64,000 bases of DNA, from the NCBI GenBank assembly GCA_964589445.1, contig CAZPQX010000001.1, positions 28,600 to 92,599 of the forward strand, written 5' to 3'. The notes beneath the pieces were generated by a model that saw only the letters and a program-made list of their open reading frames with translations, had not been told where the DNA came from and did not search any database. Positions 1-64,000 of the stretch are shown piece after piece (positions within the stretch are counted from its first letter, which is position 1; each line of letters opens with the position of its first letter). Origin of the DNA: an uncultured Candidatus Saccharibacteria bacterium. Its GTDB lineage: Bacteria > Patescibacteriota > Minisyncoccia > Phycocordibacterales > WO2-35-19. The position numbers and the translations under genes are program-made.

Positions 1-168
1 CAAAGGCCCGGCACTGTGTCCACTTCCTGCCTCAAGCAAAGACTCGATTATCGAAATGCGAATATCATTTGCCGTACTCGCAAGAAATTTTATTTTTTCA
101 TCATTTAGTATTTGCATTGATTTAATTGTAAAACTAAAAATCAAAAACGAAAAGGTAAAAACAAAATT

Positions 169-840
169 TTACAACACTTGCATTTCTTTGATCACCTCCC
201 TAGGGTCGGGTGAATTAAAAATAGTTGAACTAGAAACAAATCGAGTTACTCCAGAATCTTTAAGTGATTTGATTGTTTCTTTACTCACTCCAATATCTAT
301 TTGTATCGGCACGGACGGGTGCCTTTTGTTAAATTCTGATATTTTTTGGAGCACCATTTCGTCAAGGCTCACACCGTTGTAGCCCACTCTGTCGTTTCCC
401 ATAAACTGCACAAAGTCTATCATTGGCAAATACTGTTCTAACAGAGAAGAGTCTACAGAAGGCTTGATACCAACTCCAGCTTCGCATCCTGAGTTTTTGG
501 CAGCTTCTATGCATTCTTTTGTATGGTCAGTAGAGTCTATGTGGATGACGAAACTCTTGGCACCCATAGAAATAAAATCAGTGATGTATTCCACCGGGTG
601 AAATGTGAGCATATCTACCTCAAAATCAAATTCATCAATAAGAGGAAACTTTTCTTCTCCCCTTACGAACTGGATCATCTCTTCAAATTGGTTGCCATTA
701 AAAGGCCATGTCTTAGGCGGAGCGTATTCTCCATCCACTATGTCTATTTGTACTTTTTTGACACTACCCACCACCTTCGAAAATGTTTCTCTGACCATTT
801 TCAAATTTTGAGGAATGATGGCTGGTATGATTTCGTTCAT
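169..840 (-). CDS. rpe: ribulose-phosphate 3-epimerase-like
   Basis: 223 aa; N-terminal 'IIPAIIP...VQIDIVDGEYAPP' pattern parallels the Rpe 'IAPSIL...HVDVMDGHFVPN' region; (beta/alpha)8-type spacing; sits next to rpiB. Confidence 0.7.
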   Translation of the reverse strand: MNEIIPAIIPQNLKMVRETFSKVVGSVKKVQIDIVDGEYAPPKTWPFNGNQFEEMIQFVRGEEKFPLIDEFDFEVDMLTFHPVEYITDFISMGAKSFVIHIDSTDHTKECIEAAKNSGCEAGVGIKPSVDSSLLEQYLPMIDFVQFMGNDRVGYNGVSLDEMVLQKISEFNKRHPSVPIQIDIGVSKETIKSLKDSGVTRFVSSSTIFNSPDPREVIKEMQVL

Positions 841-847
841 TTTTTAG

Positions 848-1318
848 TTATGGATTTATATAGAGAGATTCTTCCATTTTGTCTATTTCTCTAAGCCTCC
901 TTATGTGTCTACTCTCTTCTGAAAATTCTGTCTTGAGCCAGAGCTCGACTGCTTCCTTGGCCTCCTCTTCAGAAATAAACCGGGCTCCTAGGGAAAGTAC
1001 ATTTGAGTCGTTGTGTTCTCGTGAAAGTTTTATTATTTCTTTATTGCCTCCGTAGTAAACCACTGCGCGCACATTGGGGAATCTGTTTGCGACTATCGCC
1101 TCTCCTTGGCCGCTTCCACCAAGGATAATGCCTTTGGAGTTTTCTGCATCCTTAAATACCTCCACTCCCACCTTTTCTACTTCGAGGGGGTAGTCGTCTC
1201 CTTCTTTAAATTCTTTTGGCCCCAAATCCACCGCCTCAAACCCGAGAGTTTTGACAAACTCCACTAAAGTTTCCTTGAGTTTAAACCCGGCATGATCTGA
1301 TGCAAAAAATATTTTCAT
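848..1318 (-). CDS. rpiB: ribose-5-phosphate isomerase B
   Basis: 156 aa; 'MKIFFASDHAGFKLKE' N-terminus and 'GGSGQGEAIVANR' match the RpiB/LacAB family. Confidence 0.85.
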   Translation of the reverse strand: MKIFFASDHAGFKLKETLVEFVKTLGFEAVDLGPKEFKEGDDYPLEVEKVGVEVFKDAENSKGIILGGSGQGEAIVANRFPNVRAVVYYGGNKEIIKLSREHNDSNVLSLGARFISEEEAKEAVELWLKTEFSEESRHIRRLREIDKMEESLYINP

Positions 1319-1330
1319 AAAAGTTAACTT

Positions 1331-2389
1331 TTACAAATACTTACCTATCGCAAGTACGTGCTTCACCAGTGTCGCTGTGTACCCCATCTCGTTGTCATAC
1401 CAAGCGCACACTTTGACCAAGTTACCGCTGACGACACGAGTGAGCCCAAGGTCGGCGATAGAGCCATAGAGTGAGCCGATGATGTCAGAAGAGACTATAG
1501 GGTCGTTGGTGACAGTGAAGATACCTTCCCATCTTTTCTCCTTGGCTGCTTCGGTGAGTATTTGGTTTATTTCTTCAACACTAGTGTCTCTCTTGGCGAT
1601 AAGGGTGATGTCAGCGATAGACCCAGCGACTACAGGCACTCTCATAGAGATGCCATCAAACTTACCTTCAAGGTCGGGGATGGCTTTGGTGACTGCGATA
1701 GCGGCTCCAGTAGAAGTGGGTAATATATTTTGAGCCCCAGCTCTACCCTCTTTAAAATCTTTTTTGTTTGGACCATCGACTATCGACTGGCTAGCTGTGT
1801 ATCCGTGCACTGTGTTCAAAATAGCCTTTTCGATACCTATCTTTTCGTGGAGTATCTGCATGAGTGGGCTGCCTGCATTGGTAGTACAAGATGCATTTGA
1901 AGAAACCTTTGACTTCTCTAGTTTTTCGTCATTTATACCCATGAGCACAGTTGCCTGTGTCTCGTCAGCGGGCGCGTCTTTGGCTGGAGCTGTGATGACC
2001 ACTCTCTTTGCCCCAGCTTCGACATGCACTTTTGCCTTTTCAAAAGAAGTGAAGGCACCTGTCGACTCTATCACCACATCAATATTTAAATCCTTCCAAG
2101 GCAAGAGGTTTGCTTCCTTTTCAGAGAGAAAAATTATTTCTCTCTGACCCCGCGAAGCTTCAGCGGAGTGGGGTCCAATTATTATCGCTTTCTTATCGTC
2201 CCTTACAGAAACAGGAAACTGAGCCGGCCCATAAGCAGTATCGTATTTGATAAGGTAAGCGATATTTTCGATGTCACCTAAGTCATTGATAGCTACCACT
2301 TCTATTTCTGGGTTTTTTTGAGAAAGTTTGAGAAATGCTCTACCTATCCTTCCTGCGCCGTTTATTGCCACTCTAATTTTTTTATCCAT
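1331..2389 (-). CDS. gap: glyceraldehyde-3-phosphate dehydrogenase
   Basis: 352 aa; 'INGAGRIGR' NAD-binding motif and 'ASCTTN' catalytic-Cys motif. Confidence 0.95.
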   Translation of the reverse strand: MDKKIRVAINGAGRIGRAFLKLSQKNPEIEVVAINDLGDIENIAYLIKYDTAYGPAQFPVSVRDDKKAIIIGPHSAEASRGQREIIFLSEKEANLLPWKDLNIDVVIESTGAFTSFEKAKVHVEAGAKRVVITAPAKDAPADETQATVLMGINDEKLEKSKVSSNASCTTNAGSPLMQILHEKIGIEKAILNTVHGYTASQSIVDGPNKKDFKEGRAGAQNILPTSTGAAIAVTKAIPDLEGKFDGISMRVPVVAGSIADITLIAKRDTSVEEINQILTEAAKEKRWEGIFTVTNDPIVSSDIIGSLYGSIADLGLTRVVSGNLVKVCAWYDNEMGYTATLVKHVLAIGKYL

Positions 2390-2486
2390 GGGTTTTTATT
2401 CTTACTTGTAGTCCTCAAATTATACTACTCTGTACCCACTTTTACACCCTACTTTGTGCATATAAAAATTGGCAAAAGGAAAACCC

Positions 2487-2524
2487 CTTCGGCATCGTTC
2501 GAACTGATGACGCCGAAGGGGGTG
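2487..2524 (-). terminator. rho-independent terminator hairpin, minus-strand sense
   Basis: Perfect 10-bp stem ccccttcggc/gccgaagggg; on the minus strand it is followed by UUUUCCUUUUG. Confidence 0.5.
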
Positions 2525-2728
2525 TAGACGAGCATAGGTCCAGTGGTTGAACATGAATCTTGCATGGAAACCAATCATAAACTCTTAGTCCCACATTGGG
2601 GGACGGATATTTACAAAAGGCAGCCATTCCTTTTTAGGGGCTCATTTTTGGCTTTCAAGCTCAGCTTGAAAGCGGTAATGATACTCACATGTTGCAAGTG
2701 ACTGGGTTGGCGGTGTGTCCGCCTTACA
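2525..2728 (-). ncRNA. candidate small structured RNA of about 200-240 nt, identity unknown
   Basis: GC-rich non-coding stretch in an AT-rich genome. A near-consensus sigma70 promoter lies on the minus strand (TTGACA, 17 nt, TATAGT at about 2735-2767). A strong terminator lies at 2487-2524. The only ORF (2442-2627) runs through the terminator hairpin. Confidence 0.3.
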
Positions 2729-2734
2729 TCGTCT

Positions 2735-2767
2735 TCTGACCACTATAATAAATATTCCTAAAATTTT
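2735..2767 (-). promoter_or_regulatory. sigma70-like promoter (TTGACA-17-TATAGT) on the minus strand
   Basis: rc of 2735-2767 reads TTGACAAAATTTTAGGAATATTTATTATAGTGG. Confidence 0.4.
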
Positions 2768-2849
2768 GTCAAGTGTTTTTAAAAAAATCACATAAACAGA
2801 AAACCCGCTGCGGACAGCAGAGGACTCTCTGCTACCGCACGCGGGCTAT

Positions 2850-3113
2850 TTAGCGAGGTGCCAAGGTGATGAAGTATTCGCCGTAATGGTCGGTACCGAA
2901 TTCTGCCTTCTTCCACCCGCCGGTCGCCGTATATTTCCTGGCGACCTCTTTCACTATGCGAGGAGTGTGGTTGGGTGATTTTGGTACCGGGAAAACACAA
3001 TTTTCTCCAGGAACAAAGTTGTTCATCAGGAAAAGATCACACTTTTCTTCGAGGTGTTTTGCGTAGATCAGCTCGTCGCTGTTCAACGCCAAATCTTTTG
3101 GTGTCAAAGCCAT
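2850..3113 (-). CDS. hypothetical small protein (87 aa)
   Basis: ORF with locally elevated GC; hairpin 2796-2840 lies just downstream; no recognisable motifs. Confidence 0.3.
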   Translation of the reverse strand: MALTPKDLALNSDELIYAKHLEEKCDLFLMNNFVPGENCVFPVPKSPNHTPRIVKEVARKYTATGGWKKAEFGTDHYGEYFITLAPR

Positions 3114-3257
3114 TTTTTGGTTCTCCTTTATATATTATAGCAAACTTACAGGATTTGTCAACCAAGTTAGAAATATTATTTCTAACTGGGTCAATAGCAA
3201 AAATAACACCAAAAAACACCACTTTTAGGGGTGTTTTTTGTGCTTTATTTTGAGTAT

Positions 3258-5636
3258 TTAAGCCGTTTTGGATTCCTTTGTTGTAGCCGTTGTGTTTACT
3301 ATATCGTCTATTGAGCAAACTCCAGAGGCACAAGCGAGCTCTTGCTTCGAGTCTATCTCATCACTTCCCTCGTAAGTCACTATCTTAGAGAAGTCGATGT
3401 GCTCTAGCCTCTTCATGAGCTCGGTATAAGTCTTCTCATCTATCTTTTCATACGGAGCGAGCTGGTAGACATGGTTGTCTCGAGGGAGGAAAGAAAGTCC
3501 GCCGATGATGTCCCAATTCTTGTAGAGCCAGTTTGCCACCTCTATCCACTCGTCTTCGCCTACTGATATGGTGGTCGAAGGGTTGTGCTCGGTGAAATTC
3601 TCCTTTACCTGCTTCCAGTACTCAAGCTGCTCTATTGCAGTCTGGTCATCTTTGAAAGCTGTGGTCTTTGGAGATTTGACTGGGAAGTCGATGACATAGG
3701 TAGTCGCATTTTCCATGGTCTGTCCGACTTCTGGGTTGTAAGGCACGCCCTGGTCTTTAAGCATTTTAAATAGTGAGTCTGTAGCCGCTATCCTCACTCT
3801 CCTGATGTAATACTCTGAGAATCGTGGGTGGACTCCAGAAGAAGAGTCGACAGTCTGAGATAGGTTGCCAGAAGGTTTGGTACAAGTGATGCAAGTAGAC
3901 TCAGGGATATCAAACCTCTTTGCAAATTGCCTGTTTACTTTTATCGCCTCGAGCTTGAGCTCTCTCATCACCTCTGGCTTCCTGACCACAGGAGAGTCCC
4001 ACTGACCGGTGATAGATACGCCGAGGAGTCTCTCCTTGTCGCAATTTTCTTTCCATTCTTTTGAAAGGTATGGGAATTTGGTAAGTGTCGCTTGGTAAGT
4101 ACCGATGATAGCAGCCACTCTAACCTTTTTCTTCAAGCTTTCGAGGGTGTCGCTGTGGCGAGCCACTACTTCAGAGAGGTTACAAAATTGCTTTGACTGG
4201 AGGATGATTTCACCACATGGGTTGGTGCCTACAGGCTTCAAAAATTTGTTATCTTCGGAGACGACACCTGTTTCCTTGAATAACTTAATTCTTCTTTCTG
4301 GCAATGTTTTGACGAGACCACCACGGTTGAATATGCCTCTCTCGCCTGCATTTGATTTGATAAGGGCAAGCCATTCATCTAGGAATTGTTCGTTAGTAGG
4401 CTTTTCGTTGTAAACTGCGCTGTTGTTTGCGAGCATCCTCTGTGGGTCTGTGTTCCAAAATTGTCCTTTCTTTGCGTCTCTTATCTCATCGTCCTCAAGG
4501 TCGGAAAGAGAGATCATAGCGCTCCTTCTCACGCCTCCCGCGACAACACACTCTCCTATCTTGCAAATGATGTCATGAGCGTCTATCGTGCGGAGTCTCT
4601 TGCCCTGTCTCGCTAGCATTTTTGATTTGGTAAATCGCAAAACATCCATAAGTGGTTGAGGGCCTGAAGATTTGCCACCCATAGTAGCGAGTCTTGCTCC
4701 GGCAGGGCGAAGCTGTGAGAAATCAAACTCCACATCCTTACCTTCTGCCCAAGTGTTCATACCCAAAGAAAGTGCGTCGGCCCAACCTTCCTTGCTGTCA
4801 GGTATGACATGTACAAGAGGTTTACCTCCAGTCTGTTTTTGTATTTGAGGAAGTTTCTCTATGTTGTCACTTTCTACAGACCAACCAGCTCCAGTGCCAC
4901 ACATGGAGATATACATTATTTCAGCGAAGTCTTGGAATGAGCTAGGAGCGATATAGGAGCAGTTGTAAGCACAGACATTTGTCGCTCTAGCTGCCTTACC
5001 TGCAAATTGGAGGAGCCTCATCGAAGGCATGGCTTCTTGTTTCAAAATAGTTTCTCTCACTTCTTCGTATTCTGCTTCCTTGAGTTTCTCGCCCAAATTT
5101 TCTTTCATAAAGCTCATGTATCTGTCCACTGTTTCCATCCAAGTTTCTCTTCTGTTCTCTTCAGCCATCCATTTTGAATATGTCCTGTAGTAGATAAACT
5201 CACCCAAAGCATTTTTGAAATATTTTTTGCTATCAGAAGCAAGCTTTTTTACTCTTTCTGGCACTGCAATACCCTTTAAGCGGACTTCTGATCTTCTTTG
5301 TCTATAGAGAATGTAGTTTTTGGCAGTATTTACGTATTCAGAAAGTATAAGCTCTTTTTCGACGCTATCTTGTATACCCTCTACATTTGGCAAAAAGTTT
5401 TTGAACTTCTTTGAAATCCTCACCAAATCCGCAAGCACCTTGTGAGCCACCATACGAGCCTCTGCTTCGCTGCCTTCGTTTGAGGCCACCATAGCTTTGT
5501 TTATGGCATTTACTATCCTCTCAAAATCAAAAGATGCGATGGAGCCATCTCGCTTTTGTACTTTCTTTATGAAATCTTCCATAGCACTTTTTTTAGTTTG
5601 CTTTATTGAAGAGGATTTTTTTGCTATTTTTGCCAT
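3258..5636 (-). CDS. ribonucleotide reductase catalytic subunit with N-terminal ATP-cone (probably class II, B12-dependent; no nrdB neighbour)
   Basis: 792 aa; ATP-cone 'VQKRDGSIASFDFERIVNAINKA'; active-site 'TNPCGEI'; C-terminal Cys pair 'ACASGVC'; no small-subunit gene nearby. Confidence 0.8.
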   Translation of the reverse strand: MAKIAKKSSSIKQTKKSAMEDFIKKVQKRDGSIASFDFERIVNAINKAMVASNEGSEAEARMVAHKVLADLVRISKKFKNFLPNVEGIQDSVEKELILSEYVNTAKNYILYRQRRSEVRLKGIAVPERVKKLASDSKKYFKNALGEFIYYRTYSKWMAEENRRETWMETVDRYMSFMKENLGEKLKEAEYEEVRETILKQEAMPSMRLLQFAGKAARATNVCAYNCSYIAPSSFQDFAEIMYISMCGTGAGWSVESDNIEKLPQIQKQTGGKPLVHVIPDSKEGWADALSLGMNTWAEGKDVEFDFSQLRPAGARLATMGGKSSGPQPLMDVLRFTKSKMLARQGKRLRTIDAHDIICKIGECVVAGGVRRSAMISLSDLEDDEIRDAKKGQFWNTDPQRMLANNSAVYNEKPTNEQFLDEWLALIKSNAGERGIFNRGGLVKTLPERRIKLFKETGVVSEDNKFLKPVGTNPCGEIILQSKQFCNLSEVVARHSDTLESLKKKVRVAAIIGTYQATLTKFPYLSKEWKENCDKERLLGVSITGQWDSPVVRKPEVMRELKLEAIKVNRQFAKRFDIPESTCITCTKPSGNLSQTVDSSSGVHPRFSEYYIRRVRIAATDSLFKMLKDQGVPYNPEVGQTMENATTYVIDFPVKSPKTTAFKDDQTAIEQLEYWKQVKENFTEHNPSTTISVGEDEWIEVANWLYKNWDIIGGLSFLPRDNHVYQLAPYEKIDEKTYTELMKRLEHIDFSKIVTYEGSDEIDSKQELACASGVCSIDDIVNTTATTKESKTA

Positions 5637-5879
5637 ATTTTTGTAAAAAATTTAATAATTTAATAATTTTTTATCGTTTTTTTAATAAATTTAAAAAAAT
5701 CAGTTCAATTATTTTACAATTTTAAAAGAGCTACCACACTGTGGATAAGGCAAAAAACATCCACTCCAAAACAATTAAATTTTTATGTAAAGACTATTGT
5801 CTAATCACTGTTGTTTACAAGAGATGTTTGGGTACAAAAAAATTATTTTCAATTTTTACAAAATTTAAAATATGAAAAA

Positions 5880-5906
5880 GGTCGCCGACACCTCGCATCG
5901 GCGACC
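5880..5906 (-). terminator. terminator hairpin for the DUF192 gene
   Basis: ggtcgccga...tcggcgacc 9-bp stem, followed on the minus strand by CUUUUUCAUAUU. Confidence 0.5.
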
Positions 5907-6032
5907 TTATGGTAGCTTCGTTCACCACACTAGCAAGGCAATGTAGTGCAGCCTTGCAAAGGTGTGAGCGTTTACTCCATGGGAGTTGCTACCTAGATCA
6001 AAAACTTATCATTTTTAAAAACATGTCAACAA

Positions 6033-6548
6033 CTACTGTATCTCCACCAAATACCAGGCACCAATGCCGTGAGATTCAAAAAAACCAGCGTTTGTCTCTA
6101 AAACATACAAAGACTTAGCTGGAGGAAAGAAAACTTTAGGAAAAGTGTTGGGAGATACATCTTTTTCTATATGTACGATTGCTCCATTTTTATCTACCCA
6201 GGCTATATCTATAGGGAAAGCCATCTCTTTCATCCAAATACCTGGGTATGTCTCTTCTTCAAACACAAAAAGCATTACCCTATCCTTCTCCAAAGACTCT
6301 CTACCCGAAAGTCCTCTCTCTCTTTCACTATCTTCATCCAAAATTTCAGCTTCAAACTCCACACCTCCTATTTTTATAGTCTCCGATTCTTTTTTAGTTA
6401 TCATCTCTGGATTGGTCTCTTTTTGGGCAATCTGTTTGGTAGTCGTATTTATTTTATTTGTTTTTTTGATCCAAAAAATACCGGTAGTAACAAAAAATAT
6501 TAAACAAAAAGTAAGGGTGGTAAAAAACAAGTATTTAAAATATTTCAT
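6033..6548 (-). CDS. DUF192 (COG1430) family protein, N-terminal membrane anchor
   Basis: 171 aa; 'FPIDIAWVDKNGAIV' is typical of DUF192; N-terminal hydrophobic helix. Confidence 0.7.
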   Translation of the reverse strand: MKYFKYLFFTTLTFCLIFFVTTGIFWIKKTNKINTTTKQIAQKETNPEMITKKESETIKIGGVEFEAEILDEDSERERGLSGRESLEKDRVMLFVFEEETYPGIWMKEMAFPIDIAWVDKNGAIVHIEKDVSPNTFPKVFFPPAKSLYVLETNAGFFESHGIGAWYLVEIQ

Positions 6549-6571
6549 AAACTAATTCTACACCTACAAGC

Positions 6572-6602
6572 AAAACAAAAACACCCTCGATTGCTCGAGG
6601 GT
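6572..6602. terminator. hairpin terminator downstream of the RRM gene
   Basis: caccctcga...tcgagggtg stem flanked by T/A runs on both sides. Confidence 0.5.
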
Positions 6603-6627
6603 GTTTTTGTTTTGAGGAACTATGGTA

Positions 6628-6921
6628 TTACCTACCGAAGCCACCTCTGCTACCACCTGTATTACGAGGTCTGTCCTCCTTAGGACGAGCTTCGTTTACA
6701 GTGAGAGCTCTACCGTCTACATCTTTGCCGTTTAGGCCGTCGATTGCAGCAGTAGCTTCAGCTTCATTTGTCATAGTGACAAATCCGAAACCTTTTGAGC
6801 GGCCGTCTGTTCTGTCGATAACGACAGCAGCCTCGCTCACTTCGCCGAACTCAGAGAACATAGCTTTGAGATCAGCATCAGTTGTTTTGTAGGGTAAATT
6901 ACCTACGAAAAGCCTTTTCAT
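6628..6921 (-). CDS. RRM-type RNA-binding protein with Gly/Arg-rich tail
   Basis: 'KRLFVGNLPY' (RNP2) and 'KGFGFVTM' (RNP1), C-terminal 'GGSRGGFGR'; start placed at the internal Met 'MKRLFVG', since the longer ORF has an implausible N-terminus. Confidence 0.8.
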   Translation of the reverse strand: MKRLFVGNLPYKTTDADLKAMFSEFGEVSEAAVVIDRTDGRSKGFGFVTMTNEAEATAAIDGLNGKDVDGRALTVNEARPKEDRPRNTGGSRGGFGR

Positions 6922-7025
6922 TGCGAACTTTTTATTTTTTTTGATTAAAACGACCAAGCGCTTCCGCCTGATTGTTTGCAAACAATAAGCTCGCAAAACA
7001 AACTAGAAGAAACCCGCTTACCCAT

Positions 7026-7715
7026 CTATTGTATCACCTTTTTGCCTTTGAGGTCAAGACCGATAGTCACAGCGTCCCTTATCACCTTATCGCCAAGGTC
7101 AGAGAAGAAAGAGGCTGATCCAAATTTAACTTCCCAATCAGCTCTGTTTATAGCAAAAGAGCCCTTTGCATAAATGTTGCCAGCTTCATCCGAAGAAAGC
7201 GTAGCTGTAAAGGAAACTGGCTTTGTGATGCCTTTGAGAGTCAAATCACCAGAAAAAACGTATCTACCTGCCGCAGCTCCAGCTTCGCTAGAAGAGCTAA
7301 CGCTTTTTAGAGTAAATTTACCAGTTGGATGAGTAGTTACACCAAAGAAATCATCGCTCCTAAGGTGTTTTTCAAGATCTGCAATGTTTTCATCGCTTTC
7401 TATTGTATTCATGTCGATGACAAACTCTCCAGAAGCGACACCATTTTGATCTACAACGAAATTTCCTGAAGAAAGTTTTATTGTACCAGTATGCCCACCC
7501 CCAACTATCTTTTCACCCTGCCATGTGATAACACTTGTTTCTGCATTTACATCATAACTACCCTTCTCAACTGCAGATATGCTAGTAGTTGAAGACGCCA
7601 TATTTTGTTCTAAAGCAAGGTTTTCTTCTACTGGAGCCTTAGTTTCTCTACTAAAAGCAAACGCAGCAATTGCTACAACCACTATCACACCAGCTATAAT
7701 ATAAGTATTTTTCAT
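7026..7715 (-). CDS. YceI-like periplasmic/secreted protein
   Basis: 229 aa; signal/anchor N-terminus; 'VTTHPTGKFTLKS' and 'GDLTLKGITKPVSF' are typical of the YceI family. Confidence 0.8.
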   Translation of the reverse strand: MKNTYIIAGVIVVVAIAAFAFSRETKAPVEENLALEQNMASSTTSISAVEKGSYDVNAETSVITWQGEKIVGGGHTGTIKLSSGNFVVDQNGVASGEFVIDMNTIESDENIADLEKHLRSDDFFGVTTHPTGKFTLKSVSSSSEAGAAAGRYVFSGDLTLKGITKPVSFTATLSSDEAGNIYAKGSFAINRADWEVKFGSASFFSDLGDKVIRDAVTIGLDLKGKKVIQ

Positions 7716-7900
7716 GAATCGTGTTTTTTTAATTTAATCCTTTTAATTTGCCTTTTTAGACATTTTTAGTATTATATTGGAGCTTGAGTACGTTATCAAG
7801 TATTTTTCGTTTTTGCTTACTTTTACGGAAGGTAAAACTTGGCGGCAAAACCTAAAATCATTATTAAAGTAACCATGCCAAGTTAGTTGTATTATTATAA

Positions 7901-8977
7901 ATGACAAAAGAAATAGAAAGCATCAGTTTGATGCAAAAACTCCTCGATGAATCCATTCTACCTCCTGCCAAAGAAAGCATAGTAGAAGGAACTGTTATAT
8001 CTATAGGTAAAAATGCTGTTTATGTAAATCTCTCACCTTGGGGAACTGGGGTGATATTTGGACGTGAATACATAAACGCGAGAGACCTGATAAAGAAGAT
8101 AAACATCGGGGACAGCATCACTGGTAAGGTTATCGGTTCAGACAATGAGGACGGTTATATAGAAATCTCACTCAAGGAAGCAAAACAAGCCATAATATGG
8201 AGCGAAGCTGAGATGGCGATAAGGGACAAGAAGGTATTCGAGTTAACCATAAACGAAGCCAACAAAGGTGGGCTCATGCTATCTTGGCAGGGCATCACAG
8301 GCTTCCTTCCTGCTTCTCAACTCAAGACAGAACACTACCCTAGAGTTGCTGATGGAGACAAAGATAAAATACTCGACGAGCTTAGGAAGCTTGTTGGTAC
8401 AAAGATAGATGTAGTCATTATCGGAGTAAATGCTAAAGAAGGTAAGCTTATATTCTCAGAAAAAGATACTGACAGCGGTGAGAAGGGTAAGATGATGGAT
8501 AAATACACTCTAGGTGATGAGCTTATGGGTGAAGTGACTGGCATAGTAGATTTCGGAATATTCGTAAAAATAGAAGACGGACTCGAAGGTCTAGTACACA
8601 TTTCCGAAATAGACTGGGGCCTAGTCGAAAACCCACACAAATTCGCCAAAGTTGGAGATAGGGTCAAGGTCAAGATCATAGAAATAAAAGACGGAAAGAT
8701 TTCCCTATCTATGAAAGCTTTGAAGGAAAACCCATGGAGCGAAGCTAAGAATAAATACAAGAAGGACGACATGGTGACTGGTGTTATCATCAAGTTCAAC
8801 AAGCACGGTGCCCTTGCTTCTATCGAAGAAGGAGTAGCAGGTCTTGTACACATCTCAGAGTTCGGTAGTGAAGAAAAACTCAGAGAGAAACTTGAGCTTG
8901 GTAAGACATACAAATTCAAGATCACAATCTTCGATCCTAAGGATCAAAAGATGGCCTTGTCTTTCCTCGAGAAATAA
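7901..8977 (+). CDS. rpsA: 30S ribosomal protein S1 (short, 4 S1 domains)
   Basis: 358 aa; four repeated S1 OB-fold units ('G.V..I...G.FV.L..GL.GL.HISE'). Confidence 0.85.
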   Translation: MTKEIESISLMQKLLDESILPPAKESIVEGTVISIGKNAVYVNLSPWGTGVIFGREYINARDLIKKINIGDSITGKVIGSDNEDGYIEISLKEAKQAIIWSEAEMAIRDKKVFELTINEANKGGLMLSWQGITGFLPASQLKTEHYPRVADGDKDKILDELRKLVGTKIDVVIIGVNAKEGKLIFSEKDTDSGEKGKMMDKYTLGDELMGEVTGIVDFGIFVKIEDGLEGLVHISEIDWGLVENPHKFAKVGDRVKVKIIEIKDGKISLSMKALKENPWSEAKNKYKKDDMVTGVIIKFNKHGALASIEEGVAGLVHISEFGSEEKLREKLELGKTYKFKITIFDPKDQKMALSFLEK

Positions 8978-9041
8978 TTTAATCTTACACAAGATGGTTT
9001 GGGGTAGCTGATACGAGCACCCCACAGAAACGGCGCCCTGT

Positions 9042-9082
9042 AATCCAGATCAACAAGGGGGCGCCGTTTTCTATTTGCAAAA
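9042..9082 (+). terminator. rho-independent terminator after rpsA
   Basis: cggcgccc...gggcgccg stem followed by TTTTCTATTT. Confidence 0.5.
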
Positions 9083-9154
9083 ATATTTTAATACTATATA
9101 TTACCAAAAGCCTTGGACCGTGCTCTGGAATAATGGGATTCCTAATTCCATTAT

Positions 9155-9197
9155 TCCTCTGAGTCAGGAGACCCGTGCCGAACGCTTTTCACCGCCG
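9155..9197 (+). terminator. second plus-strand terminator (cccgtgccg...cggcacggg + TTTTATATTT)
   Basis: Strong hairpin plus U-run in plus sense only; the region 9090-9200 between the two terminators has a TTGCAA-17-TATATT promoter-like element and a 10-bp inverted repeat ggaataatgg/ccattattcc. Confidence 0.35.
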
Positions 9198-9214
9198 GCA
9201 CGGGTTTTATATTT

Positions 9215-9736
9215 CTAATTAAACTCATTCATTGCCCTGTCTCGGCCTTCGGTAGCCATAGTTTCCACTATCTGCGCCACCTTTTTATAAACTTTTTTGA
9301 GCGTTTCTTGCTCTGTGGGTTTAAACTTGGCTAATATAAAATCAAGCACTTTTTGCTCCCCTTCTGGCTTTTTGACCTTACCATTTGCTGTAGTAGGAGA
9401 AACACCTATCCTTATCCTGGTAAATTCTTTTGTTTTGACTGCTTTGATGACTGACTCGAGTCCCCTGTGCCCACCACTACTTTTATTGAAAGATATTTTG
9501 ACGGTGCCAAGCCCAAGATCTAAATCATCATAAATAACCACCAGCTTCTCAGCATCCTTTTTACTTTTCACGAATTTGGCAATAGCACGGCCAGAGTTAT
9601 TCATAAACTCTTCTGATTCCACTATCTTCACCTTCTTTATATCCAAATCCTTTAACCTTAAAGCAGCATCTTTGCCGGCATTGTGACGGGTGCCTTCGTA
9701 TTCTTTTCCTGGATTACCTAGGCCAAAAATGATCAT
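9215..9736 (-). CDS. pth: peptidyl-tRNA hydrolase
   Basis: 173 aa; 'MIIFGLGNPGKEYEGTRHNAG' canonical Pth N-terminus. Confidence 0.9.
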   Translation of the reverse strand: MIIFGLGNPGKEYEGTRHNAGKDAALRLKDLDIKKVKIVESEEFMNNSGRAIAKFVKSKKDAEKLVVIYDDLDLGLGTVKISFNKSSGGHRGLESVIKAVKTKEFTRIRIGVSPTTANGKVKKPEGEQKVLDFILAKFKPTEQETLKKVYKKVAQIVETMATEGRDRAMNEFN

Positions 9737-9767
9737 AAATTTTGAATTAGTTTTTATATGTAATATA

Positions 9768-10373
9768 ATGCATCAAATGAATGACGATAACAACACAAGC
9801 AAAGCCCCTGAAACTCAAAAAGAGAGCTCTTCATTTTGGGAAATGGTAAGGTATCTAGTCATAGCTTCTCTCATAGTTTTCCCTTTTAGGATGTTCATAG
9901 CTCAGCCATATATAGTAAGTGGGTCTTCAATGGACCCCACCTTTGAAAATGGCGACTACCTTATAGTTGATCAGATAAGCAAAAGGTTTAGCGAACCCAA
10001 AAGAGAATCAGTGCTTATCATCCGTTACCCGGTCGATCCTTCCAAGTTTTTTATAAAAAGACTCATAGGATTCCCCAACGAAACAATAGAAATAAAAAAT
10101 GGCATTGTGACGATATTCAACGAAAGTCACCCAGAAGGATTTTCTCTCGACAATTCATACATAGAGCACAAAAAGAGTGACAGTTTCTCGATAAAACTCG
10201 GCGATTCCGAATATTTCGTCATGGGAGATAATAGAGCAAACAGCTCAGATTCGAGAGTTTGGGGCCCCCTTCCAAGTGAAGATATTGTGGGCAAACCGAT
10301 ACTTCGCTTGTTCCCAATCAAAAAGATTGGTATCCTTCCTGGCGAGGTAAACAATAATGAAGGACAAAAATAA
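9768..10373 (+). CDS. lepB: signal peptidase I
   Basis: 'SGSSMDPTF' (Ser box) and 'GDNRANSSDSRVWGP' (box E); start chosen at the internal Met to avoid overlapping pth, whereas the tracked ORF begins with GTG at 9690. Confidence 0.8.
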   Translation: MHQMNDDNNTSKAPETQKESSSFWEMVRYLVIASLIVFPFRMFIAQPYIVSGSSMDPTFENGDYLIVDQISKRFSEPKRESVLIIRYPVDPSKFFIKRLIGFPNETIEIKNGIVTIFNESHPEGFSLDNSYIEHKKSDSFSIKLGDSEYFVMGDNRANSSDSRVWGPLPSEDIVGKPILRLFPIKKIGILPGEVNNNEGQK

Positions 10374-11496
10374 GGCTAAAAAAGAGGAAAAACTGAGCAA
10401 TGAAGCCAAAATTGCTCGTTTTTTCGGTTTCAAAAAGGTGGCTGCACCAGAGCTTATAAAGGCTGATTTTGATGCGGTGAAGAAGCTCGAACCGTCTGTA
10501 TTCCCCGAAGAGAAGGCTGCTATACTCCGTATGTATTTTGAGGAAAAAAAGAACGGAAATCACAGCGTAGGGAATATTTATATTGAAAAACCATTCCCAG
10601 GTTCAAAAGACACTTCCAAAAAGTCTGGGAGACTCGATGTCGATCTTTTTTCTATCAGCTCCCCCAAATATGTCTCTGAATGTTTGATCATTCTGACTTC
10701 CATACAAATACTTGAGGAGATAGGCCACAAAGACATGGAGGTGCGCATAAATTCAATAGGCGACAAAGACTCCATAAATTCATTTCAAAGAAATCTGACT
10801 TCTTACATAAGAAAAAATATCTCTCTCTTCCCTAGTGATTTGCGTCAGGTAATAAAAAAAGATCAATTTGTACTTCTAAGGGAAAAACACGAAGGCTGGG
10901 AAAAGTTTCAAAATGAATGTCCTAAACCAGTCGACTTTCTTTCTGAGGCAAGCAGAACACATTTTAAGCAAGTACTCGAGTTTCTAGAGGTCATGAACAT
11001 AAACTACTCCCTAGACCACTCTCTCCTTGGAGATTTCGAAATAGGTTCTGAAACTGTTTTTGCAATAGAAAACACAGAAAGACTCGCATATGGTTTCCGC
11101 TTAAATAGACTAGCAAAAAAGGTTGGATACAAAAAAGATTTGCCGGTTTGTTTTATCAATATTTCTGCAAAAATCATAAAACAAAGCAAAACTTCTAAGG
11201 TAAGTAATGGAAACCCAAAATTCTTCTTGATCCAATTTGGAAATGAAGCTCGTCTCCAAAGTTTCCTCATTCTAAGGCAAGTATTCGATGCAAAAGTTAA
11301 TATTCTCCACCTTTTAGAGAAAGATAGGCTAGACGAGCAGATGTATATAGCCGAAAAATCTGGTGTGCCTTATATCATGCTCGTAGGTCAAAAAGAGGCT
11401 CTAGACCAGGTGGTAGTCATAAGGAATGTAGCCACAAGATCCCAGGAGACGATTGCCCTCTCATCTATAGCTGATAAGGCAAAGGAGCTATCGTAA
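10357..11496 (+). CDS. histidyl-tRNA synthetase-like protein with degenerate catalytic motifs (HisZ/HisRS paralog-like)
   Basis: 379 aa; 'EVRINSIG' matches the HisRS 'LELNSIG' region; C-terminal class-II anticodon-binding domain 'PYIMLVGQKEALDQVVVIRN'; the HisRS motif-2 'FRHERPQ.GRYRQF' and 'GGRYD' motifs are not recognisable. Confidence 0.5.
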   Translation: MKDKNKAKKEEKLSNEAKIARFFGFKKVAAPELIKADFDAVKKLEPSVFPEEKAAILRMYFEEKKNGNHSVGNIYIEKPFPGSKDTSKKSGRLDVDLFSISSPKYVSECLIILTSIQILEEIGHKDMEVRINSIGDKDSINSFQRNLTSYIRKNISLFPSDLRQVIKKDQFVLLREKHEGWEKFQNECPKPVDFLSEASRTHFKQVLEFLEVMNINYSLDHSLLGDFEIGSETVFAIENTERLAYGFRLNRLAKKVGYKKDLPVCFINISAKIIKQSKTSKVSNGNPKFFLIQFGNEARLQSFLILRQVFDAKVNILHLLEKDRLDEQMYIAEKSGVPYIMLVGQKEALDQVVVIRNVATRSQETIALSSIADKAKELS

Positions 11497-11544
11497 GTCC
11501 CCTATTTACATTATAAACTGTTTTATGTTAATATAATTCCCGAT

Positions 11545-11781
11545 ATGGCAACAAACGTAGAAGTCACAAAAAACGGCTCCGAAAACAATCTTGGAGTTAT
11601 AAGGAAATTTACAAAAAGAGTTCAGGGCTCAGGCATTTTGTCTAGACTCCGAAGCAAAAGATACAGCTCCCGCAAACTATCCGAATACGTAAAAAAGAAG
11701 AAAGCCCTAAAGAGGATAACCAGAAAAGAAGAAGTAAGAAACCTCATAAAGATGGGCAAGATGCAAGGAAACATCGACTAA
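11545..11781 (+). CDS. rpsU: 30S ribosomal protein S21
   Basis: 78 aa basic protein; 'LGVIRKFTKRV' and 'SRLRSKRYSSRK' are similar to the S21 'ALRRFKR...RRREFYEKPS..RK' pattern. Confidence 0.7.
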   Translation: MATNVEVTKNGSENNLGVIRKFTKRVQGSGILSRLRSKRYSSRKLSEYVKKKKALKRITRKEEVRNLIKMGKMQGNID

Positions 11782-11808
11782 ATTATAGATTTTAGAAAAT
11801 AGACAGTA

Positions 11809-12162
11809 GTGGATAAAAGCAAAGATACAACTTCATTGGTTGAAACAATTAAAGAAGAAATCCTAGGGAAAGCTTACGAGCTTTCTTTTGCGTTCATAGA
11901 GGCACCGGAGATGCAAAAGCTAAATAAAGAGTATCGAGACAAAGACTACCCCACCGACATACTCTCCTTCCCTCTTTCAGATACAGCAGGCGAGATTTTG
12001 ATATGCAAAGAAGTGGCAGCAGAAAAATCAAAAGATTTTGATATGTCAGAAAGTGATTATTTAGTCTTCCTTGTTATCCACGGCCTACTACACCTTAAAG
12101 GCTATGATCATGGTCAGGAAATGGAATCTCTCGAAAAAAAATACTTGGCCAAATTTAAGTAA
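11809..12162 (+). CDS. ybeY: rRNA maturation endoribonuclease YbeY
   Basis: 117 aa; 'HGLLHLKGYDH' zinc-binding motif. Confidence 0.85.
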   Translation: MDKSKDTTSLVETIKEEILGKAYELSFAFIEAPEMQKLNKEYRDKDYPTDILSFPLSDTAGEILICKEVAAEKSKDFDMSESDYLVFLVIHGLLHLKGYDHGQEMESLEKKYLAKFK

Positions 12163-12233
12163 AATTAAATTTTCTTCATAAATCAACAGGTAAATTTGTA
12201 ACTATCATTAAAAGTATAGTAAAATTTGGTGAT

Positions 12234-13430
12234 ATGAGTTCTCGATATACAGTAGGTATAGATATAGGTACATATGAAGTAAAAGTTGTTGTAGCTCTAC
12301 ATACAGAAGAAAGTCCATTGCCTAAAATAGTTGGCACAGGCAGAAGCGAATCAAAAGGTCTTCGTCATGGCTACACCATCAATATGAGTGATGTGGCAAA
12401 GAGTGTCAGAGTGGCAGTAGCTCAAGCAGAAAAATCTTCAGGTATCCAAATAAAAGACGCTTTTATATCAATAGGAGGTGTGGGTCTTTCGAGTATCAAT
12501 TCAAATGGTTCGTGTATAGTGGCAAGAGCTGATCAAAAAATAACAGAAGCAGATTTAGATGCAGCCCTATCAGCTGCAGAAGAGTCAATACCACAAAGCC
12601 TTACTCAAAACAGAAAGATAATTTACTCCATACCAGTGGCTTGGAGGATAGATGGCAAAAATGTATTAGGAAGAGTGCTTGGTATGAAGGGTGTAAAACT
12701 CGAAGTAAAAGTACTTTTTGTAAGTTGCTTAGAACATCACCTTGACGACTTGGTAGAAGCAGTAGAAGAGGCTGGTGTGAGGGTGATAGACGTTGTTGCT
12801 TCCCCTATCGCTGCCTCTTTCGCCATTCTTTCAAAGAGCCAGAGGATAGCTGGATGCGTGCTTGCAAATATTGGAGCTGAGACAGTGTCTATGGTTGTAT
12901 TTGAAAATCAAATCCCCGTCTCCCTTGAGGTTTTTGGTATAGGCGGAAATGATATAACCAACGACATAGCTCTTGGGCTAAAAATTTCTCTCGAAGAAGC
13001 AGAATCAATCAAACTCGGAGGTATCACTTCTACAAATTATTCAAGAAAAAGACTTGAAGAAATAGTCTCTGCGAGACTCGGTGATATTTTTGAACTTATC
13101 GAAGTCCACCTCAAAAAAATTGGTAAGTCTGGACTGTTGCCAGCCGGGATAATTATCACAGGAGGTTCTTCTTCTATCGGAGCAATCGAAGACTTGGCTA
13201 GGAGCTACCTTAAACTTCCTTCACGCACAGCCTCATTAAATTTTGGTTCTCTCCAAGGAAGTAACGGTAATTCAAAATTTCAAATAAAAGATTCTTCCTG
13301 GTCAGTGTCATACGGCCTTTGTATAGTCGGCAATATGCCCGAAGAAAGTAGTGAAAGCTTAGGGCTCAAAAAACAAGGAAAAGATATTTTCAAAAAAGTA
13401 CTCGATATCATAAAACAATTTCTGCCTTAA
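12234..13430 (+). CDS. ftsA: cell division protein FtsA
   Basis: 398 aa; actin-like 'VGIDIGTYEVKVVV' N-terminus, immediately upstream of ftsZ. Confidence 0.9.
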   Translation: MSSRYTVGIDIGTYEVKVVVALHTEESPLPKIVGTGRSESKGLRHGYTINMSDVAKSVRVAVAQAEKSSGIQIKDAFISIGGVGLSSINSNGSCIVARADQKITEADLDAALSAAEESIPQSLTQNRKIIYSIPVAWRIDGKNVLGRVLGMKGVKLEVKVLFVSCLEHHLDDLVEAVEEAGVRVIDVVASPIAASFAILSKSQRIAGCVLANIGAETVSMVVFENQIPVSLEVFGIGGNDITNDIALGLKISLEEAESIKLGGITSTNYSRKRLEEIVSARLGDIFELIEVHLKKIGKSGLLPAGIIITGGSSSIGAIEDLARSYLKLPSRTASLNFGSLQGSNGNSKFQIKDSSWSVSYGLCIVGNMPEESSESLGLKKQGKDIFKKVLDIIKQFLP

Positions 13431-13522
13431 ATTTAGAACACAAAACTCCATTCTTACAAGTTTTGTAATTAAGGGCTTTTTTTGGTATTATCGAGGTGAT
13501 TGATATTTAATTTAAAGATTTT

Positions 13523-14755
13523 ATGCCTCAAATAAAGCCAGAAGTAGAATCATTTGCGCGAATAAAGGTGCTTGGCGTCGGAGGTTCCGGAAAGAACGCC
13601 GTCAACCATATGATAAATTCCAAAGTTAAGGGAGTTGATTTTGTTGCTGTAAATACAGACGCTCAGGATTTACACTATTCTGAAGCAAAAAGAAAGATAC
13701 ATATAGGTAAAAACCTTACTCGTGGACTCGGTACCGGCATGAACCCAGAGCTAGGTAAAAGAGCAGTAGAAGAAACAAAAGAAGAAATCCAAGAAGCTAT
13801 AAAAGGAGCTGATATGGTTTTTATAGCCTGTGGATTAGGCGGTGGTACAGGCACAGGAGCAGCCCCAATAATCGCCCAGACAGCAAAAGAGCTCGGCACA
13901 CTCACAGTAGCAGTGGTGACTAAACCTTTTTCATTTGAAGGAAGCCAGAGGATGAGACTTGCGGAAGCAGGATTAGAGGAACTTAAGAGATCCGTTGATG
14001 CTCTTATCGTCATACCAAACGACAGACTACTTGCAACGATAAGCAAAGAAACCACAGCGAGAAATGCCTTCGCGATGTGTGATGAAATATTAAAGCAAGC
14101 CGTCGAAGGTATCTCAGACCTCATCACAACTCCAGGTATCATCAACATAGACTTTGCCGACATCAAGGCAGTCATGGAGGGCGCTGGTGGTGCACTTATG
14201 GGTATAGGTAGAGCTAGCGGCGAAAATCGAGCCGTAGAAGCAGCTAAACTCGCTATCAATTCCCCACTTCTCGAAGTATCTATCAATGGCGCCAAGGGAG
14301 TACTCTTCTCTATTGCAGGAGGTGACGACCTTACAATGTTTGAGATACATGATGCAGCCAAACTCATTACCGAGTCAGCAGATCCAAATGCAAAGATAAT
14401 ATTCGGTACAGTAAGAGACGAAAAACTCAAGAAAGGTGAGGTTAAAATTACAGTCATCGCTTCAGGTTTCCCTGAAAACTTCTCTTCTGTTAGGCCAATT
14501 CCATTTGAAGACAGACCTTTAAACAATAACGAGGATGATAATCAAACAAAGGGTAAAATATTTAACTCAATGTTTGGTGGTAACAAAGAAAAAGAGAGGC
14601 CAGTAGAAAAAGAAAGGGAGAGGGAGAGAGAAGAAATACAAAGAGAAGAGCCTACTACCCCACCAGAAGAAAAGAAATCAAACGTGATAATAGAAGAAGA
14701 CGAAGACGAATGGGGTGCTGTACCAGCCTTCCTAAGGAGAAGTAAGTTAAAATAA
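13523..14755 (+). CDS. ftsZ: cell division GTPase FtsZ
   Basis: 'GVGGSGKNAVNHM', 'GGGTGTGAAPIIA' tubulin signature; acidic/KE-rich C-terminal tail. Confidence 0.95.
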   Translation: MPQIKPEVESFARIKVLGVGGSGKNAVNHMINSKVKGVDFVAVNTDAQDLHYSEAKRKIHIGKNLTRGLGTGMNPELGKRAVEETKEEIQEAIKGADMVFIACGLGGGTGTGAAPIIAQTAKELGTLTVAVVTKPFSFEGSQRMRLAEAGLEELKRSVDALIVIPNDRLLATISKETTARNAFAMCDEILKQAVEGISDLITTPGIINIDFADIKAVMEGAGGALMGIGRASGENRAVEAAKLAINSPLLEVSINGAKGVLFSIAGGDDLTMFEIHDAAKLITESADPNAKIIFGTVRDEKLKKGEVKITVIASGFPENFSSVRPIPFEDRPLNNNEDDNQTKGKIFNSMFGGNKEKERPVEKEREREREEIQREEPTTPPEEKKSNVIIEEDEDEWGAVPAFLRRSKLK

Positions 14756-14850
14756 AAAGTAACAATCAAAACTCCCTGAAAAGGGATTTTTGATTTTCAA
14801 TGTATCTTGTATAATTAGTTAAAATTAAAATAATCATCGAATTTAAAGAT

Positions 14851-15777
14851 ATGCACGAACTAATCATTATTGGTGGAGGTCCAGCGGGGGCGGCTGCGGG
14901 AGTTTATGCTGCAAGAAAAAAGATAAAGACTCTTCTAATAACAGATACCTGGGGTGGCCAGAGCTCTGAGTCCGTTGGTATCCAAAATTGGATAGGAAAC
15001 ATAGAAATACCAGGTGTTGAATTTGGTAAACTTCTCAAAAATCATGTAGTTCACTACAAAGAAGACTCTGTTGAGATAAAAGAGAATGAAAAGGTGACAG
15101 AAATTTCAAAACAGGATGGTGGTTTTTTAGTAAAGACAGACAAGGGTGAGTATCTATCCAAAACAGTACTTATAGGTACCGGGAGCTACAGAAGGAAACT
15201 CGATATACCTGGAGCAAAGGATTATGAGAATAAAGGCATAGTCTACTGTGCTTCTTGTGATGGGCCTCTTTTTGCCGGCCAAGATGTCGCAGTCATAGGT
15301 GGAGGCAATGCAGGCTTCGAATCAGCCGCACAACTACTTGCCTACTGTAATAGTGTAACTCTATTAAACCGCAGCGATAAATTTAGAGCTGACCCTGTGA
15401 CGGTAGAAAGTATAAAAAAGAATCCAAAAATGACTGTCCTTACAAATGCTGTGCCAGTAGAAGTAAAAGGAGATAAGTTCGTTAATACTTTAGTTTATGA
15501 AGACACTACCTCAAAAGAAAAGAGAGAACTAAAAGTAACAGGGGTCTTTGTAGAAATTGGCCTACTTCCTACTACTTGGTTTGCAGAAAAAACAGGCGTA
15601 GAGATGAACGACATAAAACAGATCAAAGTAGACCCAAAAAACCAGAGGACAAGCGTACGTGGCCTCTGGGCAGCCGGAGACTGCACTGACGGTCTCTTCC
15701 ACCAAAACAATATTGCTGCGGGAGACGCAGTCAAGGCTCTCGAAGATATCTATTTGGAGCTTCAGAGAATGAAGTAG
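14851..15777 (+). CDS. trxB: thioredoxin-disulfide reductase
   Basis: 308 aa; FAD 'IIGGGPAGAAAGVYAAR', redox 'CASCDG', NADPH 'VAVIGGGNAG'. Confidence 0.85.
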   Translation: MHELIIIGGGPAGAAAGVYAARKKIKTLLITDTWGGQSSESVGIQNWIGNIEIPGVEFGKLLKNHVVHYKEDSVEIKENEKVTEISKQDGGFLVKTDKGEYLSKTVLIGTGSYRRKLDIPGAKDYENKGIVYCASCDGPLFAGQDVAVIGGGNAGFESAAQLLAYCNSVTLLNRSDKFRADPVTVESIKKNPKMTVLTNAVPVEVKGDKFVNTLVYEDTTSKEKRELKVTGVFVEIGLLPTTWFAEKTGVEMNDIKQIKVDPKNQRTSVRGLWAAGDCTDGLFHQNNIAAGDAVKALEDIYLELQRMK

Positions 15778-15931
15778 CAGATTCTCAAATATTGTTGAGG
15801 TATGTTCTATAAAAAACCTTGAACCACTAAAGAAAAAGTTGTTTCAAGGGATAGAAGTGTTTTTTAGAGAATATACCGAATAAAATATTTGAGAATAGGC
15901 ACGCTCAAGAACTATTTTTGTTTTTTAAAAT

Positions 15932-17164
15932 TTACTTCCTAGAAACGTCCTTTATTTCTTTAGAGATTATATCTTCTGCATCAGTCAAATCGTCATCAAA
16001 CTTCTCCAAAAACTCAATTTCCTCTTTTGTTAGTTTGCGCTTAAATTCTGCCTTTCTTAATTTTTGAATATATTCTCTTAGGTCACTGTGCAATATATCA
16101 AACGACTTACCGAGGACTTTTTCTGCCTCGAGACTTTCCTTTTTAACCCTTCTGTAGAGGTTGAAGAATTTATACCATCCATACATAATCAAGAGTATAA
16201 ATATTATGACGAGTATTGCTGCGGGTATCAATACTTTCATTAGGCCGATGGTATATGAGCCAATACTCAATATTAGGGGCTTTTCTACAAATATATTTAT
16301 ATTTTGAGATGATAGAGTTATATTTTTATCATCCGCAAGAGCTTCTACCCAAACAGTATAGTTACCTTCTTTTAATATCGGTTGACTAATAAAACTAAAC
16401 TGATAGTAGCTGTTTGTTTTTACTTGGTGAGTTTGTACCAACCCATCCTTGTCCTTTAATGATATTTTGAGTAGACCATACTTATAAGGAGCTGTTCCTG
16501 ATATCTCTATACTCTCATTAACTTTAATTTTAGAGGGGTATAAATCTATATTTAATGGTGGGGCTATCTCACTATCTGTAGACTCTGGTTCATTTTTTGT
16601 TTTTTCTTCGACAGGAAGGAGTGCAGGTTTAGGCTCTTCTACAGGAACAGGCTTTACTGGCTCTACAGCTGGCAAGTTTATTATATTTATTTGTGAATTG
16701 CTGGTGCCAGAGATGATATCTGTACCCAATCCATCGTTTTCTCTAACAGCTGAGTTCGAAAATATTATTGAAGCTAAGCCAGTTTTTTTTGCCCTAAAAA
16801 TAATAGACACAATATTTCCATTACCACCTGTAAATCCAGGGTTAGGCACTCCGCCATTAAAAGTTATTTGGCCGACACTATTTGAAAAGCCTGGCTCCTC
16901 CACCCACAAAGAAAAGATTGAAGATCTTTTATCAATCGAAACTACTTCTAACAAATCTTTCGGAAATTGAATTATACTTTCTGCATTGTTTATTACCTTA
17001 CCTAGAGTGTCGACTGTAATTTGGATATTTATTATATTACCAACTGAAACCTCATTTTGTGACGGTCTCATTTGCAAAAAAGCAGCATCTACTTTTTGAT
17101 TGAAAGAGAAGAAAAATATTGCAAAAAATACCGCTATCAATAACTTACTGTTTAACAATTTCAT
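15932..17164 (-). CDS. membrane-anchored surface protein with N-terminal cohesin-like domain
   Basis: 410 aa; signal peptide; the ~140-aa domain 'VDTLGKVINNAESIIQFPKDLLEVVSIDKRSSIFSLW...NIVSIIFRAKKTGLASIIFSN' resembles a cohesin jelly-roll; single C-terminal TM helix plus charged cytoplasmic tail. Confidence 0.5.
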   Translation of the reverse strand: MKLLNSKLLIAVFFAIFFFSFNQKVDAAFLQMRPSQNEVSVGNIINIQITVDTLGKVINNAESIIQFPKDLLEVVSIDKRSSIFSLWVEEPGFSNSVGQITFNGGVPNPGFTGGNGNIVSIIFRAKKTGLASIIFSNSAVRENDGLGTDIISGTSNSQINIINLPAVEPVKPVPVEEPKPALLPVEEKTKNEPESTDSEIAPPLNIDLYPSKIKVNESIEISGTAPYKYGLLKISLKDKDGLVQTHQVKTNSYYQFSFISQPILKEGNYTVWVEALADDKNITLSSQNINIFVEKPLILSIGSYTIGLMKVLIPAAILVIIFILLIMYGWYKFFNLYRRVKKESLEAEKVLGKSFDILHSDLREYIQKLRKAEFKRKLTKEEIEFLEKFDDDLTDAEDIISKEIKDVSRK

Positions 17165-18041
17165 TTTTTACTTTTCTCATTTTTATAAAGACAAAAATGA
17201 GAATTATTATAAATATAGCCACAAAAGGATAGTAAGTATTTTTGGAATCAGGACTATATACTGACTCTGTGACATTTAAAGCAAAATCATAAGCCTTAAC
17301 GACTATTTTTAGGGATTCATCTTGTTTCTGTAAAACGTATGTATTTCCACTACGAACTGGGGGCAAATCCCCTTCTATAACCTCGTAGTAAGCCACTCCA
17401 GATTCATCATCTACTGTATTAAAAGATAAAAATTTTCGCCCATCAAAAACAGAACCTTCTTGTCCTAAATATATCTCAAAAGAGTTTGGGGGAGTTTGAT
17501 CTTTTTGTAGTATACGAGGCCATTCATCGCGAGACTCAAAGCCTTCTGGTTTTGGCAAAATATTTAATTCAAAATTATCTGTACTTACAGCGTCCTTAGT
17601 GCCCTTCCCGTCATTTAGATAGGCATTGATTTCGGATGTTTTGAATGTTACTTTTCCAGGCTTATCAAGGTTTAGGATTATTTTAAAAACAACCAAATCT
17701 TTAGAGTTGATACCATCTGGTATACCTCCGATAAAAGATACTTCTTTTTCGTTCATCGAGAGTGAAGGTTTTTGGGGCCAAAGAGAAAAAGCAGAGCCTG
17801 CAACACTTAAATCTCCGACTGAAATATTCTTTGATGCATAATCAAAGAATATTTTTCCCTCTATAGCGTTTATTTCCTTACCTTCTGAATCAGCTCTGAC
17901 ATCCACTACTATATTGTCTCCCACAAAAAAATCTTTTTCTTTTGTATCAAAGAATAATGTAGTAGCTGAGACAAAAGAAGGAGCAAACACCAAGCCCACA
18001 AGAACGATGAAAAATATTTTTTTGTTTGATAATTTATTCAT
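17145..18041 (-). CDS. second membrane-anchored cohesin-like protein
   Basis: 298 aa; signal peptide; 'DVRADSEGKEINAIEGKIFFDYASKNISVGDLSVAGSAFSLW' cohesin-like; C-terminal TM anchor 'YYPFVAIFIIILIFVFI'. Confidence 0.45.
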   Translation of the reverse strand: MNKLSNKKIFFIVLVGLVFAPSFVSATTLFFDTKEKDFFVGDNIVVDVRADSEGKEINAIEGKIFFDYASKNISVGDLSVAGSAFSLWPQKPSLSMNEKEVSFIGGIPDGINSKDLVVFKIILNLDKPGKVTFKTSEINAYLNDGKGTKDAVSTDNFELNILPKPEGFESRDEWPRILQKDQTPPNSFEIYLGQEGSVFDGRKFLSFNTVDDESGVAYYEVIEGDLPPVRSGNTYVLQKQDESLKIVVKAYDFALNVTESVYSPDSKNTYYPFVAIFIIILIFVFIKMRKVKNEIVKQ

Positions 18042-18043
18042 GT

Positions 18044-21000
18044 TTATTTTTTACTTCCCCATTCGTATAACATTATAGAGAAGTCCACCGAGTTCACTTT
18101 ATTGTCTTTGTTGATGTCTACGCAAGGATTTTTGAATGGTTGTAAGGTCTGCCAAAATGAAAGTAGTATTGAAAAGTCTACAGAGTTTACTTTTCTGTCT
18201 GCGTTGAAGTCCGAACCATTACAAGCATTTGGGGAAATAGTTGGGATGATAGGGGTAGCCACAGAGCCACCACCACTTCCTCCCCCACCACCTCCACTTC
18301 CACCACCATTAGATCCCCCACTGCCAGCAACCGCACTAAATGATCGGGAAGCGCTTGAACTTTCTATACCATAATACACCTTCACTTTAAAGAAGTAGTC
18401 CCCTGTACTTGGCACGTCAGCACTCAAGGTGGTATCGAAGTCTTCTCCTGGGTTTATAAATTTAGCAGCTAGTGAGTAGAAGACGTCATCCCCGCCTCCA
18501 CAAGTATTATTTACATTAGAGACAACACACCACTCATATTGATACTCTGCACCATTTGAACCTTCGTTTGTTATGGTGACATCTGCGGCTACCACAGGGA
18601 CAGTGTTATCAGAGATACCCCTAATGATAACTTGTGGTGGGTTTGATGTGACCGTCCAGTAGTCATTGCCTGGCAAAGTTTTACCTGATTCAACTGTGGC
18701 TGAGAACACACTTTCCCATGTGCCAGCTGCAGCGTCGTTTGCTGTAGTGTATGAATACGTGTAAGTACCTACACCAGTCCTTGTCATTGCTACATTATTT
18801 ACTACTACATTACGACTTGGATCATAGATAGTGACAGTAGGTGTGCTGAGTGAGTCAGTAAGTGTGCCGTCGTAGATAGTGGTGACTGTAGCTAAGTAAT
18901 TAGACCCAGCTGAGATCGTGCCGAAATCAGAAGTTGTGACTGTCCATGGTGACTGAGAAGAAAGTGTGAGGGATGTGAGTGTACGTGTTGAAGCATTCCA
19001 AACATCAGTCACTAATGTACCAAATGATGTGAGTGTGCGGCTTCCAGAGCTCCAAACGCTAGCTGGGATGCCGGTAATGCTTGAAAGTAGCTGGGAGACT
19101 ATAGAAGATGATGCAGTGTTGATGACAGCTGCGATTGATGTAGAAGCACTTAGGACTTTTGAATCAGTATTGGCATTTACTGCAGATGTGATACCTGAAG
19201 TTTGTGCATTTGTATTAGCATTTATGTTTGCAGCAAGAGATGTGGATGCTGTTAGTACAGCAGAGTTTGTGTTGGAGTTAACTGCATTTTGAGAGTTTGT
19301 CACCGCCGCTCCGAGCGAAGTTGATGCGCTCAAGACTTGGGAGTTTGTGTTGCTGTTGATATTGGCCTGTGCCGAAGTGATAGCAGCAGCTATAGAGGTT
19401 GAAGCTGTGTTTGTGTTGGCGTTTACTGCAGATGTGATGCCTGAAGTTTCGCTGTCTGTATTTGCGTTAATCTCAGATACGATCGATGACGAAGCGGTTT
19501 GGAGGTTACCGAGTGTAGCGAGTGATCCAGAGTCGAGATTAGCATCGGTGAGGCGGCGGGTGGCATAGCTCCAAACATCAGCAGCAGTGATTGAACCACC
19601 GGAGGTAATGGTCCTCGTACCATATGACCAGACGTCAGCGACTAATGTACCGAAGGAATCAAGCGTTCTCCCTCCATAGCTCCAAACGTTTGCTGGGATG
19701 CTTGTGATACTTCCAAGTACTTGAGAGACGATCGATGACGATGCCGTGTTGATGAGAGCCCCAATAGAAGTGGAGGCGCTTAGGACTCTTGAGTCAGTAT
19801 TTGCGTTTACGATGTCCACGACTGAGGTTGAGGCGTTGTTAACTCTAGTATTGGTGTTGTTATTAATACTTGTCTCGCTATTTGAAACTGCTGCTGCAAT
19901 GGATGTTGAAGCAGTTAGGACAGCTGAGTTGGTGTTTGAATTCACGAGAGCCACAACCGAAGAAGATGCATTACTTATCCTTGTGTCTGTGTTTGCATTA
20001 ACTGCACTTGTGATACCTGATGTCTGAGCATTTGTATTTGCATTTATGTTTGCAGCAAGAGACGTTGAAGCGGTTAGGATGGCAGAGTTGGTATTTGAGT
20101 TAACCTGCGAAGTGATGGATGACGAAGCTGTCTGTAGGTTTCCAAGCGTCGCCAAGGAGCCAGAATCCAGGTTTGCGTCGGTGAGGCGGCGTGTGGCAGC
20201 AGACCAAACTCCAGTTGCGGTGTCAGAGACCAGAGTACCAAAGGATGTGAGGGTGCGGCTTCCAGAGCTCCAAACGTTAGCTGGGATACCGGTAATGCTT
20301 GAAAGTAGCTGGGAAACTATAGACGAGGAGGCTGTATTCATAAAGGCTGCAAGAGAAGTTGATGCAGTCAAAACTCTTGAATCAGTGTTAGCGTTCACAG
20401 CAACTTGAGAGTTTGTCACCGCCGCTCCGAGAGAAGTTGATGCGCTCAAGACCTGAGAGTTGGTGTTGGAATTTATATTTGTTTGAGACGCGGTGATCGC
20501 GGCGGCGATACTAGATGAAGCGCTGTTTGTGTTTGCATTTACAGCACTTGTGACACCGGAAGTCTGAGTGTTTGTGTTTGCGTTGATATTTGCAGCGACA
20601 GATGTAGAAGCGGCTAATATAGCAGCGTCAGTGTTTGAGTTGACAGCAGAGGTGATGCCGGATGTTTGAGTGTTTGTATTGCTATTGATTTGCGAAGTGA
20701 TGGATGATGACGCTGTTTGAAGATTTGAGAGAGTTGCGAGAGAGCCCGAGTCGAGGGTAGCATCGCTGAGGCGGCGAGTGGCATAGCTCCAGACATCGGC
20801 CGCAGTCAATGAGCCTCCAGAAGTTATAGTCCTAGTACCATAAGACCATATGTCTGCGACTAGTGTACCGAAGGAATCAAGAGTTCTGCCTCCATAGCTC
20901 CAAACGTTTGCTGGGATAGAGGTGATACTTCCGAGTACTTGAGAGACGATGGAAGATGATGCTGTGTTAATAAGAGCTCCAAGAGAAGTTGAGGCAGTCA

Positions 21001-22771
21001 AAACTCTCGAATCAGTGTTTGAATTCACGAGAGCTACGACTGAAGATGAGGCATTATTAATTCGAGTGTCGGTATTGGAATTAACTGCAGAAGTAATAGA
21101 TGACGTCTGGGTATTCGTGTTTGCATTGATATTTGCAGCGAGAGATGTCGAAGCTGTTAGGATGGCAGCATTGGTATTTGAGTTAACTGTATTTTGTGAG
21201 TTTGTGACTGCCGCTCCAAGCGAAGTTGATGCACTCAAGACCTGAGAGTTGGTGTTGGAATTTATGTTTGCTTGAGAAGCAGTGATAGCCGCTGCAATAG
21301 AGGTTGAGGCATTGTTTGTGTTTGCGTTCACAGCCGATGTGATACCCGAGGTTTTGGAATCTGTATTTGAATTAATCTCAGATACAATTGAAGATGAAGC
21401 TGTTTGAATATTTGAAAGGGTCGCAAGTGAGCCTGTATCGAGGTTTGCATCTGTCAAACGGCGTGTTGCTGCACCCCATACACCAGTTGCAGTATCCGAT
21501 ACGAGTGTACCAAATGATGTGAGTGTACGACTTCCAGAGCTCCAGACGCTAGCTGGTATGCCGGTGATGCTTGAGAGGAGTTGGGATACGATAGATGACG
21601 AAGCGGTGTTGATGAGGGCTCCAAGAGAAGTCGATGCAGTCAAAACTCTTGAGTCAGTATTAGCATTCACAGCAACCTGTGAGTTTGTGACAGCAGCTCC
21701 AAGAGAGGTTGAGGCGCTCAAGACTTGGGAGTTTGTATTTGAGTTTATGTTTGTTTGAGAAGCAGTGATAGCGGCCGCGATACTAGAGGAAGCACTGTTT
21801 GTGTTTGCATTTACAGCACTTGTGACACCGGAAGTCTGAGTGTTTGTGTTTGCGTTGATATTTGCAGCGACAGATGTAGAAGCGGCTAATATAGCAGCGT
21901 CAGTGTTTGAGTTGACAGCAGAGGTGATGCCGGATGTTTGAGTGTTTGTATTGCTATTGATTTGCGAAGTGATGGATGATGACGCTGTTTGAAGATTTGA
22001 GAGAGTTGCGAGAGAGCCCGAGTCGAGATTTGCGTCGGTGAGGCGGCGGGTGGCGGCAGACCATACACCAGTTGCTGTATCGGATACCAATGTACCAAAT
22101 GATGTGAGACTTCGGCTTCCATAACTCCATATATCAGCCACTAAAGTACCGAAAGATGTAAGTGTCCTACCAGAAAAACCCCAAATTGTTGCTGGGAGGG
22201 TTGAAAATAAAGAAGATGAGGCAGTTTGAATTTGCAAATCAGTGTTGGCATTCACGGCACTTGTGATGCCTGAAGTTTCGCTGTCTGTATTGCTATTTAC
22301 CTGTGAGACTACAGATGATGATGCAACCTGAATCAATGAACCGAGTGAAGAAGAAGCGGTTTGCACATCTGAAAGTGAGGCCACTTGGCTTTCAAGAATA
22401 AAACTCTTGTTTTGTTTTATAAGATCAACCCCCGGAGTACCACAAGCTATTTCAGCTGGCCAAGTACCAAGGGTTGAAGAACCAGCAAAGTTGTAATAAT
22501 GCCATCCATTGGACTCCTCGCTCATCGTTACAGCATTAGCAAACTGTATGTTGTTAGGGCTCCATATGCTTATAGTACAGTCAGTAGTTGATGGTGTGTA
22601 ATCGTCGTTGTAAAGAAATTCCCCTATCTGAAATGCTGTGTCTTTAGGATACCTCGCTATAGCCAGAGCCAAAAGTGGAGTAAACAAAAAAATATTTACA
22701 AACAATATACTTAATATTGTCTTTTGAACTAAAAATTTTTTTATTTTTTCTTTATTCACAAAATTAATCAC
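18044..22771 (-). CDS. giant (1575 aa) Ser/Thr/Asn-rich tandem-repeat surface protein with C-terminal dockerin-like domain
   Basis: N-terminal signal/anchor; repeated blocks 'VWSYGSRTLTSFGTLV...RRLTDANLDSGSLATLSNLQTASSSI' and 'NANTNTQTSGITSAVN' occur at least 4 times. The C-terminus 'DFNADRKVNSVDFSILL...DINKDNKVNSVDFSIML' is a duplicated Ca-binding dockerin-type motif, preceded by a Gly-rich linker. Confidence 0.7.
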   Translation of the reverse strand: MINFVNKEKIKKFLVQKTILSILFVNIFLFTPLLALAIARYPKDTAFQIGEFLYNDDYTPSTTDCTISIWSPNNIQFANAVTMSEESNGWHYYNFAGSSTLGTWPAEIACGTPGVDLIKQNKSFILESQVASLSDVQTASSSLGSLIQVASSSVVSQVNSNTDSETSGITSAVNANTDLQIQTASSSLFSTLPATIWGFSGRTLTSFGTLVADIWSYGSRSLTSFGTLVSDTATGVWSAATRRLTDANLDSGSLATLSNLQTASSSITSQINSNTNTQTSGITSAVNSNTDAAILAASTSVAANINANTNTQTSGVTSAVNANTNSASSSIAAAITASQTNINSNTNSQVLSASTSLGAAVTNSQVAVNANTDSRVLTASTSLGALINTASSSIVSQLLSSITGIPASVWSSGSRTLTSFGTLVSDTATGVWGAATRRLTDANLDTGSLATLSNIQTASSSIVSEINSNTDSKTSGITSAVNANTNNASTSIAAAITASQANINSNTNSQVLSASTSLGAAVTNSQNTVNSNTNAAILTASTSLAANINANTNTQTSSITSAVNSNTDTRINNASSSVVALVNSNTDSRVLTASTSLGALINTASSSIVSQVLGSITSIPANVWSYGGRTLDSFGTLVADIWSYGTRTITSGGSLTAADVWSYATRRLSDATLDSGSLATLSNLQTASSSITSQINSNTNTQTSGITSAVNSNTDAAILAASTSVAANINANTNTQTSGVTSAVNANTNSASSSIAAAITASQTNINSNTNSQVLSASTSLGAAVTNSQVAVNANTDSRVLTASTSLAAFMNTASSSIVSQLLSSITGIPANVWSSGSRTLTSFGTLVSDTATGVWSAATRRLTDANLDSGSLATLGNLQTASSSITSQVNSNTNSAILTASTSLAANINANTNAQTSGITSAVNANTDTRISNASSSVVALVNSNTNSAVLTASTSIAAAVSNSETSINNNTNTRVNNASTSVVDIVNANTDSRVLSASTSIGALINTASSSIVSQVLGSITSIPANVWSYGGRTLDSFGTLVADVWSYGTRTITSGGSITAADVWSYATRRLTDANLDSGSLATLGNLQTASSSIVSEINANTDSETSGITSAVNANTNTASTSIAAAITSAQANINSNTNSQVLSASTSLGAAVTNSQNAVNSNTNSAVLTASTSLAANINANTNAQTSGITSAVNANTDSKVLSASTSIAAVINTASSSIVSQLLSSITGIPASVWSSGSRTLTSFGTLVTDVWNASTRTLTSLTLSSQSPWTVTTSDFGTISAGSNYLATVTTIYDGTLTDSLSTPTVTIYDPSRNVVVNNVAMTRTGVGTYTYSYTTANDAAAGTWESVFSATVESGKTLPGNDYWTVTSNPPQVIIRGISDNTVPVVAADVTITNEGSNGAEYQYEWCVVSNVNNTCGGGDDVFYSLAAKFINPGEDFDTTLSADVPSTGDYFFKVKVYYGIESSSASRSFSAVAGSGGSNGGGSGGGGGGSGGGSVATPIIPTISPNACNGSDFNADRKVNSVDFSILLSFWQTLQPFKNPCVDINKDNKVNSVDFSIMLYEWGSKK
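18950..22200. repeat. near-identical DNA tandem repeats (~1.27 kb period) inside the giant gene
   Basis: Antisense ORFs 20614-20796 and 21886-22122 encode identical C-terminal peptides ('...HPASPLLSTQTLTLLY'), offset by 1272 bp; long identical DNA blocks are visible by eye. Confidence 0.8.
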
Positions 22772-22776
22772 TCATT

Positions 22777-22944
22777 ACAAAAATGTTACTTCCACCGACT
22801 ACTGCAGGGATTTCTGAACAAAGTAATACTCCATTTGATTGTAATAATGCATCGTTAGGTACATAACCAGAATTTCCAGCAGGAATTTCTAGTACAAAAT
22901 CTTGTCTATCACCAGATTGTGCCAAAATATCGTTAATTGCCATA
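22777..22944 (-). CDS. small hypothetical protein (~55 aa)
   Basis: ORF 'MAINDILAQSGDRQDFVLEIPAGNSGYVPNDALLQSNGVLLCSEIPAVVGGSNIFVMSD', tightly packed between neighbouring minus-strand genes. Confidence 0.3.
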
Positions 22945-22947
22945 AAT

Positions 22948-23634
22948 TTACAGACCTAATTTATTTGAAATTTTCTTTTTAACTAATTTTTTTGCAAAAG
23001 CTACAACTTCAGCTGTTGTTGTAGCTGCGGATTCATCTAGTATCTCTGGCTTTTCAGTAATTACATCATCTATATTTGTGGTATCTGATGATGTAGCATT
23101 GTTGTTTTTATTTTCTTCAGGAGTAGAAATGTTTGGGAAAATTGCTTCTGGTGTTGTAGTAGGAACCTCAAGAGAAGGGTTTGACTCTTCAATTGTTGTT
23201 GGTGTGGTTGTAGATATGTTTGATGGTGGAGCAATAATTGGTGGAGTAGTTGTAGCTGATTCGGCCACTTCCGAAGTTTCAGTATTTTCAGTAACCTCAG
23301 TTTCTTCTACTTGTTCTGTGGAAGGAGTGTCACCTGATTCTTGTGGTACGATATCCTCAACCACCTTATCGACAGCAACCTGTTTGCTGTCTTTTCCAAA
23401 AAGACTATCAGGGTCTAACTTCATGACTTCAGCAAGTAATTCATCTGGATTAGAAATAGAATACACCATACCTCCATATGCAATAAACTTTGCTTCATAT
23501 CTGACCAGTGGTTCATTCGGCATCGCAGCAGATGCGCAAATAATAGAATCTCCATCGTTGTAATAACCAGTTTGATCATAAACGACCATCGATGGGTTGT
23601 CTGTAAGCTTTTGTCCTTTTGTTAAATAGATCAT
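22948..23634 (-). CDS. hypothetical protein: ~90-aa N-terminal domain plus Pro/Thr/Glu-rich low-complexity linker
   Basis: 228 aa; 'TTTPPIIAPPSNISTTTPTTIEE' linker; in operon with surface genes. Confidence 0.5.
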   Translation of the reverse strand: MIYLTKGQKLTDNPSMVVYDQTGYYNDGDSIICASAAMPNEPLVRYEAKFIAYGGMVYSISNPDELLAEVMKLDPDSLFGKDSKQVAVDKVVEDIVPQESGDTPSTEQVEETEVTENTETSEVAESATTTPPIIAPPSNISTTTPTTIEESNPSLEVPTTTPEAIFPNISTPEENKNNNATSSDTTNIDDVITEKPEILDESAATTTAEVVAFAKKLVKKKISNKLGL

Positions 23635-23679
23635 ACTCTTTTGTTTAAAATTATATCATGAATTATTATTTACATAATA

Positions 23680-26517
23680 TTACTGTGTTAACACTGCTCT
23701 TACCTTAATATTATCTCCGAGTGAAGCTGGGGTATAACGAATATAAGTTGTTTCGTTTCCTTTATCTGTCGTATTATAACTTCCCCAAGCTCCCCCAGTG
23801 TTTGTTGATTTTTGCCAAGTACCACTATTGGTAGAAGTGGTGTAATCATCTACAAGCAAATCACCATTTACTGCATTGTATAATCTCACACGTAAAGTTG
23901 GCACCGTTCCCCCAAAAGCGGTAGCGAAGCGCCAGACAAATTGTTTATTTACCGGACTCGATAATCCAACAGATGGTTGGTAGTGTGAGTCGGTAGTGAC
24001 AGCTGTGTCGTCATACACCAGAGTAATACTCATGATACGAGCAGGTATACAAAACGTACCAATTGTCGCAAACTCAAACATAAACTGAATTCTTGGTGCA
24101 CCAGAAATACCGGTTAGATCGCCCCCATAATTGATAAGAGTCCATTCACCCGTATTATCATCAATACCACTTATTCTAAAATATATATAGAAAGGCTCTG
24201 TGTTGAGCGAAAACTCACCACTACCAAGGGCGTCATCATGAGAAATAAACACACTTCTAAACTGAGTACAGTTTGGGGTATATAGAGCTGGAGTAATAAC
24301 TCTTTGATTTGAGGAAGATGCATACGTAGAGTGAGCAGAGAGAGGGAGTGAATAGAGTTGGGAAAGAGCTGTTGTTGTACCATGCTTTACGATATGTGCG
24401 ATACCATTTTCGCTCCAGATAGAAGTGACTTGAGAGGCAGTGTTGAAATGAGGGATGGTATAGCTGTTCCAATCAATGACATATGCAGAGCCGGCACCAA
24501 TAGTTCCAGCATTTGATGAAAGTGTGATAGCGGTGGCAGAAGTGAAAGCAGAAATTGTGTACCAAGTAGAAATGGCAGTTGGATCAGTAGAACCAAAACC
24601 GATACGATATCCAACCATAGCTGCGACAAAAAATGTGTTGGTGCCAGTGACCGCGGTACCAGACACAGCCACTGTTCCCGAAGAAATATAAGCATTTCCC
24701 AAAGATGATGCTTGATCTTGCTGTTTATCATCAACCCCCCAAATGTGATCAAAAGCATCTCCAGCAGATGTAGGATATTTTGTAACATAGTGTCTTACAC
24801 CAGTAGCACCAGTAGTAGTAACAATCAATCTATCCATAGCATCTGCAATCTCGACACTGCTCAATAACGAAGTTGCGGGAAATGTACTCGCTGATCCTGG
24901 AGGAATTTCTGGTCGGTTATCAGAGATCCATCCCAGATTCCCAGCAAATATCTTATCAAGCCACGCGCGATAAATACGAGTAGTGGTGACAAAATACAGA
25001 GAGTGCTCCCCTGATCCTGGGCCGTGATTCAAAGTGCCACATCGCCCATTATTTACCCCTGACAAAGTACCTGTGACAAGTTGAGGAGCTGTTGAGACGA
25101 CGTCTGCTGAATCGATAATATAAACAGCACCCGGAGCAATAGTTCCAGCGGATGATGAAAGTGTGATAGCGGTGGCAGAAGTGAAAGCAGAAATTGTGTA
25201 CCAGGTAGTGACCGTGGCAGGACTCGTAGTATTAAAACCAATTTTCATCCCCACCATACTCGAGGTGAATGTTGTGCCAGTGCCAGTCACAGCAGTGCCA
25301 GCCACTTCGACAGTTCCTGTAGTGTAGTAGGCAATGGACATGGTCATCTTGCCAGAGGCGATAGCGCCAGTTGCTCGCAGATTGTAGCGATAGACACGGG
25401 CAAAAGTCGAACCAAATCCATCAAGCACATATGCATAATGAAGGCCCTTGGTCACCTCATCGGCAATGGTCAATCCACATGCTGCTTGGTTGGTGACGAC
25501 GTTGCCAGGAGTACCAGCGTCAGAGAGCCAGTATGTGGCTTTGATATTATCAGTAGTAGTTGCGACGGGAATAGTCGTACCAGTTGGTAAAAAATCAGCG
25601 TAGTTAACTCCTTTCACAAGATGTAGTCCACCATTCGCGACTGTGGCATTGGTAGAAGTGATGGCAAATCGTAATTCCTCGATCACATATGCCGTGCCAG
25701 CAGCAAGAGTGCCTGCACTACTTGCAAGTGTAATACCCGTCTCACTACCAATTGCAGATATGACATACCAGCTCACGATAGCGGTTGGGTCAGTGGAGCC
25801 AAAACCAATACGTGCTCCGACAGCAATGCCTTCATCAAGCCATTTTGTGCCATTGCCAGTCACTGCAGTAGCAGAAACCTCGACAGTGCCAGTCGTATGT
25901 AAATACCTCAGAGACCTAAACCCACGCAAAGTGTGAGCGGCGGCTGAAGTAAGGAGAGTTGCCACAATAAATCCCTTCCATGTATACACGGAAGTGGTTT
26001 TATTGTATTCATAGAGACAAATTTTTCTTGGAGCAACAGAAGTGGCTAAGTTTTCAATCATAAATACCCAGTCAACAGTCGAGCTGTAGGTAATCGCGTG
26101 AGGATACATCATTGGGGTGTTATAAACGACAACATATGGTGTACCGGCAGCGATGGTTCCAGCGGATGAGCCCAAGGTGATACCAGTAGTCGAGGCTCTG
26201 GCACTAATCGCATACCAAGCTGTCACTTTGGCTGGATCAGTCGAACCAAAACCTATCGACATACCAATCATTGAGGTTTGGAAATTTGTAAGGTTTCCAG
26301 TAACCGCTGTGCCAGAGACAGTAACGGTCCCTACATTATCAACCACTTCCTGCATTGGTAGAGCTGTAGCGACAGGCAGAGGTCCGACATATTTATCGGT
26401 CACTGCGGTACCAGTTTTTTGTACGATAAGTGTTCCCAAATTTGTCTTAGTTGCATCATACGAGCTAATTGGTGTCGTACTTCCCGTGAATTTATGTTTT
26501 ACAGCGCGGTATGGCAT
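23680..26517 (-). CDS. large paralogous repeat protein A (945 aa), unknown family
   Basis: Internal ~60-aa repeats 'GTV.VSGTAVTG.GT.F...MVGM.IGFGSTDPT.I..WY.IS...S.T.ITL.SSAGTI.AG..YVI'; conserved C-terminal module 'DDKQQDQ...NEITYIRYTP...KVR.LLTQ' shared with B and C; no signal peptide. Confidence 0.7.
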   Translation of the reverse strand: MPYRAVKHKFTGSTTPISSYDATKTNLGTLIVQKTGTAVTDKYVGPLPVATALPMQEVVDNVGTVTVSGTAVTGNLTNFQTSMIGMSIGFGSTDPAKVTAWYAISARASTTGITLGSSAGTIAAGTPYVVVYNTPMMYPHAITYSSTVDWVFMIENLATSVAPRKICLYEYNKTTSVYTWKGFIVATLLTSAAAHTLRGFRSLRYLHTTGTVEVSATAVTGNGTKWLDEGIAVGARIGFGSTDPTAIVSWYVISAIGSETGITLASSAGTLAAGTAYVIEELRFAITSTNATVANGGLHLVKGVNYADFLPTGTTIPVATTTDNIKATYWLSDAGTPGNVVTNQAACGLTIADEVTKGLHYAYVLDGFGSTFARVYRYNLRATGAIASGKMTMSIAYYTTGTVEVAGTAVTGTGTTFTSSMVGMKIGFNTTSPATVTTWYTISAFTSATAITLSSSAGTIAPGAVYIIDSADVVSTAPQLVTGTLSGVNNGRCGTLNHGPGSGEHSLYFVTTTRIYRAWLDKIFAGNLGWISDNRPEIPPGSASTFPATSLLSSVEIADAMDRLIVTTTGATGVRHYVTKYPTSAGDAFDHIWGVDDKQQDQASSLGNAYISSGTVAVSGTAVTGTNTFFVAAMVGYRIGFGSTDPTAISTWYTISAFTSATAITLSSNAGTIGAGSAYVIDWNSYTIPHFNTASQVTSIWSENGIAHIVKHGTTTALSQLYSLPLSAHSTYASSSNQRVITPALYTPNCTQFRSVFISHDDALGSGEFSLNTEPFYIYFRISGIDDNTGEWTLINYGGDLTGISGAPRIQFMFEFATIGTFCIPARIMSITLVYDDTAVTTDSHYQPSVGLSSPVNKQFVWRFATAFGGTVPTLRVRLYNAVNGDLLVDDYTTSTNSGTWQKSTNTGGAWGSYNTTDKGNETTYIRYTPASLGDNIKVRAVLTQ

Positions 26518-26520
26518 GGA

Positions 26521-28947
26521 TTAATTTTGAGTTAAGAGTGCCCTGACACTAATATTACCGAGTGGCGATGTGGGGATATAGCGAATATAGGTGATTTCGT
26601 TTGTTTTGTCAGTATCGTTATACCCTACCCAATTATTTCCCCCATCGATTGATTTTGTCCAAGCACCATTTGTTGGACTGACCGTGGTATCAGTAAAAAT
26701 AGACACATTGGTAGCGGCGTTAAATAATTCGACTTTAAGTGTCGGCACTACCCCACCGAAAGGCTGAGTAAATCTCCAAACAAAGTGCTCACTTGCAATA
26801 CTCGATAACCCAGTAGAGAGTTGGTAATGTGAATCAGTTGACCCATCTTCGTATGTGACGACCACTTTCATGATGCGTGACGGCAAGCAGATTGCACCTA
26901 TCGTAAAAAACTCAAACATAAATTGAATCGCACTTGCTGCAGTCACTCCAGATAAATCACCAGCGTCATCGACTAGTACCCATGAACTCGTAGCGTCATC
27001 TCCAATATTGGCCGTGCGATAATATACCCTAAATGTCTCAGGGGGCAATATCAAAGGGTTGGCTCCAATATAATGGTTATCGCAAATCAGCACTTGATCA
27101 AATTTTACACAACCAGTTGTATCAATTGATGGAGTGATAATTCTCTGACTCGCAGATGAGGCGTATGTCAAGTGAGCCCCAAACGGCAATGAGTACATCT
27201 GATTTAATAGAGCAGTTGCACCCATCCTCACAATATGGACGACACCGTTACTTGCAGCACATGATAATAGTTGGGCCCCGGTGTTAAAGTGGATTGGTGC
27301 TCTCGGATCGGCGATTGATTGATCTTGTTGCTTATCATCGATACCAAAGATGTGATCAAATGGGGTTGTATCTGTCGAAGGATATCTGGTGACATAATTA
27401 CGAAGCGAGGTGCTAGCAGTAAAGTTGGTAATAACAAAACGATCAATGGAGCTAATATAGGTCATGTTGGTCATGGTGGCAGTGGCTGGGAAAGTAGCGA
27501 CGCCACCAGGGGGGATCTCTTGTCGAGCATTAGCCGCTGTCGCAAAAGGTGTGGCGGCAGCAGTGATAGCGCTAACCGCCGCACAATAGAGACGGGTGGT
27601 AGTAACAAAATACAAAGAAGAAGAGCCTGAAAGTGGGCCATGAGCAGTAGTAGCGATTTCCAAATTTTGCGCTGACTGGTTAGGAATCGTACCAGTCAAA
27701 GCTTGTGTACCAGTAATAACGATATTAGCACCAGCAAGTTGCATTTTACCAGAAGCAGTAGTGTTGTTGGAGCACAAATTATATTTGTATATTATTGCGT
27801 TTGATGTGTTTGTACCATTCAAGACATAGGCAAAATGAGTTTGTTTGTTTGTTTCTGCCTCCACAGCAAGACCGTTCGCTGCAGTGTTTGTAACTGCGCC
27901 GGCTCCCGCATCACAGAGCCAATAGACTCCCCTCTGGTCATTCACCGAAGTCGCGATAGAAGGAAATGTGGAGCCTGCAGTCGTGAAGTCGTGGTAGCCA
28001 GCACCTTTGAGTAGGAAGAGGCCGCCGTTTGCGGCGGTGCTGTTTGTGAGGGCAATAGCAAATCTCAACTCCTCGATGACGTAAGAAGTACCTGCAGGGA
28101 TAACACCAGGTGAGGTGGTAAGTCCGATAGAAGTATTGCTATTGATTTGTCCGATATGATACCACTGCGTGATCTGCGTTGGGTCAGTGGAGCCAAAACC
28201 GATGCGGGGACCGAGGCCTCCGGCGACAGCAGTGGCGCCGGTGCCGGCGGCAATACCATCCGTTTGAAATAGTGTATTTGTCCCAGTAACAATACAATCC
28301 GCAATCACAAAAGCAGTACCAGCAGCATAGGCGCTGGAGGCTCCTAAGATGTTCATAGTGGAAGTGGTGGCAAAAGAAATGATTGGATACCAACAATTAA
28401 TTTGAGCTGGGTTAGTACTTCCAAAACCAATCATTTTACCGACATATGTTGCGAGGAATCCTGTTGCAGAGTGAGTGACGAGACCTGCAGTTGACACAGT
28501 CACGGTACCAGTTGAGTACACTGATGATGGAGCAGCTACAGCTACAGTGCCCGTAGTGTGGAGGTAGCGGAGTGCACGGAAGCCACGGTTTACGTTGGTA
28601 CCGTTTGGTGTGGTTGCTGTTATGAATCCTTTCCAGTTGTAGGTAGCGAGACTCTTGTTGTATTCATATAAAAAGATACGTTTCGTGGCACCAGTGCCGT
28701 TTTCAAGAAGAAACACCCAATCAATAGTGGAGCTATATGTGATGGCATGAGGAAATACCATGGCCACACCAGTGGATTCTTCCATAGGTCTCGCTACCGC
28801 TACTGGCAATGGCCCCACAAAATTATCTTCCGGATTGGTACCACTTTTTTGGATCATCAATGTTCCCAAGTTTGTCTTGGTTGAATCGTATGAAGCTATT
28901 GGTGTCGTTGCTCCGTTGAAGATGTGTTCGACTGCGCGTAGTGACAT
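26521..28947 (-). CDS. large paralogous repeat protein B (808 aa)
   Basis: First 348 aa identical to protein C; C-terminal module shared with A and C. Confidence 0.7.
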   Translation of the reverse strand: MSLRAVEHIFNGATTPIASYDSTKTNLGTLMIQKSGTNPEDNFVGPLPVAVARPMEESTGVAMVFPHAITYSSTIDWVFLLENGTGATKRIFLYEYNKSLATYNWKGFITATTPNGTNVNRGFRALRYLHTTGTVAVAAPSSVYSTGTVTVSTAGLVTHSATGFLATYVGKMIGFGSTNPAQINCWYPIISFATTSTMNILGASSAYAAGTAFVIADCIVTGTNTLFQTDGIAAGTGATAVAGGLGPRIGFGSTDPTQITQWYHIGQINSNTSIGLTTSPGVIPAGTSYVIEELRFAIALTNSTAANGGLFLLKGAGYHDFTTAGSTFPSIATSVNDQRGVYWLCDAGAGAVTNTAANGLAVEAETNKQTHFAYVLNGTNTSNAIIYKYNLCSNNTTASGKMQLAGANIVITGTQALTGTIPNQSAQNLEIATTAHGPLSGSSSLYFVTTTRLYCAAVSAITAAATPFATAANARQEIPPGGVATFPATATMTNMTYISSIDRFVITNFTASTSLRNYVTRYPSTDTTPFDHIFGIDDKQQDQSIADPRAPIHFNTGAQLLSCAASNGVVHIVRMGATALLNQMYSLPFGAHLTYASSASQRIITPSIDTTGCVKFDQVLICDNHYIGANPLILPPETFRVYYRTANIGDDATSSWVLVDDAGDLSGVTAASAIQFMFEFFTIGAICLPSRIMKVVVTYEDGSTDSHYQLSTGLSSIASEHFVWRFTQPFGGVVPTLKVELFNAATNVSIFTDTTVSPTNGAWTKSIDGGNNWVGYNDTDKTNEITYIRYIPTSPLGNISVRALLTQN
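27905..28947. repeat. ~1.04 kb segment identical to 30557-31599 (5' parts of paralogs B and C)
   Basis: Identical antisense ORFs 28065-28304 = 30717-30956 and 28184-28396 = 30836-31048 (offset 2652 bp); the two proteins are identical through '...GVYWLCDAG'. Confidence 0.85.
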
Positions 28948-28950
28948 AAA

Positions 28951-31599
28951 TCAATTTTGAGTCAGCAAGGATCTGACTTTAATGTTATCTGGCAAAGTGT
29001 CTGGTGTGTAGCGGATATAGGTGATCTCATTACCTTTATCTGTATCGTTGTACGATATCCAGTTAGTACCTCCATCGATTGTTTTCTCCCACGTTCCAGC
29101 TTGAGTAACTGAATCGTCATCAAGAAGTAGTCCTCCAGTGACTGCGTCATATAGTCTGATTCGCAACGTTGGCACAACCGAACCAAAAGCTGTAGCAAAA
29201 CGCCACGCAAACTGTTTGCTTGACTCTACTGTTTTACCACTTGATGGTTGGTAATGTGAGTCAGTTGAAAGGTCATCATATAAAACAGCGACGGACATTA
29301 TCCTACCGGGTACACAAAGTAAACTGATAGTTGTAAATTCAAACATAAATTGAATACTAGTTGATGGTGACAAACCAGTTAAATCACCATCTTCTGCCAA
29401 TTGGATCCATGCGCCGGTATTGTCTGTTATTCCACTTGTTCTATAAAAAGAAAATGTAGAACCTGTCGGTATACGGAATTCCTCACTTCCTAAGTGATCA
29501 ACGACTGAAGTCATCATTCTTTTAAATGAACTACAATCAGGAGTAAATATTTCAGGGGTTATGACTCGCTGGTTAGTTGATTCTGAATAAAACCAATGGG
29601 CACCGAGCGGTAGGGCATACATCTGACAGAGCGCGGCTGTAGCACCATGTTTTACTATGTGAGCTATGCCGTTTTCACTCCAAACAGAAGTAACCTGAGA
29701 AGCGGTGTTGAAGTGGATCGGAGCATTAGGGTCAGCAATTGACTGGTCTTGCTGTTTATCGTCAAGACCAAAAAATCGGTCAAACTGGTCCCCCGCTACC
29801 GCGGGGTAACGAGTCACATAATGTTTAAACGCGGTAGCACCTGTAGTCAATACAATCAACCGATCGATAGAATCTGAAATTTCAATAACGTTCAGGGCTC
29901 CTGTAGCTGGAAAGGTGCTCACTGAGCCAGGTGGGATTTCTGGTCGGTTGTCAGAGATCCAGCCGAGATTACCATCAAATATCTTTGATATCGCTGCTCT
30001 ATAAATACGAGTTGCGGTTAAGAAATAGAGAGATTTTTCGTTAATACCTGGACCATGAAGCAATGTGCCTACACGTCCATTATTTACACCAACCACAGTA
30101 CCTGTGACAAGTTGTGGTGCGGTAGATATTACATCAGCAGAGTCAATGATAAATGAAGCACCTGGACCGATACTTCCAGCGGAAGCCGAAAGAACAACAA
30201 CAGTTGTAGATGTAAATGAAGCAATGGTATACCAGGTAGTTACATTGGCTATACTTGTGGTACTAAAAGCGATACGCATGCCCACCATTGCTGAAGTGAA
30301 CACAGCACCTGAAGCCGTTACAGATGTACCTGATACTGTGACAGTAGTCGCACTTGAAGTAGAAGTGACATATGCAATAGTCATTAGCATTTTACCTGAT
30401 GTTACAGTACCGGTTGCTCTCAAGTTGTACCGGAAGCATCTCATAAATGTAGAACCGATACCATCAAGTACATATGCGTAATGGAGTCCTTTGTTGAGTT
30501 CTGTGTCTATAGCAAGACCACACGCCGCTTGGTTGGTGACTACGTTACCAGTGGTGCCCGCATCACAGAGCCAATAGACTCCCCTCTGGTCATTCACCGA
30601 AGTCGCGATAGAAGGAAATGTGGAGCCTGCAGTCGTGAAGTCGTGGTAGCCAGCACCTTTGAGTAGGAAGAGGCCGCCGTTTGCGGCGGTGCTGTTTGTG
30701 AGGGCAATAGCAAATCTCAACTCCTCGATGACGTAAGAAGTACCTGCAGGGATAACACCAGGTGAGGTGGTAAGTCCGATAGAAGTATTGCTATTGATTT
30801 GTCCGATATGATACCACTGCGTGATCTGCGTTGGGTCAGTGGAGCCAAAACCGATGCGGGGACCGAGGCCTCCGGCGACAGCAGTGGCGCCGGTGCCGGC
30901 GGCAATACCATCCGTTTGAAATAGTGTATTTGTCCCAGTAACAATACAATCCGCAATCACAAAAGCAGTACCAGCAGCATAGGCGCTGGAGGCTCCTAAG
31001 ATGTTCATAGTGGAAGTGGTGGCAAAAGAAATGATTGGATACCAACAATTAATTTGAGCTGGGTTAGTACTTCCAAAACCAATCATTTTACCGACATATG
31101 TTGCGAGGAATCCTGTTGCAGAGTGAGTGACGAGACCTGCAGTTGACACAGTCACGGTACCAGTTGAGTACACTGATGATGGAGCAGCTACAGCTACAGT
31201 GCCCGTAGTGTGGAGGTAGCGGAGTGCACGGAAGCCACGGTTTACGTTGGTACCGTTTGGTGTGGTTGCTGTTATGAATCCTTTCCAGTTGTAGGTAGCG
31301 AGACTCTTGTTGTATTCATATAAAAAGATACGTTTCGTGGCACCAGTGCCGTTTTCAAGAAGAAACACCCAATCAATAGTGGAGCTATATGTGATGGCAT
31401 GAGGAAATACCATGGCCACACCAGTGGATTCTTCCATAGGTCTCGCTACCGCTACTGGCAATGGCCCCACAAAATTATCTTCCGGATTGGTACCACTTTT
31501 TTGGATCATCAATGTTCCCAAGTTTGTCTTGGTTGAATCGTATGAAGCTATTGGTGTCGTTGCTCCGTTGAAGATGTGTTCGACTGCGCGTAGTGACAT
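28951..31599 (-). CDS. large paralogous repeat protein C (882 aa)
   Basis: N-terminal 348 aa identical to B; middle and C-terminal parts are mosaic with A (e.g. 'SLYFLTATRIYRA...GNLGWISDNRPEIPPGS'). Confidence 0.7.
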   Translation of the reverse strand: MSLRAVEHIFNGATTPIASYDSTKTNLGTLMIQKSGTNPEDNFVGPLPVAVARPMEESTGVAMVFPHAITYSSTIDWVFLLENGTGATKRIFLYEYNKSLATYNWKGFITATTPNGTNVNRGFRALRYLHTTGTVAVAAPSSVYSTGTVTVSTAGLVTHSATGFLATYVGKMIGFGSTNPAQINCWYPIISFATTSTMNILGASSAYAAGTAFVIADCIVTGTNTLFQTDGIAAGTGATAVAGGLGPRIGFGSTDPTQITQWYHIGQINSNTSIGLTTSPGVIPAGTSYVIEELRFAIALTNSTAANGGLFLLKGAGYHDFTTAGSTFPSIATSVNDQRGVYWLCDAGTTGNVVTNQAACGLAIDTELNKGLHYAYVLDGIGSTFMRCFRYNLRATGTVTSGKMLMTIAYVTSTSSATTVTVSGTSVTASGAVFTSAMVGMRIAFSTTSIANVTTWYTIASFTSTTVVVLSASAGSIGPGASFIIDSADVISTAPQLVTGTVVGVNNGRVGTLLHGPGINEKSLYFLTATRIYRAAISKIFDGNLGWISDNRPEIPPGSVSTFPATGALNVIEISDSIDRLIVLTTGATAFKHYVTRYPAVAGDQFDRFFGLDDKQQDQSIADPNAPIHFNTASQVTSVWSENGIAHIVKHGATAALCQMYALPLGAHWFYSESTNQRVITPEIFTPDCSSFKRMMTSVVDHLGSEEFRIPTGSTFSFYRTSGITDNTGAWIQLAEDGDLTGLSPSTSIQFMFEFTTISLLCVPGRIMSVAVLYDDLSTDSHYQPSSGKTVESSKQFAWRFATAFGSVVPTLRIRLYDAVTGGLLLDDDSVTQAGTWEKTIDGGTNWISYNDTDKGNEITYIRYTPDTLPDNIKVRSLLTQN
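30557..31599. repeat. second copy of the ~1.04 kb direct repeat
   Basis: See 27905-28947. Confidence 0.85.
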
Positions 31600-31613
31600 A
31601 ATAAAATAACTGA

Positions 31614-32204
31614 TTAAACTTCTAAATAATCCATATTAATCTGCACTGTTCCTGTACCATCTATGACCGCATAAAAAACTTCATCTACCCCGCCTTCTAT
31701 ATAATTTGGATGGTTGTTTGAACCATACAAGCCCCCAGTCTTCGGTGCATAATAATATTCGAAGTTTGTACCGCCTGCGGTAAACCGGAAGGCGACACTA
31801 GTCATATCGGCCGACAAAGAAAATTTTGCATTATAGATACGTATTTTTTTACCAGAAGCTGGTGTGTGCACAGTGCCCGAGCTAGTCAAACCTATAGTTT
31901 TTTTGAGTATAAGATTCCCCGTCTTTATTGCTGGGTCTATCCTTGTATTTGAACTGTCTCTGACACCCACTACACTAGTTGATGGTGTACCTCCCATCAC
32001 CAAAGCTTCTGCTTTACTTGGTAAAAGCTGACTTGCGACGACACCAGCACCGACTATCCCAGCTAGCTTAATAAAAGATCTTTTATCGTTATCAAATTCA
32101 ATATTTGACTCCTGTACCAGATCAACAGGAATAGTATTTGCCACTTGAGTGACATCTACTTTTTTATTTTTTACAAGCTTAAAAGAGTACTCTGAAGAAA
32201 TCAT
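31614..32204 (-). CDS. secreted protein with twin-arginine-like (KR) Tat signal peptide
   Basis: 196 aa; 'DKRSFIKLAGIVGAGVVASQLLPSKAEA' = S/T-(K/R)R-x-F-L/I-K motif + hydrophobic h-region + AxA cleavage site; first gene of the surface operon; divergent from tatC/tatA. Confidence 0.55.
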   Translation of the reverse strand: MISSEYSFKLVKNKKVDVTQVANTIPVDLVQESNIEFDNDKRSFIKLAGIVGAGVVASQLLPSKAEALVMGGTPSTSVVGVRDSSNTRIDPAIKTGNLILKKTIGLTSSGTVHTPASGKKIRIYNAKFSLSADMTSVAFRFTAGGTNFEYYYAPKTGGLYGSNNHPNYIEGGVDEVFYAVIDGTGTVQINMDYLEV

Positions 32205-32265
32205 TTTTAAATTGTGAATACATTATGGATTATATTATGAAGAAACGATGAATACAAAATAATCT

Positions 32266-33042
32266 GTGTATATGATGAAGAAAAATAATGTATACTGCTC
32301 ATATAAAAATCAAATGGACGAATTTAATAAAAAAATAGAGAAATTTTTACCCTTTTTAGAAGATTTGCGCGAGCGTTTATATAGAGGAGTTATATTATTT
32401 GTTATTTTTTTTATAGTAGGCTTCTTTTCTACTGGTTTAATCCTAAAAAAAGTTTTAAACATTATAAAAATTGACCAGGTCACAATTTCCACATCTTCAC
32501 CATTTCAATTTGCAGACATTGCGATGGATATGGGTTTTTTCCTTAGCATAATGGTTTCGGTACCCTATATAATCTATAGTTTTTATGCATTTATAGTTCC
32601 TGCCCTAACAAGGAAAGAGAAAATTAAATTTTTAAAATCTATCCCCATAAGTATAGGGTTGTTTGTTGTGGGATTTTTGTATGGTTTTTTTATACTTTAT
32701 TATGCACTCGGAATTTTAGCATCACTAAATACAAGCTTGGGGATATCCAACATATGGGATATAAGCCAATTCCTATCACAGATTTTTATCACGGCCGCAC
32801 TCTTAGGTTTTGTATTTGAATTCCCTCTTGTGTTGACCTTATTTGTAAAGATGGGGATGATAAACAATCAACTACTTAAAGATAAAAGGCGTGCAGCTTA
32901 CTTTTTTATACTCCTCCTTACATCTTTACTTCCCCCAACTGACGGCATATCATTATTAGCAATGTCATTGCCACTCGTGTTATTATACGAAGCGACAATA
33001 TTAATAAATAATAAAAAAGAACATGCTTGGATTAGGACCTAG
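32266..33042 (+). CDS. tatC: Sec-independent protein translocase TatC
   Basis: 258 aa; 6 TM segments; 'FLEDLRERLYRGVILFVIFFIVGFF' matches the TatC family. Confidence 0.8.
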   Translation: MYMMKKNNVYCSYKNQMDEFNKKIEKFLPFLEDLRERLYRGVILFVIFFIVGFFSTGLILKKVLNIIKIDQVTISTSSPFQFADIAMDMGFFLSIMVSVPYIIYSFYAFIVPALTRKEKIKFLKSIPISIGLFVVGFLYGFFILYYALGILASLNTSLGISNIWDISQFLSQIFITAALLGFVFEFPLVLTLFVKMGMINNQLLKDKRRAAYFFILLLTSLLPPTDGISLLAMSLPLVLLYEATILINNKKEHAWIRT

Positions 33043-33190
33043 AGAAATAATTATTTTGGCCGTTGTACTAGTTTTGCTTTTTGGATCAAAGAAAATACCA
33101 GAACTTGCTAGAAGCATAGGTGAAGCTATCAGACATGTTAGAAACGGTTTTTCTGATGTAGAAAAAGATAAATCAGATAAGTTATCTTAG
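33023..33190 (+). CDS. tatA: Sec-independent translocase TatA/E
   Basis: 55 aa, not in the ORF track (<60 aa): 'MLGLGPREIIILAVVLVLLFGSKKIPELARSIGEAIRHVRNGFSD' is a canonical TatA TM + amphipathic helix; overlaps the tatC stop. Confidence 0.7.
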   Translation: MLGLGPREIIILAVVLVLLFGSKKIPELARSIGEAIRHVRNGFSDVEKDKSDKLS

Positions 33191-33219
33191 TTTCCCAAAT
33201 AATTATTACCAAATAGTAA

Positions 33220-33813
33220 ATGAGTAATTGGAAGCGAATTTCTTTGATAGTTTTTGTGTTAATTGGAGGCACAGCTACTTTTAGCTATTGGTCTATAAAC
33301 CAATTTAATTTGGCTTTTAATAGTCTAGATACTTCGTACCTCGCAAGCACACACGAAGCATACTCTTCTCTTAGAAGACAGGTTGATTTGGCTTCCACCT
33401 CTCCCCAAGCTTCACAAATTTCAGCTTCTTCTACTGATACTAATATCGAATTATCATTCTCTTTTCCTAAAAAAGGCTTCAACATATATAGCGGATGTAC
33501 TTACGAGATACCACTACAATCTTCCACTACTATAGCTTCAATAGAAGCTAGTCTGATAGACAGAGGTACAAAAGATTTGATTAATATTACAAAAAGCGGC
33601 TTACAAAAAAACATCGAGTTAGAAAATAGTTCACAAAATTTTAAATGGAAAGTTGGATCAGTTTGGCCAGGAGAATACTATATACAAACATCAAAAATAA
33701 ACGGCTCTGATATACAAACAAAGAGTGAGATATTCCTTATAAACAGAATGCCAGAAGACATAGACGTCCCCGCACAAAAAGAAATCTGCAAACAATCAAA
33801 CGGAGTTCTATAG
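33220..33813 (+). CDS. hypothetical membrane-anchored extracytoplasmic protein
   Basis: 197 aa; N-terminal TM 'ISLIVFVLIGGTATF'; no known motifs. Confidence 0.5.
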   Translation: MSNWKRISLIVFVLIGGTATFSYWSINQFNLAFNSLDTSYLASTHEAYSSLRRQVDLASTSPQASQISASSTDTNIELSFSFPKKGFNIYSGCTYEIPLQSSTTIASIEASLIDRGTKDLINITKSGLQKNIELENSSQNFKWKVGSVWPGEYYIQTSKINGSDIQTKSEIFLINRMPEDIDVPAQKEICKQSNGVL

Positions 33814-33831
33814 GGAGATTTTTATCTATTT

Positions 33832-35253
33832 TTGTGTATAATCTCCATTATGCATAAAAATAAAATAAAAACCTTATTAATATTAAGTATCTTTTTCTTT
33901 TTTGGTATAAATACTGCTTTTGCAACTGATTGTAATTTCAACAACATGCCAAACATGCAGTTTAGAGATAACAATATTTATGTTAAATCCCTTCAAGAAA
34001 CACTGAATTCTTCAAAAGACACTCAGGTATCAATGTATGGAGATGGATCACCAGGCAAAGAATCAACTTATTTTGGTACTGCTACATACAAAGCAGTTAT
34101 AAAATTTCAGGAAAAATACAGATCTGAGATACTAACACCTGTAGGAATTACTAATGGTAATGGTTTTGTTGGATCTGCAACAAAAAAACAATTAGAAATA
34201 GTGTGTCTATCGACAAACCAATTATCAAATAGTCAAACAAATACAACATTAGTAAATTCAGTAAACCAGTTGGCCGCAGCATATAATTCACTACAAAAAA
34301 GTTATAATAACCTACTGAATTCAAAGAAAAACAACTCCAATTATTACAAAAAAATAAACACATCTACATCCACAGCAACACAAAATAATAACAATTCTTC
34401 AAATACTGTCTCAATTAACCAACCAACGACGACTCCTGCAATTCCGACAATAAATACAAATTCAAAAATGCAGTGGGGTGCTTATGTTGGATACAACCAA
34501 ACTGATTTGGCAAATTTTGAATCCCTTGTTGGTAAAGAAGCCAATATCCAAGCTATTTTTTGGGGATTTGATGATACCTTCCCATCTCTATATAAGTCTA
34601 CAGTTGGAGAAAAAGGCAAAACATTAGTTATTTACTGGGAACCAAATTTTGGTTATGACAATATAAATAATGGAAGCCAAGATGATTATATAAGAAAATT
34701 TGCAGAAGGAGCCAAATCTTATGGTTATCCAGTATTACTCAGCCCCTTTGATGAAATGAACCTAAACGAAGAAGCGTGGGGTTATGGAAACAATAACAAT
34801 AATGCTTCTAAATTTTTAATATCTTGGAAAAAAATAAGAGACATATTTAATTCAGTGGGAGCAAATAATGTAAAATTTGTAATTACGTATAATAATGTTT
34901 CTATTCCAGATGTGTCTGGAAATAAATTTCAAGACTACTATCCGGGTGATAATTATGTAGACTACATAGGTATAGATGGTTTCAATTTTGGAAATCCGTG
35001 GCAAAACTTCAGTAGCGTTTTTGACAATACAATAAAAACACTGTCCACATATAACAAACCTATATACATAATGTCTACCGCTTCAGCAGCCGGCAACAAC
35101 AAAGCCGCATGGATAATTGATGGGTTGGGAACCCAGATAAAAAATTATAGCAATATACTTGGTTGGATATGGTTTAACCAAAACAAAGAACAAGATTGGA
35201 GAATAAACTCTGATATAAATTCTCTTGCTGCGTTTAAATCCATCTTGCCTTGA
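33832..35253 (+). CDS. secreted glycoside-hydrolase-like enzyme with N-terminal peptidoglycan-binding domain
   Basis: 473 aa; signal peptide; PG_binding_1-like 'VKSLQETLN...DGSPGKESTYFGTATYKAVIKFQEKY'; the C-terminal TIM-barrel-like region 'QWGAYVGY...VIYWEPNFGYD...YIGIDGFNFGNPW' resembles GH26-type glycanases (family uncertain). Confidence 0.55.
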   Translation: MCIISIMHKNKIKTLLILSIFFFFGINTAFATDCNFNNMPNMQFRDNNIYVKSLQETLNSSKDTQVSMYGDGSPGKESTYFGTATYKAVIKFQEKYRSEILTPVGITNGNGFVGSATKKQLEIVCLSTNQLSNSQTNTTLVNSVNQLAAAYNSLQKSYNNLLNSKKNNSNYYKKINTSTSTATQNNNNSSNTVSINQPTTTPAIPTINTNSKMQWGAYVGYNQTDLANFESLVGKEANIQAIFWGFDDTFPSLYKSTVGEKGKTLVIYWEPNFGYDNINNGSQDDYIRKFAEGAKSYGYPVLLSPFDEMNLNEEAWGYGNNNNNASKFLISWKKIRDIFNSVGANNVKFVITYNNVSIPDVSGNKFQDYYPGDNYVDYIGIDGFNFGNPWQNFSSVFDNTIKTLSTYNKPIYIMSTASAAGNNKAAWIIDGLGTQIKNYSNILGWIWFNQNKEQDWRINSDINSLAAFKSILP

Positions 35254-35283
35254 CTTATGTTAATTTATGTGCAATATGTTTGA

Positions 35284-36330
35284 ATGCCTCGAGCTAAAAA
35301 TAAAGTAAAAATATCACTCCTAGTTCCCTGTTACAACGAAGAAAAATCCCTAAGGGCATCTATTTGTGCCGCACTAAAACAAACCAGACCTTTTGATGAA
35401 ATGGTTTTTATAGACGACTCCTCAAAAGATGCGACTCCCGAAATATTAGCCTCTTTTGGAAGTAAAATTACCGCAAAAAGAACTCCCAAAAATACAGGGA
35501 ATAAATCCAGTGCACAAGAATTTGGTATGCAATTTATAACAGGTGACATAGTTGTTACAACAGACGCTGACACGTTACTAGATAAAGATTTTGTTAAACA
35601 AGCAGAAAAAAGTTTTGAGGATGAAAAAGTTGTAGCTGTAGCAGGACACGTTAAAAGTTTGCCCTATAACTGGCTTACACTATGTAGAGCTTTTGAATAT
35701 ATAATAGGACAAAATATCCACAAAATGGCCCAGGATCATTTGGGTTATATATTTGTAATGCCTGGGGCAGCAAGTGCTTTTAGAACAAAATTATTCAAAG
35801 AACATATCACCTTTGACCACGATACAATCACAGAAGATCTGGATTTTACATATAAAATGCACAAAAATAACCTGAAAATTATATATAATGAGGATATGAT
35901 TTCTTATACTCAAGATCCTGCTGATTTAAAGAATTATATAAATCAAATGCGCAGATGGTTCGGTGGTGGATGGCAAAACTTGTTAAAACACTACAATATA
36001 ATAATCACGACACCCATAAGGGCAGCAGAATTAGCACTACTTTACTCAGAAGGACTTATATTTTCGGTGTTAGTTTTTGTGTTACCACTCCTAAACATAT
36101 ACTTTGAAGTTAAATTAATTATTGGATATTTTATTGTTTCATTATCTTTTGCTATTTGGGCAGCATGGAAAGAAAAAAGAATTGCTCTGGTATTGGCACC
36201 CTTCCCCTACTTAATACTGGTATTCATAAATTCCTATATTTACCTTGAACAATTCATAAAAGAGATTATACTAAAACGCCGAAACTTAGTCTGGTTTAAG
36301 CCAGAAAGAGTTGATATAAATACAAATTAA
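35284..36330 (+). CDS. family-2 glycosyltransferase with C-terminal TM helices
   Basis: 'ISLLVPCYNEE', 'FIDDSS', 'TTDADTLLD' (DxD), 'QMRRWFGG' (QxxRW-like) are characteristic of processive GT2. Confidence 0.8.
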   Translation: MPRAKNKVKISLLVPCYNEEKSLRASICAALKQTRPFDEMVFIDDSSKDATPEILASFGSKITAKRTPKNTGNKSSAQEFGMQFITGDIVVTTDADTLLDKDFVKQAEKSFEDEKVVAVAGHVKSLPYNWLTLCRAFEYIIGQNIHKMAQDHLGYIFVMPGAASAFRTKLFKEHITFDHDTITEDLDFTYKMHKNNLKIIYNEDMISYTQDPADLKNYINQMRRWFGGGWQNLLKHYNIIITTPIRAAELALLYSEGLIFSVLVFVLPLLNIYFEVKLIIGYFIVSLSFAIWAAWKEKRIALVLAPFPYLILVFINSYIYLEQFIKEIILKRRNLVWFKPERVDINTN

Positions 36331-36343
36331 TTAATACCCAGCC

Positions 36344-36610
36344 ATGCCCCTAACACCATTTGTCGGACTTTCTACTTTTTTACATCTTTTTGTTATTTTA
36401 TGGAAGAAATTTATTGGTTGGAAACTTCCAGCCATGCATTATACAGGCAAGTTCAAATTAATATTTCAAGCGGGAATACTTCTAATGATGACCGTTATTT
36501 TTTCAGGAATAATGTTTGGGGCAATAAGTCTAATAGTTAAGAGTACAGAAGACAAACACTCCTCAATACAAATAGTCAAAAATTCTGCTCATTTTTTGAT
36601 AGATAAATAA
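36344..36610 (+). CDS. small membrane protein (88 aa)
   Basis: Two hydrophobic helices; directly follows the GT2 gene. Confidence 0.35.
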   Translation: MPLTPFVGLSTFLHLFVILWKKFIGWKLPAMHYTGKFKLIFQAGILLMMTVIFSGIMFGAISLIVKSTEDKHSSIQIVKNSAHFLIDK

Positions 36611-36721
36611 TTACACAATCTTTTTGTTTATAAGTAAAATATTTTAAATTTAATACAAACACTTGACTATTTATTATATTTTTGTTAATAAAACCTATAC
36701 TTTAATTCAAAATAACAACAT

Positions 36722-38764
36722 ATGAACAGATTCACAGCGGAGACAGTACTGCCAAAATTTACTGTAATTACAGCAATTATTACAATACTAGTATTTTCAC
36801 CCCTAAAATTACTAGCCTCTTCAAATCTAATCTTGAATTTTGATTTTGAGTCAAATTCTATTAATTCTACTAATCCCGACAATTGGTTTACTGGCACATA
36901 TGGTTCAGCGAGTACAACTTTTTATTACCCAGCATCGGGACCATTGGGAGATAGCGACAAATCAGCTAATATTACAGTATCAGACTACCTTGATGGAGAT
37001 GCTAAATGGATTTTCGAAAAAGTCCCCGTTAAAGCCGGCTATGAATACGAGTACTCTGATAGCTACAAGTCAGATATATCCACAAATTTAACAGCTGAAT
37101 ATTTTGATTCAGAAAACAATCATATTTCTTATGGTGGTTTTTTTAACCTTCCTTCAACCTTGGGAGAATGGCAGACAAGTAATGCCACCTTTACAGTTCC
37201 TGCTGGGGCTTCTTTTATGACTGTCTACCACCTAATATCTGGTAATGGTTCTCTAACAATCGATAATGTAAATTTATCAGAAACTTCTGTACCAGAAGCT
37301 TTTGATTATGGTTTTGTAAGCCTTACTTTTGACGATGGATGGGTTTCTCAATACAGTAATGCTTTTCTAGAAATGAAGAAAGATAATATACCAGGTACTT
37401 TTTTTGTTATAAGTACAGCAACAAAAAACTCCTCCCTAAATATTTTGAAAGATAATGTTACCACTGCAGATATGGTAGTTTCTAGTACCACAGATAGTAT
37501 TACTTGGTCTCCACTATACCTTGATCCAAGTATTCAAGAATATTTTTTCTCTGATCTATATACAGCGACAGCTACAAGCACAATATCTATAACCTACAAA
37601 ACAAGTAACCCTGAATTATCTCACACCATAACATCTCAAATTTTACCACCTGGTGAAAACTTAAACGGCTCTTTTTATTTTTCTTTACCCCCATCAATTG
37701 TAAATGGAGTAACAATTAAACACTCTGCAGAATCAGGAACTCTTGCTACCTCTAATGAATCAATGAATAGGTTGATTAACAGCTATATGAGCAAAGAACA
37801 ACTCCTTGATATACAGCGTAGTGGGAATGAAATTGCTGTTCACACCAAAGATCATTGCAACCTATCATTTATAACTGATACTGCACGATGTGCATTTATT
37901 CCCACAGGACCTCTAACACTGTCCCACCAAATAAATGATGCTCAGAGCGAATTGATTTCAAATGGGCTTAGTCCAGCCAATACAATAGCTTACCCGTATG
38001 GATCTTCTAATTCATCTGTGTATGATTTTATGAAATCTAATGAAATGTTTGTTGGTGGACGTGGTCTTAATATAGGTTATAACTATAAGAATTCAAAAAA
38101 GTTTGATCTAAAAGTCCAAATAATAGACGCCTCCACAACCCCAGACCTCATAGAAACATGGATACAATCATCAATCTTAAATAAGAGTTGGTTAATACTT
38201 GTATTTCATCAAATTGATAACCCTGTTAAGTTACAGAGTTTGGGTGAAAGTGGTGGTACTAGTCCAGATATATTCAAATCGCTTCTTGAGTATATTAAAA
38301 ATAACAATATACCTGTGAAAAGCATGTTAGATGGAGTGAATATAATGAATAACAATATTTCCACTACTACACCTCCAAATAACCCAGAAATAGAAAGTAC
38401 AAATCCCAACACTAGCAGTAATAATAATTACATTGGTAACACTGGTGGGAGTCGTAGAAGTTTAGTAATAATTACCAAACAAAATGAAAATGCCACATCT
38501 ACCGGAGAAGTTTTGGGAACAACAACTTACAAATTTATTCGCAATTTACGTGTAGGTTCAAGAGGTGAAGATGTAAAAGAATTACAAAATAGACTCACCC
38601 TAGACGGAGTATACTCAGGACCCATAACCGGATACTTTGGAATACTAACAAAGGGAGCTGTGATATCTTACCAAAATAAATACGGAATTAATCCTGTTGG
38701 TATAGTAGGACCAATAACTAGAAATCATCTTAATTTGTTTGCTTTAGTATATAAAGTAAAATAA
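36722..38764 (+). CDS. secreted polysaccharide deacetylase (NodB homology) with N-terminal carbohydrate-binding-like domain and C-terminal PG-binding domain
   Basis: 680 aa; 'GFVSLTFDDGWVS' NodB motif 1; CBM-like N-terminal beta-sandwich ('GSLTIDNVNLSE'); C-terminal PG_binding_1 'GSRGEDVKELQNRLTLDGVYSGPITGYFGILTKGAVISYQNKYGI'. Confidence 0.7.
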   Translation: MNRFTAETVLPKFTVITAIITILVFSPLKLLASSNLILNFDFESNSINSTNPDNWFTGTYGSASTTFYYPASGPLGDSDKSANITVSDYLDGDAKWIFEKVPVKAGYEYEYSDSYKSDISTNLTAEYFDSENNHISYGGFFNLPSTLGEWQTSNATFTVPAGASFMTVYHLISGNGSLTIDNVNLSETSVPEAFDYGFVSLTFDDGWVSQYSNAFLEMKKDNIPGTFFVISTATKNSSLNILKDNVTTADMVVSSTTDSITWSPLYLDPSIQEYFFSDLYTATATSTISITYKTSNPELSHTITSQILPPGENLNGSFYFSLPPSIVNGVTIKHSAESGTLATSNESMNRLINSYMSKEQLLDIQRSGNEIAVHTKDHCNLSFITDTARCAFIPTGPLTLSHQINDAQSELISNGLSPANTIAYPYGSSNSSVYDFMKSNEMFVGGRGLNIGYNYKNSKKFDLKVQIIDASTTPDLIETWIQSSILNKSWLILVFHQIDNPVKLQSLGESGGTSPDIFKSLLEYIKNNNIPVKSMLDGVNIMNNNISTTTPPNNPEIESTNPNTSSNNNYIGNTGGSRRSLVIITKQNENATSTGEVLGTTTYKFIRNLRVGSRGEDVKELQNRLTLDGVYSGPITGYFGILTKGAVISYQNKYGINPVGIVGPITRNHLNLFALVYKVK

Positions 38765-38776
38765 AACTATTTTTGA

Positions 38777-39298
38777 CTACTTATTATTTGGAGTGCCAAA
38801 CATTTGGACGACGAAGACAGCTTCCCTGCCCTTATACATACCAGTTGAAGTAGCTATACCTATCTCTTTATAGCGAGGATTTATGATATTCAAAAAGTGA
38901 CCTCGTGATTTGACCCAAGCAGTATGCACCTCCTCACTATCGGTAAAGTTTACAGCCAAGTTTTCACCTGCATATTCGTACCTATATCCAGCCTGGTCTA
39001 TCCAATACCAAGGTGTCTTCCCATCTGGGCTATTGTGAGCAAAGTAGCCTTTTGAAGCCATGTCGTTGGCCTTCATCTGTGCTGCAAGCTCTAAATCTCT
39101 GTTTACAGTGAGTTTCTCGGCATTATTGAGACTTCGCTCATCATTGGCCAAAGCGACGAGTACAGAGCCATATACAGCCGAAAGAGAGTCTATTACTGCC
39201 CCTCTAAAACCTGAAAACACACTTATACCCACGACAAATGCTGCGATTATCCCTATTCCAATTTTTAGCTTCATAATTTCTTTTTTACCCTTAGTCAT
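38777..39298 (-). CDS. CAP/SCP (PR-1-like) domain secreted protein
   Basis: 173 aa; N-terminal anchor; 'GYFAHNSPDG', 'GENLAVNF', 'HTAWVKSRGHFLNIINPRYKEIGIA' are typical of the CAP superfamily. Confidence 0.75.
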   Translation of the reverse strand: MTKGKKEIMKLKIGIGIIAAFVVGISVFSGFRGAVIDSLSAVYGSVLVALANDERSLNNAEKLTVNRDLELAAQMKANDMASKGYFAHNSPDGKTPWYWIDQAGYRYEYAGENLAVNFTDSEEVHTAWVKSRGHFLNIINPRYKEIGIATSTGMYKGREAVFVVQMFGTPNNK

Positions 39299-39379
39299 TA
39301 AGACCTGAATTTTAACATTTTATATTGTCTAAAACAAAATAAGTCAAATAGCCTTATGTGTAGAGATTAAAAATATAAA

Positions 39380-39650
39380 AAGAAAATGCCCCGGGTGGGA
39401 CATTATGGTGTGGAAAGTCAGAGGCAGCATACGTCTTGCGGAGTAGATGGGAGTGCCACCCCTGACTTCCACCCCTTAAGTATATCACTAAGCCAACCTC
39501 CTGTCAAAGTCAATTTTGATATAAAAAAATGCCCCGGAGATAAACCTCGCGGGACAATATGGTGGAGCCGGGGATGGCAGGAAAGGGTCGTGGACGCCAC
39601 TTTTGGATTGGAGTTGCCACCCCCAAGCTCCATGGAAGAAACCATAGACA
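39380..39650 (+). ncRNA. two tandem, related GC-rich small structured RNA candidates (~110-130 nt each)
   Basis: Each unit starts 'aaaATGCCCCGG', shares 'GGGACAwTATGGTG' and a 3' 'GAGTtGCCACCCC...TCCA' block, and is preceded by a TATAAA -10-like box. Stems co-vary (unit A GGAAAGTCAG/CTGACTTCC vs unit B GGAGC/GCTCC at the equivalent position). Unit B's ATG runs into a stop after 4 codons and the two units are out of frame, which argues against coding. Confidence 0.3.
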
Positions 39651-39851
39651 GAAAATAAGTCAACAAAAAAGACTACCCAAGTGGTAGTCGGGCAGTTGGA
39701 TGGGAAGGTGTGGTGGTACTGAAGTTGCGCGTCCAGCAGCCATGACATGTCCCTCCTACATCCAACCGCTCCATAACAATACAAGATTATAAAAACAAGT
39801 CAATTTTATTGAAATTAAGCCTATAATTTGTTAAATTGTTCTAGTAGTATC

Positions 39852-39924
39852 GCGCGGTTAGCTCAGTTGGTAGAGCGCGTCATTGACGTTGACGATGCCG
39901 GGGGTTCGAATCCCTCACCGCGCA
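39852..39924 (+). tRNA. tRNA-Val (anticodon GAC)
   Basis: Manual fold: acceptor GCGCGGT/ACCGCGC, D-stem GCTC/GAGC, anticodon stem CGTCA/TGACG with loop TTGACGT, T-arm GGGGG-TTCGAAT-CCCTC, discriminator A. Confidence 0.9.
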
Positions 39925-39952
39925 CAAAAATTTGCGTAGCAGAATTTTTGTG

Positions 39953-40100
39953 CGCGGTAGCAAAGCAACTGCTTGCTTTGCGTGGGGATTCGAAAAGATT
40001 TTTGATATTTTTTCAGCAGAAAAAATCAAAAATCTGGGGCTGAGGAAAAATTTTGTGACGACAAAATTTTGAGGTGGCCAAATCCCTCACCGCGCACAGC
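39953..40100 (+). other. degenerate tRNA-Val-like copy / att-type direct repeat of the tRNA 3' end
   Basis: 'gcgcggtagc...gtggggattcgaa' mimics the tRNA 5' half. A ~95-nt insert follows, containing the inverted repeat gatttttgat/atcaaaaatc. Then 'aatccctcaccgcgcaca' exactly repeats the 3' 18 nt of tRNA-Val (39909-39926). Confidence 0.4.
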
Positions 40101-40104
40101 GCAA

Positions 40105-40140
40105 AATTAAAACCGGTTTTGATACCGGTTTTAATTTTTG
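40105..40140. terminator. perfect 15-bp inverted repeat hairpin (aaaattaaaaccggt/accggttttaatttt)
   Basis: Read directly; flanked by A/T runs on both sides, so possibly a bidirectional terminator. Confidence 0.4.
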
Positions 40141-40192
40141 TGCATATACACAAATGCAATATCCCCGCTCTTAATATAGAAGCTAGGCAGTC

Positions 40193-41410
40193 GTGAGTTA
40201 TAATAACCATGTGAGAAAAAAGAAAAAAATTTTAAATCTAAACAAAAGATTTGCCCTCTACTCCTTCCTATCTCTCCTCTCTATTGTTTTTTTCGCCTCT
40301 GGCATTTCTTACTTAAATAGAGATATTTATAAACCAGTGCCTCACCGCAATAGCGTAGACACCAAAGTTTCAATAAGTGGCATGCGGGAAGTGTCTAATC
40401 GAGTCAAAAATACGAACCCGGAATTTAAAAGCCTCACCTGGGCTGAAACAAAACAACCCAGCCTTTTCGAAAACCAGCTCGCAGCAGTAGCGAGAGCCAT
40501 CAAATCTTTGGCACCTCAAAACCCTGAGCCACTAGAAATGGGTAGTTGGGTCTGGACTCCAAACAAATACCTTACAAAAAGTTATGTGGATCAACTCATC
40601 TCTGGAGCAAAATCAAACGGTATAAATGTCATCTATCTCGCAGTAGATTCATATATCGATATCTTTGAAATGCCGAAAGGCGAAGAGAGAAACGCAGCCA
40701 AAAAAATATTTGACGACAACACAGAGTATTTTATAAAAAAGGCAAACGAGTCAGACATACAAGTCGACGCCATGGCGGGTTGGCAAAACTGGTCAGAGCC
40801 AGGCAACGAATACAAAGGCCTCATAGTCATGAACTACGCAAAAAGCTTCAATACCAAAAGTGAATACAAATTCCGAGGTTTCCAATACGATGTTGAGCCA
40901 TATTTACTTCCAAAATACAAAGAAAATCCAGAAGAAGTACTCAAAAATTTTGTCTCCTTTGTAGATAATTCAGAAAAATTTTTGAAAGATAGCGACCTGA
41001 GATTCTCGATAGTTGTGCCGGACTACTATGACGAAGGCGACGGCATGACACCCAAATTCAAATACGGAGGTGTAAACACATTTGCCTTCAAACACCTGCT
41101 CAATATTTTAGACAGGAGAGAAAATAGCTCTATCATACTCATGTCATACCGAAACTTCGCCGAAGGTCCAGACGGCTCGATAGAGGTGAGTAGAAATGAG
41201 ATAAACACCGGCCTTCGCGGCAGACACAATACCAAAATAATAGTAGCTCAAGAGACTGGCGACTTCCCTCCTCCTTACATCACATTCCACAACACATCCA
41301 AAAGGTACTTTGACGAAGAGGTGAGCAAAATAGAAGCTTCCCTCGGTAAACACAGGAACTTTGGTGGCATATCTATACATTACATCAACTCATTCTTGGC
41401 ACTTAAGTAA
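40193..41410 (+). CDS. membrane-anchored extracytoplasmic hypothetical protein (possible TIM-barrel glycosidase-like fold)
   Basis: 405 aa; N-terminal TM; 'GSWVWTPNKY...GINVIYLAVDSY' resembles GH-like families; no confident assignment. Confidence 0.45.
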   Translation: MSYNNHVRKKKKILNLNKRFALYSFLSLLSIVFFASGISYLNRDIYKPVPHRNSVDTKVSISGMREVSNRVKNTNPEFKSLTWAETKQPSLFENQLAAVARAIKSLAPQNPEPLEMGSWVWTPNKYLTKSYVDQLISGAKSNGINVIYLAVDSYIDIFEMPKGEERNAAKKIFDDNTEYFIKKANESDIQVDAMAGWQNWSEPGNEYKGLIVMNYAKSFNTKSEYKFRGFQYDVEPYLLPKYKENPEEVLKNFVSFVDNSEKFLKDSDLRFSIVVPDYYDEGDGMTPKFKYGGVNTFAFKHLLNILDRRENSSIILMSYRNFAEGPDGSIEVSRNEINTGLRGRHNTKIIVAQETGDFPPPYITFHNTSKRYFDEEVSKIEASLGKHRNFGGISIHYINSFLALK

Positions 41411-41447
41411 ATTTGTGTTAATAATTTAAAGTAAAATATAATACTTT

Positions 41448-42485
41448 ATGGATATTGTTTCCTTTAAAGAAGCATTTGACCCCCTACTTGCCCGCCACCT
41501 TGCGTATAAAACTGACTGCTACAAAAAAATAACCCAGAACCAAGAAATACTAGAAATACTTAGTCATATAAATGAGATAAGCAAAGGAGGCAAAAGACTA
41601 AGGCCTTTTATTATTTATTCAATATACAAAACCCGCAATCCACAATCACAAATAGAAGAAATACTAGATCTTCTTTTAGCTATAGAAATATTTCATATAT
41701 TTTGTCTCGTACATGACGACATTATGGACGAAGCAGACCTGCGCCATGGCAAAAAAACAGTACACAAATATACCGAGGATATATTGAAAGAAAAAAACAG
41801 AATAAACACAAAAAGAGTTTCAGAGGGCCAAGCCATCCTAGTGGGCGATATTTTGTTTAATGCCGTCTATGAGCTTTTGTACAAAGACAGCTGGGCGGGA
41901 GATATGGAAACCAAAAACAAAATAATAAATATTTTTACAGAGCTAGTAGACGAGGTTTGTGTCGGCCAGATGATAGATATAAATATAGTTTCAAAAAAAG
42001 ATTGTAGCCTAGAAGAAATAATGGAAAAAACAAAGCTCAAAACAGCTTACTATTCCTTTGCGAGACCGATACAAATCGGCTTCGCGCTCGTGGGAGAAGA
42101 GCATTCTTTTACAAATGAGTTCGGGGAAAATATAGGCATACTCTTCCAAATACAAGATGATTTGCTCGATATAATCGGCAAACAAGAAGAAACAAATAAA
42201 AATACCCTCTCTGACGTACTCAAAAACCAACACACACTACTCACTGACTACATAAACAATAAAGCAGAAGCACGATATAGAGAATCCCTAAAAAATATAG
42301 AGAATTTAAAAAGAGATGAGATAATAAACCTCTTCGTTCAGTCAGGTGCAACAAATCACGCAAAACAAATCATAGAAGATTATAATAAAAAATGTATTTC
42401 AATAATACAAAATTCTGACATAAGCGAGAGCGACAAAAATATATTCAAATACCTAACTTCCCTCTTACAAAACAGGACAAAATAA
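41448..42485 (+). CDS. polyprenyl diphosphate synthase (GGPP-synthase type)
   Basis: 345 aa; first Asp-rich motif 'LVHDDIMDEADLRHG' and second 'FQIQDDLLDI'. Confidence 0.85.
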   Translation: MDIVSFKEAFDPLLARHLAYKTDCYKKITQNQEILEILSHINEISKGGKRLRPFIIYSIYKTRNPQSQIEEILDLLLAIEIFHIFCLVHDDIMDEADLRHGKKTVHKYTEDILKEKNRINTKRVSEGQAILVGDILFNAVYELLYKDSWAGDMETKNKIINIFTELVDEVCVGQMIDINIVSKKDCSLEEIMEKTKLKTAYYSFARPIQIGFALVGEEHSFTNEFGENIGILFQIQDDLLDIIGKQEETNKNTLSDVLKNQHTLLTDYINNKAEARYRESLKNIENLKRDEIINLFVQSGATNHAKQIIEDYNKKCISIIQNSDISESDKNIFKYLTSLLQNRTK

Positions 42486-43327
42486 TGAAAAAAGACACAA
42501 TAGAACTGGCAAGAAAAATAGAGAAAAAGCACGGCACCAGCTACTACATAGCCACACTTTTTTTGCCTGAAGAAATAAAAAGAGAGGTTTTTGTGCTTTA
42601 CGCATTCGTGAGGACTCCGGACGAATACGTAGACAACCCAAAAGTGGGCGAAGATCCAAAGCAAAAATTGGATGAATGGAAAAAAGAATGGCAAAACACA
42701 TTTGAGACAGGAGTAGGTCAAAACAAAATACTCCTAGCCACAAGGGAAATATTTAAAAAGTACAAAATACCTTTTGAACTTAGCATTGAATTTATAGATT
42801 CAATGATCCAAGACTTAAATATAAACAGATACGAAACATACGATGAGCTGCGACAGTACATGCGAGGTTCTGCAGAGAGCGTGGGGGTCATGCTTACATA
42901 TATATTTGGCTATACTGAGCCGCAGGCTTTCATTTATGCGAGGAAGCTAGGCGAAGCGATGCAGCTCACCAACTTCCTTAGAGACATAAAAGAAGACTAT
43001 TTTGATAGAAATAGGATATATGTGCCAAGAGAGTACATGCAAAAATTTGGCATAACAGAAGAAGATATAAAGAACCAAAATGTGAATCCTGATTTTAGAG
43101 AAATGATGTTTTTCCTAATTGAAAAAGCTCGCGCAATATACAGACAGTCTGATGAGGGCATAAATATGCTCTCTCCCAAAACCCAATTTGCCGTCAGAGC
43201 AGCTTCACGACTCTATGAGAAGATTTTGGATAAAATAGAAAACCAAAATTACAATATTTATAAGCAGAGAGCTAGGACGAACTTTTTAGAAAAAGTGTGG
43301 CTAATATCAAAATCATATGTCAAATAA
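42485..43327 (+). CDS. crtB: phytoene/squalene synthase family (CrtB-like)
   Basis: 280 aa; 'YAFVRTPDEYVDN' and 'LTNFLRDIKEDYFDRNRIYVPRE' are conserved motifs of the family; start overlaps the upstream stop. Confidence 0.8.
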   Translation: MKKDTIELARKIEKKHGTSYYIATLFLPEEIKREVFVLYAFVRTPDEYVDNPKVGEDPKQKLDEWKKEWQNTFETGVGQNKILLATREIFKKYKIPFELSIEFIDSMIQDLNINRYETYDELRQYMRGSAESVGVMLTYIFGYTEPQAFIYARKLGEAMQLTNFLRDIKEDYFDRNRIYVPREYMQKFGITEEDIKNQNVNPDFREMMFFLIEKARAIYRQSDEGINMLSPKTQFAVRAASRLYEKILDKIENQNYNIYKQRARTNFLEKVWLISKSYVK

Positions 43328-44822
43328 AAAAGTAATAATAGTGGGTGCTGGCTTTGGAGGACTTTCTTTGGCCGCCATACTTTCAAAAAAAGGTTTTGAT
43401 GTTTCTATTTATGAAAAAAACGAGCAAATCGGAGGCAGAGCCCGAGTGATAAAAGAAAATGGCTACACATTTGATATGGGGCCTTCTTGGTACATGATGC
43501 CCGATGTTTTTGAAAACTTCTTTGATATTTTAGGAGAAAATATATCTGACTACATTAGCCTCAAAAGACTCTCCCCTTCTTATAGAGTCTACTTCAAGGG
43601 AAATAAAAAGCCGTATGATTTTTATTCTGATCGAGAAAAGAACACCAAGATTTTTGAAGAGATAGAGCCCGGCTCATCAAAAAAGCTTTTTGAATATTTG
43701 GATGAATCCAAGAGACAATACCAAATAGCCAAAAAAGAGTTTATGTACAAAAACTATGATTCTATTTTTGATTTCTTCAACAAGAGAGTCATGAAAGAAG
43801 GCAGGCGGCTCGAGATATTCAACTCGATGAAAAGGATAATAGAAAGAACGGTAAAATCTGAAGTGTTAAGAAAGGTTTTGCAATTTCACATGGTGTTCCT
43901 AGGCACAGCACCCAAAGACGCGCCAGGTATTTATAGACTGATGAACCATGTAGATTTTGATATGGGTGTTTGGTACCCAGACAAAGGTATTTATGAATTA
44001 CCCAAGGCGATAGCCAAAGTAGCAGAAAAATATGGGACCAAAATACATTTAAACTCCCCAGTAAGAAAAATAATAGTTGAGAACAAAAAAGCTACCGGTA
44101 TCGAGCTTGATTCGGGAGAAAAAGTTTTTGCAGATATCGTGGTCTCCAACGCAGACTTACACCATACAGAAGAAAAGCTCTTAGGAGAAGAGTTTAGAGA
44201 GAGAAGTGAAAAGTTTTGGAGTAAAAAGAAGATGGCACCGAGCGCCTTTATCATGTACCTCGGAGTAAACAAAAAGTATGACTCCCTCGCCCACCACACC
44301 CTGCTCTTCTCCAAAGATTGGGATCTAAATTTTGCACAAATATTTGATAAGGCCAAATTCCCCGACGACCCTTCGATATATGTGTGTGCTCCAGGCAAGA
44401 CAGACCCTTCTGTGGCACCCGAAGGCAAAGAAAACATATTTGTTCTCGTCCCCATAGCTTCAGATCTAAAATACACAGAAAAAGAAATCGGCGAATGGAG
44501 AAATAAAGTAATAAAAATACTCGAAGAAAATATGGGGCTCGACGGACTCTCTCAAACAATAGAATACGAAAAAATATATTGCGTCAAAGATTTTGAAAAA
44601 GACTACAACAGCTACAAAGGCAGCGGCCTCGGACTTGCCCACACACTCATGCAGTCTGCATTCTTTAGACCAAACAACGTATCCAAAAAAGTTAAGGATT
44701 TGTATTTCGTAGGTGCTGGCACCAACCCAGGCATCGGCATGCCTATATGTGTCATATCAGCTGAAACTGTCTACAAGAGGATAATGGGCATACAAGACCC
44801 AGAGCCCATAAAGGAAGTCTAA
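43317..44822 (+). CDS. crtI: phytoene desaturase (CrtI family)
   Basis: 501 aa; FAD fold 'KKVIIVGAGFGGLSLAAILSKKGFDVSIYEKNEQIGGRA'; C-terminal 'YFVGAGTNPGIGMP'. Confidence 0.85.
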   Translation: MSNKKVIIVGAGFGGLSLAAILSKKGFDVSIYEKNEQIGGRARVIKENGYTFDMGPSWYMMPDVFENFFDILGENISDYISLKRLSPSYRVYFKGNKKPYDFYSDREKNTKIFEEIEPGSSKKLFEYLDESKRQYQIAKKEFMYKNYDSIFDFFNKRVMKEGRRLEIFNSMKRIIERTVKSEVLRKVLQFHMVFLGTAPKDAPGIYRLMNHVDFDMGVWYPDKGIYELPKAIAKVAEKYGTKIHLNSPVRKIIVENKKATGIELDSGEKVFADIVVSNADLHHTEEKLLGEEFRERSEKFWSKKKMAPSAFIMYLGVNKKYDSLAHHTLLFSKDWDLNFAQIFDKAKFPDDPSIYVCAPGKTDPSVAPEGKENIFVLVPIASDLKYTEKEIGEWRNKVIKILEENMGLDGLSQTIEYEKIYCVKDFEKDYNSYKGSGLGLAHTLMQSAFFRPNNVSKKVKDLYFVGAGTNPGIGMPICVISAETVYKRIMGIQDPEPIKEV

Positions 44823-45658
44823 AAAACTTTTAAGGCTATAACGAAAAATATGATCATCCCCACCAAAGAATTTAACTTTGGGAAATGTTTATATAATTCA
44901 AAAAGCTTAGCCTCCCCCGCGTCATAAGATTTAAACATCAAAAATATATACGGGAGAGAGAGTACCACCCCGAGATAAGAGATATAAGGCAAAACCAAAA
45001 GACCAGACAAAAGATAAAGAGCAGCACACAAAATAATAGTCTTCTTTTTTTCGAGCTTTGTCGCTATTGTCTCTATCCCCGATTCTCTGTCGGCAAATAT
45101 GTCGGGCACGGCAGAGTATGCATGCATCGCCATCGCCCAACAAATACCAGATATTACAGGCAATACGATACTCCCCTCACCACCTACAAGGAAATACCCA
45201 AACACACCAGTGACGACATAGTGGCTCGCAGAAAAGAAGCTATCGAGCACAGGTCTTACCTTAGCCCTTATAGGCGGAGCAGAATAAAAGGTGGCAAAAA
45301 AGTAAAATAAAATCAGGGCCACAAATGCTTTAACAGAAACAAAAAATGACAAAATAAAGAAAGGTAAATTGGTTATAAATATATAGAAAAATACTTTTTT
45401 GTGGAGAGAAGGATTGAGCAAGTCTTCATAACCAGTCTTTTTGGGGTTCAATTTATCAGTCTCGTAGTCAAAGATATCGTTGATACCATAAATGAGTAGG
45501 TTGGCTGGGAATATAAAAAACAATCCAAAAATGAGTATGTAAAAATAGTTTGGTTGCTCTAAGGCAGACATGCCCGCAAAAACTCCGAGCAAATAAGTGC
45601 CAAATTCATATATCCAAAACCTCGGCCTAGAAATATTAAGTATTTTTGATATTTTCAT
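44819..45658 (-). CDS. UbiA-family prenyltransferase (carotenoid/lipid prenylation)
   Basis: 279 aa; ~8 TM; 'NDIFDYETDKLNPKK' is the UbiA Asp-rich motif; convergent with and abutting the crt genes. Confidence 0.7.
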   Translation of the reverse strand: MKISKILNISRPRFWIYEFGTYLLGVFAGMSALEQPNYFYILIFGLFFIFPANLLIYGINDIFDYETDKLNPKKTGYEDLLNPSLHKKVFFYIFITNLPFFILSFFVSVKAFVALILFYFFATFYSAPPIRAKVRPVLDSFFSASHYVVTGVFGYFLVGGEGSIVLPVISGICWAMAMHAYSAVPDIFADRESGIETIATKLEKKKTIILCAALYLLSGLLVLPYISYLGVVLSLPYIFLMFKSYDAGEAKLFELYKHFPKLNSLVGMIIFFVIALKVF

Positions 45659-46101
45659 ATTATTTCTGTTTTATACTTCTTTTTCATTTCCGCAAGCGTT
45701 TCTTCTATAATAAATTTTAGCACTTTCAGATCGATATCCGCCACACTTTTTATAGCAAGGCATGATTTGCCTGAAATTTTATACTTCCCGAGCTTTTCAA
45801 TGTCTTTTTTATAACTCTCCCAACCAATGATGTTGTATAGAGTGAAGCCCGTTTTAGAGACAGCAAAGCCTGTCATAAGGTATGAATGTTCCCCTCCTTT
45901 ACTGTCCAAGTAATGATATTTCCCAAACCCAAAGATTTTATTCCACATCACGCACGGTGAGCCAGTAGCTTTTGAGTACAGGTCAACCAAAGCCAACGCT
46001 TCGCTCTGCACTTTTTCCTTACCCTTAAAGTTTTCTTTCAAATATTTTTCAGGGCTAATGGTTGTTGGTTGTGTTTTGTTGGTGTAGGTCATAATGTTCA
46101 T
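45655..46101 (-). CDS. DUF1801 (YdhG-like) domain protein
   Basis: 148 aa; pattern matches DUF1801. Confidence 0.55.
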   Translation of the reverse strand: MNIMTYTNKTQPTTISPEKYLKENFKGKEKVQSEALALVDLYSKATGSPCVMWNKIFGFGKYHYLDSKGGEHSYLMTGFAVSKTGFTLYNIIGWESYKKDIEKLGKYKISGKSCLAIKSVADIDLKVLKFIIEETLAEMKKKYKTEII

Positions 46102-49100
46102 TTATTTTTTTGATCGTATCAAGTACCGGCGGATTACTTACACCCTCGGGAATCACAGGATCTGTGTCCTCAGGACTTAGACCCATTGCATCTGGATCAG
46201 TTGTACCTATTTCCCAAGCGTTCTTATTTATAAAACTACTTTTTACAATACCGTGATCAAAAAATATCTTAGGGGGAAAAGACTGTTTATCCTTTATAAA
46301 AGATGGTGCAATGAGATAAAAACCCCATCGCTTAAAGCTATTTATAAAGCCATTAAGATTGTTTAGAGACTGAGGAGTCATTGTATGTGTTCTTCCAGCA
46401 TTTAACACTAGTTTTCCTTTTGACTCTTCGGCATTAGCGAAGTTTGTTGATATTACAAACCTATACCAAAGTGGATTTTTCTTAGAAAAGCCCATTATTG
46501 TCGTTACTCGCATTCTATTTTCGGGGTCTTCTTTTCCAAGAAGTTCTTGCCAGTTTTTAAAGATGGCTTTTGCTTTGTCTTCGTTTGTGAACATTACCGC
46601 TAGGACTGGAGGTTCGTCTGGCGCAACAAGATAAGCAATGCCCTCCCATCCAGCCTCATCCCAAAGATGCGCCTCGATAATTGAGATGTTTTCCATCTGA
46701 TCATGACGTATAGCTTTTCTATCTTTAGCATCTTTCTCGTCCCTTTCATCAGGGTCATCTCTTAACTGCTTCAATAAATCATGTTTTATCTTCCCAGCCT
46801 CGGATTCGTTATATTCATATTTCTTGTTTGTTTCAGTAATCCATTCTTTGATATCTCTCTTAGGTTTGTATCCTAAAACATTACCCTGAACAACTAGTGG
46901 CGACGCGAATGTAAAAGCTCGCACACTAACCTCTTCGTCTCGAAAAAGCTTTTCAAGGTCAGTGTGTGCATCTCTGAATGAAATCGAGTGTCCAATAATA
47001 TTAACCACTGCATCAAACATATCCTTGTAAATACTTTCTTGTTCGGATCGTTTAAGAGAATGAGGATTAAAGTCTCCACAAGTTATATTAAATGTAACAG
47101 CTCCATCCTTTTTTACCTCATGAGAAACTTTAATACCCAGAGCCTCATCTTTAGTGATTGTAATGCTCACAACACTTTTATTCCCATGAGAGTCCATTTC
47201 TACAGTCGTAGCCAAAAATCCCTCAAGAGAAGCAAGGATGTATTCTCCAATTTCAATATTTGGGCTGCAGTTCTTAGTTTTAACAATGAAAGTTGTTCCT
47301 AAAATAATAGATTTAAGTTCAACTTCATCATTGATGTAAAAAGATGGTTTGTCTGACAGTTGTGCTTGGCTCGGCTGAGTGAAATGTGAATCAAAGTATT
47401 CATCAATCTCCTGATCATTCATCTTTTCCAACAATACTTGCGGCAACGCCTTCTTTCCACATAATCGATATATCAAGGCATGCGCAGCAAGATCCAAATC
47501 CATACTCATCAAAGTATCTGGTAAAAACTCCAACGATGGCAAAACTTCTTCGGGAGTTTTAATCAATAGCAGTCCTAACTGAGCACCATAGAACATGTCA
47601 TCATGCAAGAGTTTTTCTTTCTCTTCATGACTCTTAATGAACTGACCATTCATTATGTGGTTAAGTTGATGCCACTCAAGAGAATATCCCACTCTACCCA
47701 AACGAAGCTCGAGTAATCTCAGCCGATCATACGAAAGTAATTGCAACTTATTAATCTCACTTTTACTATGAAAATCCATAGTCGTATATGATGCTGCGTG
47801 TAGCATGGCAGCCCTTGCGGCCCATAACAATCCAACAGCCTCATAGGTAAAAGATAGATGTGCAAGAGCAATTACAAGCCCATTTCTTTCTTCTTCTTTG
47901 TAGAGTGGAACCAATGATTTACCCAGACTTGAAATTGCTTTATAAAATCTTTTTCCATCTATGTGTTGCATTGATCGCTCCAAGATCACTCGTGCGGCCT
48001 CGGTCGAACTTTTTCTTTCAGAGATAACTTCTACCAGTTTATCCTGAAGTTTTTCAAAGCTTTCATTTCCAGAGTAAACATCATTTATTTCTCCAATTAG
48101 CGTGTAAATCCTTTCTAGAGGGAATCCGAGTAAGCCTTTGGAGCGATCGACAATGTCACTAATATTATTAAAGATTTCACTCATGGCATTCTGATCTTTT
48201 CTTGACCATGGGATCTCTAACATAATCAGCATAAACTCTGCTTGTAATGCCGCACTTGGTCTAGACTCATCGTTCTTGAATGCTTCAAGTTTCTCCTGAA
48301 CTATTTTCTTTTTCGAGTCCGTATAAGAAACCTCAACTTTATCTGTACTAGCTGCCAAAGTCCTCATTAGACCAAGTAAGTTATTGAGTCTTTCAACCAC
48401 TGAAAAATTGACAGTACCATCGGTTAGTGATTCGATTTCCTGATAGTTATTGATCAATATATCGTAATCGTTATACCAAAAATAAAGTGTCCATATTTCA
48501 TTATACTTTGCATTAAAACTTTGTTCAGAGGATCCGTATTTTTCCGCTAATCTTTTTGCACGAGCAAATAAACCTTCGACTTCTATCTTGGGTTTTTCCA
48601 TTTCAGCCGCTACAATTGCAGATGAAAGAGCATCGTCTACTATTGCAAAGTTAACTCTATCTTCTTGCACAGCCTCATCGATGCTTTTGTTCATTTTTTC
48701 AAAGGCAGCTTGTCGATCTGTATCCCTTGGTCCAATCCTTACAATCTCCTTGTAGGCAGGATCTATTTTGAGTTCCTCAATAGCAAGATATTGTAGTCTG
48801 TTCCCGAAGACCTTATCGATTATCCAAGTTCGATCATGTATCGTAACCGGGACACCATACTGTTTGGTTAGAGCATCTTCTACTTTTGCTCTCTGATCAG
48901 CCTTAACGAACCTGCTGGTTACAAAGAATAATCTTTTATAATCTCTGCCTACTTCGATCATTTTCTTTACGTCGCCATCAACCTTGGTTTTCCAATTTAC
49001 CGTTGTACTAAAAGCGAAGCCCCAACGTTCGTTAGGCACTTTTTCAACTCCGAAATAGTGTGTATCTTTAATTACTTCTGATACTGGTGCAGTTTCAGTA

Positions 49101-49423
49101 TCAACCTTACCGTCACCGCCTCCAACAGGACCCGTTTGTTTCCTTAGGTTGGGCTGAATCACGAGCTGACAAAGTTTTCGTGCAAACTCTTCGAAATCGT
49201 ACTCTTGCTTCTTAATCGATAATGTCTCTAAATGGTACTCCAGTTCCAAACTATTGAGCTGTGATTCTTTTATCACTTCCGTGTCTGAAAAACTACCCGG
49301 TCGTCGTTTTTCCATGAAGCTTCGTGGAGAAAAGTTTGTACCATCATTTTCGCGTTTAACTTTTTGTTTCATAATCTTTTTAATTACTAAACACCTTCGT
49401 ACACACCTCCACCAAAAATCCAT
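46055..49423 (-). CDS. large (about 1100 aa) cytoplasmic hypothetical protein, no recognisable domains
   Basis: Long uninterrupted ORF with native AT-rich codon usage; the real start may be an internal Met near 49372; no P-loop or nuclease motifs found. Confidence 0.55.
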   Translation of the reverse strand: MDFWWRCVRRCLVIKKIMKQKVKRENDGTNFSPRSFMEKRRPGSFSDTEVIKESQLNSLELEYHLETLSIKKQEYDFEEFARKLCQLVIQPNLRKQTGPVGGGDGKVDTETAPVSEVIKDTHYFGVEKVPNERWGFAFSTTVNWKTKVDGDVKKMIEVGRDYKRLFFVTSRFVKADQRAKVEDALTKQYGVPVTIHDRTWIIDKVFGNRLQYLAIEELKIDPAYKEIVRIGPRDTDRQAAFEKMNKSIDEAVQEDRVNFAIVDDALSSAIVAAEMEKPKIEVEGLFARAKRLAEKYGSSEQSFNAKYNEIWTLYFWYNDYDILINNYQEIESLTDGTVNFSVVERLNNLLGLMRTLAASTDKVEVSYTDSKKKIVQEKLEAFKNDESRPSAALQAEFMLIMLEIPWSRKDQNAMSEIFNNISDIVDRSKGLLGFPLERIYTLIGEINDVYSGNESFEKLQDKLVEVISERKSSTEAARVILERSMQHIDGKRFYKAISSLGKSLVPLYKEEERNGLVIALAHLSFTYEAVGLLWAARAAMLHAASYTTMDFHSKSEINKLQLLSYDRLRLLELRLGRVGYSLEWHQLNHIMNGQFIKSHEEKEKLLHDDMFYGAQLGLLLIKTPEEVLPSLEFLPDTLMSMDLDLAAHALIYRLCGKKALPQVLLEKMNDQEIDEYFDSHFTQPSQAQLSDKPSFYINDEVELKSIILGTTFIVKTKNCSPNIEIGEYILASLEGFLATTVEMDSHGNKSVVSITITKDEALGIKVSHEVKKDGAVTFNITCGDFNPHSLKRSEQESIYKDMFDAVVNIIGHSISFRDAHTDLEKLFRDEEVSVRAFTFASPLVVQGNVLGYKPKRDIKEWITETNKKYEYNESEAGKIKHDLLKQLRDDPDERDEKDAKDRKAIRHDQMENISIIEAHLWDEAGWEGIAYLVAPDEPPVLAVMFTNEDKAKAIFKNWQELLGKEDPENRMRVTTIMGFSKKNPLWYRFVISTNFANAEESKGKLVLNAGRTHTMTPQSLNNLNGFINSFKRWGFYLIAPSFIKDKQSFPPKIFFDHGIVKSSFINKNAWEIGTTDPDAMGLSPEDTDPVIPEGVSNPPVLDTIKKINEHYDLHQQNTTNNH

Positions 49424-49465
49424 TTGTGTCGCGGAGGTGGTTAAAGATTGTGCATCCGTATTTAA

Positions 49466-49885
49466 TCATATATTGAAATTAAAATGATTCACCGCGACCT
49501 CTTCGCCACCTATCGCGCGGTAAAATGCTACGGCTCCCTCATCTTCTGACTCGGCCTCGACAAAAATAGTCCCGACACCTCGTGCGCGCGCTTCTTGCTT
49601 CAATGCTTCCACAAGCTGCTTGCCCAAGCCTTTCTTTTGAAACAGAGGACTCACAGCAATGTCATAGACATACAATTCTTTTGTTCCATGAATTGGTGTC
49701 ATGAAAAATGCTACCAACCCACCAACAACATGCGCTTCCACCACCGCTCCCAAGATCACACATGAACTGTTTTTAATCATTGAGGATAAGTATTCATCTG
49801 TCGTGTTGTACGGAGACTCAAATGCAAGCGAAAAGGCAGTAGCAAGCTCTTTCAATTCAGCTATATTTTCTAATTTTTTTATCAT
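49466..49885 (-). CDS. GNAT family N-acetyltransferase
   Basis: 'IAVSPLFQKKGLGKQLVEAL' (Q/RxxGxG/A acetyl-CoA motif); start set at 'MIKKLENI', not at the longer tracked ORF. Confidence 0.75.
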   Translation of the reverse strand: MIKKLENIAELKELATAFSLAFESPYNTTDEYLSSMIKNSSCVILGAVVEAHVVGGLVAFFMTPIHGTKELYVYDIAVSPLFQKKGLGKQLVEALKQEARARGVGTIFVEAESEDEGAVAFYRAIGGEEVAVNHFNFNI

Positions 49886-50016
49886 AATTTGCTTATATAT
49901 AAACTCCATAATAAACAAAATAACTGAAATAATACAATGTAAATGTCTATATATTTGGAAAATAAGTGTTTTTATGTAAAAATAGTCTGGTACAAGCATT
50001 TTGTACGAAAACATAC

Positions 50017-50105
50017 GGAGACGTGTCAGAGTGGTCTAATGTGCCTCTTTGCTAAAGAGGTGTGCCCTTTAAAAGGCACCGACGGTTCGAATCCGTCCGT
50101 CTCCG
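50017..50105 (+). tRNA. tRNA-Ser (anticodon GCT)
   Basis: Manual fold: acceptor GGAGACG/CGTCTCC, anticodon stem CCTCT/AGAGG with loop TTGCTAA, long variable arm 'gtgccctttaaaaggcac', T-arm GACGG-TTCGAAT-CCGTC, discriminator G. Confidence 0.9.
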
Positions 50106-50180
50106 CATTGACAACCTGTTAGTTTTGTTGACCCATATGCTCGATGCCGAGCTGTGACCCACAAAGCTACAGTTGTAAGA

Positions 50181-50207
50181 AAAAGAGCGAACAATCGCTC
50201 TTTTTCT
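50181..50207. terminator. hairpin aaaaagagcga...tcgctcttttt between tRNA-Ser and the first island gene
   Basis: 7-bp stem flanked by A-run and T-run (bidirectional). Confidence 0.4.
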
Positions 50208-50215
50208 TTTACTAC

Positions 50216-50806
50216 TCAACCTGCCTTCGGTAACGGAACTACTAGCTCAAAGCCATTAGCACTGGTGTTGTGCGGATCCTCAGCAAGACCAATACAGAAC
50301 GTATTAAGCGGACTTTCCGGTAGATCTATCGTACCCATCCCTTCCGTTGGTTGATATCCTCCTGCCGTAAACGGCAGACCGTTCTCCCCGAGGAAGGAAA
50401 AGATAATAACAACGCTGTTCGTGTTGGTCGGCGGCGTAAGCACAAGCGGGTTTGGCTTCGGCTGGTCGTTATCGAGTGTCTGCCAATCCTTTATGCGAAT
50501 CATAAAAAGCACGCCCGAGACAGGTAACGGCACTTTGTAAAATGCTCGTTCCGTCTTGCCGTTTACAATCTCTTTCACTTCGAGCAGGTTGTCTGGGAAC
50601 TTGTACGAGATGTCGAGGGTTGTCGGGTCGGTGCGCTTGATAGGAACAGGTAATGTAGTTGGCACATCCGTGCCTCTCGTCAGGTCGGCTATCTTGTTCT
50701 TGAAAGAGAGCTTGAGACAGCCGCGTCCCTGCGCGTCCTTGAAATACAGAAGCGATCCGAGGTATTTATTGCCTATCAGTAGATGTGACTTGATCTCGTT
50801 GCTCAT
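50216..50806 (-). CDS. hypothetical protein (196 aa)
   Basis: ORF with island-type composition; no motifs. Confidence 0.45.
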   Translation of the reverse strand: MSNEIKSHLLIGNKYLGSLLYFKDAQGRGCLKLSFKNKIADLTRGTDVPTTLPVPIKRTDPTTLDISYKFPDNLLEVKEIVNGKTERAFYKVPLPVSGVLFMIRIKDWQTLDNDQPKPNPLVLTPPTNTNSVVIIFSFLGENGLPFTAGGYQPTEGMGTIDLPESPLNTFCIGLAEDPHNTSANGFELVVPLPKAG

Positions 50807-51293
50807 ATTCGTTTATGCGCTGGGCTAGTTCAGCAGGATCAAAGCGACCTTTGTTTTCTATTCGGAGCAGTGGCACGCCCGCATCAGCTAAAATGCGCTC
50901 CACCTCTTTGTCTCGCTCCTGTCGGTCAGGTCGTTCATGACTTTTGTCGTCTAGCTCAATGGCGAGCTTGGGCGAAATGTACGCCTTGTCGCACAGCACG
51001 AAATCAACGGACTTGCGGTTGATGTGTGCGAGTGCCGCACGCCAGTCCTGTCCCTTCACTTTGTTATCAAGAATGGTCGGGAGATGCACCTGTGCGAAGA
51101 CGTAGTATTTGTCGCCAACAGCGGCAATGAGTGCACCATAGAATTCGTGCTCAGCACGAGTGAGGAAGAATTGCTTACGGGTGTAGCGATACTTTGGTTT
51201 CTCGCGTTCTTCGCCGCCTTCAACAACCGCCTTGAGAATAGCTAGAGCTATGAAGAGGACTATGACGATTCCTGCGAGGATATAAATATTCAT
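50766..51293 (-). CDS. DUF2726-like (restriction-endonuclease-fold) protein with N-terminal TM helix
   Basis: 175 aa; 'YYVFAQVHLPTIL...VDFVLCDK...IELDDKSH' fits the DUF2726/PD-(D/E)xK-like family often seen in defence islands. Confidence 0.5.
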   Translation of the reverse strand: MNIYILAGIVIVLFIALAILKAVVEGGEEREKPKYRYTRKQFFLTRAEHEFYGALIAAVGDKYYVFAQVHLPTILDNKVKGQDWRAALAHINRKSVDFVLCDKAYISPKLAIELDDKSHERPDRQERDKEVERILADAGVPLLRIENKGRFDPAELAQRINEYEQRDQVTSTDRQ

Positions 51294-51302
51294 CCGATTT
51301 CA

Positions 51303-52061
51303 TTAAGAGGACGCTGCTTCTTTAAAGCGGCTCACTTTGCCGTCGTGGATGTCTATCATGAAAGAAAGCAACATGTCGTAAACCAAAAGCCAGAGACCTC
51401 CATTCTTAGTTCCTCGTACGCGCGCTAACCACATGTTATGATTTGATATTTCATCCGCTTTGAAAGAATAGTCCTCCGAGAAAAAACCACCCTTTTCATT
51501 CTTCGCAATTTTATTAATGCAATCTTCTATCAGTTTTACGTATTCTGGGAATGGCTTCCAAAGTGCCATTTCATAAGCCGCCTTGACCATGTGAGAACCA
51601 TAGTTGCCGTTCTGTAGCTGTATGAGAAATTCATCATGCTCTGATTTGGTCTTGGCATACTTCGTAACCTCTACTTTCGTAAGATTCTCGAGGTATTCCG
51701 TTATGTATGGTTGGTTCCTCTCAACGAATTCTGAAACGGCCTTGTCGCTTACCTCCAGTAACTGAATTGAATTCAACAGGTTGATTAGCGCACTTACTCT
51801 AGAAAAAAGATTCTCCGATTTAAGCTCATTTATTTGTCGCTCAATGAGAGCCACAATCGCAGGCGGAATCTGATTGCCGTCTTGGCTCAGGATAAATTTG
51901 ACCTCACCTATAAGCTCTTCAATTTGCTTCCTTGAGTCGTGAATTATCTCAAGCTGTTCCTTTGAGGTCTTGGTTGCAAATTGATCAAAATATTGGACGG
52001 ATTTTATCTTGTTCATACACTTAATGTTATCAAAATTCGTTTCCTTTATCCAGAAAGGCAT
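51303..52061 (-). CDS. hypothetical protein (252 aa)
   Basis: ORF abutting the recombinase gene. Confidence 0.45.
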   Translation of the reverse strand: MPFWIKETNFDNIKCMNKIKSVQYFDQFATKTSKEQLEIIHDSRKQIEELIGEVKFILSQDGNQIPPAIVALIERQINELKSENLFSRVSALINLLNSIQLLEVSDKAVSEFVERNQPYITEYLENLTKVEVTKYAKTKSEHDEFLIQLQNGNYGSHMVKAAYEMALWKPFPEYVKLIEDCINKIAKNEKGGFFSEDYSFKADEISNHNMWLARVRGTKNGGLWLLVYDMLLSFMIDIHDGKVSRFKEAASS

Positions 52062-53413
52062 TATTCCTCTACCAGAGTAATCTTCTTGTCATTCAGCACC
52101 AGCCTCGACCGCAAGTGACCCATTAATTCGCGCTTCTCAAGCGGCGTTCCTTCGCGTAGCACATACTTGGCGTATTCGCGCGTGGCAATGTCATCCTCGT
52201 CGATCTGCATCTTCGGCTTGCCTTTGACCGCCAACCTTTGCAGTCGGTTGAATCGCTTGATTTCTTCCTCAAGTTTCATTCGCATACCAAGTTCATTCAT
52301 GTTCAGCCTATCGATGATCTTGAATAGCTCCTCGACTAATTCCTCCTCGCGTATGTATTTATTCTTGCAGTTACGATCCCTTGCCTTCGAGCAAGAGTAG
52401 TAGACGTACTTTGCGTTTGTTCCGTCCTTGAGCAGTTTGTATTTCTCCTGCGCCGTTATCCCTGACCCGCACATGCCACAGGTGAAGAGCTTTGTGAAGG
52501 CGAACTCTCGGTTCTCTCTGACTATCTTGTCTCGCTTCAGCTGTTCCTGCACCTTCCTGAACAGCTCCTCGGTTATCAGTGGCTCATGCGTGCCTTGATA
52601 CCACTGTCCTGAGTTTCGGGGATACTCAAATGGTCCATAGTAGATCGGCATCTGGAGCATTCGATACACTCCACTCAATGTTAGCGGCCTGTTGCCGCGA
52701 GTATGGAAGTTGAGGTCGAAGCGGAGCCAGTTGTATACCTTTCGTCCCGACCATTGTTCATACGCCACTTTCTCGAACATTTGCTTTACGATTGGCGCGC
52801 GTTGCGGATCGACGACGATCCTGCATTTCTTGTCCATGAGCTTTTGATTCAAGTATCCGAGCGGTGCCATGCCTGGCCACAATCCCATCTCCACTCTCGT
52901 TCGCAGTCCTCGCTTAACGTTGATACCTCGATTGTCGTTCTCCAATTTTGCTTGGCTTCCAAGGATCATCAGAAGAAACTTCTCGTTCGGGTTATTGCCG
53001 AACGTCTGTCCGAAAGTTCGGATCATGTGTAACTTTCCTGCATCCATCAAATCCACGATTCGTCCGAGATCTCCGGCATTTCTTGAGATGCGATCCGGTG
53101 CCCATGTGAGAATTCCGTTGTATTTGCCGTCCCTGACTTCTTCGACTATTTCATTGAACACTGGCCGTTGACCTGTCTCCTTAGCCGAGTGACTTTCTCG
53201 CTTCATGGTCACGATCTCCAGACCCTCCCGTTCCGCGAGCTGGAGCATCTCCTTGATCTGGCTGTCGATACTCAAGACTTGCCGTTCCTCAGACTCGCTA
53301 CTCTTTCTTGCGTAAAGGCAGTATTTCACCTTTACGGGGATTGCTTCTTGTTTGGCAGCCATCCCATGCGGCGCTTGTATTGTGTTATTCATACAACAAC
53401 ATTGATGACGCAA
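52061..53413 (-). CDS. large serine recombinase (integrase)
   Basis: 'LYARKSSESEERQVLSIDSQ' catalytic Ser motif; resolvase domain, recombinase domain and Cys-rich zinc ribbon 'CGMCGSGI...YYSCSKARDRNC'; true start probably an internal Met ('MAAKQE'). Confidence 0.85.
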   Translation of the reverse strand: MRHQCCCMNNTIQAPHGMAAKQEAIPVKVKYCLYARKSSESEERQVLSIDSQIKEMLQLAEREGLEIVTMKRESHSAKETGQRPVFNEIVEEVRDGKYNGILTWAPDRISRNAGDLGRIVDLMDAGKLHMIRTFGQTFGNNPNEKFLLMILGSQAKLENDNRGINVKRGLRTRVEMGLWPGMAPLGYLNQKLMDKKCRIVVDPQRAPIVKQMFEKVAYEQWSGRKVYNWLRFDLNFHTRGNRPLTLSGVYRMLQMPIYYGPFEYPRNSGQWYQGTHEPLITEELFRKVQEQLKRDKIVRENREFAFTKLFTCGMCGSGITAQEKYKLLKDGTNAKYVYYSCSKARDRNCKNKYIREEELVEELFKIIDRLNMNELGMRMKLEEEIKRFNRLQRLAVKGKPKMQIDEDDIATREYAKYVLREGTPLEKRELMGHLRSRLVLNDKKITLVEE

Positions 53414-53445
53414 CCCTCCCTAGGAGTCCAGAGCGTCCCACATCC

Positions 53446-53778
53446 CTAAGAAGTTGGTAAATCGGTCGGCCTGAATTCCTCGATTTCTTTCCTGAGCCTC
53501 TCCATATCACTGAGTACTGCTGTATAGATTTTCTTTATCTTTTCTTTATCAAAATTTGATTCGTCGTTCTCTAAAAAATCGACAAGGTCATCGTCGAGGA
53601 AAGAAGCAAGCGATATGTACGCTCCCGCAAGAAGCTGCATTCGCTCTTTGATCGCTCGCTTCAAATGCTTCTTCGACTCAGGCAAGGAAGACATCCGGTT
53701 GAACGGCGTTGTGCCGGTCGGCTCATGGTATTTGAAATGCTTGCTCGCATCTATGATTGCCTCGATATCATCATTCAC
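53446..53778 (-). CDS. hypothetical protein (110 aa)
   Basis: ORF upstream of the recombinase on the same strand. Confidence 0.4.
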   Translation of the reverse strand: MNDDIEAIIDASKHFKYHEPTGTTPFNRMSSLPESKKHLKRAIKERMQLLAGAYISLASFLDDDLVDFLENDESNFDKEKIKKIYTAVLSDMERLRKEIEEFRPTDLPTS

Positions 53779-53873
53779 ATAGCAAGGGATGACGCTGATC
53801 CATTTATAAGTCCAGACCTATCGCTCTTCGCAAAAAGTCTAAGATGTTGTAAACTTATGGTAAGTCACTATTT

Positions 53874-54065
53874 ATGGCGAAACCGGATGACAAACTAAAG
53901 AAATTGCCGGATATACTGACGCTTAAGCAAGCCTCGGATGTTCTAAATGTTCATCCAAACACTTTGCGTAATTGGGACAAAAAAGGGGTTCTAAAAGCGA
54001 TAAGATATGGTGACCGTCGAGATCGCCGTTTTAAGAAGAGTGACCTCCTAAAGTTACTCAAATAA
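53874..54065 (+). CDS. excisionase/AlpA-family HTH DNA-binding protein
   Basis: 63 aa; 'LTLKQASDVLNVHPNTLRNWDKKGVL' helix-turn-helix typical of Xis/MerR-type small regulators. Confidence 0.6.
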   Translation: MAKPDDKLKKLPDILTLKQASDVLNVHPNTLRNWDKKGVLKAIRYGDRRDRRFKKSDLLKLLK

Positions 54066-54066
54066 A

Positions 54067-57000
54067 ATGGCTCGCTTCACTCGTAAATTTGATGCAAAGG
54101 CATATTGGGCAACGAAGCCTTACTGCACAGTTTGCAAGAACCACAAAGTGAAGGAAGGAAATATATGCTATGAATGCAAACAAGCGGCAATGAAACAAAA
54201 ACGCGAACTCAATAAGAATAACGAGGTAGAGATAGAGTCTTTTGCCTCTGCTGATATTGAGACTCCAGAGCCGCGAAAGAAGCGCGTTTCTAATATTTCA
54301 GCTGAGGCACAAAACAAAGTCGTTCGACTGTTTACATATTTGGAGAAGGCCCTCGCTGTCGATGATTCCATTGTTCGAGATTTTCGTACCAATACAGCAG
54401 CACCTTCTCCATGGTGGCTGGCAGACTATCCTACAGACCTCGAGAACCTAAGTATCCGCCCTTTTGATACTGAGAAAACTCCTGAAGGCGTGCAATCTAC
54501 TTCATGGCTGAAGGTGGAGAAGAAGAACATCAAGGCGGCACCTGAACTGCCAAGCCAACTTGAAGAGTGGATCGATGAGGTTAACCCACTACAAGAGCCG
54601 GTCGCTAAAGAAAAGGTAGATCGAAAAGTCCGCTTTGCTGACGACAAAGATCGTGAGAAGGAATTCAAGAATTTCCGGAAGAATTTTGAGCAAGGAGATG
54701 AAATTCCTGAAATCCTAAAAGATTGGGTGACAATCTTGCCAAACCAGTTGCCAGAATCAATCAGTGTGAAATACGTTCCTGATAATTGGGCGGATCATCC
54801 TGAGCTTGCAAAGTTGCTCGATGGATATACCGAAAATGAATGGAAGCCATGGGCAGAGCAGGTGAAGAAAGTCTATAAAGCAAATCTTCTCTACGATCAG
54901 CTCTATGCGCTCCGATTGCTCCTGAAGAACGAAGGAGATAACTACGAGCTCCTGTTGGGTCATGGTGTTTTGACCTGGCAACATCAGGGAGTAGGCACGA
55001 TCTACACTCCAGTTTTCCTAAGCCCTCTTACGCTCGATTTTGATGCGTCAAAACGAACGATTGAAATCAACCCTGATCCGATGTTCAGGAATTTCGTCGA
55101 GACCTCATCGCTCTACGAGACTGACAATCCGGCTGAAATGGATCTCATCACTTGGGGAGATACCATCAATGCCAATCCGTTCGACTTCTGGCATCTTGAA
55201 ACCCTCAAAGGTCAAGCACAGACGCTAGTCAACTACATCTCACCGGACGGAGAAGATAATTTTACTGACGAAATCGTATCTGCTCCTACTGCATCAAAAA
55301 ATCCAAGTATCTGGAACGCTCCGGTGATCTTTGCTCGAAAGCGAACCAACGATATGTGGTCAAAGTACGCGGCTACGATTCGCAAGGATATCGAGCAGTA
55401 CGGAGTCGAAGCGACTGAATTCATCACTGACCTTGTTGGTGAATATGACGAAACTCCTGTAGGTGCGCGTGATGGATCTGATGGTGAACGCATGGAAAGC
55501 GGTAATGTATCTATTCCGGAATCAGAACTCTACTTCCCATTGCCTTGGAATGACGAGCAGAAGCGAATCGCAGAAAGACTCGATGCAAATTATGGTGTCG
55601 TAGTTAAAGGCCCGCCGGGTACTGGAAAGAGCCACACCATCGCAAACCTGATCTCTCGCTTCTTGGCACAGGGTAAGAGCGTCCTAGTTACTTCACAGAC
55701 GAGTAAGGCCTTAGAGGTGTTGCGTGAAAAGCTTCCTGAAAATATCAGGAGTCTTGCCGTGTCCCAGTTGCAACAGACTGCGAAGCGAGACGATGTGCTC
55801 CAGCAATCGATTGGAGAGATCAGCTCTAATCTCGGCGAGAGAGATACTAAATTTAGTGAAGCACGCGCAGAGAATGTCCGCAGGGATCTTAAGAAAGTCC
55901 GAGAAGAAAAGGCTACCCTCGCAGCAAAGATTCGGCAGTACATCCTTACTGACTCATCGGAGAATTTGGTTATCGATGGTGAAGAAATAAAGCCTATCGA
56001 TGCGGCAAAATTTGTCGATAAGAATAAAGACAACGAGGCTATCGCTTGGTTTACCGACAAGGTTCCATTTGATTCCGCCCCTAACTTTACAGAGGAAGAT
56101 TTGCAGGAAATTTATGACCTCGCCAAGGATGTGGAGGAGGTAGATCGATCTCTTCACAAAGAAGATTTACCTGATCACTCGATCCTCCCTAATGAGGACG
56201 TGGTATTGAGCGCATTCGCTGCGCATCGTGATCTCAGTGCTAAATCTAAGGCCTCTGACGAAGCGTTCAGCAAGGCGAAGATCGATCAAGAGACGCTTGG
56301 TCAGCTATGGGAACTCCTCAGCAGGGCGAAGAAAGTCTTGGGATCTATAAATCAGGATTACGAGCAGGAAATCTTCGACGCCTGTGCGATTAGCCAGAAT
56401 GAGCGTGATAAGTGGTCTTCTATCCTCTCAAAGATTTCAGAAAAGATTCAAATCGTGGCGAAGGGAAAGAACAATGCTATTGGACATGTCATTACCGGAC
56501 AATCCAATCTTTCAACTCACGACCTTCGCGAGGCAGTCGAAGCGTTGTATGCAAAAGCATCAAAGGGAAAACTTGGAACATTTGGCAAGATGCTTCTCCC
56601 TGGAAATGCAAAGCGCATTCTTGAAACCTACAAAGTGGATGGAGCGGGACCTGATAGTCCTGAGAGAGTAGAAATCTTGCGAAATTCGATACTTGTCGAA
56701 GCCGCAGAACGTGAGATCAAGACGCTCCTAGAGCAGGGACTTTCAGCTCTCAAGAACCCTCTCGAAATCGATCTGGATCGTCTTGATCTGGTCAAGCTCG
56801 AGGTATTCGTTGCAAGCATTCAAAGACTTGCAAACTATCATTCTGATTTCGCTGGAATCAATACCTGTTTCAATGAGGTGAAGGAACTCTCTGATCTGTC
56901 GTTCACTAAGAAGACCGACATTGAGACCGCTATCGAACTTACTGCATCGCGTGCAGCCGCATTTGAGCTTAAGAATCTCGAGAAATCATTTACAGAATGG

Positions 57001-58872
57001 GAAGAAACTATCCGATCGTCAGTAAACTTCCGCACTCAGCACGTCATTGTCGATGATCTGGCTCAAGCAATTGTGAAGCGCAACTCTACCGGTTGGAAGA
57101 GTTGCATTGAGGAACTCAATTTGCTCGTTGGAAAGAAGGAGAAAGCGACGAGGCTTAACGAACTATGTGAACAGATCAAAGAACAGGTACCAAATCTGTG
57201 CCGTGAAATCATCGAGCTAGCTGATCAGAAGCAGAAATTTGATTGTCCAGAGAATCTGCTGATCGCATGGAAAGTCGCACGGCTTGAGTCATGGCTCAAT
57301 CATATTCATGACCATGTTGATGTCGATACCTTGCAGAGTGAACTCGAGCGTTTAAACAAAAAGGAATTTGAACTCAATTCTGAACTCGTTACTGTGCTTG
57401 CGTGGCAGCGTCAGATCGACAAGGTTACCAAGCGTCAGCGCGATGCTTTGATGGCTTGGTCCGATGCAATGAAGAAGTATGGTAAAGGCACTGGAAAATA
57501 TGCGAACAAGTGGCTGAATGCCGCACAGCAATCTCTCAAGGAAGCAAAGAATGCAGTTCCTGTCTGGATCATGCCTCTTCACCGCGCAGCTCAAATGTTC
57601 TCAGACCCTACGGCGGGAATGTTCGATGTGGTGATCTTCGATGAGGCAAGTCAATGCGATATTCGTGGTCTCACTATCGGATATCTTGGTAAGAAATTGC
57701 TTGTCGTTGGAGACCCTGACCAGATCAGTCCGGCGGGCATATTCCAAGATCAGGAAAAGACCTTTGAACTTATTTCCCGATTCCTCTTCGATATTCCCCA
57801 TAAGGATAACTTCTCGATCACTTCGAGCCTCTTCGATCTGGCAAAGATTCGTATTCCAAACATGATCCAGCTGAATGAGCACTTTAGATGCGTTCCTGAG
57901 GTCATTGCGTTCAGCAACTACCACATCTACGATTCAAAGCTTAAACCGCTTCGACATCCGCACCCTAAAGGACTCCTGAAGCCTGCTCTTGCTCCTATAT
58001 TGGTCGAGGGAGGCTATCAGAACACCAATAATAAGGTGAACGAACCAGAAGCGAAAGCTGTCGTAGAGAAGCTTGTAGAACTTTTGGAGGATCCGAATTA
58101 CCAGAAGCGTCCTGACGGCCATCTTTGCAGTTTTGGAATTATTTCTCTGCTCGCAGAAGATCAGGCGAAATACATCAAGGATCTAATTTTGAAACACCCG
58201 AAGATCGGAGAGAAAGTGATCGAGGAAAGAAAGATTATTTGTGGTGACGCATACGCATTCCAAGGCGATGAACGCGATGTGATGCTTCTATCCATGGTAA
58301 GAGCCCTTGATCCAAACAAGCCAAATGACACTGTCGCACCTCTTACTGATAAGGGTGCAGCACAACGCTTCAATGTGGCTGCTACTCGCGCACGTGATCA
58401 GGTATTCCTTTTCCACTCAATTCCTTTGGAAGAATTCCGAAATCAGAATGATTGGCGATTCAAGCTACTTAATTGGTACTACGATCCAAAGAAAGAGGAA
58501 CTCAAAGCTGGCCGCGAGATACTTAAGAAAGAATTTGATTCAGGCAGAGCGTCAAACTTCTCATACGAAGTTGGAAATCTCATTATCGATAAAGGTTATC
58601 AGGTTCTGCCTGAATATCCCGTAATCGGCTATCGTATAGATCTTGTAGTTCAAGGTGCTGAAGCTCGTCTTGCAGTTGAATGTGACGGAGACCAGTATCA
58701 TACGCTCGAAAACTGGGAAGAAGATCAAGTCCGCGAGAGACAACTTCGCCGTGCTGGGTGGGAATTCTGGCGTGTGACCGGTAGCTCATTCTATCGCCAC
58801 AAGGAAAAAGCACTCGATAGCCTTTGGAAGAAGCTCGACGAGCTTGGTATCAAGCCGATGATTGATCGCTAG
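54067..58872 (+). CDS. 1601-aa SF1 helicase (AAA_11/AAA_12, Upf1-like) fused to a C-terminal DUF559/Vsr-like endonuclease; N-terminal Cys4 zinc finger
   Basis: Walker A 'GPPGTGKSHTIANLI', Walker B/motif II 'VVIFDEASQCD', motif VI 'VAATRARDQVFLFHS'; C-terminal 'RIDLVVQGAEARLAVECDGDQYH...RRAGWEFWRV' = DUF559; N-terminal 'CTVCKNHKVKEGNICYEC'. Confidence 0.8.
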   Translation: MARFTRKFDAKAYWATKPYCTVCKNHKVKEGNICYECKQAAMKQKRELNKNNEVEIESFASADIETPEPRKKRVSNISAEAQNKVVRLFTYLEKALAVDDSIVRDFRTNTAAPSPWWLADYPTDLENLSIRPFDTEKTPEGVQSTSWLKVEKKNIKAAPELPSQLEEWIDEVNPLQEPVAKEKVDRKVRFADDKDREKEFKNFRKNFEQGDEIPEILKDWVTILPNQLPESISVKYVPDNWADHPELAKLLDGYTENEWKPWAEQVKKVYKANLLYDQLYALRLLLKNEGDNYELLLGHGVLTWQHQGVGTIYTPVFLSPLTLDFDASKRTIEINPDPMFRNFVETSSLYETDNPAEMDLITWGDTINANPFDFWHLETLKGQAQTLVNYISPDGEDNFTDEIVSAPTASKNPSIWNAPVIFARKRTNDMWSKYAATIRKDIEQYGVEATEFITDLVGEYDETPVGARDGSDGERMESGNVSIPESELYFPLPWNDEQKRIAERLDANYGVVVKGPPGTGKSHTIANLISRFLAQGKSVLVTSQTSKALEVLREKLPENIRSLAVSQLQQTAKRDDVLQQSIGEISSNLGERDTKFSEARAENVRRDLKKVREEKATLAAKIRQYILTDSSENLVIDGEEIKPIDAAKFVDKNKDNEAIAWFTDKVPFDSAPNFTEEDLQEIYDLAKDVEEVDRSLHKEDLPDHSILPNEDVVLSAFAAHRDLSAKSKASDEAFSKAKIDQETLGQLWELLSRAKKVLGSINQDYEQEIFDACAISQNERDKWSSILSKISEKIQIVAKGKNNAIGHVITGQSNLSTHDLREAVEALYAKASKGKLGTFGKMLLPGNAKRILETYKVDGAGPDSPERVEILRNSILVEAAEREIKTLLEQGLSALKNPLEIDLDRLDLVKLEVFVASIQRLANYHSDFAGINTCFNEVKELSDLSFTKKTDIETAIELTASRAAAFELKNLEKSFTEWEETIRSSVNFRTQHVIVDDLAQAIVKRNSTGWKSCIEELNLLVGKKEKATRLNELCEQIKEQVPNLCREIIELADQKQKFDCPENLLIAWKVARLESWLNHIHDHVDVDTLQSELERLNKKEFELNSELVTVLAWQRQIDKVTKRQRDALMAWSDAMKKYGKGTGKYANKWLNAAQQSLKEAKNAVPVWIMPLHRAAQMFSDPTAGMFDVVIFDEASQCDIRGLTIGYLGKKLLVVGDPDQISPAGIFQDQEKTFELISRFLFDIPHKDNFSITSSLFDLAKIRIPNMIQLNEHFRCVPEVIAFSNYHIYDSKLKPLRHPHPKGLLKPALAPILVEGGYQNTNNKVNEPEAKAVVEKLVELLEDPNYQKRPDGHLCSFGIISLLAEDQAKYIKDLILKHPKIGEKVIEERKIICGDAYAFQGDERDVMLLSMVRALDPNKPNDTVAPLTDKGAAQRFNVAATRARDQVFLFHSIPLEEFRNQNDWRFKLLNWYYDPKKEELKAGREILKKEFDSGRASNFSYEVGNLIIDKGYQVLPEYPVIGYRIDLVVQGAEARLAVECDGDQYHTLENWEEDQVRERQLRRAGWEFWRVTGSSFYRHKEKALDSLWKKLDELGIKPMIDR

Positions 58873-59023
58873 GTCTTCGCGACACGTTTTCAAAAGTGAT
58901 AAAATAAATCTACAAAGTCCCAAGACCTAACCCTCGAAAGAGATATGGTCGCAAAACCGTCCAAGGCAGTTTCCTCGCACGAGGATTCGACCTTTTGTGT
59001 CGAGTCGGTGCGGGGATTTTGTT

Positions 59024-60073
59024 TTATCCACCTATCCAGAACCACAGGTTATTCTTGGTCTCCTCGCTCAACTTGTAGGCATCAGCATGCGACATTACAC
59101 CCATATATGAGCGAAGCGAAGATTGCAGGGTTTCCTCGCTAATATTCCCGTCCTTAAACATTGCCGCTTTCTCTCGGAGCTTACGGATCATTCTGCGCCT
59201 CGTTCGTGCTCTGAGAAGGATATGGTGTGGAAAGATAACGTAGCCTAAGAAATCCACTCCTTGGTTTGGCTTACGGACAATAACCTTTTCAGGGTGAAGG
59301 GATAGCTTGAGTTGTTCTTGCAGGAAATTCTCCATCTTGACAAGGATCGGTTCCAATTCTGATTCGTCATGGCTCAATACCACAAAATCATCGGTGTAAC
59401 GGACATAGCACGCGACTTTCAGTTCGCGCTTAACGAACTGGTCAAATTCATTCATGTATACATTCGCAAAAATCTGCGAAGTGAGATTGCCGATCGGAAC
59501 ACCTCTATGACTGAAAAGATCGGACTGACCGCTAGAGAAGCTTCCTACAATTTCTCTCAAAAGCTCCATCATCTCTGGATCTTTTATTTTCCTTTCAAGA
59601 ATAGACAGCAGGATTGTGTGGTCCACCGAATCAAAGAATTTTCTTACATCACATTTAAGCGCATAGCAGGGGCGCGTGTAATTCTTGCTTACTTTGCGGA
59701 TCATTGTATTGAGTGTCGCAACCCCCTTATGAGTTCCTTTGCCTACGCGACAAGAGAACGAGGTCGGTATAAAAGTAGGCTCAAAAATCGGATTCAATAC
59801 ATTGAAAACTGCATGGTGCAGAACTCTGTCTCGCACGCTTGCTTTATGTATATGTCGGCGCTTCGGATCATAGATATGAAAACCCATATACGGACGATGT
59901 TTGTAGGTCTTGTCCCTAATCTCTCGGTACAACTCGAAAACATTCTGCTCAAGATTTCTCTCGAACTCCAGAACGTCCTCCTTCTTTCCTTTGTCCCGCT
60001 TGAATTCGTCCCAAGCCGAAAACAAGTTTTCGGGACTGCACACATTATCAAATAATTTATTAAATGTTTTCAT
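59024..60073 (-). CDS. diversity-generating retroelement reverse transcriptase
   Basis: 349 aa; RT motifs, 'YVRYTDDFVV' (YxDD); DGR-specific motif-4 'GVPIGNLTSQIFANVYM' (SQ in place of the group-II QG). Confidence 0.85.
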   Translation of the reverse strand: MKTFNKLFDNVCSPENLFSAWDEFKRDKGKKEDVLEFERNLEQNVFELYREIRDKTYKHRPYMGFHIYDPKRRHIHKASVRDRVLHHAVFNVLNPIFEPTFIPTSFSCRVGKGTHKGVATLNTMIRKVSKNYTRPCYALKCDVRKFFDSVDHTILLSILERKIKDPEMMELLREIVGSFSSGQSDLFSHRGVPIGNLTSQIFANVYMNEFDQFVKRELKVACYVRYTDDFVVLSHDESELEPILVKMENFLQEQLKLSLHPEKVIVRKPNQGVDFLGYVIFPHHILLRARTRRRMIRKLREKAAMFKDGNISEETLQSSLRSYMGVMSHADAYKLSEETKNNLWFWIGG

Positions 60074-60426
60074 CTATGAATGACACTGACATCCCAATTC
60101 TTAAGAAATCGTATGAGCTTTATAAGATCTTTCACGAATACCGAAGAGTTATTCCGAAGACGGAACGCTTCACGGTATACGAGCGTAGCGAGAACGCCAT
60201 ACTCGACGTTATCGAATGCTTCTTTGAGGCAGGATACATGCGAAGCAATAACAAAGTTGCATTGCTGGAAAGAGCGAGCGTGAAGCTTAATCTTCTGCGC
60301 TTCTTCTTCCGTCTCATGAAGGAGAGCAAGACCTTCGACAACAAGAAATACGTTGCGCTTCAGACGGTCATCGACGAGATCGGCCGAATGCTGGGCGGAT
60401 GGATCCGTTCCAGCAGCGCGAGGTAA
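60064..60426 (+). CDS. avd: Avd-like accessory variability determinant (four-helix-bundle protein)
   Basis: ~117-120 aa; 'IPKTERFTVYER...FFEAGYMRSNNKVALLERASVKLNLLRFFFRLM...IDEIGRMLGGWIRS' matches the four-helix-bundle / 23S-IVS protein family used by DGRs; the likely start is the second ATG (~60076). Confidence 0.7.
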   Translation: MFSSMNDTDIPILKKSYELYKIFHEYRRVIPKTERFTVYERSENAILDVIECFFEAGYMRSNNKVALLERASVKLNLLRFFFRLMKESKTFDNKKYVALQTVIDEIGRMLGGWIRSSSAR

Positions 60427-60474
60427 CAAAAGAGCGTCCGCTGGGACGCTCTTTTGCCGATGAAGGAGTGACTT

Positions 60475-60602
60475 CGGAACGAACCCGGAAGCCGACCCGT
60501 AGTTGTCGTTGGCATTGTCGAACCAGTTCGTGTCGAACTTGACCTTGCCGTCGTTGAAGTTGAAGTACGGGGCGTTGTCGAAGCGGACATCGGAATCCGG
60601 AT
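60475..60602 (-). repeat. DGR template repeat (TR)
   Basis: 128-bp repeat with ~10 mismatches to VR at 61014-61141; every mismatch is at a T on the plus strand (= A in the minus-sense TR). Confidence 0.85.
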
Positions 60603-60906
60603 GTTTGCCTTTACCCGTCCGTGTCACCGAAGCTTGAAAGCGGTTCCTGTTGGAAACAAGACGCGATCTCGCTCCTGAATTTTATTCAGCAACACCCGCC
60701 GTATAGGCTTATTGGTTTGCATTGAATAAAAGCAAGCAGTATCTCCTTATCGCGGCACTCTCCTCCAAACCGTAATCGAGAGGACTCTGGCCGGTTTCTC
60801 TAAAGAGAAAGAGTTCGGCGACGGCAATCCGTAAACGGCCGTGCATTAGCCTAGACTCGCCGTTAATTGTATCAAAAATTGAGCGCTACGCGCATAAAAA
60901 GAAATC

Positions 60907-60936
60907 AGGGTTACCCACGCTGTGGATAACCCTGAA
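60907..60936. terminator. hairpin cagggtta-cccacgctgtgga-taaccctg ~70 bp 3' of VR (target-gene terminator and/or DGR-associated stem-loop)
   Basis: 8-bp stem, T-runs on both sides. Confidence 0.5.
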
Positions 60937-61004
60937 ATTTTTTGCCGCGAATTCAAGAATCAAAAGAAAGGATTCAAAAGACTCAAGAATTCGAGGATCG
61001 AGGA

Positions 61005-61898
61005 TCAGTTCTGCGGAACGAACCCGGAAGCCGACCCGTAGTAGTCGCTGGCATAGTCGAACCAGTACGTGCCGAACTTGACCTCGCCGTCGTGGAAGTT
61101 GAAGTACGGGGCGCGGCCGAAGCGGACATCGGAATCCGGATCGTCGTACTCGTCACCCGAGCAGTCGATCCAGAGGTCGTCATAGTTCATGAGCCGTTCC
61201 GGATGGGTCAGGATCATGATGCCGATGGCGAACGCGCCGAGGCCGAACTCGTTGGAGGCGAAAACCTCGCGAGCACGACGAACGGAACGTCCACGATGAC
61301 GGATGCCGAACTGCGCCGGAACGACGAGGATGTCGTGATCTTTCTGCTCGTCGCCGAGCTTCTGGAACACGCCTGCCGTCTTGGTTGTCTGCCGAAGACG
61401 CTCGGGACCGAGCTGGCCGTCGCGGTAGTTGTAGAACTTGCCGTTACGGGTCTGCTTGATCATGTCGAGCACCTTCTGCACCGCCTCGTTGTAGGTCGGG
61501 GCGATCTTCTCCCACTTCGGGATGGCGAACCATCCTTCGGCGTTCGGGGGAAGCGCACCTTCGGCCAGCTTCTCGTCGGCGTAGCCGATGCCGGGGAACA
61601 GCTCGCGCAGACGGTTGGTCTGTTCGGTGATGCCCTTCGGCTTGTAGCCGGAGAGGTACCCGTAGCTGGATTCGGTTTCCTCGTCCTTGAACTTGTCGGA
61701 GACCGACAGGTCCTTGAGCGAGGCGAGTGCCGCATTGCGGATTGCTTCGGCGAATTCGTCGCCGTGTTCGATGACGCGCTGTGCGCCAGGGTTGTCGAGA
61801 CCGAGCTCACCGAGAACCTTCTCGATGGCATCGGAGCCGAACCGGTTGATCTGCTTGATCTGACCGGCGGTTGCGTTTGTCTGAGTAATCGCGTTCAT
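61005..61898 (-). CDS. DGR target protein with C-terminal variable C-type-lectin-like region
   Basis: 298 aa from the GGAG-preceded start 'MNAITQTN'; C-terminus 'SDVRFGRAPYFNFHDGEVKFGTYWFDYASDYYGSASGFVPQN' is encoded by VR; markedly GC-rich. Confidence 0.75.
   Translation of the reverse strand: MNAITQTNATAGQIKQINRFGSDAIEKVLGELGLDNPGAQRVIEHGDEFAEAIRNAALASLKDLSVSDKFKDEETESSYGYLSGYKPKGITEQTNRLRELFPGIGYADEKLAEGALPPNAEGWFAIPKWEKIAPTYNEAVQKVLDMIKQTRNGKFYNYRDGQLGPERLRQTTKTAGVFQKLGDEQKDHDILVVPAQFGIRHRGRSVRRAREVFASNEFGLGAFAIGIMILTHPERLMNYDDLWIDCSGDEYDDPDSDVRFGRAPYFNFHDGEVKFGTYWFDYASDYYGSASGFVPQN
61014..61141 (-). repeat. DGR variable repeat (VR)
   Basis: See TR. The TR-encoded peptide is 'DSDVRFDNAPYFNFNDGKVKFDTNWFDNANDNYGSASGFVP'; the VR-encoded version has Asn (AAC) codons diversified to G/R/H/Y/S. 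Confidence 0.85.
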
Positions 61899-62397
61899 TT
61901 GCGTTATCTCCAATTTTTCTGAATTGCCGAAATCGCTCGGTGACGACTTGTCCCTGTATGAGACGAGTTTGCTGAGGCCTAAACTAAGCCACAAAAAGCT
62001 CGTCTCATGCATCGTTATGCAGTGATCCTTATCTCAAAGAGCAGTCTCCAGTATCATATCAAACAAATGACTGTTTGTCAATGATTTTGGCGATATGTCA
62101 AATGTCGGTAAAAGGGCTTCGCAACAGCCTTTTTCTAAGCTAAGCTACTGACTAATACCATCAATTTTGGTATTATGTTCTTGGTACAACTGAATATGAA
62201 TTGACCTAACCCCTCAGGGATTTCCCCGAGGATATGGTCGAAAATTCCGTCCAAAGTAAAGAACTCCTAATCAGAGCTACTTTGGACGGTCATATCTCGA
62301 AAGGGGTATGGGTATATCTCACGGGATATATCGGCCTGGTTAGGAGCTTTTTGCTACCTGACTAATTATTAGATTAGTTAAAAATCCGTCCAAAAAT

Positions 62398-63078
62398 ATG
62401 AATGATTCTTCACAGCCTTCAGCGAAGGCTACGCACCTTACCCTAGGTGGCATTATCGTCTGGCTCTTTAGTATCGGTTTTCTGTTCTCAGGGTTCATGT
62501 CCCTCTTTACCAACTTCGGCATGGGATTGATCATGATCCTCGCGGGTCTCTTGTTCCTCCCACCGCTGACAAAATACTTGAAAGAGAAGCACAACTTCTC
62601 GATCTCCGGTCCGCTCAAAATAGTGCTCCTATTCGGGATCATTATCATGGGCGGCTATTTTATTAGCCAAGATGATGACACGGCACCAGCAACCGTAACG
62701 GAGACTCGTCCTTCAGCCGCGTACGATGTTTCGTCTCTTGTCGGACTCAGCCTCACGGAGTTGAGAACCAAACTCGGCACTCCGTCATACGACACCGAAC
62801 CTACCGCACAGCAACTTGCTCTCGGTGGAATCGATACGTGGGAAAAGAGCTGGGATGTCGGTGAGTACAGCATCATGGCAACGTACGACATCAAGACAAA
62901 GGAAATCACTGACCTGTTCTTCGGCGCAGATAGCGACGCGGCCTTCAAGCGATTCGAGGATACCAACAATATCCTTGCCGCAGGAAACCTCTCAACAAGC
63001 GATCCTAAATACTCGGTCGAGTTCGTCAAAGCGAAGAATGGTCCCGGCTACACCGGAGCTATCATCCGCGCAAAGTAA
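62398..63078 (+). CDS. membrane protein with extracytoplasmic C-terminal domain
   Basis: 226 aa; 3 TM helices then 'SQDDDTAPATVTETRPSAAYDVSSLVG...' soluble domain. Confidence 0.5.
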   Translation: MNDSSQPSAKATHLTLGGIIVWLFSIGFLFSGFMSLFTNFGMGLIMILAGLLFLPPLTKYLKEKHNFSISGPLKIVLLFGIIIMGGYFISQDDDTAPATVTETRPSAAYDVSSLVGLSLTELRTKLGTPSYDTEPTAQQLALGGIDTWEKSWDVGEYSIMATYDIKTKEITDLFFGADSDAAFKRFEDTNNILAAGNLSTSDPKYSVEFVKAKNGPGYTGAIIRAK

Positions 63079-63081
63079 GCC

Positions 63082-63879
63082 ATGAAATTCCAATTACCCG
63101 GCTTCGTCGATCGGTACTTCAAGAAACAAGAGGGTCTCAAGAAATACCAAGAATCAATTACTTCGTTTCTAGCAGACAGCGAGATTTCAGTCGAAGAGAA
63201 CGAAAAGCTTGTGGAGATGCAAAAGGAATTCGGCCTATTCGCCGAGGACGTGAAAGGTATTCACAAAACCTCGATTGCTTCCGTATTCACGAGTATCGGT
63301 TCTGACAAACGGATCACTGACGAGGAGAAAGTTTCTCTTGAAAAGTTGCTTACCCACTTCAACGTCTCGAAAGAAGACATCGCGTTCAATCAAGACAGCT
63401 TCAACAAGTATTATGCTCTTGCTCTCATTGATAAGGGAGTGCTGCCTACGATAAGTAACCCTGAGTCACAGGTGAATATTGTCTTCAAACCAGATGAGAT
63501 CCTGCACTGGGGCATGGTGGCAAACTTGATGAAGCGTAAGAAGATAACGACAAAAATAAATTACGGCGGACTCACCGCTTCGGTCAAGATTATGAAAGGG
63601 GTACGCTACCGCGTTGGCTCGATGAACATAGGTAGCGAATCCAAGGAAATAATAGATATGGAGGATTCCGGCATCTTCTACGTCACTAACCAACGTCTTG
63701 GCTATCTTGGATACCGCAAACAATTCTCGTTCCCATTCAAGAAGATTGGGTCACTAGAGCTTCGTCCAGATGGACTTCATATCTTCAAGGACGGCAAGGA
63801 AGCCCCGTATATTCTTCAGTTGAGCGATTACGAGTTAGCACTTGCGGTTATTTCATTCCTCTTAAATAAGGACGCATAA
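63082..63879 (+). CDS. hypothetical protein (265 aa)
   Basis: ORF immediately after the previous gene; no motifs. Confidence 0.45.
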   Translation: MKFQLPGFVDRYFKKQEGLKKYQESITSFLADSEISVEENEKLVEMQKEFGLFAEDVKGIHKTSIASVFTSIGSDKRITDEEKVSLEKLLTHFNVSKEDIAFNQDSFNKYYALALIDKGVLPTISNPESQVNIVFKPDEILHWGMVANLMKRKKITTKINYGGLTASVKIMKGVRYRVGSMNIGSESKEIIDMEDSGIFYVTNQRLGYLGYRKQFSFPFKKIGSLELRPDGLHIFKDGKEAPYILQLSDYELALAVISFLLNKDA

Positions 63880-64000
63880 GAGCCCCTATAGGGATACCTT
63901 TTTGAATTCCTCTTTGTACTTCTCAATCACATCCAAAACCTCGCTATCTTCTTCGAGGTCAAACCCGAACCTGCCGTCCGTGATGTGGATGCCGTAGCGG

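Follow-up and report, generated by a model that had tools for sequence, protein, structure and literature searches.

This locus raises the question of whether the GC-rich stretch directly behind a tRNA-Ser(GCT) gene of an uncultured Candidatus Saccharibacteria bacterium is a mobile element and, if so, which enzyme placed it there. To our knowledge, tRNA genes are targets that serine integrases generally avoid and with which large serine recombinases have very rarely been connected, and the CPR/Patescibacteria, uncultured organisms with reduced genomes, have few described mobile elements. An earlier note on the window, by which we mean the whole 64,000-nt stretch of DNA analyzed, had proposed a discrete foreign island after the tRNA gene, carrying a large serine recombinase (LSR) and accessory cargo. 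All of the genes it named were found, and the region proved to be a genuine mobile island of 19 kb, its host being an uncultured, ultra-small member of the CPR/Patescibacteria. With a probability of roughly 0.8, it is a 19,054-bp integrative element, belonging to a family widespread in Patescibacteria, whose own LSR integrates it at the 3' end of tRNA-Ser. The features are summarized in Table 1.

Table 1. Features of the island and its attachment site (window coordinates; positions beyond 64000 are window-equivalent).
Feature	Position	Strand	Evidence
tRNA-Ser(GCT), left half of attachment site	50017-50106	+	ARAGORN, Rfam
Shared core CCGC (C71, C72, G73, C74)	50103-50106	+	Comparison with 12 other occupied tRNA-Ser genes
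tRNA-proximal element end (P' arm): ATTGACAACCTGTTAGTTTTGT, hairpin, subterminal repeat GACCCACAAA at 50156-50165	50107-50170	+	Conserved at this end in all relatives
Perfect 14-bp inverted repeat between A and T runs, between element end and first cargo gene	50177-50208		Inverted-repeat scan
Slot 1: 196-aa protein	50216-50806	-	ORF; common to L013 and L043
Slot 1: DUF2726 protein, nuclease-like fold family	50766-51293	-	Pfam PF10881, E = 8e-32
Slot 1: 252-aa protein	51303-52061	-	ORF
Large serine recombinase, proposed integrase, read toward tRNA	52061-53392	-	Pfam Resolvase, Recombinase, Zn_ribbon_recom
110-aa protein upstream of recombinase	53446-53778	-	ORF; L013, L043, partly L019; absent from L002-type element
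5.08-kb cargo insert	53818-58896	+	Absent from closest relative L013 and other family members
HTH_17 gene in cargo insert	53874-54065	+	Pfam
1601-aa SF1 helicase with MTES_1575 nuclease domain, in cargo insert	54067-58872	+	Pfam
Diversity-generating retroelement (DGR)	59024-62012	-	Pfam and TR/VR pair
DGR RT	59024-60073	-	RVT_1, E = 1.2e-26
DGR Avd, strand opposite to RT	60064-60426	+	bAvd, E = 1.6e-17
DGR TR	60472-60602		131-nt TR/VR pair
DGR target gene	61005-62012	-	VR at 61011-61141
LOOT RNA (Rfam RF03000), backbone hallmark just upstream of 226-aa/265-aa genes	62203-62332	+	cmscan
Backbone genes, 226 aa and 265 aa	62398-63879	+	ORFs; 265-aa protein conserved in relatives
495-aa backbone gene, 3' end in window	63886-64000	-	L001 extension
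Off-window continuation: 64-aa and 124-aa genes, N6_N4 methylase, ParB_N-methylase, 256-aa gene	to 69160		L001 extension

ARAGORN and Rfam agreed on the tRNA gene, and the sharp change in composition that the earlier note had seen at about 50.1 kb coincided exactly with its 3' end, the GC content rising from 0.381 (40000-50016) to 0.479 over the island. Other compositional patches of the window lie at 18-32 kb (GC 0.43-0.49) and 32-39 kb (GC 0.31-0.35). The right end, suspected to be near or beyond the window edge, was found 5.2 kb outside it. It was placed at window-equivalent position 69160 from an overlapping identical Logan contig, L001 (0 mismatches in 2,477 nt), from alignment of the far ends across hosts, and from a stand-alone contig of 19,057 nt, giving an island that spans 50107 to ~69160. 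The stand-alone contig, which comes from a separate JGI metagenome and is 99.5% identical, begins CGCATTGAC and ends GTACACCGC, corresponding to 50104-69160, and three MEGAHIT contigs of one relative, judged by their lengths, stop 1 base beyond the same core. At attL (50106/50107) ...GTCTCCGC is joined to ATTGACAACC, and at attR (69160) ...GTACACCGC is joined to CAAATAAAG, CCGC being the only sequence common to both junctions. Comparison of junctions among relatives gave an attL/attR overlap of 4-5 bp (CCGC or CCGCA) and no duplication. The earlier note had suggested searching downstream for a repeat of the tRNA-Ser 3' end; no such direct repeat of at least 12 nt was present in the window or the 5.2-kb L001 extension. 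Tyrosine integrases typically duplicate a tRNA fragment, and the absence of the repeat thus fits the 2-bp crossover of a serine recombinase and not a tyrosine-integrase event (PMC7192596). L001 itself ends 26 nt past CCGC (30 shared bases, equal to k-1), which was considered as a sign of a coexisting empty site and set aside, since a co-occurring variant of the element that differs in the base before CCGC would cause an identical break.

The motif GACCCACAAA of the tRNA-proximal end recurs near the far end of the element, which reads ...GGGTACCATACCCGAGTACACCGC and finishes at 69160. The hairpin of the P' arm folded in seven of eight variants as single sequences; RNAalifold did not recover it, since the stems are not aligned by sequence. 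The adjacent 14-bp inverted repeat looks, from its sequence, like a bidirectional terminator.

All 13 occupied junctions examined abut the 3' end of a tRNA-Ser gene, and they represent 12 distinct tRNA sequences. Their anticodons are GCT, GGA, CGA and TGA, with one further call of ACT. Two motifs, GTTCRAATC and CTCCGC, do not vary across the occupied targets; CTCCGC is missing from the non-Ser tRNAs of the same loci. The orientation is also constant, the recombinase gene always being read toward the tRNA, and the downstream half-site of attB shows no conservation among the nine hosts compared. For the window host, attB was reconstructed as GTCTCCGCCAAATAAAG, with a tRNA that has an encoded CCA; in L037, a tRNA-Ser that is unoccupied ends CTCCGCCA. 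The earlier note had called a serine recombinase at a tRNA site unusual and left the mechanism open. Comparative genomics ties this recombinase family to tRNA-Ser 3' ends, a link seen in every resolvable case.

The recombinase has a length of 433-443 aa, with an N-terminal catalytic domain (PF00239, E = 3.5e-19) followed by the Recombinase (PF07508, E = 1e-13) and zinc ribbon (PF13408, E = 1.9e-9) domains. It aligns full-length with SprA of SPbeta and the A118 integrase, including the YxRxS nucleophile motif (YARKSS versus YLRRSR in SprA), and with the structures 4kis and 6dnw of the A118 integrase C-terminal domain. DUF4368 gave no Pfam match in the protein. Homologues with 74-100% protein identity were found across Patescibacteria, and with a dN/dS of ~0.017 it is the most constrained gene of the element. 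It is the sole recombinase-type gene in the window element, in a 15.2-kb element and in an 8.6-kb minimal element; no Pfam match to Phage_integrase-family tyrosine recombinases was obtained for any ORF of the element or its extension, or in the precomputed domains of the relatives. Charged residues in a heptad-like arrangement are frequent among the C-terminal 70 residues. In LSRs, directionality is controlled by a coiled-coil motif in the zinc-ribbon domain. No directionality factor was identified in the island, and the HTH_17 gene, considered as an excision factor, was rejected: it belongs to a cargo insert missing in L013 and other members and is thus not a conserved directionality factor. 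The "Xis-like HTH" of the earlier note is therefore excisionase-like by domain only.

The cargo of the window copy consists of the DUF2726 cluster, the helicase-nuclease with its HTH protein, and the DGR, and across the family cargo is exchanged in at least three slots. The HTH_17 gene lies directly upstream of the helicase-nuclease gene, with 1 base between them. The description of the cargo as defence is borne out only in part: PADLOC places the helicase-nuclease in the candidate families PDC-S37, Hhe and MkoC and gives mad1 for the HTH protein; DUF2726 and its neighbours had no PADLOC match, and the DGR is a diversification system, not defence as such. No match in Pfam, PHROGs, PADLOC or NCBIfam was obtained for the 196-aa and 252-aa proteins. 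The DGR is canonical, with 11 of 11 TR-to-VR differences at TR adenines. Two DNA methylases, of which one is fused to ParB_N, make up the backbone together with several family-less proteins, the LOOT RNA and the recombinase. The LOOT RNA scored 78.1 bits in cmscan (gathering score 46.4), covering model positions 1-121, and was detected in all nine related loci scanned (71-90 bits); over this stretch, identity to the L002-type element is 89%, compared with ~78% for the adjoining backbone. Searches in Pfam, PHROGs, NCBIfam, PADLOC and PDB sequences gave no match for the 495-, 256-, 265-, 226-, 124-, 110- and 64-aa proteins. Relaxase, coupling protein and type IV secretion likewise had no Pfam or NCBIfam match, six backbone proteins being without a family.

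Relatives of the element were found in MAGs labelled Saccharibacteria, Vogelbacteria, Nomurabacteria and Paceibacterota. A constant gene order in all relatives with no compositional deviation, the picture that the earlier note held to speak against an island, was not observed: gene order differs and the element lies in many genomic contexts. Copies of the L002-type element (15,219 nt) in contigs with different tRNA-Ser and host genes differ by 0-4 mismatches, in metagenome assemblies where consensus collapse could mask minor variants, and the GC content of their host flanks spans 0.39-0.535. The 7-nt host sequence shared is far too short for chimeras at k = 141. The element has thus moved between hosts; excision and a route of transfer from cell to cell are presumed to accompany this movement.

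We propose, as judged from the compared sequences, that integration at C71-C74 of tRNA-Ser is most likely the work of the recombinase. Enzymes of the LSR type recombine attP with attB through a staggered crossover of 2 bp. Here, the enzyme would join attP, formed by the two element ends together, to an attB for which any tRNA-Ser gene supplies the left half with its 3' end (the T-loop GTTCRAATC and the acceptor end CTCCGC), and whose downstream half appears nearly free of sequence constraint. Strand exchange would take place inside CCGC, at tRNA positions 71-74. As to the exact crossover dinucleotide, we infer that it is probably CC, the sole non-palindromic pair of the core, which would explain the constant orientation. 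With a crossover at the very end of the tRNA, the mature body through the discriminator G73 stays host-encoded and no tRNA fragment needs duplicating. A non-conserved downstream attB half is unusual for a dimer-binding LSR and weighs against this proposal. We incline, by a little over even odds, to the wider view that this is the first well-supported natural LSR family with a tRNA-gene attB, whose enzyme reads features of serine tRNAs in the DNA (the acceptor end CTCCG(C) and the T-loop), one half-site being enough. The element would then enter any of four tRNA-Ser isoacceptor genes across several Patescibacteria classes and act as a broad-host-range shuttle for DGRs and for defence, metal-resistance and toxin cargo, with the LOOT RNA in its control circuit.

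Three other explanations were weighed. Integration may be due to a host factor or to an unrecognised recombinase or transposase among the backbone proteins (e.g., that of 495 aa or 256 aa), and the role of the serine recombinase may be a different one, for instance in multimer resolution or inversion. The six backbone proteins without a Pfam, PHROGs or NCBIfam family (495, 256, 265, 226, 124 and 64 aa) offer candidates in the larger elements, and the recombinase gene adjoins neither end of the element, lying 2-8 kb from an end with cargo between. Characterized LSR sites have a minimal attP of ~50 bp, usually with imperfect dyad symmetry about the crossover, and the four reconstructed attP sites have no clear symmetry around the core (at best 8-11 of 23 positions, not centred on it). 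However, the minimal 8.6-kb relative L033 lacks the 495-aa and 256-aa genes and still lies at tRNA-Ser(GGA) in the same orientation, and no gene other than the highly constrained recombinase occurs in all versions that have intact ends. Its architecture (Recombinase and zinc ribbon) is that of integrases and not of small resolvases, and junctions that share 4-5 bp without target-site duplication are as expected for a serine recombinase. We regard another integrating enzyme as very unlikely.

Very unlikely, too, is the reading that the element is a prophage or phage satellite, carried in particles, with the recombinase as a phage integrase. Phages often encode ParB_N-methylase fusions, orphan methylases and DGRs, and identical copies in hosts of very different GC content imply an efficient vehicle. 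Against this, genes for capsid, terminase, portal, tail or lysis functions were not found, PHROGs gave only marginal matches to families of unknown function, and there was no nucleotide match in 50,697 phage records (nor in the plasmid database). The 495-aa backbone protein had no match in IMG/VR, and a length of 8.6-19 kb is low for tailed phages, though a satellite lifestyle is conceivable. The least likely reading is that the window copy is a fixed, immobile remnant and that tRNA-Ser is merely a hotspot for foreign genes arriving otherwise. The comparison with island-free relatives that the earlier note had suggested yielded neither an empty site nor a circle for the window host: when the host genes UbiA and GNAT were looked up by their exact proteins, only occupied or truncated contigs came back, and scanning metagenomes with the host gene that follows the L016 far end returned only that same occupied contig. 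No empty attB site was present in the fetched loci, IMG/VR or the host-flank gene look-ups, and the attP pattern expected of an excised circle was absent from IMG/VR and 775 kb of fetched loci. In addition, L039 and L040 carry a related backbone without the recombinase or typical ends, showing that decay does happen. In the window copy, however, the recombinase frame is uninterrupted and the end motifs and subterminal repeats match those of relatives, and the stand-alone contig from another sample, bounded at both cores, indicates alternative junctions in that population.

Integration by the element's own LSR thus remains the preferred reading. The dozen independent tRNA-Ser insertions provide a concrete system for testing the use of a tRNA gene by a serine integrase, and allow a test of whether one conserved half-site suffices. 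With this family, DGRs travel between Patescibacteria classes, as do metal-resistance genes, toxins and candidate defence genes. The family also gives the orphan LOOT RNA a genomic home, and is a possible starting point for genetic tools in Patescibacteria.

Among known systems, LSR elements (SPbeta SprA, Listeria A118 Int, SCCmec CcrA/CcrB, Anabaena XisF) share with the island the three-domain architecture of the enzyme (Resolvase, Recombinase, zinc ribbon) and a very short junction core without long repeats. CcrB and XisF are less similar to the island recombinase than SprA and the A118 integrase, and NCBIfam scores far below the Ccr and XisF equivalog cut-offs place it outside those subfamilies. 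It is at the small end of LSRs in length. The target of these named elements is a protein-coding gene, whereas that of the island is the end of a tRNA gene, accepted in four isoacceptor families across bacterial classes and with an unconserved downstream attB half. Tyrosine-integrase tRNA islands (Islander-type, P4-like, tycheposons) likewise use the tRNA 3' end, leave a functional tRNA, carry swappable cargo and have their own GC content; the tycheposons of Prochlorococcus, 910 of 937 of which carry tyrosine recombinases, also reside in small, streamlined genomes (bioRxiv 10.1101/2020.12.28.424599). The island differs from them in having neither a tyrosine integrase nor a displaced tRNA fragment at the far end, and in a putative crossover at positions 71-74 instead of in the anticodon or T-loop regions.

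The same rare combination of serine integrase and tRNA gene was seen in the TIGER survey of Mageeney et al. 2020, the largest such survey, where 14 of 297 serine-integrase islands predicted computationally lay in t(m)RNA genes, a use that in the authors' words "has not been reported previously" and for which they asked for experimental proof (PMC7192596). Compared with those cases, the association described here draws on 12 independent tRNA-Ser sequences and on a pattern that runs through the family, and the hosts are Patescibacteria. Multi-targeting LSRs resemble the island in that one recombinase, with essentially one protein sequence, occurs at several genomic sites; their clade typically carries DUF4368, inserts into many unrelated target genes and uses short AT-rich motifs around TT, and tRNA is not mentioned in that study, the main one on LSR discovery (Durrant et al. 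2022, PMC10083194). The island recombinase differs from these enzymes in having no DUF4368 match, and all 12 of its distinct targets are tRNA-Ser 3' ends, a single functional class.

The island begins directly after a tRNA-Ser(GCT) gene, on which ARAGORN and Rfam agree, and the compositional shift described in the earlier note is found exactly at the 3' end of this gene, where the GC content rises from 0.381 (40000-50016) to 0.479 (whole island). GC by itself is insufficient to define the island, since the window is patchy in composition elsewhere too (0.43-0.49 at 18-32 kb and 0.31-0.35 at 32-39 kb). The very-low-GC stretch of 7 kb at 32000-39000 stops near a tRNA-Val (39852-39925) and may represent a separate foreign segment. 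The right end, which had been expected at or past the window edge, was reached through L001, a Logan contig found by looking for exact copies of the protein from the final complete window gene; L001 has 0 mismatches across the 2,477-nt overlap and adds 5.2 kb. Among relatives from different genomes (L014, L016, L017, L018, L020, L037, L049, and L050), far-end similarity always ceases after GGGTACCATACCCGAGTRSMCCGC, with nine unrelated flanks beyond, and on the tRNA side it starts directly after the CTCCGC of the tRNA. Since similarity starts after CTCCGC and stops after GGGTACCATACCCGAGTRSMCCGC, which ends at 69160 in window-equivalent coordinates (extended through L001), the comparison places the element at 50107-69160 (19,054 bp). 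The tRNA-side junction (attL) reads GTCTCCGC followed by ATTGACAACC, the far-side junction (attR) GTACACCGC followed by CAAATAAAG, and the two have CCGC alone in common. The downstream direct repeat of the tRNA-Ser 3' end that the earlier note had envisaged was sought in the window and its L001 extension, and no copy was found there. A 19,057-nt contig from a JGI metagenome, 99.5% identical to the element, starts with CGCATTGAC and ends with GTACACCGC, and thus corresponds to the element cut at both cores, while three MEGAHIT contigs of one relative finish 1 base beyond the same core, as judged from their lengths. Because assembly graphs branch at points of diverging sequence context, these contig breaks mark the element ends. 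In the host flank of L016 (~16110-16260, ~60-200 nt past the far end) there is a long inverted repeat, GAGGCGGAGGGATTTGA ... TCAAATCCCTCCGCCTC, the second arm of which repeats 17 nt from the 3' portion of the adjacent host tRNA-Ser(GGA); this repeat may have been left by an earlier integration that duplicated a tRNA fragment.

Homologues of the recombinase form more than 120 clusters with 74-100% protein identity, and the named hosts are all Patescibacteria (Kaiser-, Nomura-, Uhr-, and Niyogibacteria, and Paceibacterota). A variant differing from the window protein at only two residues was found on at least 24 contigs, and the ten fetched loci of this variant have in common a 15.2-kb element with the backbone of the window element and a different cargo. 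In every fetched locus it abuts a tRNA-Ser gene, which varies by locus (two different GGA genes, as well as CGA, GCT, and TGA genes), as do the host genes past the tRNA and the host-flank GC (0.39-0.535); across eight loci compared, the 15,219-nt element differs from that of the fetched contig L002 at 0-4 positions. The same arrangement was observed with recombinases of 77-82% identity (loci L033, L035, and L037) and in L013, L014, L016, L019, and L038. In total, 13 occupied junctions with 12 distinct tRNA-Ser sequences were obtained, all having GTTCRAATC (T-loop) and CTCCGC; tRNA-Val, tRNA-Glu, and tRNA-Arg of the same loci share the T-loop and lack CTCCGC. The recombinase invariably reads toward the tRNA. 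The puzzling position of a large serine recombinase (LSR) at a tRNA gene is thus a property of the whole family and not a coincidence. MAG labels of the relatives include Saccharibacteria, Vogelbacteria, Nomurabacteria, and Paceibacterota; FtsZ of the window host is 79% identical to Zambryskibacteria- and Parcubacteria-labelled sequences, and the host is of Parcubacteria/Paceibacteria type. In L037, ACT is the anticodon assigned to the occupied tRNA-Ser (18865-18952), there is an unoccupied tRNA-Ser(GCT) 1.1 kb off, and a second LSR (440 aa, 1439-2761) with MarR and efflux cargo is located 7 kb upstream of the element. L039 and L040 have kept backbone genes (206, 263, 500, 64, and 124 aa, two methylases, and 232 aa) and are missing the recombinase, the tRNA, and recognisable end motifs; they are probably a decayed or captured copy.

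Based on its domain architecture and an alignment to SPbeta SprA and A118 integrase that spans the whole length, with the nucleophile motif aligned, the enzyme is classified as a member of the LSR family. No other recombinase-type gene occurs in the 19-kb element, in the 15.2-kb element, or in L033, the minimal element of 8.6 kb. Compared with L002 (10001-11302), the LSR gene (52061-53362 (-)) shows ~10% nucleotide divergence with 99.5% protein identity (2/433 residues differ), a dS of 0.64, and a dN/dS of ~0.017 versus 0.05-0.40 for other backbone genes; no other gene of the element comes close to this level of constraint. Where a tyrosine integrase has used a tRNA gene, a displaced piece of the tRNA is typically left behind (PMC7192596). 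The 4-5 bp common to the junctions, with no duplication, fit the outcome of a serine-recombinase reaction. Given a lone recombinase under the strongest constraint and short-core junctions without duplication, we infer that the LSR recombines the element site (attP) with the empty host site (attB). The reconstructed attP would be ...GTACACCGC·ATTGACAACC..., its joined ends reading ...CCCGAGTACACCGCATTGACAACCTGTTAG..., and the reconstructed attB ...GTCTCCGC·CAAATAAAG, with a joined junction reading ...CCGTCCGTCTCCGCCAAATAAAGATCAAAAT.... As reconstructed, attB is a CCA-encoding tRNA-Ser gene, and the unoccupied tRNA-Ser of L037 terminates in CTCCGCCA, consistent with the reconstruction. Strand exchange would be confined to CCGC. 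Polarity in LSR reactions is set by a non-palindromic central dinucleotide and, since the orientation is constant, CC (C71-C72) is the predicted crossover. The integrated tRNA would keep its body through G73 and C74 and take the next bases from the element (GCA replacing GCCA), and its maturation would rely on 3' trimming and CCA addition.

Four observations are not usual for LSR systems. The downstream half of attB is not conserved across nine hosts, the reconstructed attP has no obvious dyad symmetry, and a direct repeat, CGACC[C/T]ACAAA, is found ~51 nt inward of attL and ~88 nt inward of attR. In L014 the two copies are both of the T variant. The repeat may be an accessory-protein binding site. 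Fourth, the tRNA-proximal arm contains a hairpin between two GACCC motifs in 7/8 variants, with z-scores to -4; its stem sequence differs per variant and its position is equivalent in L013, L014, L019, L033, L035, and L037. Its target could be the tRNA 3' trailer, or it could function as a DNA structure.

Coordinates of features in the element and in related loci (window coordinates unless a locus is named)
Feature	Position	Strand	Remarks
tRNA-Ser(GCT)	50017-50106	+	
Hairpin	50131-50157		
CGACC[C/T]ACAAA copies	50156-50165 and window-equivalent 69072-69081; L016 781 and 15967; L014 3011 and 15915; L037 18815 and 6909		
DUF2726 protein	50766-51293	-	Pfam
LSR, 433-443 aa	52061-53392	-	Pfam Resolvase, Recombinase, zinc-ribbon domains
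HTH_17 protein	53874-54065	+	Pfam
SF1 helicase and MTES_1575 nuclease domain fusion, 1601 aa	54067-58872	+	Pfam
DGR reverse transcriptase (RT)	59024-60073	-	
avd	60064-60426	+	
LOOT RNA (RF03000)	62203-62332; L002 6640-6772; L033 9034-9156; L035 2091-2227	+ (window)	Also in L012, L013, L014, L017, L019, L020

From the far end, the backbone consists of a 256-aa gene, a ParB_N-N6/N4 methylase, a second methylase, 124-, 64-, and 495-aa genes, 265- and 226/206-aa genes, the Rfam RNA LOOT, and the LSR. The 8.6-kb L033 contains the ParB-methylase, a 173-aa gene, an HNH gene, a SHOCT gene, LOOT, a 218-aa gene, the LSR, and a KAP NTPase. LOOT, an orphan Rfam family, was found in the window element and in 9/9 related loci scanned, always directly upstream of the next gene on the same strand, and its nucleotide identity is 89% vs 78% for the flanking backbone. 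It looks like a hallmark of the element family, as a leader or small RNA.

Cargo occupies three slots, between the LSR and the tRNA end, between LSR and LOOT, and between the 265-aa and 495-aa genes. In relatives it comprises an SNF2 helicase, a KAP NTPase, a Shedu-type SduA_C protein, APH, a transposase, P-type ATPases with metal repressors, Dsb and thioredoxin genes, an RHS toxin, and diversity-generating retroelements (DGRs). All genes named in the earlier note (LSR, HTH, DUF2726, helicase-nuclease, and DGR) were confirmed by Pfam, and its overall reading proved essentially right, with island limits and target now defined; one correction concerns the Xis-like HTH. One insert of 5.08 kb (53818-58896), missing in the closest relative, L013, holds both the HTH_17 gene and the helicase-nuclease, and the HTH is therefore cargo-linked and ruled out as a conserved excisionase; no directionality factor was recognised. 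The PADLOC hits are to the candidate families PDC-S37, Hhe, and MkoC for the helicase-nuclease and to mad1 for the HTH. The DGR is canonical, with RT, bAvd, and a 131-nt pair of template (TR) and variable (VR) repeats in which 11/11 differences fall at TR adenines. Its avd is on the strand opposite RT, TR, and target gene, diverging from RT with a 10-nt overlap; an opposite-strand avd is also seen at L035 7163-7513. A 185-aa ORF at 60070-60627 (-) was rejected as spurious, since it only reflects the VR reading frame as it recurs in TR.

On the host side, a carotenoid-type set (polyprenyl synthase, phytoene synthase, phytoene desaturase-like oxidase, and UbiA prenyltransferase) is located at 41448-45658, which is unexpected for the reduced metabolism of an apparently Parcubacteria-like genome. 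A 1122-aa protein (46055-49423 (-)) without Pfam or PADLOC match adjoins a GNAT gene and the tRNA. Two adjacent giant ORFs, 26521-28947 (808 aa) and 28951-31599 (882 aa), have no family match; at least 40 nt recur unchanged at 28812 and 31464, which suggests that the two are tandem paralogues. A 1575-aa dockerin-containing protein is encoded nearby (18044-22771).

Searches of PHROGs, phage records, a plasmid database, and IMG/VR gave no evidence of a phage or conjugative lifestyle. In the literature covered, mostly outside subscription journals, on serine recombinases or integrases with Patescibacteria, Saccharibacteria, or tRNA-Ser, no account of the family was found, and serine-integrase use of tRNA genes is regarded as rare and still lacking proof. 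In the TIGER survey, the authors placed 14/297 serine-integrase islands in t(m)RNA genes, a use that according to them 'has not been reported previously' and for which 'experimental proof will be required' (PMC7192596). Both defining features of tyrosine-integrase tRNA islands were looked for in the element and neither was present; the element is thus not such an island. Among serine recombinases, the window LSR scores far under the NCBIfam subfamily cut-offs of CcrA, CcrB, CcrC, and XisF, and, unlike the multi-targeting LSR clade (Durrant et al.), it is without DUF4368 and has targets of one functional class. From its sequence, the element would work like an LSR-driven integrative element.

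Follow-up and report, generated by a model that had tools for sequence, protein, structure and literature searches.

A putative defence-type helicase-nuclease in horizontally acquired DNA of an uncultured Saccharibacteria bacterium

Fusions of a helicase to a nuclease recur in prokaryotic immunity, where the sensing of infection is mostly obscure and the sensing part is usually a variable N-terminus. RNA is a frequent substrate of Upf1-like helicases, and the effectors of Mokosh, a system with an Upf1-like SF1 helicase core in MkoA and MkoC, use a PLD-type nuclease. Hhe, frequently plasmid- or island-borne, is a single polypeptide of ~1800–1900 aa in which a DUF4011 N-terminus, an SF1 helicase, a Vsr-type PD-(D/E)xK nuclease and a DUF3320 C-terminal extension follow one another, and mutation of a nuclease-site Glu abolishes its defence (10.1101/2022.06.16.496414). 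The MTES_1575 domain is a Vsr-family REase that occurs in a conflict-system setting as a fusion with an SF1 helicase; its prototype also carries a transglutaminase domain, a HEPN domain and two wHTH domains (DUF3320), and Vsr-type/MTES_1575 nucleases are DNA endonucleases (PMC3710099). Two further families, ProA (NCBIfam NF058533, 1903 positions) and PDC-S37 (PDLC05009, 1550 positions), are represented by profiles: literature searches for the two names found no describing paper, and PDC-S37 is a single-gene phage-defence candidate of PADLOC-DB v2, itself unvalidated.

Here, we compare these systems with a gene in a 64,000-nucleotide stretch (the window, positions 28,600 to 92,599 of contig CAZPQX010000001.1) from an uncultured Candidatus Saccharibacteria bacterium. 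The original prediction had described this gene as a single-gene, Hhe-type helicase-nuclease in a defence island, next to a DUF2726 protein and a DGR.

Gene and domain architecture

The gene and its domains are listed below in window coordinates.

54067..58872, plus strand: helicase-nuclease ORF, whole gene, with an ATG start, 1601 aa and zero internal stops
54118..54177, plus strand: 4-Cys zinc ribbon, aa 18–37 (CxxC...CxxC; C20/C23/C34/C37), specific to the CPR clade
54301..55446, plus strand: family-specific N-terminal alpha/beta domain, aa 79–460, proposed sensor/regulatory domain
55537..55776, plus strand: N-terminal part of RecA1, aa 491–570, with Walker A (GPPGTGKS, 515–522) and motif Ia
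55777..57561, plus strand: all-helical insertion of ~600 aa, aa 571–1165, at the site of the 1B/1C accessory domains in Upf1-like helicases
57562..58431, plus strand: C-terminal part of RecA1 and RecA2, aa 1166–1455 (Pfam AAA_12)
58558..58836, plus strand: Vsr-type PD-(D/E)xK nuclease, aa 1498–1590 (Pfam MTES_1575), with D1525, E1538 and D1540

As predicted, this is a real, intact, single ORF of 1601 aa, and a chance reading frame is ruled out because the 4.8-kb ORF has 215 close homologues at 63–100 % identity. From N- to C-terminus, the protein comprises the 4-Cys zinc ribbon, a ~380-aa uncharacterised domain, an Upf1-like SF1B helicase with an insertion and a Vsr-type nuclease, with every helicase and nuclease catalytic motif invariant among relatives and very high sequence conservation across the close clade. 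The order proposed at the outset (Zn-finger, uncharacterised region, AAA_11/AAA_12, DUF559) thus stands, except for its last label: DUF559 scores 20.0 bits in Pfam, just below its cut-off of 20.6, so the nuclease is better named MTES_1575/Vsr-like, the better-fitting MTES_1575 (PF18741) scoring 94.3 bits against a GA of 38.2. MTES_1575 is matched in 28 of 29 diverse relatives, and D1525, E1538 and D1540 are invariant in the close-clade alignment.

At the N-terminus, Cys20, 23, 34 and 37 are invariant across the same alignment and the ribbon is modelled with pLDDT > 90; in the broad family, its occupancy is only 7 %. Residues ~79–460, which have no Pfam match, form a confidently modelled domain that is common to 762 clusters (50 % identity) and for which no solved structural relative was found. 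Structurally, RecA1 and RecA2 fold like those of Upf1 and Sen1, with Foldseek matches to SETX (1.2e-12) and UPF1 (7.7e-11), as well as to Sen1, IGHMBP2 and Dna2, and a phmmer match to Sen1 at 1.3e-8. The protein has the features expected of an Upf1-like SF1B helicase, namely Walker A, motifs II, III, V and VI and the RecA1/RecA2 fold, and GPPGTGKS, DEASQ (1192–1196), VGDPDQ (1214–1219), FQGDERD (1398–1404) and NVAATRAR (1436–1443) are all invariant. In Pfam, AAA_11 spans aa 495–715 and AAA_12 aa 1254–1448; the N-terminal part of RecA1, matched by AAA_11, AAA_30 and AAA_19, is 94 % identical within the close clade, its key residues being invariant. Between motifs Ia and II lies the helical insertion, with about 20 helices in the AF2 model (pLDDT 87.4), for which PDB sequences gave no match at E ≤ 1; its length is common to the ProA and PDC-S37 profiles, both of which align across it in one stretch.

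The acquired element and the spread of the family

The surrounding genes and sites used in this section are as follows.

50017..50106, plus strand: tRNA-Ser(GCT) (ARAGORN), left boundary of the acquired element
50766-51293, minus strand: DUF2726 protein (Pfam)
52061..53413, minus strand: large serine recombinase (Pfam Resolvase, Recombinase and Zn_ribbon_recom), the integrase of the element, oriented divergently to the helicase operon
53874..54065, plus strand: 63-aa HTH_17/MerR-type (excisionase-family) protein (Pfam HTH_17, 41.8 bits)
58993..59015, plus strand: terminator-like hairpin and T-run, 120 nt past the helicase stop (consensus scan)
59024-60073, minus strand: DGR reverse transcriptase (Pfam RVT_1)
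60472-60602: DGR TR
61011-61141: DGR VR, at the 3′ end of its target ORF (61005-62012, minus strand)

That the helicase-nuclease gene lies in horizontally acquired DNA is supported by a GC step, the tRNA-Ser gene, the serine recombinase and the mosaic structure of related elements. GC rises from 0.386 to 0.469 at tRNA-Ser, nucleotide homology to the related element of the closest relative (locus L001) starts at 50102, and related elements abut tRNA-Gln, tRNA-Met, tRNA-Arg and tRNA-Glu. The recombinase shares 97 % identity with a second recombinase of L001 and 74 % with that next to the L001 helicase, the elements of the relatives being mosaic and reshuffled. An integrase, a tRNA-adjacent insertion, a compositional break and variable presence, the marks of an integrative element, are therefore all found here. 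A prophage, which we also considered, is not demonstrable: PHROGs detected no structural or lysis genes on the island, INPHARED yielded only 4 weak partial matches, and the IMG/VR scan returned no relative.

The stop codon of the 63-aa HTH gene ends 1 nt ahead of the helicase ATG. Its product scores 33.8 bits against NCBIfam TIGR01764 ‘excise’ (cut-off 28.8) and matches PADLOC mad1 at 6e-10, and it is probably the operon's regulator or, alternatively, a recombination directionality factor. An XRE-type HTH occupies the same upstream position in seven relatives (L001, L004, L005, L086, L087, L088 and L047), so the helicase was kept and its upstream regulator exchanged (HTH_17, XRE and others), a pattern typical of toxic defence genes under regulation. 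Downstream, the hairpin at 58993..59015 is only suggestive of the operon's end, such sites being no commoner in the region than in shuffles. A promoter and operator search upstream of the HTH gene turned up no inverted repeats and fewer sigma-70-like matches than in shuffles (CPR promoters may differ).

Both neighbours named in the original prediction are real. The DGR is genuine, its TR and VR forming a 131-nt repeat of 92 % identity in which all 10 mismatches are at adenines of the TR. As a 3.3-kb insertion missing from the closest relative, however, it is an indel relative to L001, which makes its adjacency incidental and rules out a functional link with the helicase; a link with the DUF2726 protein was rejected too, since DUF2726 adjoins the helicase in no relative. 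The defence island itself was not borne out: PADLOC, run on 10 neighbours, returned a mad1-like HTH, generic RT matches (the DGR reverse transcriptase) and a partial PDC-S48-like match, none of them an established system, and a DGR does not count as a defence system. With no established defence system next to the gene in the window, guilt by association carries little weight.

Evolutionarily, full-length relatives of 28–40 % identity occur in many phyla, and the scan of species genomes placed a full-length relative in at least 80 of them. The close clade (55–91 % identity) spans several CPR lineages, and across 1600 aa its proteins share 64–70 % identity between Paceibacterota, Saccharibacteria, Woesebacteria/Levybacteria and Omnitrophota, an identity across lineages that indicates horizontal transfer. 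Flanks differ at every locus examined. Within the close clade, the gene lies at that edge of related elements which is nearest to the recombinase or the tRNA; these elements are inserted at five different tRNAs, and in 10 of 18 loci a recombinase is no more than 8 kb from the helicase; the loci L003, L088 and L097 have no recombinase, and in L003 and L088 the gene sits among housekeeping genes. Distant relatives, across many phyla, have no conserved neighbours, and only 3 of about 70 have a recombinase nearby. A DUF2779 double nuclease, DUF2779 being a Cas4-like/exonuclease protein (PMC13621843), follows the helicase in 10 of the 18 close-clade loci. Both the window and the longer contig around it lack a DUF2779 or DUF2130 partner, and because DUF2779 accompanies most close relatives, the window copy may be an incomplete system. 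Conflict-type neighbours in relatives comprise Mrr_cat, AbiEii, Fic, AlbA_2/HATPase_c_4, NmeDI_C, DUF5677, TerB_N and DUF2779.

Proposed function and its alternatives

We posit, with a probability of roughly 0.6, that the gene product is a self-contained helicase-nuclease of defence (anti-phage or anti-foreign-DNA) type, carried by a mobile element, the best matches in two defence-oriented libraries (PADLOC and NCBIfam) being anti-phage families. The architecture with its intact catalytic motifs, the alignment of the nuclease core with that of Hhe, the acquired DNA and mosaic elements, the conflict-type neighbours and horizontal spread of relatives, and the exchanged upstream regulators also speak for this reading; the sub-threshold scores, the lack of an established system nearby, the clade members among housekeeping genes and the missing DUF2779 partner speak against it. 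Functionally, the 63-aa HTH protein, probably co-transcribed, would hold expression of the operon in check, and the N-terminal domain (aa 79–460) and the ~600-aa helical insertion of RecA1 could jointly form a sensing or autoinhibitory module, triggered perhaps by an aberrant nucleic-acid structure or by a phage replication or recombination intermediate. The Upf1-like SF1B motor would then hydrolyse ATP, move 5′→3′ on single-stranded nucleic acid and deliver or license the C-terminal Vsr-type nuclease (D1525/E1538/D1540), which would cut DNA and so stop either the invader or the infected cell from replicating. We infer the substrate, the trigger, regulation by the HTH protein and the anti-phage phenotype, and we take the presumed polarity of translocation on single-stranded nucleic acid from SF1B family membership only.

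Alternatively, the close association with serine recombinases could mean that the protein plays a role for the element itself, as a helicase-nuclease for replication or processing of the element or as an addiction or exclusion module that stabilises it, the HTH protein acting as an antitoxin-like repressor. Adjacent recombinases in 10 of 18 close-clade loci and the position at element edges are consistent with such a role, as are the upstream HTH proteins of relatives, which resemble XRE/HipB/HigA antitoxins and RstR-type repressors (that of the window being excisionase-family), and the retention of the module even in L047, whose helicase is 29 % identical. However, the clade also occurs without a recombinase (L003, L088 and L097), recombinases are near only those 3 of about 70 distant relatives, the architecture is without precedent among replication or relaxase proteins, and the nearest profile matches are all to anti-phage families; we regard service to the element as unlikely.

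Because Upf1-like helicases often act on RNA, the nucleic-acid substrate of the 1601-aa protein is uncertain. An RNA-acting enzyme in the manner of Upf1, Sen1 or MkoA/MkoC, working on phage transcripts or R-loops, with a nuclease that cuts DNA in R-loops or is secondary, would agree with the closest solved helicases, which are RNA or RNA/DNA enzymes (senataxin at 1e-12, UPF1, Sen1 and IGHMBP2), and with the PADLOC matches to MkoC (5.8e-32) and MkoA (6.3e-24). Against it, Vsr-type/MTES_1575 nucleases cut DNA (PMC3710099), Dna2, of the same helicase family, acts on ssDNA, and Pfam detected no RNA-binding domain in the 1601-aa protein, all of which makes action on RNA quite improbable.

A housekeeping helicase-nuclease for DNA repair or recombination in genome-reduced CPR bacteria, an analogue of Dna2, AddAB or RecD, is very unlikely indeed. 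The helicase core is structurally like Dna2 and other SF1B enzymes, some members sit among housekeeping genes, and sequence conservation is very high, yet the profile scores are low (recD 30.7 against 310, RecD2 18.2 against 500 and IGHMBP2 65.8 against 349 bits), the gene lies in a GC-distinct island at a tRNA with a recombinase, and the distribution is patchy, with 64–70 % identity between CPR classes. A RecD/Dna2 orthologue in a conserved genomic context, which the original prediction had named as the finding that would count against it, is contradicted by the recD and RecD2 scores and by flanking genes that differ from locus to locus.

Beyond the defence-type assignment, we tentatively raise the possibility of a distinct, unnamed defence family, with a novel N-terminal sensor domain and a greatly expanded SF1B insertion, whose typical CPR form would be a three-gene cassette (HTH, helicase-Vsr and DUF2779) spread by tRNA-targeting serine-recombinase elements. 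If true, the cassette would rank with the earliest defence modules shown to move specifically among tiny CPR genomes. None of the family members scored reached the curated threshold of any validated system, and current curated defence models leave the family out, so that annotators probably overlook or half-match its members. The CPR clade on tRNA-flanked serine-recombinase elements also offers a handle on the mobile elements and the immunity of Patescibacteria, both poorly charted. Validation would add one more named system and a new sensor fold; failure to validate would mark the limits of architecture-based defence prediction.

Comparison with described systems

The proposed Hhe-type architecture holds in that one chain carries an SF1 helicase and, after it, a Vsr-type nuclease, but membership of Hhe is ruled out. 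NCBIfam NF042953 gives 127.7 bits (E = 3e-37) against a curated cut-off of 2000, over aa ~1151–1594 only, a region also matched by PADLOC Hhe (PDLC02194, 4.3e-34); six diverse relatives score 117–159 bits with the Hhe model. BLASTP against annotated Hhe aligns the C-terminal 440 residues at 26.6 % and the Walker A region, nothing more. A Pfam search for DUF4011, suggested at the outset as a check, gave no match at E ≤ 0.1 in the 1601-aa protein and none at E ≤ 0.01 in 29 relatives, whereas PF13195 (DUF4011) is present in all genuine Hhe/DUF4011 proteins compared. DUF3320, absent by Pfam from the 1601-aa protein, whose chain stops 11 residues past the nuclease domain, was found in 1 of the 29 relatives. 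Local hhalign of the N-domain against DUF4011 profiles of 4 and 121 sequences returned probabilities of 30 % and 10.8 % over 56–79 columns, both runs aligning, at these low probabilities, the same short motif (LLGHGVLTW...PVFLSPLTL) to the DUF4011 region. Despite a C-terminal half in the Hhe order, the PADLOC and NCBIfam matches to it and this one aligned motif, a bona fide DUF4011-helicase-Vsr single-gene anti-phage protein is scarcely credible in view of the scores above and of the closer ProA and PDC-S37, which have the long insertion in common with the 1601-aa protein.

What the protein does have in common with Hhe is the single polypeptide and the nuclease, whose core lines up with the IDL...IECDG motif of annotated Hhe (IDL...(I/V)ECDG); the published E1731A of Hhe likely, but not exactly, corresponds to the motif Glu, which is at 1727 in the Klebsiella orthologue. 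It differs from Hhe in lacking both DUF4011 and DUF3320 by Pfam and in having its own N-domain and zinc ribbon. MTES_1575-type proteins likewise fuse a Vsr-family REase to an SF1 helicase, and none of the prototype's transglutaminase, HEPN or wHTH domains was detected by Pfam in the 1601-aa protein (PMC3710099). Eukaryotic and archaeal Upf1-like SF1B enzymes (senataxin/Sen1, UPF1, IGHMBP2 and Dna2) have the same fold and motifs (Foldseek 1e-12 to 1e-9) and an accessory insertion at the same position in RecA1, at an identity of 16–21 %; they lack the N-domain and the Vsr nuclease, and it is the 1601-aa protein whose insertion is all-helical and reaches ~600 aa. With Mokosh, the PADLOC matches to MkoA and MkoC are confined to the helicase, and the nuclease of the 1601-aa protein is Vsr-type.

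The nearest profiles are PDC-S37 and ProA. PDC-S37 is the best PADLOC match (1.4e-62, 210 bits), with aa 498–1592 covering profile positions 298–1340; the match takes in ~67 % of the profile and 68 % of the protein, leaving 297 positions at the N-terminal end of the profile and ~210 at its C-terminal end unaligned, and distant relatives show the same pattern. ProA is the best curated match (246.7 bits, 4.1e-73; relatives, 172–265 bits), at about one-sixth of its whole-protein cut-off of 1500 bits. Its first ~630 and last ~200 profile positions are unmatched, and the N-terminal module therefore differs from that of ProA; one continuous alignment, of aa 476–1593 to profile positions 632–1706, runs from the start of the helicase through the long insertion to the nuclease and thus points to an insertion-bearing helicase-nuclease chassis common to both. 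Judged by its sequence, the 1601-aa protein is a member of a large and unnamed family, sister to Hhe, ProA and PDC-S37, in which a Hhe/ProA-like chassis is kept and the N-terminal domain is a different one.

Architecture and predicted structure of the helicase-nuclease

The ORF at 54067-58872 (+) starts with ATG and comprises 1601 codons with zero internal stops. The domain order that the original prediction had proposed, a zinc finger and large N-terminal region followed by an Upf1-like helicase and a DUF559/Vsr-like endonuclease, was borne out by Pfam with two refinements, to the name of the nuclease and to the helicase, which is split. The nuclease (aa 1498-1590) is best named MTES_1575, of the Vsr-family restriction-endonuclease fold (94.3 bits, GA 38.2); DUF559 falls marginally below threshold (20.0 versus 20.6). 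In the helicase, AAA_11 begins at residue 495 and AAA_12 spans 1254-1448, with ~600 residues separating motif Ia from motif II. Across an alignment of 13 clade members, the cysteines C20/23/34/37, the helicase motifs (Walker A GPPGTGKS 515-522, DEASQ 1192-1196, VGDPDQ, FQGDERD, NVAATRAR), and the nuclease residues D1525, E1538 and D1540 are all invariant, and the protein is thus predicted to be active both as an ATPase and as a nuclease.

AlphaFold2 models, built in two halves from a 64-sequence alignment, were both confident. Residues 1-490 (pLDDT 87.6) open with a zinc ribbon; a disordered linker (57-71) then leads to an alpha/beta domain (79-457), in which a beta-meander comes after a long helix (245-289). 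Residues 480-1601 (pLDDT 87.4) form RecA1, an all-helical insertion (~571-1165), RecA2, and the nuclease. The ~600-aa insertion would sit where Upf1-type helicases have their 1B/1C accessory domains. In structural comparison, the core of the helicase resembles SF1B enzymes of the Upf1-like kind (senataxin at 1.2e-12, UPF1, Sen1, IGHMBP2, Aquarius, Dna2, and ZNFX1), with Sen1 also matched at the sequence level (1.3e-8).

An integrative element and its cargo

GC content rises from 0.39 to 0.47 at a tRNA-Ser gene, after which the genes run as follows.

50017-50106, tRNA-Ser
unknown gene, 196 aa
50766-51293 (-), DUF2726 protein
unknown gene, 252 aa
52061-53413 (-), large serine recombinase
unknown gene, 110 aa
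53874-54065 (+), HTH_17/excisionase-family protein, 63 aa, its stop codon ending 1 nt before the helicase ATG
54067-58872 (+), helicase-nuclease
58873-62134, diversity-generating retroelement (DGR) cassette
59024-60073 (-), DGR reverse transcriptase
60472-60602, DGR template repeat (TR)
61005-62012 (-), DGR target ORF, 335 aa, with the variable repeat (VR, 61011-61141) at its 3' end

Both predicted neighbours, the DUF2726 protein and the DGR, are present, and ParB-methyltransferase genes lie further along the longer contig. The DGR is genuine: its reverse transcriptase carries RVT_1, and in its TR/VR pair of 131 nt the mismatches fall at TR adenines in 10/10 cases. A mechanically listed 185-aa ORF (60070-60627) includes the TR, so its status as a real Avd gene may fail. 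Nucleotide homology to the closest relative, L001, spans the helicase (54081-58862) and picks up again at 62135-62406; compared with L001, the ~3.3-kb cassette is therefore inserted, and its adjacency to the helicase is incidental. The two elements being otherwise collinear, it seems that in these CPR elements a DGR cassette moves as one piece. The DUF2726 protein weakly matches MTES_1575 (1e-4) and DUF559 (6e-4) and is thus a further Vsr/PD-(D/E)xK-like nuclease of the same element; it has no PADLOC match and is not kept beside the helicase in relatives. Within the island, the sole other defence-candidate signal is a 265-aa ORF (63082-63879, +) partially matching PADLOC candidate PDC-S48 (7.4e-11, profile positions 224-312 of 411). 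PADLOC found no established defence system among ten neighbours and PHROGs no phage structural genes, and with the DGR adjacency incidental, the proposed defence island is not upheld: the region is correctly described as an integrative mobile element that carries cargo, rather than as an established defence island or prophage.

Of 18 distinct close-clade loci, 10 have a serine recombinase in the vicinity and seven a small HTH gene (XRE-type in relatives, HTH_17 here) immediately upstream of the helicase. Directly downstream, on the helicase's strand and at a gap of -43 to +36 nt, 10/18 carry a ~500-aa DUF2779 protein (L005, L008, L009, L014, L085, L087, L088, L095, L096, L097), as does L047, whose helicase is 29 % identical. 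DUF2779 joins a Cas4-like nuclease to a further exonuclease region (PMC13621843). In two loci (L003 14897-16171, L086 13130-14383) DUF2130 replaces it, and is thus an alternative partner in the same slot. The recurrence of DUF2779 points to a two-gene system, with just its first gene present in the window; neither DUF2779 nor DUF2130 was found in the window or its contig. Relatives also have Mrr_cat, AbiEii, Fic, AlbA_2/HATPase_c_4, NmeDI_C, TerB_N, and DUF5677 among their neighbours, and no neighbours are conserved among distant relatives. On a Fusobacteria plasmid (L091) the helicase is preceded, at a distance of 15 nt, by a PC4/YdbC ssDNA-binding protein, and "putative DNA-binding" AlbA_2/HATPase_c_4 proteins recur 3' of it there and in L007 (L091 3708-3935 and 11058-12557; L007 14938-16497), the module being fused in one family member.

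Related elements abut tRNA-Gln, tRNA-Met, tRNA-Arg and tRNA-Glu genes (L087 312-385, L095 5934-6005, L086 5726-5798, L096 14584-14656), and are therefore tRNA-flanked integrative elements; their serine recombinases are of the large type, and that of L086 has an ORF running into the tRNA 3' end. Insertion beside tRNAs is usually associated with tyrosine integrases, and CPR serine-recombinase elements beside five different tRNA genes may merit separate study. These elements are mosaic by sequence identity, with the window's single recombinase 97 % identical to a second L001 recombinase and only 74 % to the one beside L001's 90 %-identical helicase. The 74 % and the 97 % recombinase (2536-3879 and 15800-17152, respectively, within 19 kb) bracket helicase, ParB-methyltransferase, MazG-like, and nucleoside deoxyribosyltransferase genes, and may be tandem or nested elements showing a possible origin of the window's mosaic.

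Elsewhere in the window, three tandem paralogous ORFs (945, 808 and 882 aa) with near-identical N-termini (MSLRAVEHIFNGATTPIASYDSTKTNLGTL...) and an adjoining 1575-aa ORF (23680-31599 and 18044-22771, both -), inside which GC skew is strongly positive (0.28 at 20-22 kb), may encode variable surface proteins of the CPR host. Another acquired region, unconnected with the helicase-nuclease, may be the low-GC stretch at 32001-38000 (0.32-0.34 versus 0.38-0.46 either side), which has a glycosyltransferase-like ORF and several more whose products look membrane-bound or secreted.

Distribution

Metagenomes contain the exact protein and 215 full-length close homologues (63-100 % identity), the named ones being from Woesebacteria, Levybacteria, and Spechtbacterales. 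Species-representative genomes hold relatives at 566 loci, the best 80 of 566 full-length: at 55-88 % in Saccharibacteria, Paceibacterota, Omnitrophota, and one "Bacilli" MAG, and at 28-41 % (residues ~80-1598) in Bacillus, Paenibacillus, Actinomadura, Nitrospira, Planctomycetota, Pseudomonadota, and one Thermoplasmatota archaeon. Plasmid-borne relatives (35-41 %) are annotated solely as "AAA domain-containing protein", and the phage and viral collections searched do not carry the family. Residues 1-490 matched 762 representative clusters in an exhaustive search, the 240-450 core spreading widest, residues 80-240 reaching only nearer subfamilies and the zinc ribbon only the nearest clade. By its FtsZ, which is 74-79 % identical to named proteins, the window's host is a Patescibacteria/Paceibacterota bacterium close to Zambryskibacteria. 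The protein is 64-70 % identical across 1600 residues between different CPR classes, which argues for horizontal spread; the close clade, unusually conserved, is mobilised among CPR bacteria.

Candidate function and known systems

We consider the helicase-nuclease a defence-type protein, with a probability of roughly 0.6; such candidates are already numerous, and the role here is a prediction. The motor, as a homologue of Upf1-like SF1B enzymes, would translocate 5'->3' on single-stranded nucleic acid, and the C-terminal domain, resembling Vsr-type nucleases and Hhe, would cut DNA. The family-specific N-domain and expanded helical insertion are the likeliest sensor or autoinhibitory parts. The small HTH gene, tightly coupled to the helicase, probably encodes a repressor of the operon, or its product could instead be the recombinase's directionality factor. 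A role selfish to the element, in addiction or its life cycle, is a less likely account of the protein, and three loci (L003, L088 and L097) are without a recombinase. Housekeeping repair deserves little credence: scores fall below family cut-offs (recD 30.7 versus 310, RecD2 18.2 versus 500, IGHMBP2 65.8 versus 349), and the housekeeping genes flanking L003 and L088 differ at each locus.

True Hhe membership, the type named in the original prediction, also deserves little credence. Anti-phage families rank top in both defence-oriented libraries, at scores far under membership level: ProA (246.7 bits, cut-off 1500) and Hhe (127.7, cut-off 2000) in NCBIfam, and PDC-S37 (1.4e-62), Hhe (4.3e-34), then MkoC and MkoA in PADLOC. 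Six diverse relatives behave likewise, and the large family is captured by no curated defence model. Pfam DUF4011 is absent from the protein and from 29 diverse relatives with the same N-domain. Local profile-profile comparison (4-sequence and 121-sequence DUF4011 profiles) gave one recurrent motif, "ELLLGHGVLTW...IYTPVFLSPLTLDFD" / "LYLALGFLEW...APLFTIPV", at probabilities of only 30 % and 10.8 %, a lead that falls short of homology evidence.

In Hhe, mutating the nuclease-site Glu abolishes defence (10.1101/2022.06.16.496414) and T7 DNA-metabolism genes behave as triggers; its nuclease motifs align with those of the window protein. The ProA and PDC-S37 profiles align continuously from helicase start through insertion to nuclease, whereas the Hhe profile is confined to the C-terminal ~440 residues, and by BLASTP the annotated Klebsiella plasmid Hhe (L089, 1911 aa) aligns only over residues 1154-1593 (26.6 %) and the Walker A region. 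All three models leave the N-terminal ~480 residues uncovered. The helicase-Vsr-nuclease chassis is thus the known part, and its pairing with a distinct N-terminal domain of no assigned structure is the new one.

Follow-up and report, generated by a model that had tools for sequence, protein, structure and literature searches.

A diversity-generating retroelement in a Patescibacteria contig: gene layout, template RNA and GC-rich target

Positions 59024-61898 of the 64,000-nt stretch of DNA analysed here (the window) contain a reverse transcriptase (RT) gene, an avd gene, a template repeat (TR) and a variable repeat (VR). Do these form a complete diversity-generating retroelement (DGR), and is the locus as unusual as the initial annotation, which singled out its divergent genes and GC-rich target, would have it? 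DGRs of such a layout have been catalogued in bacteria of the Candidate Phyla Radiation (CPR) since 2017, the year of what is reportedly the first survey of CPR DGRs, by Paul et al. Our best explanation, which we consider very probable, is a complete chromosomal DGR of a Patescibacteria (CPR) lineage, with architecture B3 (Wu et al.) and probably belonging to DGR clade 2 (Roux et al.). The claim of a complete DGR was borne out on every point that could be tested, namely the RT, Avd, the TR/VR pair and the position of VR at the C-terminus of the target. The locus has a DGR-clade RT, Avd, and repeats that differ solely at TR adenines; VR codes for the exposed end of a C-type-lectin-fold protein, and exactly the adenine-templated codons are hypervariable throughout the family. 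This kind of DGR is already known and is standard in the CPR, and nothing at the locus is new in kind. It does offer a clear and intact representative of the DGR lineage that is at once the most abundant and the least studied. Comparing loci yields testable leads in the structure of a leader RNA, an anomaly in target composition and an association with LOOT RNA. The features of the locus are listed in Table 1.

Table 1. Features of the locus, by position in the window.
Feature	Position	Strand	Remarks
LOOT-like sRNA candidate, weak	58924-59029	+	convergent with RT, overlaps RT stop codon
DGR reverse transcriptase, 349 aa	59024-60073	-	Pfam RVT_1 1.2e-26; IGNLTSQ and YTDD
avd accessory gene, 116 aa from conserved start	60076-60426	+	ORF opens at 60064; NCBIfam DivGenRetAVD
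13-bp hairpin, loop CAGC, A-tract 5', T-tract 3'	60427-60456	.	adjoins avd stop, 18 nt after TR
Conserved 3' tail AAGTCACTCC, directly after TR	60465-60474	-	AAGTC(A/T)CTCC in almost all loci
Template repeat (TR), 128 nt, 29 adenines	60475-60602	-	
Structured non-coding leader of DGR RNA, about 256 nt, 9 helices	60603-60858	-	covariation, 20 loci
Predicted extended -10 box TGaTACAAT, DGR RNA promoter	60866-60871	-	T, A, T of hexamer invariant, 20 loci
Target intrinsic terminator: 14-bp stem, loop AGC, then TTTCTTTTT	60905-60935	-	terminator scan
DGR target gene, 297 aa	61005-61898	-	RBS GGAGA 9 nt before ATG
Variable repeat (VR)	61014-61141	-	codes target residues 254-295
5'UTR hairpin of target gene, inverted repeat I1	61955-62011		
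Target promoter TTGACA-17-TATGAT with TG, predicted	62053-62081	-	11/12 consensus matches
LOOT RNA (RF03000)	62203-62332	+	78.1 bits vs gathering score 46.4; model positions 1-121

Reverse transcriptase, avd and gene layout

The two RT motifs read in the initial annotation are present, IGNLTSQ at residue 194 and YTDD at residue 226. They match the DGR forms of motif 4, (I/L/V)GxxxSQ, and of YxDD, and by its sequence the RT is assigned to the DGR clade. The closest solved structure is that of Bordetella bRT (8ub7_A, E = 1.5e-51, full length); group II intron RTs reach only about 1e-25 to 6e-25. Roughly 8000 homologues were found, those with names coming from Patescibacteria. Named homologues of the target, which has roughly 3500 homologues in all, are likewise all from Patescibacteria, and these names point to probable membership of clade 2. 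That the RT comes from a different class of retroelement (group II intron, retron or defence RT), with the repeat a coincidence, is extremely improbable. Such a reading can draw on NCBIfam matches to group II intron, Drt and retron models, but these are sub-threshold (group II intron TIGR04416, 162.8 vs a cutoff of 300; retron NF038233, 59.9 vs 235). Moreover, bRT leads the solved matches by 26 orders of magnitude, neither group II intron nor retron RNA turned up when the region was scanned with Rfam, and both Avd and adenine-only mismatches are present.

The avd gene was also correctly recognised: its product scores 84.6 bits against NF033474 (DivGenRetAVD; NCBIfam cutoff, 80) and 1.6e-17 against Pfam bAvd, and its best PDB matches are Bbp7 (4dwl) and Avd (8ub7_B). 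In avd it is the second ATG, at 60076, that is conserved as the start, the N-terminal MNDxDIPILKK being kept in relatives. RT and avd therefore start back to back, without a 10-nt overlap. Thus, the genes are indeed divergent, as first described, but the reported overlap of their first ATGs does not stand: the true starts read CAT-AG-ATG, with the RT start codon at 60073-60071. In relatives, the spacing of the starts runs from an overlap of 2 nt (CATG) to a gap of 23 nt. A consensus scan and inspection of the sequence revealed no convincing promoter or Shine-Dalgarno sequence for either RT or avd. As there is no intergenic space, each gene would be transcribed from within the other, or the RT translated by read-through of the DGR RNA.

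TR lies beyond avd and in the same sense as the RT, as noted at the outset, and avd, on the opposite strand, separates the two. This is architecture B3, defined as TR-(avd)-RT and found in 90% of CPR DGRs (Wu et al. 2018, PMC5758913). The description of the arrangement as unusual has to be dropped: all 25+ related Patescibacteria loci examined have architecture B3, including abutting or overlapping start codons, and the seemingly odd layout is normal for a DGR type that is standard in CPR bacteria. The targets of clade 2, a clade confined to Patescibacteria, have no transmembrane segments or known domains (Roux et al. 2021, PMC8144416). Like the CPR DGRs (B3, Wu et al. 2018; clade 2, Roux et al. 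2021), the locus is chromosomal and has a Patescibacteria host, its genes follow the same order and orientations, Avd is present, and the target has no transmembrane segment or Pfam domain and carries its VR at the C-terminus; nothing essential differs. In relatives, the DGR is flanked by core genes, such as ribosomal protein operons. The available parts of the two CPR papers (Wu, PMC5758913; Roux, PMC8144416) make no mention of a 256-nt leader, head-to-head starts, constant target GC or an adjacent LOOT RNA.

Template and variable repeats

TR and VR are direct repeats in the minus sense and align over 128 nt without gaps. The expectation of about ten differences, all at TR adenines, was confirmed on alignment: 10 of 10 fall on A (29 A in 128 nt; hypergeometric P = 8.8e-8). 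All 29 TR adenines occupy codon position 1 or 2, and 19 codons of VR are templated by adenines. The amino acid changes had been summarised as Asn to Gly, Arg, His, Tyr or Ser. This is right for N>R, N>H, N>Y (three times) and N>S, but the VR glycines derive from Asp, since those codon changes read D>G (twice), and there is one further change, K>E. VR forms the C-terminus of the target, as stated, ending an ORF at 61005-61898 that encodes 297 residues (given earlier as 298).

The last 24 nt of TR are GC-rich, contain no adenine and are identical in VR. This block is followed by a fixed CAG in VR and AAG in TR and then by divergent, conserved sequence, TGATCCT vs TCACTCC (19 loci). The GC-rich 24 nt and the CAG/AAG together make a putative IMH-like/IMH*-like element. 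The first A of the tail after TR is the fixed difference between the two; what could be counted as an eleventh A>C mismatch, at 60474, is thus not a mutation (AAG vs CAG in 19/19 loci compared). No further VR was found in the window using the A-to-N TR pattern and the IMH-like end as queries.

A GC-rich hairpin or cruciform 4-34 bp downstream of VR is a feature of phage DGRs (Guo et al. 2011). No hairpin was found in this interval; the first strong one lies 79 nt past the end of TR/VR homology and is a terminator. A confident inverted repeat follows the IMH in only 34% of DGRs, so a VR without an adjoining hairpin is not exceptional, and the feature is not defining. The stem-loop reported about 70 bp 3' of VR does exist, as a hairpin and T-run 70 nt after the stop codon, but it is no oddity: it is the target's own terminator.

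The DGR is apparently active, to judge from sequence comparisons. The relatives P0001 and P0003 show 98.4% identity outside VR and 71-76% inside. Across 116 homologues, entropy is 2.41 bits at TR-adenine-templated codons vs 0.59 at other VR codons. TR and VR could be aligned over their full length in 16 related loci, and in every one of these the mismatches are overwhelmingly at adenines, with 11-24 A-site changes each; when the alignment is restricted to the core repeat, A-site changes are the sole kind of mismatch. We consider it unlikely that the locus is a decayed or domesticated relic, in which genes and repeats are intact, retrohoming has ceased and the VR differences are old. In favour of a relic, only 10/29 TR adenines are changed here, vs 14-24 in relatives. 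However, all ORFs are intact, non-adenine mismatches number zero and every cis element is conserved. Near-identical relatives differ almost exclusively in VR, which argues for recent VR turnover in the lineage.

The DGR RNA and its structured leader

Upstream of TR in the minus sense lies a conserved non-coding leader. RNAalifold predicted 93 pairs across 20 loci, 47 of which show compensatory changes. For the 76 pairs tested, 97.2% of cells are paired vs 43-50% when the partners are slid, and 46 pairs covary vs 10-15 with slid partners. The leader also holds an invariant single-stranded GGAGAUACUGCUU (60746-60734). An nhmmer profile of the leader matches the window once. Searched against 1.16 Mb of loci, it matches solely beside members of this DGR family, the matches being complete DGR loci or partial ones at contig or locus ends. 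A metagenome scan with a 19-nt leader motif gave about 15 real matches; the rest were mostly chance matches on unrelated contigs. There is no ORF of at least 50 aa within 60628-60941, and an Rfam scan of the leader found no family at threshold. Rfam RT-16 was considered as the identity of the leader and rejected: the match (18.7 bits, E = 2.6) was taken as noise, as it was not reproduced in 9 related loci.

Transcription of the DGR RNA is predicted to start near 60858, downstream of the -10 box. A consensus scan missed this box because its -35 region is poor. It is also the point at which colinearity with loci carrying an inverted target stops. At the other end, the tail after TR can pair with leader GGAGAUACU, with 82.8% of cells paired and one compensatory change. 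We do not count this leader-tail duplex as backed by covariation; it is compatible with the alignment, essentially without covariation. The GGA of the leader has an alternative pairing with UCC at the 5' end of TR. The hairpin at 60427-60456 (helix 12) shows compensatory changes in 8/12 pairs across 20 loci and was not called by the terminator scan. We read it as a candidate bidirectional terminator and/or Avd-binding stem-loop of the DGR RNA. [quoted passage not shown]

These elements suggest the following mechanism. A minus-strand DGR RNA of about 430 nt would be made from the extended -10 promoter near 60866-60871 and consist of the 256-nt leader, the 128-nt TR, the conserved 10-nt tail and the hairpin abutting the avd stop codon. 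RT and Avd would bind this RNA, the hairpin at 60427-60456 binding Avd by analogy with the Bordetella RNP, and pairing between GGAGAUACU and AGUCACUCC would bring the leader beside the 3' end of TR. From that end, cDNA would be synthesised with misincorporation opposite adenines, and VR would then be replaced, with the 3' boundary set by the adenine-free GC-rich 24 nt and the fixed CAG (VR)/AAG (TR). Where the RNA starts, where its 3' end lies and where cDNA synthesis is primed are all predictions.

The DGR of Bordetella phage BPP-1 (mtd-avd-TR-brt; cryo-EM structure of bRT-Avd-RNA, PDB 8ub7, Handa et al.) is a close known counterpart. [quoted passage not shown] They differ in three respects. 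In BPP-1, avd is co-oriented with TR and upstream of it, whereas here avd is convergent with TR and about 50 nt away. The functional RNA scaffold of BPP-1 (the 140-nt Sp) lies downstream of TR, whereas the large structured RNA of our locus (256 nt) lies upstream. Finally, VR of BPP-1 is followed within 24 bp by a hairpin or cruciform; the first strong hairpin here, 79 nt away, is a terminator.

A more far-reaching reading joins two separate ideas; we put it forward tentatively and rate it as possible but doubtful. In the first, the RNA scaffold of CPR (B3) DGRs would be permuted relative to Bordetella: the leader upstream of TR, not a downstream spacer, would organise the RT-Avd complex, and its GGAGAUACU : AGUCACUCC contact would provide the priming site or put it in place. 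In the second, the target would be a conserved, self-contained module whose non-coding parts act in regulation or homing. This module would comprise the CDS near 60% GC, a UUGA-rich 3'UTR, the terminator hairpin with TTATCCACA and the adjacent LOOT sRNA; if true, it would give the orphan LOOT RNA its first biological context. The covariation-backed leader could guide biochemical reconstitution of a CPR DGR, and it makes it possible to ask if priming still works as in Bordetella when the scaffold is 5' of the template.

The target gene, its composition and its neighbours

The C-terminal part of the target has a C-type-lectin fold, which the initial annotation had proposed looking for, and VR lies at the C-terminus of this fold. 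The protein has no transmembrane segment and no Pfam domain, and sequence and profile searches of PDB and Pfam gave no match. Compared with Treponema denticola TvpA and the FGE-type C-type-lectin variable proteins, it has no lipoprotein signal and a different N-terminal helical domain, and sequence similarity to them is undetectable (no Pfam/PDB sequence match). A longer ORF of 335 aa, starting at 62012, was considered and set aside: both the RBS and the rise to high GC point to 61898, and 293-299 aa is the length of most homologues.

The GC content of the target CDS is 0.607 (GC3 0.81), vs 0.438 for RT, 0.468 for avd and 0.415 for the window. The GC-richness noticed at first sight is therefore real, but it is not an oddity of this locus, since the whole target gene family is GC-rich in every host: the CDS stays near 60% GC, at a GC3 of about 0.8, across hosts that span 33-60% GC, while RT and avd follow the host. 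Recent transfer does not account for this, as the bias persists at 41-95% protein identity and throughout that range of hosts. Regional mutation bias is contradicted by the UTRs, which have 0.36-0.45 GC, and adenine-only erosion by the DGR is contradicted by T3, which is depleted too (2.2-fold). Ordinary translational selection is unlikely, given that the pooled GC3 of the neighbour ORFs of locus L001, among them ribosomal-protein and secY genes, is about 0.46. The target GC content is thus a gene-specific, host-independent anomaly that transfer, regional mutation bias and ordinary codon adaptation do not explain.

A GC jump of 15-17 points at the target is what an assembly chimera or recent graft would produce, with target and TR from a high-GC organism joined to a low-GC RT and avd. 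Such an origin is very unlikely. Both layout and jump are seen again in 38 independent loci, which represent different assemblies and phyla-level groups, and the jump ends exactly at the CDS ends, the low-GC UTRs lying outside it. Furthermore, the window is colinear with the related locus L004 over 4.1 kb, at 84% identity.

The target is served by a strong promoter and a terminator of its own, and in a sister clade it is a separable module that has been inverted in place. Active inversion was considered and rejected: the inverted-target loci share clade-specific leader features, such as an ATATAG insertion, and the inversion therefore looks like one old rearrangement. The target terminator is a GGGTTATCCACA hairpin. 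The sequence of its stem is conserved and holds TTATCCACA at 60921-60929. The motif GGGnT(A/G)TCCACA occurs in 25 loci (once in 24 of them, twice in L021), and it follows the target gene in every locus checked.

The LOOT RNA at 62203-62332 is divergent from the target gene, and this adjacency recurs in many related loci. It matches the full model of the LOOT motif (RF03000; Weinberg et al. 2017), a family with no assigned function. The main text of Weinberg et al. 2017 does not mention a link to DGR targets, and the adjacency is a first genomic association for this orphan RNA. The LOOT-like candidate at 58924-59029 scores only 16.5 bits (E = 0.45) and was not accepted as a LOOT member. It ends in a terminator (58993-59015, with a T-run; terminator scan), its first hairpin matches LOOT well, and the element is kept downstream of RT in 7-8 of 15 loci.

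Architecture and diversification of the retroelement

The locus is a genuine and complete diversity-generating retroelement (DGR), its anatomy as given in the initial annotation, and by kind it is an additional member of a known Patescibacteria DGR family. Judged by comparison with relatives, what had been singled out as odd is normal in the DGRs of Patescibacteria. Interest is raised somewhat by side findings, namely the leader RNA, the composition anomaly of the target gene, the adjacency of a LOOT RNA and a sequence-conserved terminator. The layout in the table was derived from the ORF list, a repeat finder and direct alignment.

Features of the DGR locus (window positions) and LOOT matches near the target gene in related loci (locus positions)
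Locus	Feature	Position	Strand	Remarks
Window	LOOT RNA (RF03000)	62203-62332	+	full-length
Window	Target promoter	62081-62053	-
Window	5'UTR hairpin	61955-62011
Window	Target CDS	61898-61005	-
Window	VR	61141-61014	-	within target CDS
Window	Target 3'UTR	60936-61004	-	before terminator
Window	Target terminator hairpin	60935-60905	-	non-coding stretch beyond, toward TR
Window	-10 box, DGR RNA	60871-60866		predicted promoter
Window	TR	60602-60475	-
Window	Post-TR hairpin	60456-60427
Window	avd	60076-60426	+	opposite strand to target, TR, RT
Window	RT	60073-59024	-
Window	LOOT-like candidate	58924-59029	+	own terminator 58993-59015
L004	LOOT	1622-1751
L005	LOOT	5584-5711
L012	LOOT	5572-5688
L029	LOOT	5574-5695
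L034	LOOT	5581-5712
L008	LOOT	7050-7172
L010	LOOT	7066-7185
L033	LOOT	7071-7191
L013	LOOT	3618-3738
L102	LOOT	1403-1517

The alignment of the template repeat (TR) with the variable repeat (VR) is ungapped, spans 128 nt and shows 10 differences, all 10 at TR adenines, in agreement with the initial count; given that 29 of the 128 nt are adenines, the hypergeometric P for adenine-only mismatches is 8.8e-8. Every TR adenine occupies codon position 1 or 2. From TR to VR, Asn becomes Tyr three times and also Arg, His and Ser, Asp becomes Gly twice and Lys becomes Glu, so that the proposed replacement of Asn codons holds for R, H, Y and S, but the glycines have their origin in Asp codons. No further VRs were found when the 64-kb window was searched with a TR in which every A was changed to N. 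The repeat boundary reads ...CCG CAG in the VR and ...CCG AAGTC in the TR in 19 loci, and this invariance makes the A-to-C change a fixed donor/recipient distinction. It is preceded by 24 adenine-free, GC-rich nucleotides and followed by differing conserved sequences; these boundary elements appear to correspond to IMH and IMH*, the 3' ends of VR and TR.

Each of 16 related loci whose TR and VR align over their full length has 11-24 mismatches at TR adenines, the sole kind of mismatch in the core repeat. Across 116 homologues, the entropy of VR codons is 2.41 bits where they are templated by a TR adenine and 0.59 bits where they are not, compared with 0.60 bits in the remainder of the protein. 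In two close relatives, P0001 and P0003, 4 of the 253 residues outside the VR differ from the window target, as do 10-12 of the 42 inside it. On sequence grounds, the window DGR is probably active. Some target homologues are longer, at about 480 aa (P0086, 482 aa; P0093, 478 aa), and align to the query twice, which suggests that the target domain was duplicated in tandem or fused.

The reverse transcriptase (RT) contains the motifs IGNLTSQ and YTDD, and among solved structures it is closest to the Bordetella DGR RT (8ub7_A, E 1.5e-51 over the full length), with group II intron RTs far behind at about 1e-25. Assignment to the group II intron, retron or Drt types was rejected, as the NCBIfam models for these types all score far under their cutoffs. 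The accessory protein Avd scores 84.6 against a cutoff of 80 for the NCBIfam DGR-Avd equivalog, and its best PDB match is Bordetella Avd. Homologues of the target and RT number in the thousands, the named ones belonging to Patescibacteria (Zambryskibacteria, Nomurabacteria, Taylorbacteria, Paceibacterota). A Patescibacteria-restricted DGR clade, with targets lacking TM segments or known domains, has been described (Roux et al. 2021, PMC8144416).

The divergent arrangement, initially considered unusual, is architecture B3, TR-(avd)-RT, as defined in the text of Wu et al. 2018 (PMC5758913), and this core is common to all DGR-bearing relatives compared. It is true that avd and RT diverge with no intergenic space for promoters, but their start codons do not overlap as had been thought: the conserved avd start, MNDxDIPILKK, is the ATG at 60076, and the junction therefore reads CAT-AG-ATG. 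In relatives the two starts may overlap by 2 nt, sharing a CATG, or lie up to 23 nt apart, and head-to-head start codons are, by this comparison, a feature of the clade. Neither a promoter scan nor sequence inspection revealed a convincing promoter or Shine-Dalgarno sequence for avd or RT. Expression might rely on promoters embedded in the opposing coding sequences, or the TR transcript might read through and serve for translation of the RT.

In three Zambryskibacteria loci (L001-L003; locus 118-4839, 7990-10516), the DGR is flanked on one side by the last genes of the ribosomal spc operon (secY-adk-map) and on the other by ndk/rplT-rpmI-infC. Wu et al. 2018 (PMC5758913) likewise remark that ribosomal protein genes are interleaved with some CPR DGRs. 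The context in the window is different, with a 1601-aa helicase-like ORF at 54067-58872.

The RNA around the template repeat

In an alignment of 20 distinct loci, about 256 nt 5' of the TR, the leader, match the coding regions in their degree of conservation and yet contain no ORF. Upstream is a conserved TAtAaT-type -10 box preceded by TG, and strong conservation starts ~8 nt past it, at GAGTCTAGGC. RNAalifold predicted 93 pairs, 47 of them with compensatory changes. The 76 pairs outside the TR are formed in 97.2% of cells, compared with 43-50% when partners are slid, and 46 of them covary, compared with 10-15; none of 500 shuffles attained the observed values. The leader sequence profile matches once in the window and, in 1.16 Mb of loci, only beside this DGR family (complete, or partial at contig or locus ends); about 100 unrelated contigs carrying the 19-nt seed by chance gave no match. 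No Rfam 15 family reached threshold, and RT-16 was dismissed as a weak match (E 2.6) absent from relatives.

The TR is followed directly by a conserved tail, AAGTC(A/T)CTCC, and then by a 12-13-bp hairpin that covaries freely and adjoins the avd stop codon. As this hairpin carries both an A-tract and a T-tract, it could act as a terminator in both directions, for the transcript of the TR and for the convergent mRNA of avd. According to Handa et al. (bioRxiv 10.1101/2023.10.23.563531), a stem-loop is present just 3' of the TR in most Avd-type DGRs and binds Avd in the Bordetella structure; they further report a duplex that joins sequences upstream and downstream of the TR. In our alignment, pairing is possible between the post-TR tail and GGAGAUACU, an invariant segment of the leader (82.8% of cells paired), with a perfect 9-bp duplex in locus L064 and a single compensatory change, in L008. 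Because there is so little variation, this pairing is weakly supported; the UCC at the TR 5' end is an alternative partner. In the window the large RNA scaffold lies 5' of the template, which sets the element clearly apart from that of Bordetella, where it lies 3'. We found no description of a 5' scaffold in the literature compared, which did not extend to Paul et al. 2017 or the final Handa version.

Surroundings of the target gene

The stem-loop noted initially ~70 bp 3' of the VR is present. A terminator scan identifies it as a canonical intrinsic terminator, with a 14-bp stem and then TTTCTTTTT. Phage DGRs have a cruciform 4-34 bp from the VR (Guo et al. 2011), and the distance does differ from that in the Bordetella phage BPP-1; DGR status is not thereby lost. 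A confident hairpin is found near the VR in only 34% of DGRs. In contrast to the post-TR hairpin, the terminator stem keeps its sequence across loci: 25 of them carry GGGnT(A/G)TCCACA (one copy in 24, two in L021), after the target gene wherever its position could be checked. The window stem contains TTATCCACA (60921-60929), a classical DnaA-box nonamer; the 64 kb hold two copies where 0.65 would be expected, an excess that alone lacks significance. The 3'UTR is also conserved, with or without an adjacent DGR, and its four (C/T)TTGA repeats, 7-14 nt apart (9, 14 and 7 nt start to start), could form a protein- or RNA-binding platform.

Upstream of the target, a LOOT RNA scores 78.1 bits (Rfam gathering score, 46.4) and is transcribed divergently, 305 nt from the target start. 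A further 14 matches occur in 47 related loci, and 11 of the 15 are within ~320 nt of a target gene. LOOT lies ~290-313 nt upstream of the target, divergently, in loci arranged like the window, and, where the target is inverted, ~155-200 nt downstream of it on its own strand; with respect to RT-avd-TR, its position is thus fixed. In its main text, the paper describing LOOT (Weinberg et al. 2017) makes no link to DGRs. A LOOT-like candidate, convergent with the RT and overlapping its stop codon, reaches only 16.5 bits; its first hairpin and AAAA linker resemble LOOT, and it is conserved 3' of the RT in 7-8 of 15 loci.

The inverted-target loci form a sister clade (L008, L010, L013, L022, L027, L033 and others), colinear with the window in RT, avd, TR and leader up to the -10 box (~60871). 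The block from ~60908 to ~61950, comprising terminator, target CDS, 3'UTR and 5'UTR, is inverted, with breakpoints at the -10 box and near the 5'UTR hairpin. An invertible switch was considered, but these loci share clade-specific leader features, and the inversion therefore looks like a single old rearrangement. About half of the target homologues compared have no DGR within 6 kb, although one of these, L029, is truncated where its locus ends.

Base composition of the target gene

The high GC content reported for the target is real and, moreover, general across loci. In 38 loci (L001-L038; homologues also include L159 and L160), target GC remains near 60% (52-64%) regardless of flanking GC (33-60%), a median excess of 17 points, and RT and avd follow the host. 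Mean GC3 is 0.79, compared with 0.46 in neighbouring ORFs, with both A3 (0.07 vs 0.25) and T3 (0.135 vs 0.29) depleted; among window ORFs the target is the top outlier (0.79; median 0.40, SD 0.12). Recent transfer does not explain an excess that persists at 41-95% protein identity, and in a Taylorbacteria locus, while RT and avd track the host; a truncated homologue from Doudnabacteria shows a smaller excess. Regional mutation bias is contradicted by an excess that is even along the CDS and ends at its boundaries (3'UTR 0.36, 5'UTR 0.45), and adenine-only erosion by the DGR by the 2.2-fold depletion of T3. Ordinary codon adaptation is unlikely, since the L001 neighbours, including ribosomal-protein and secY genes, have a pooled GC3 of ~0.46.

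The window itself is heterogeneous in composition. GC skew reaches +0.22 to +0.30 at 19-22 kb (19001-22000), and the last 14 kb (50001-64000), DGR included, are 5-8 GC points above the window mean. Of two tRNA genes (39852-39924 and 50017-50105), the second lies at the start of this GC-richer block.
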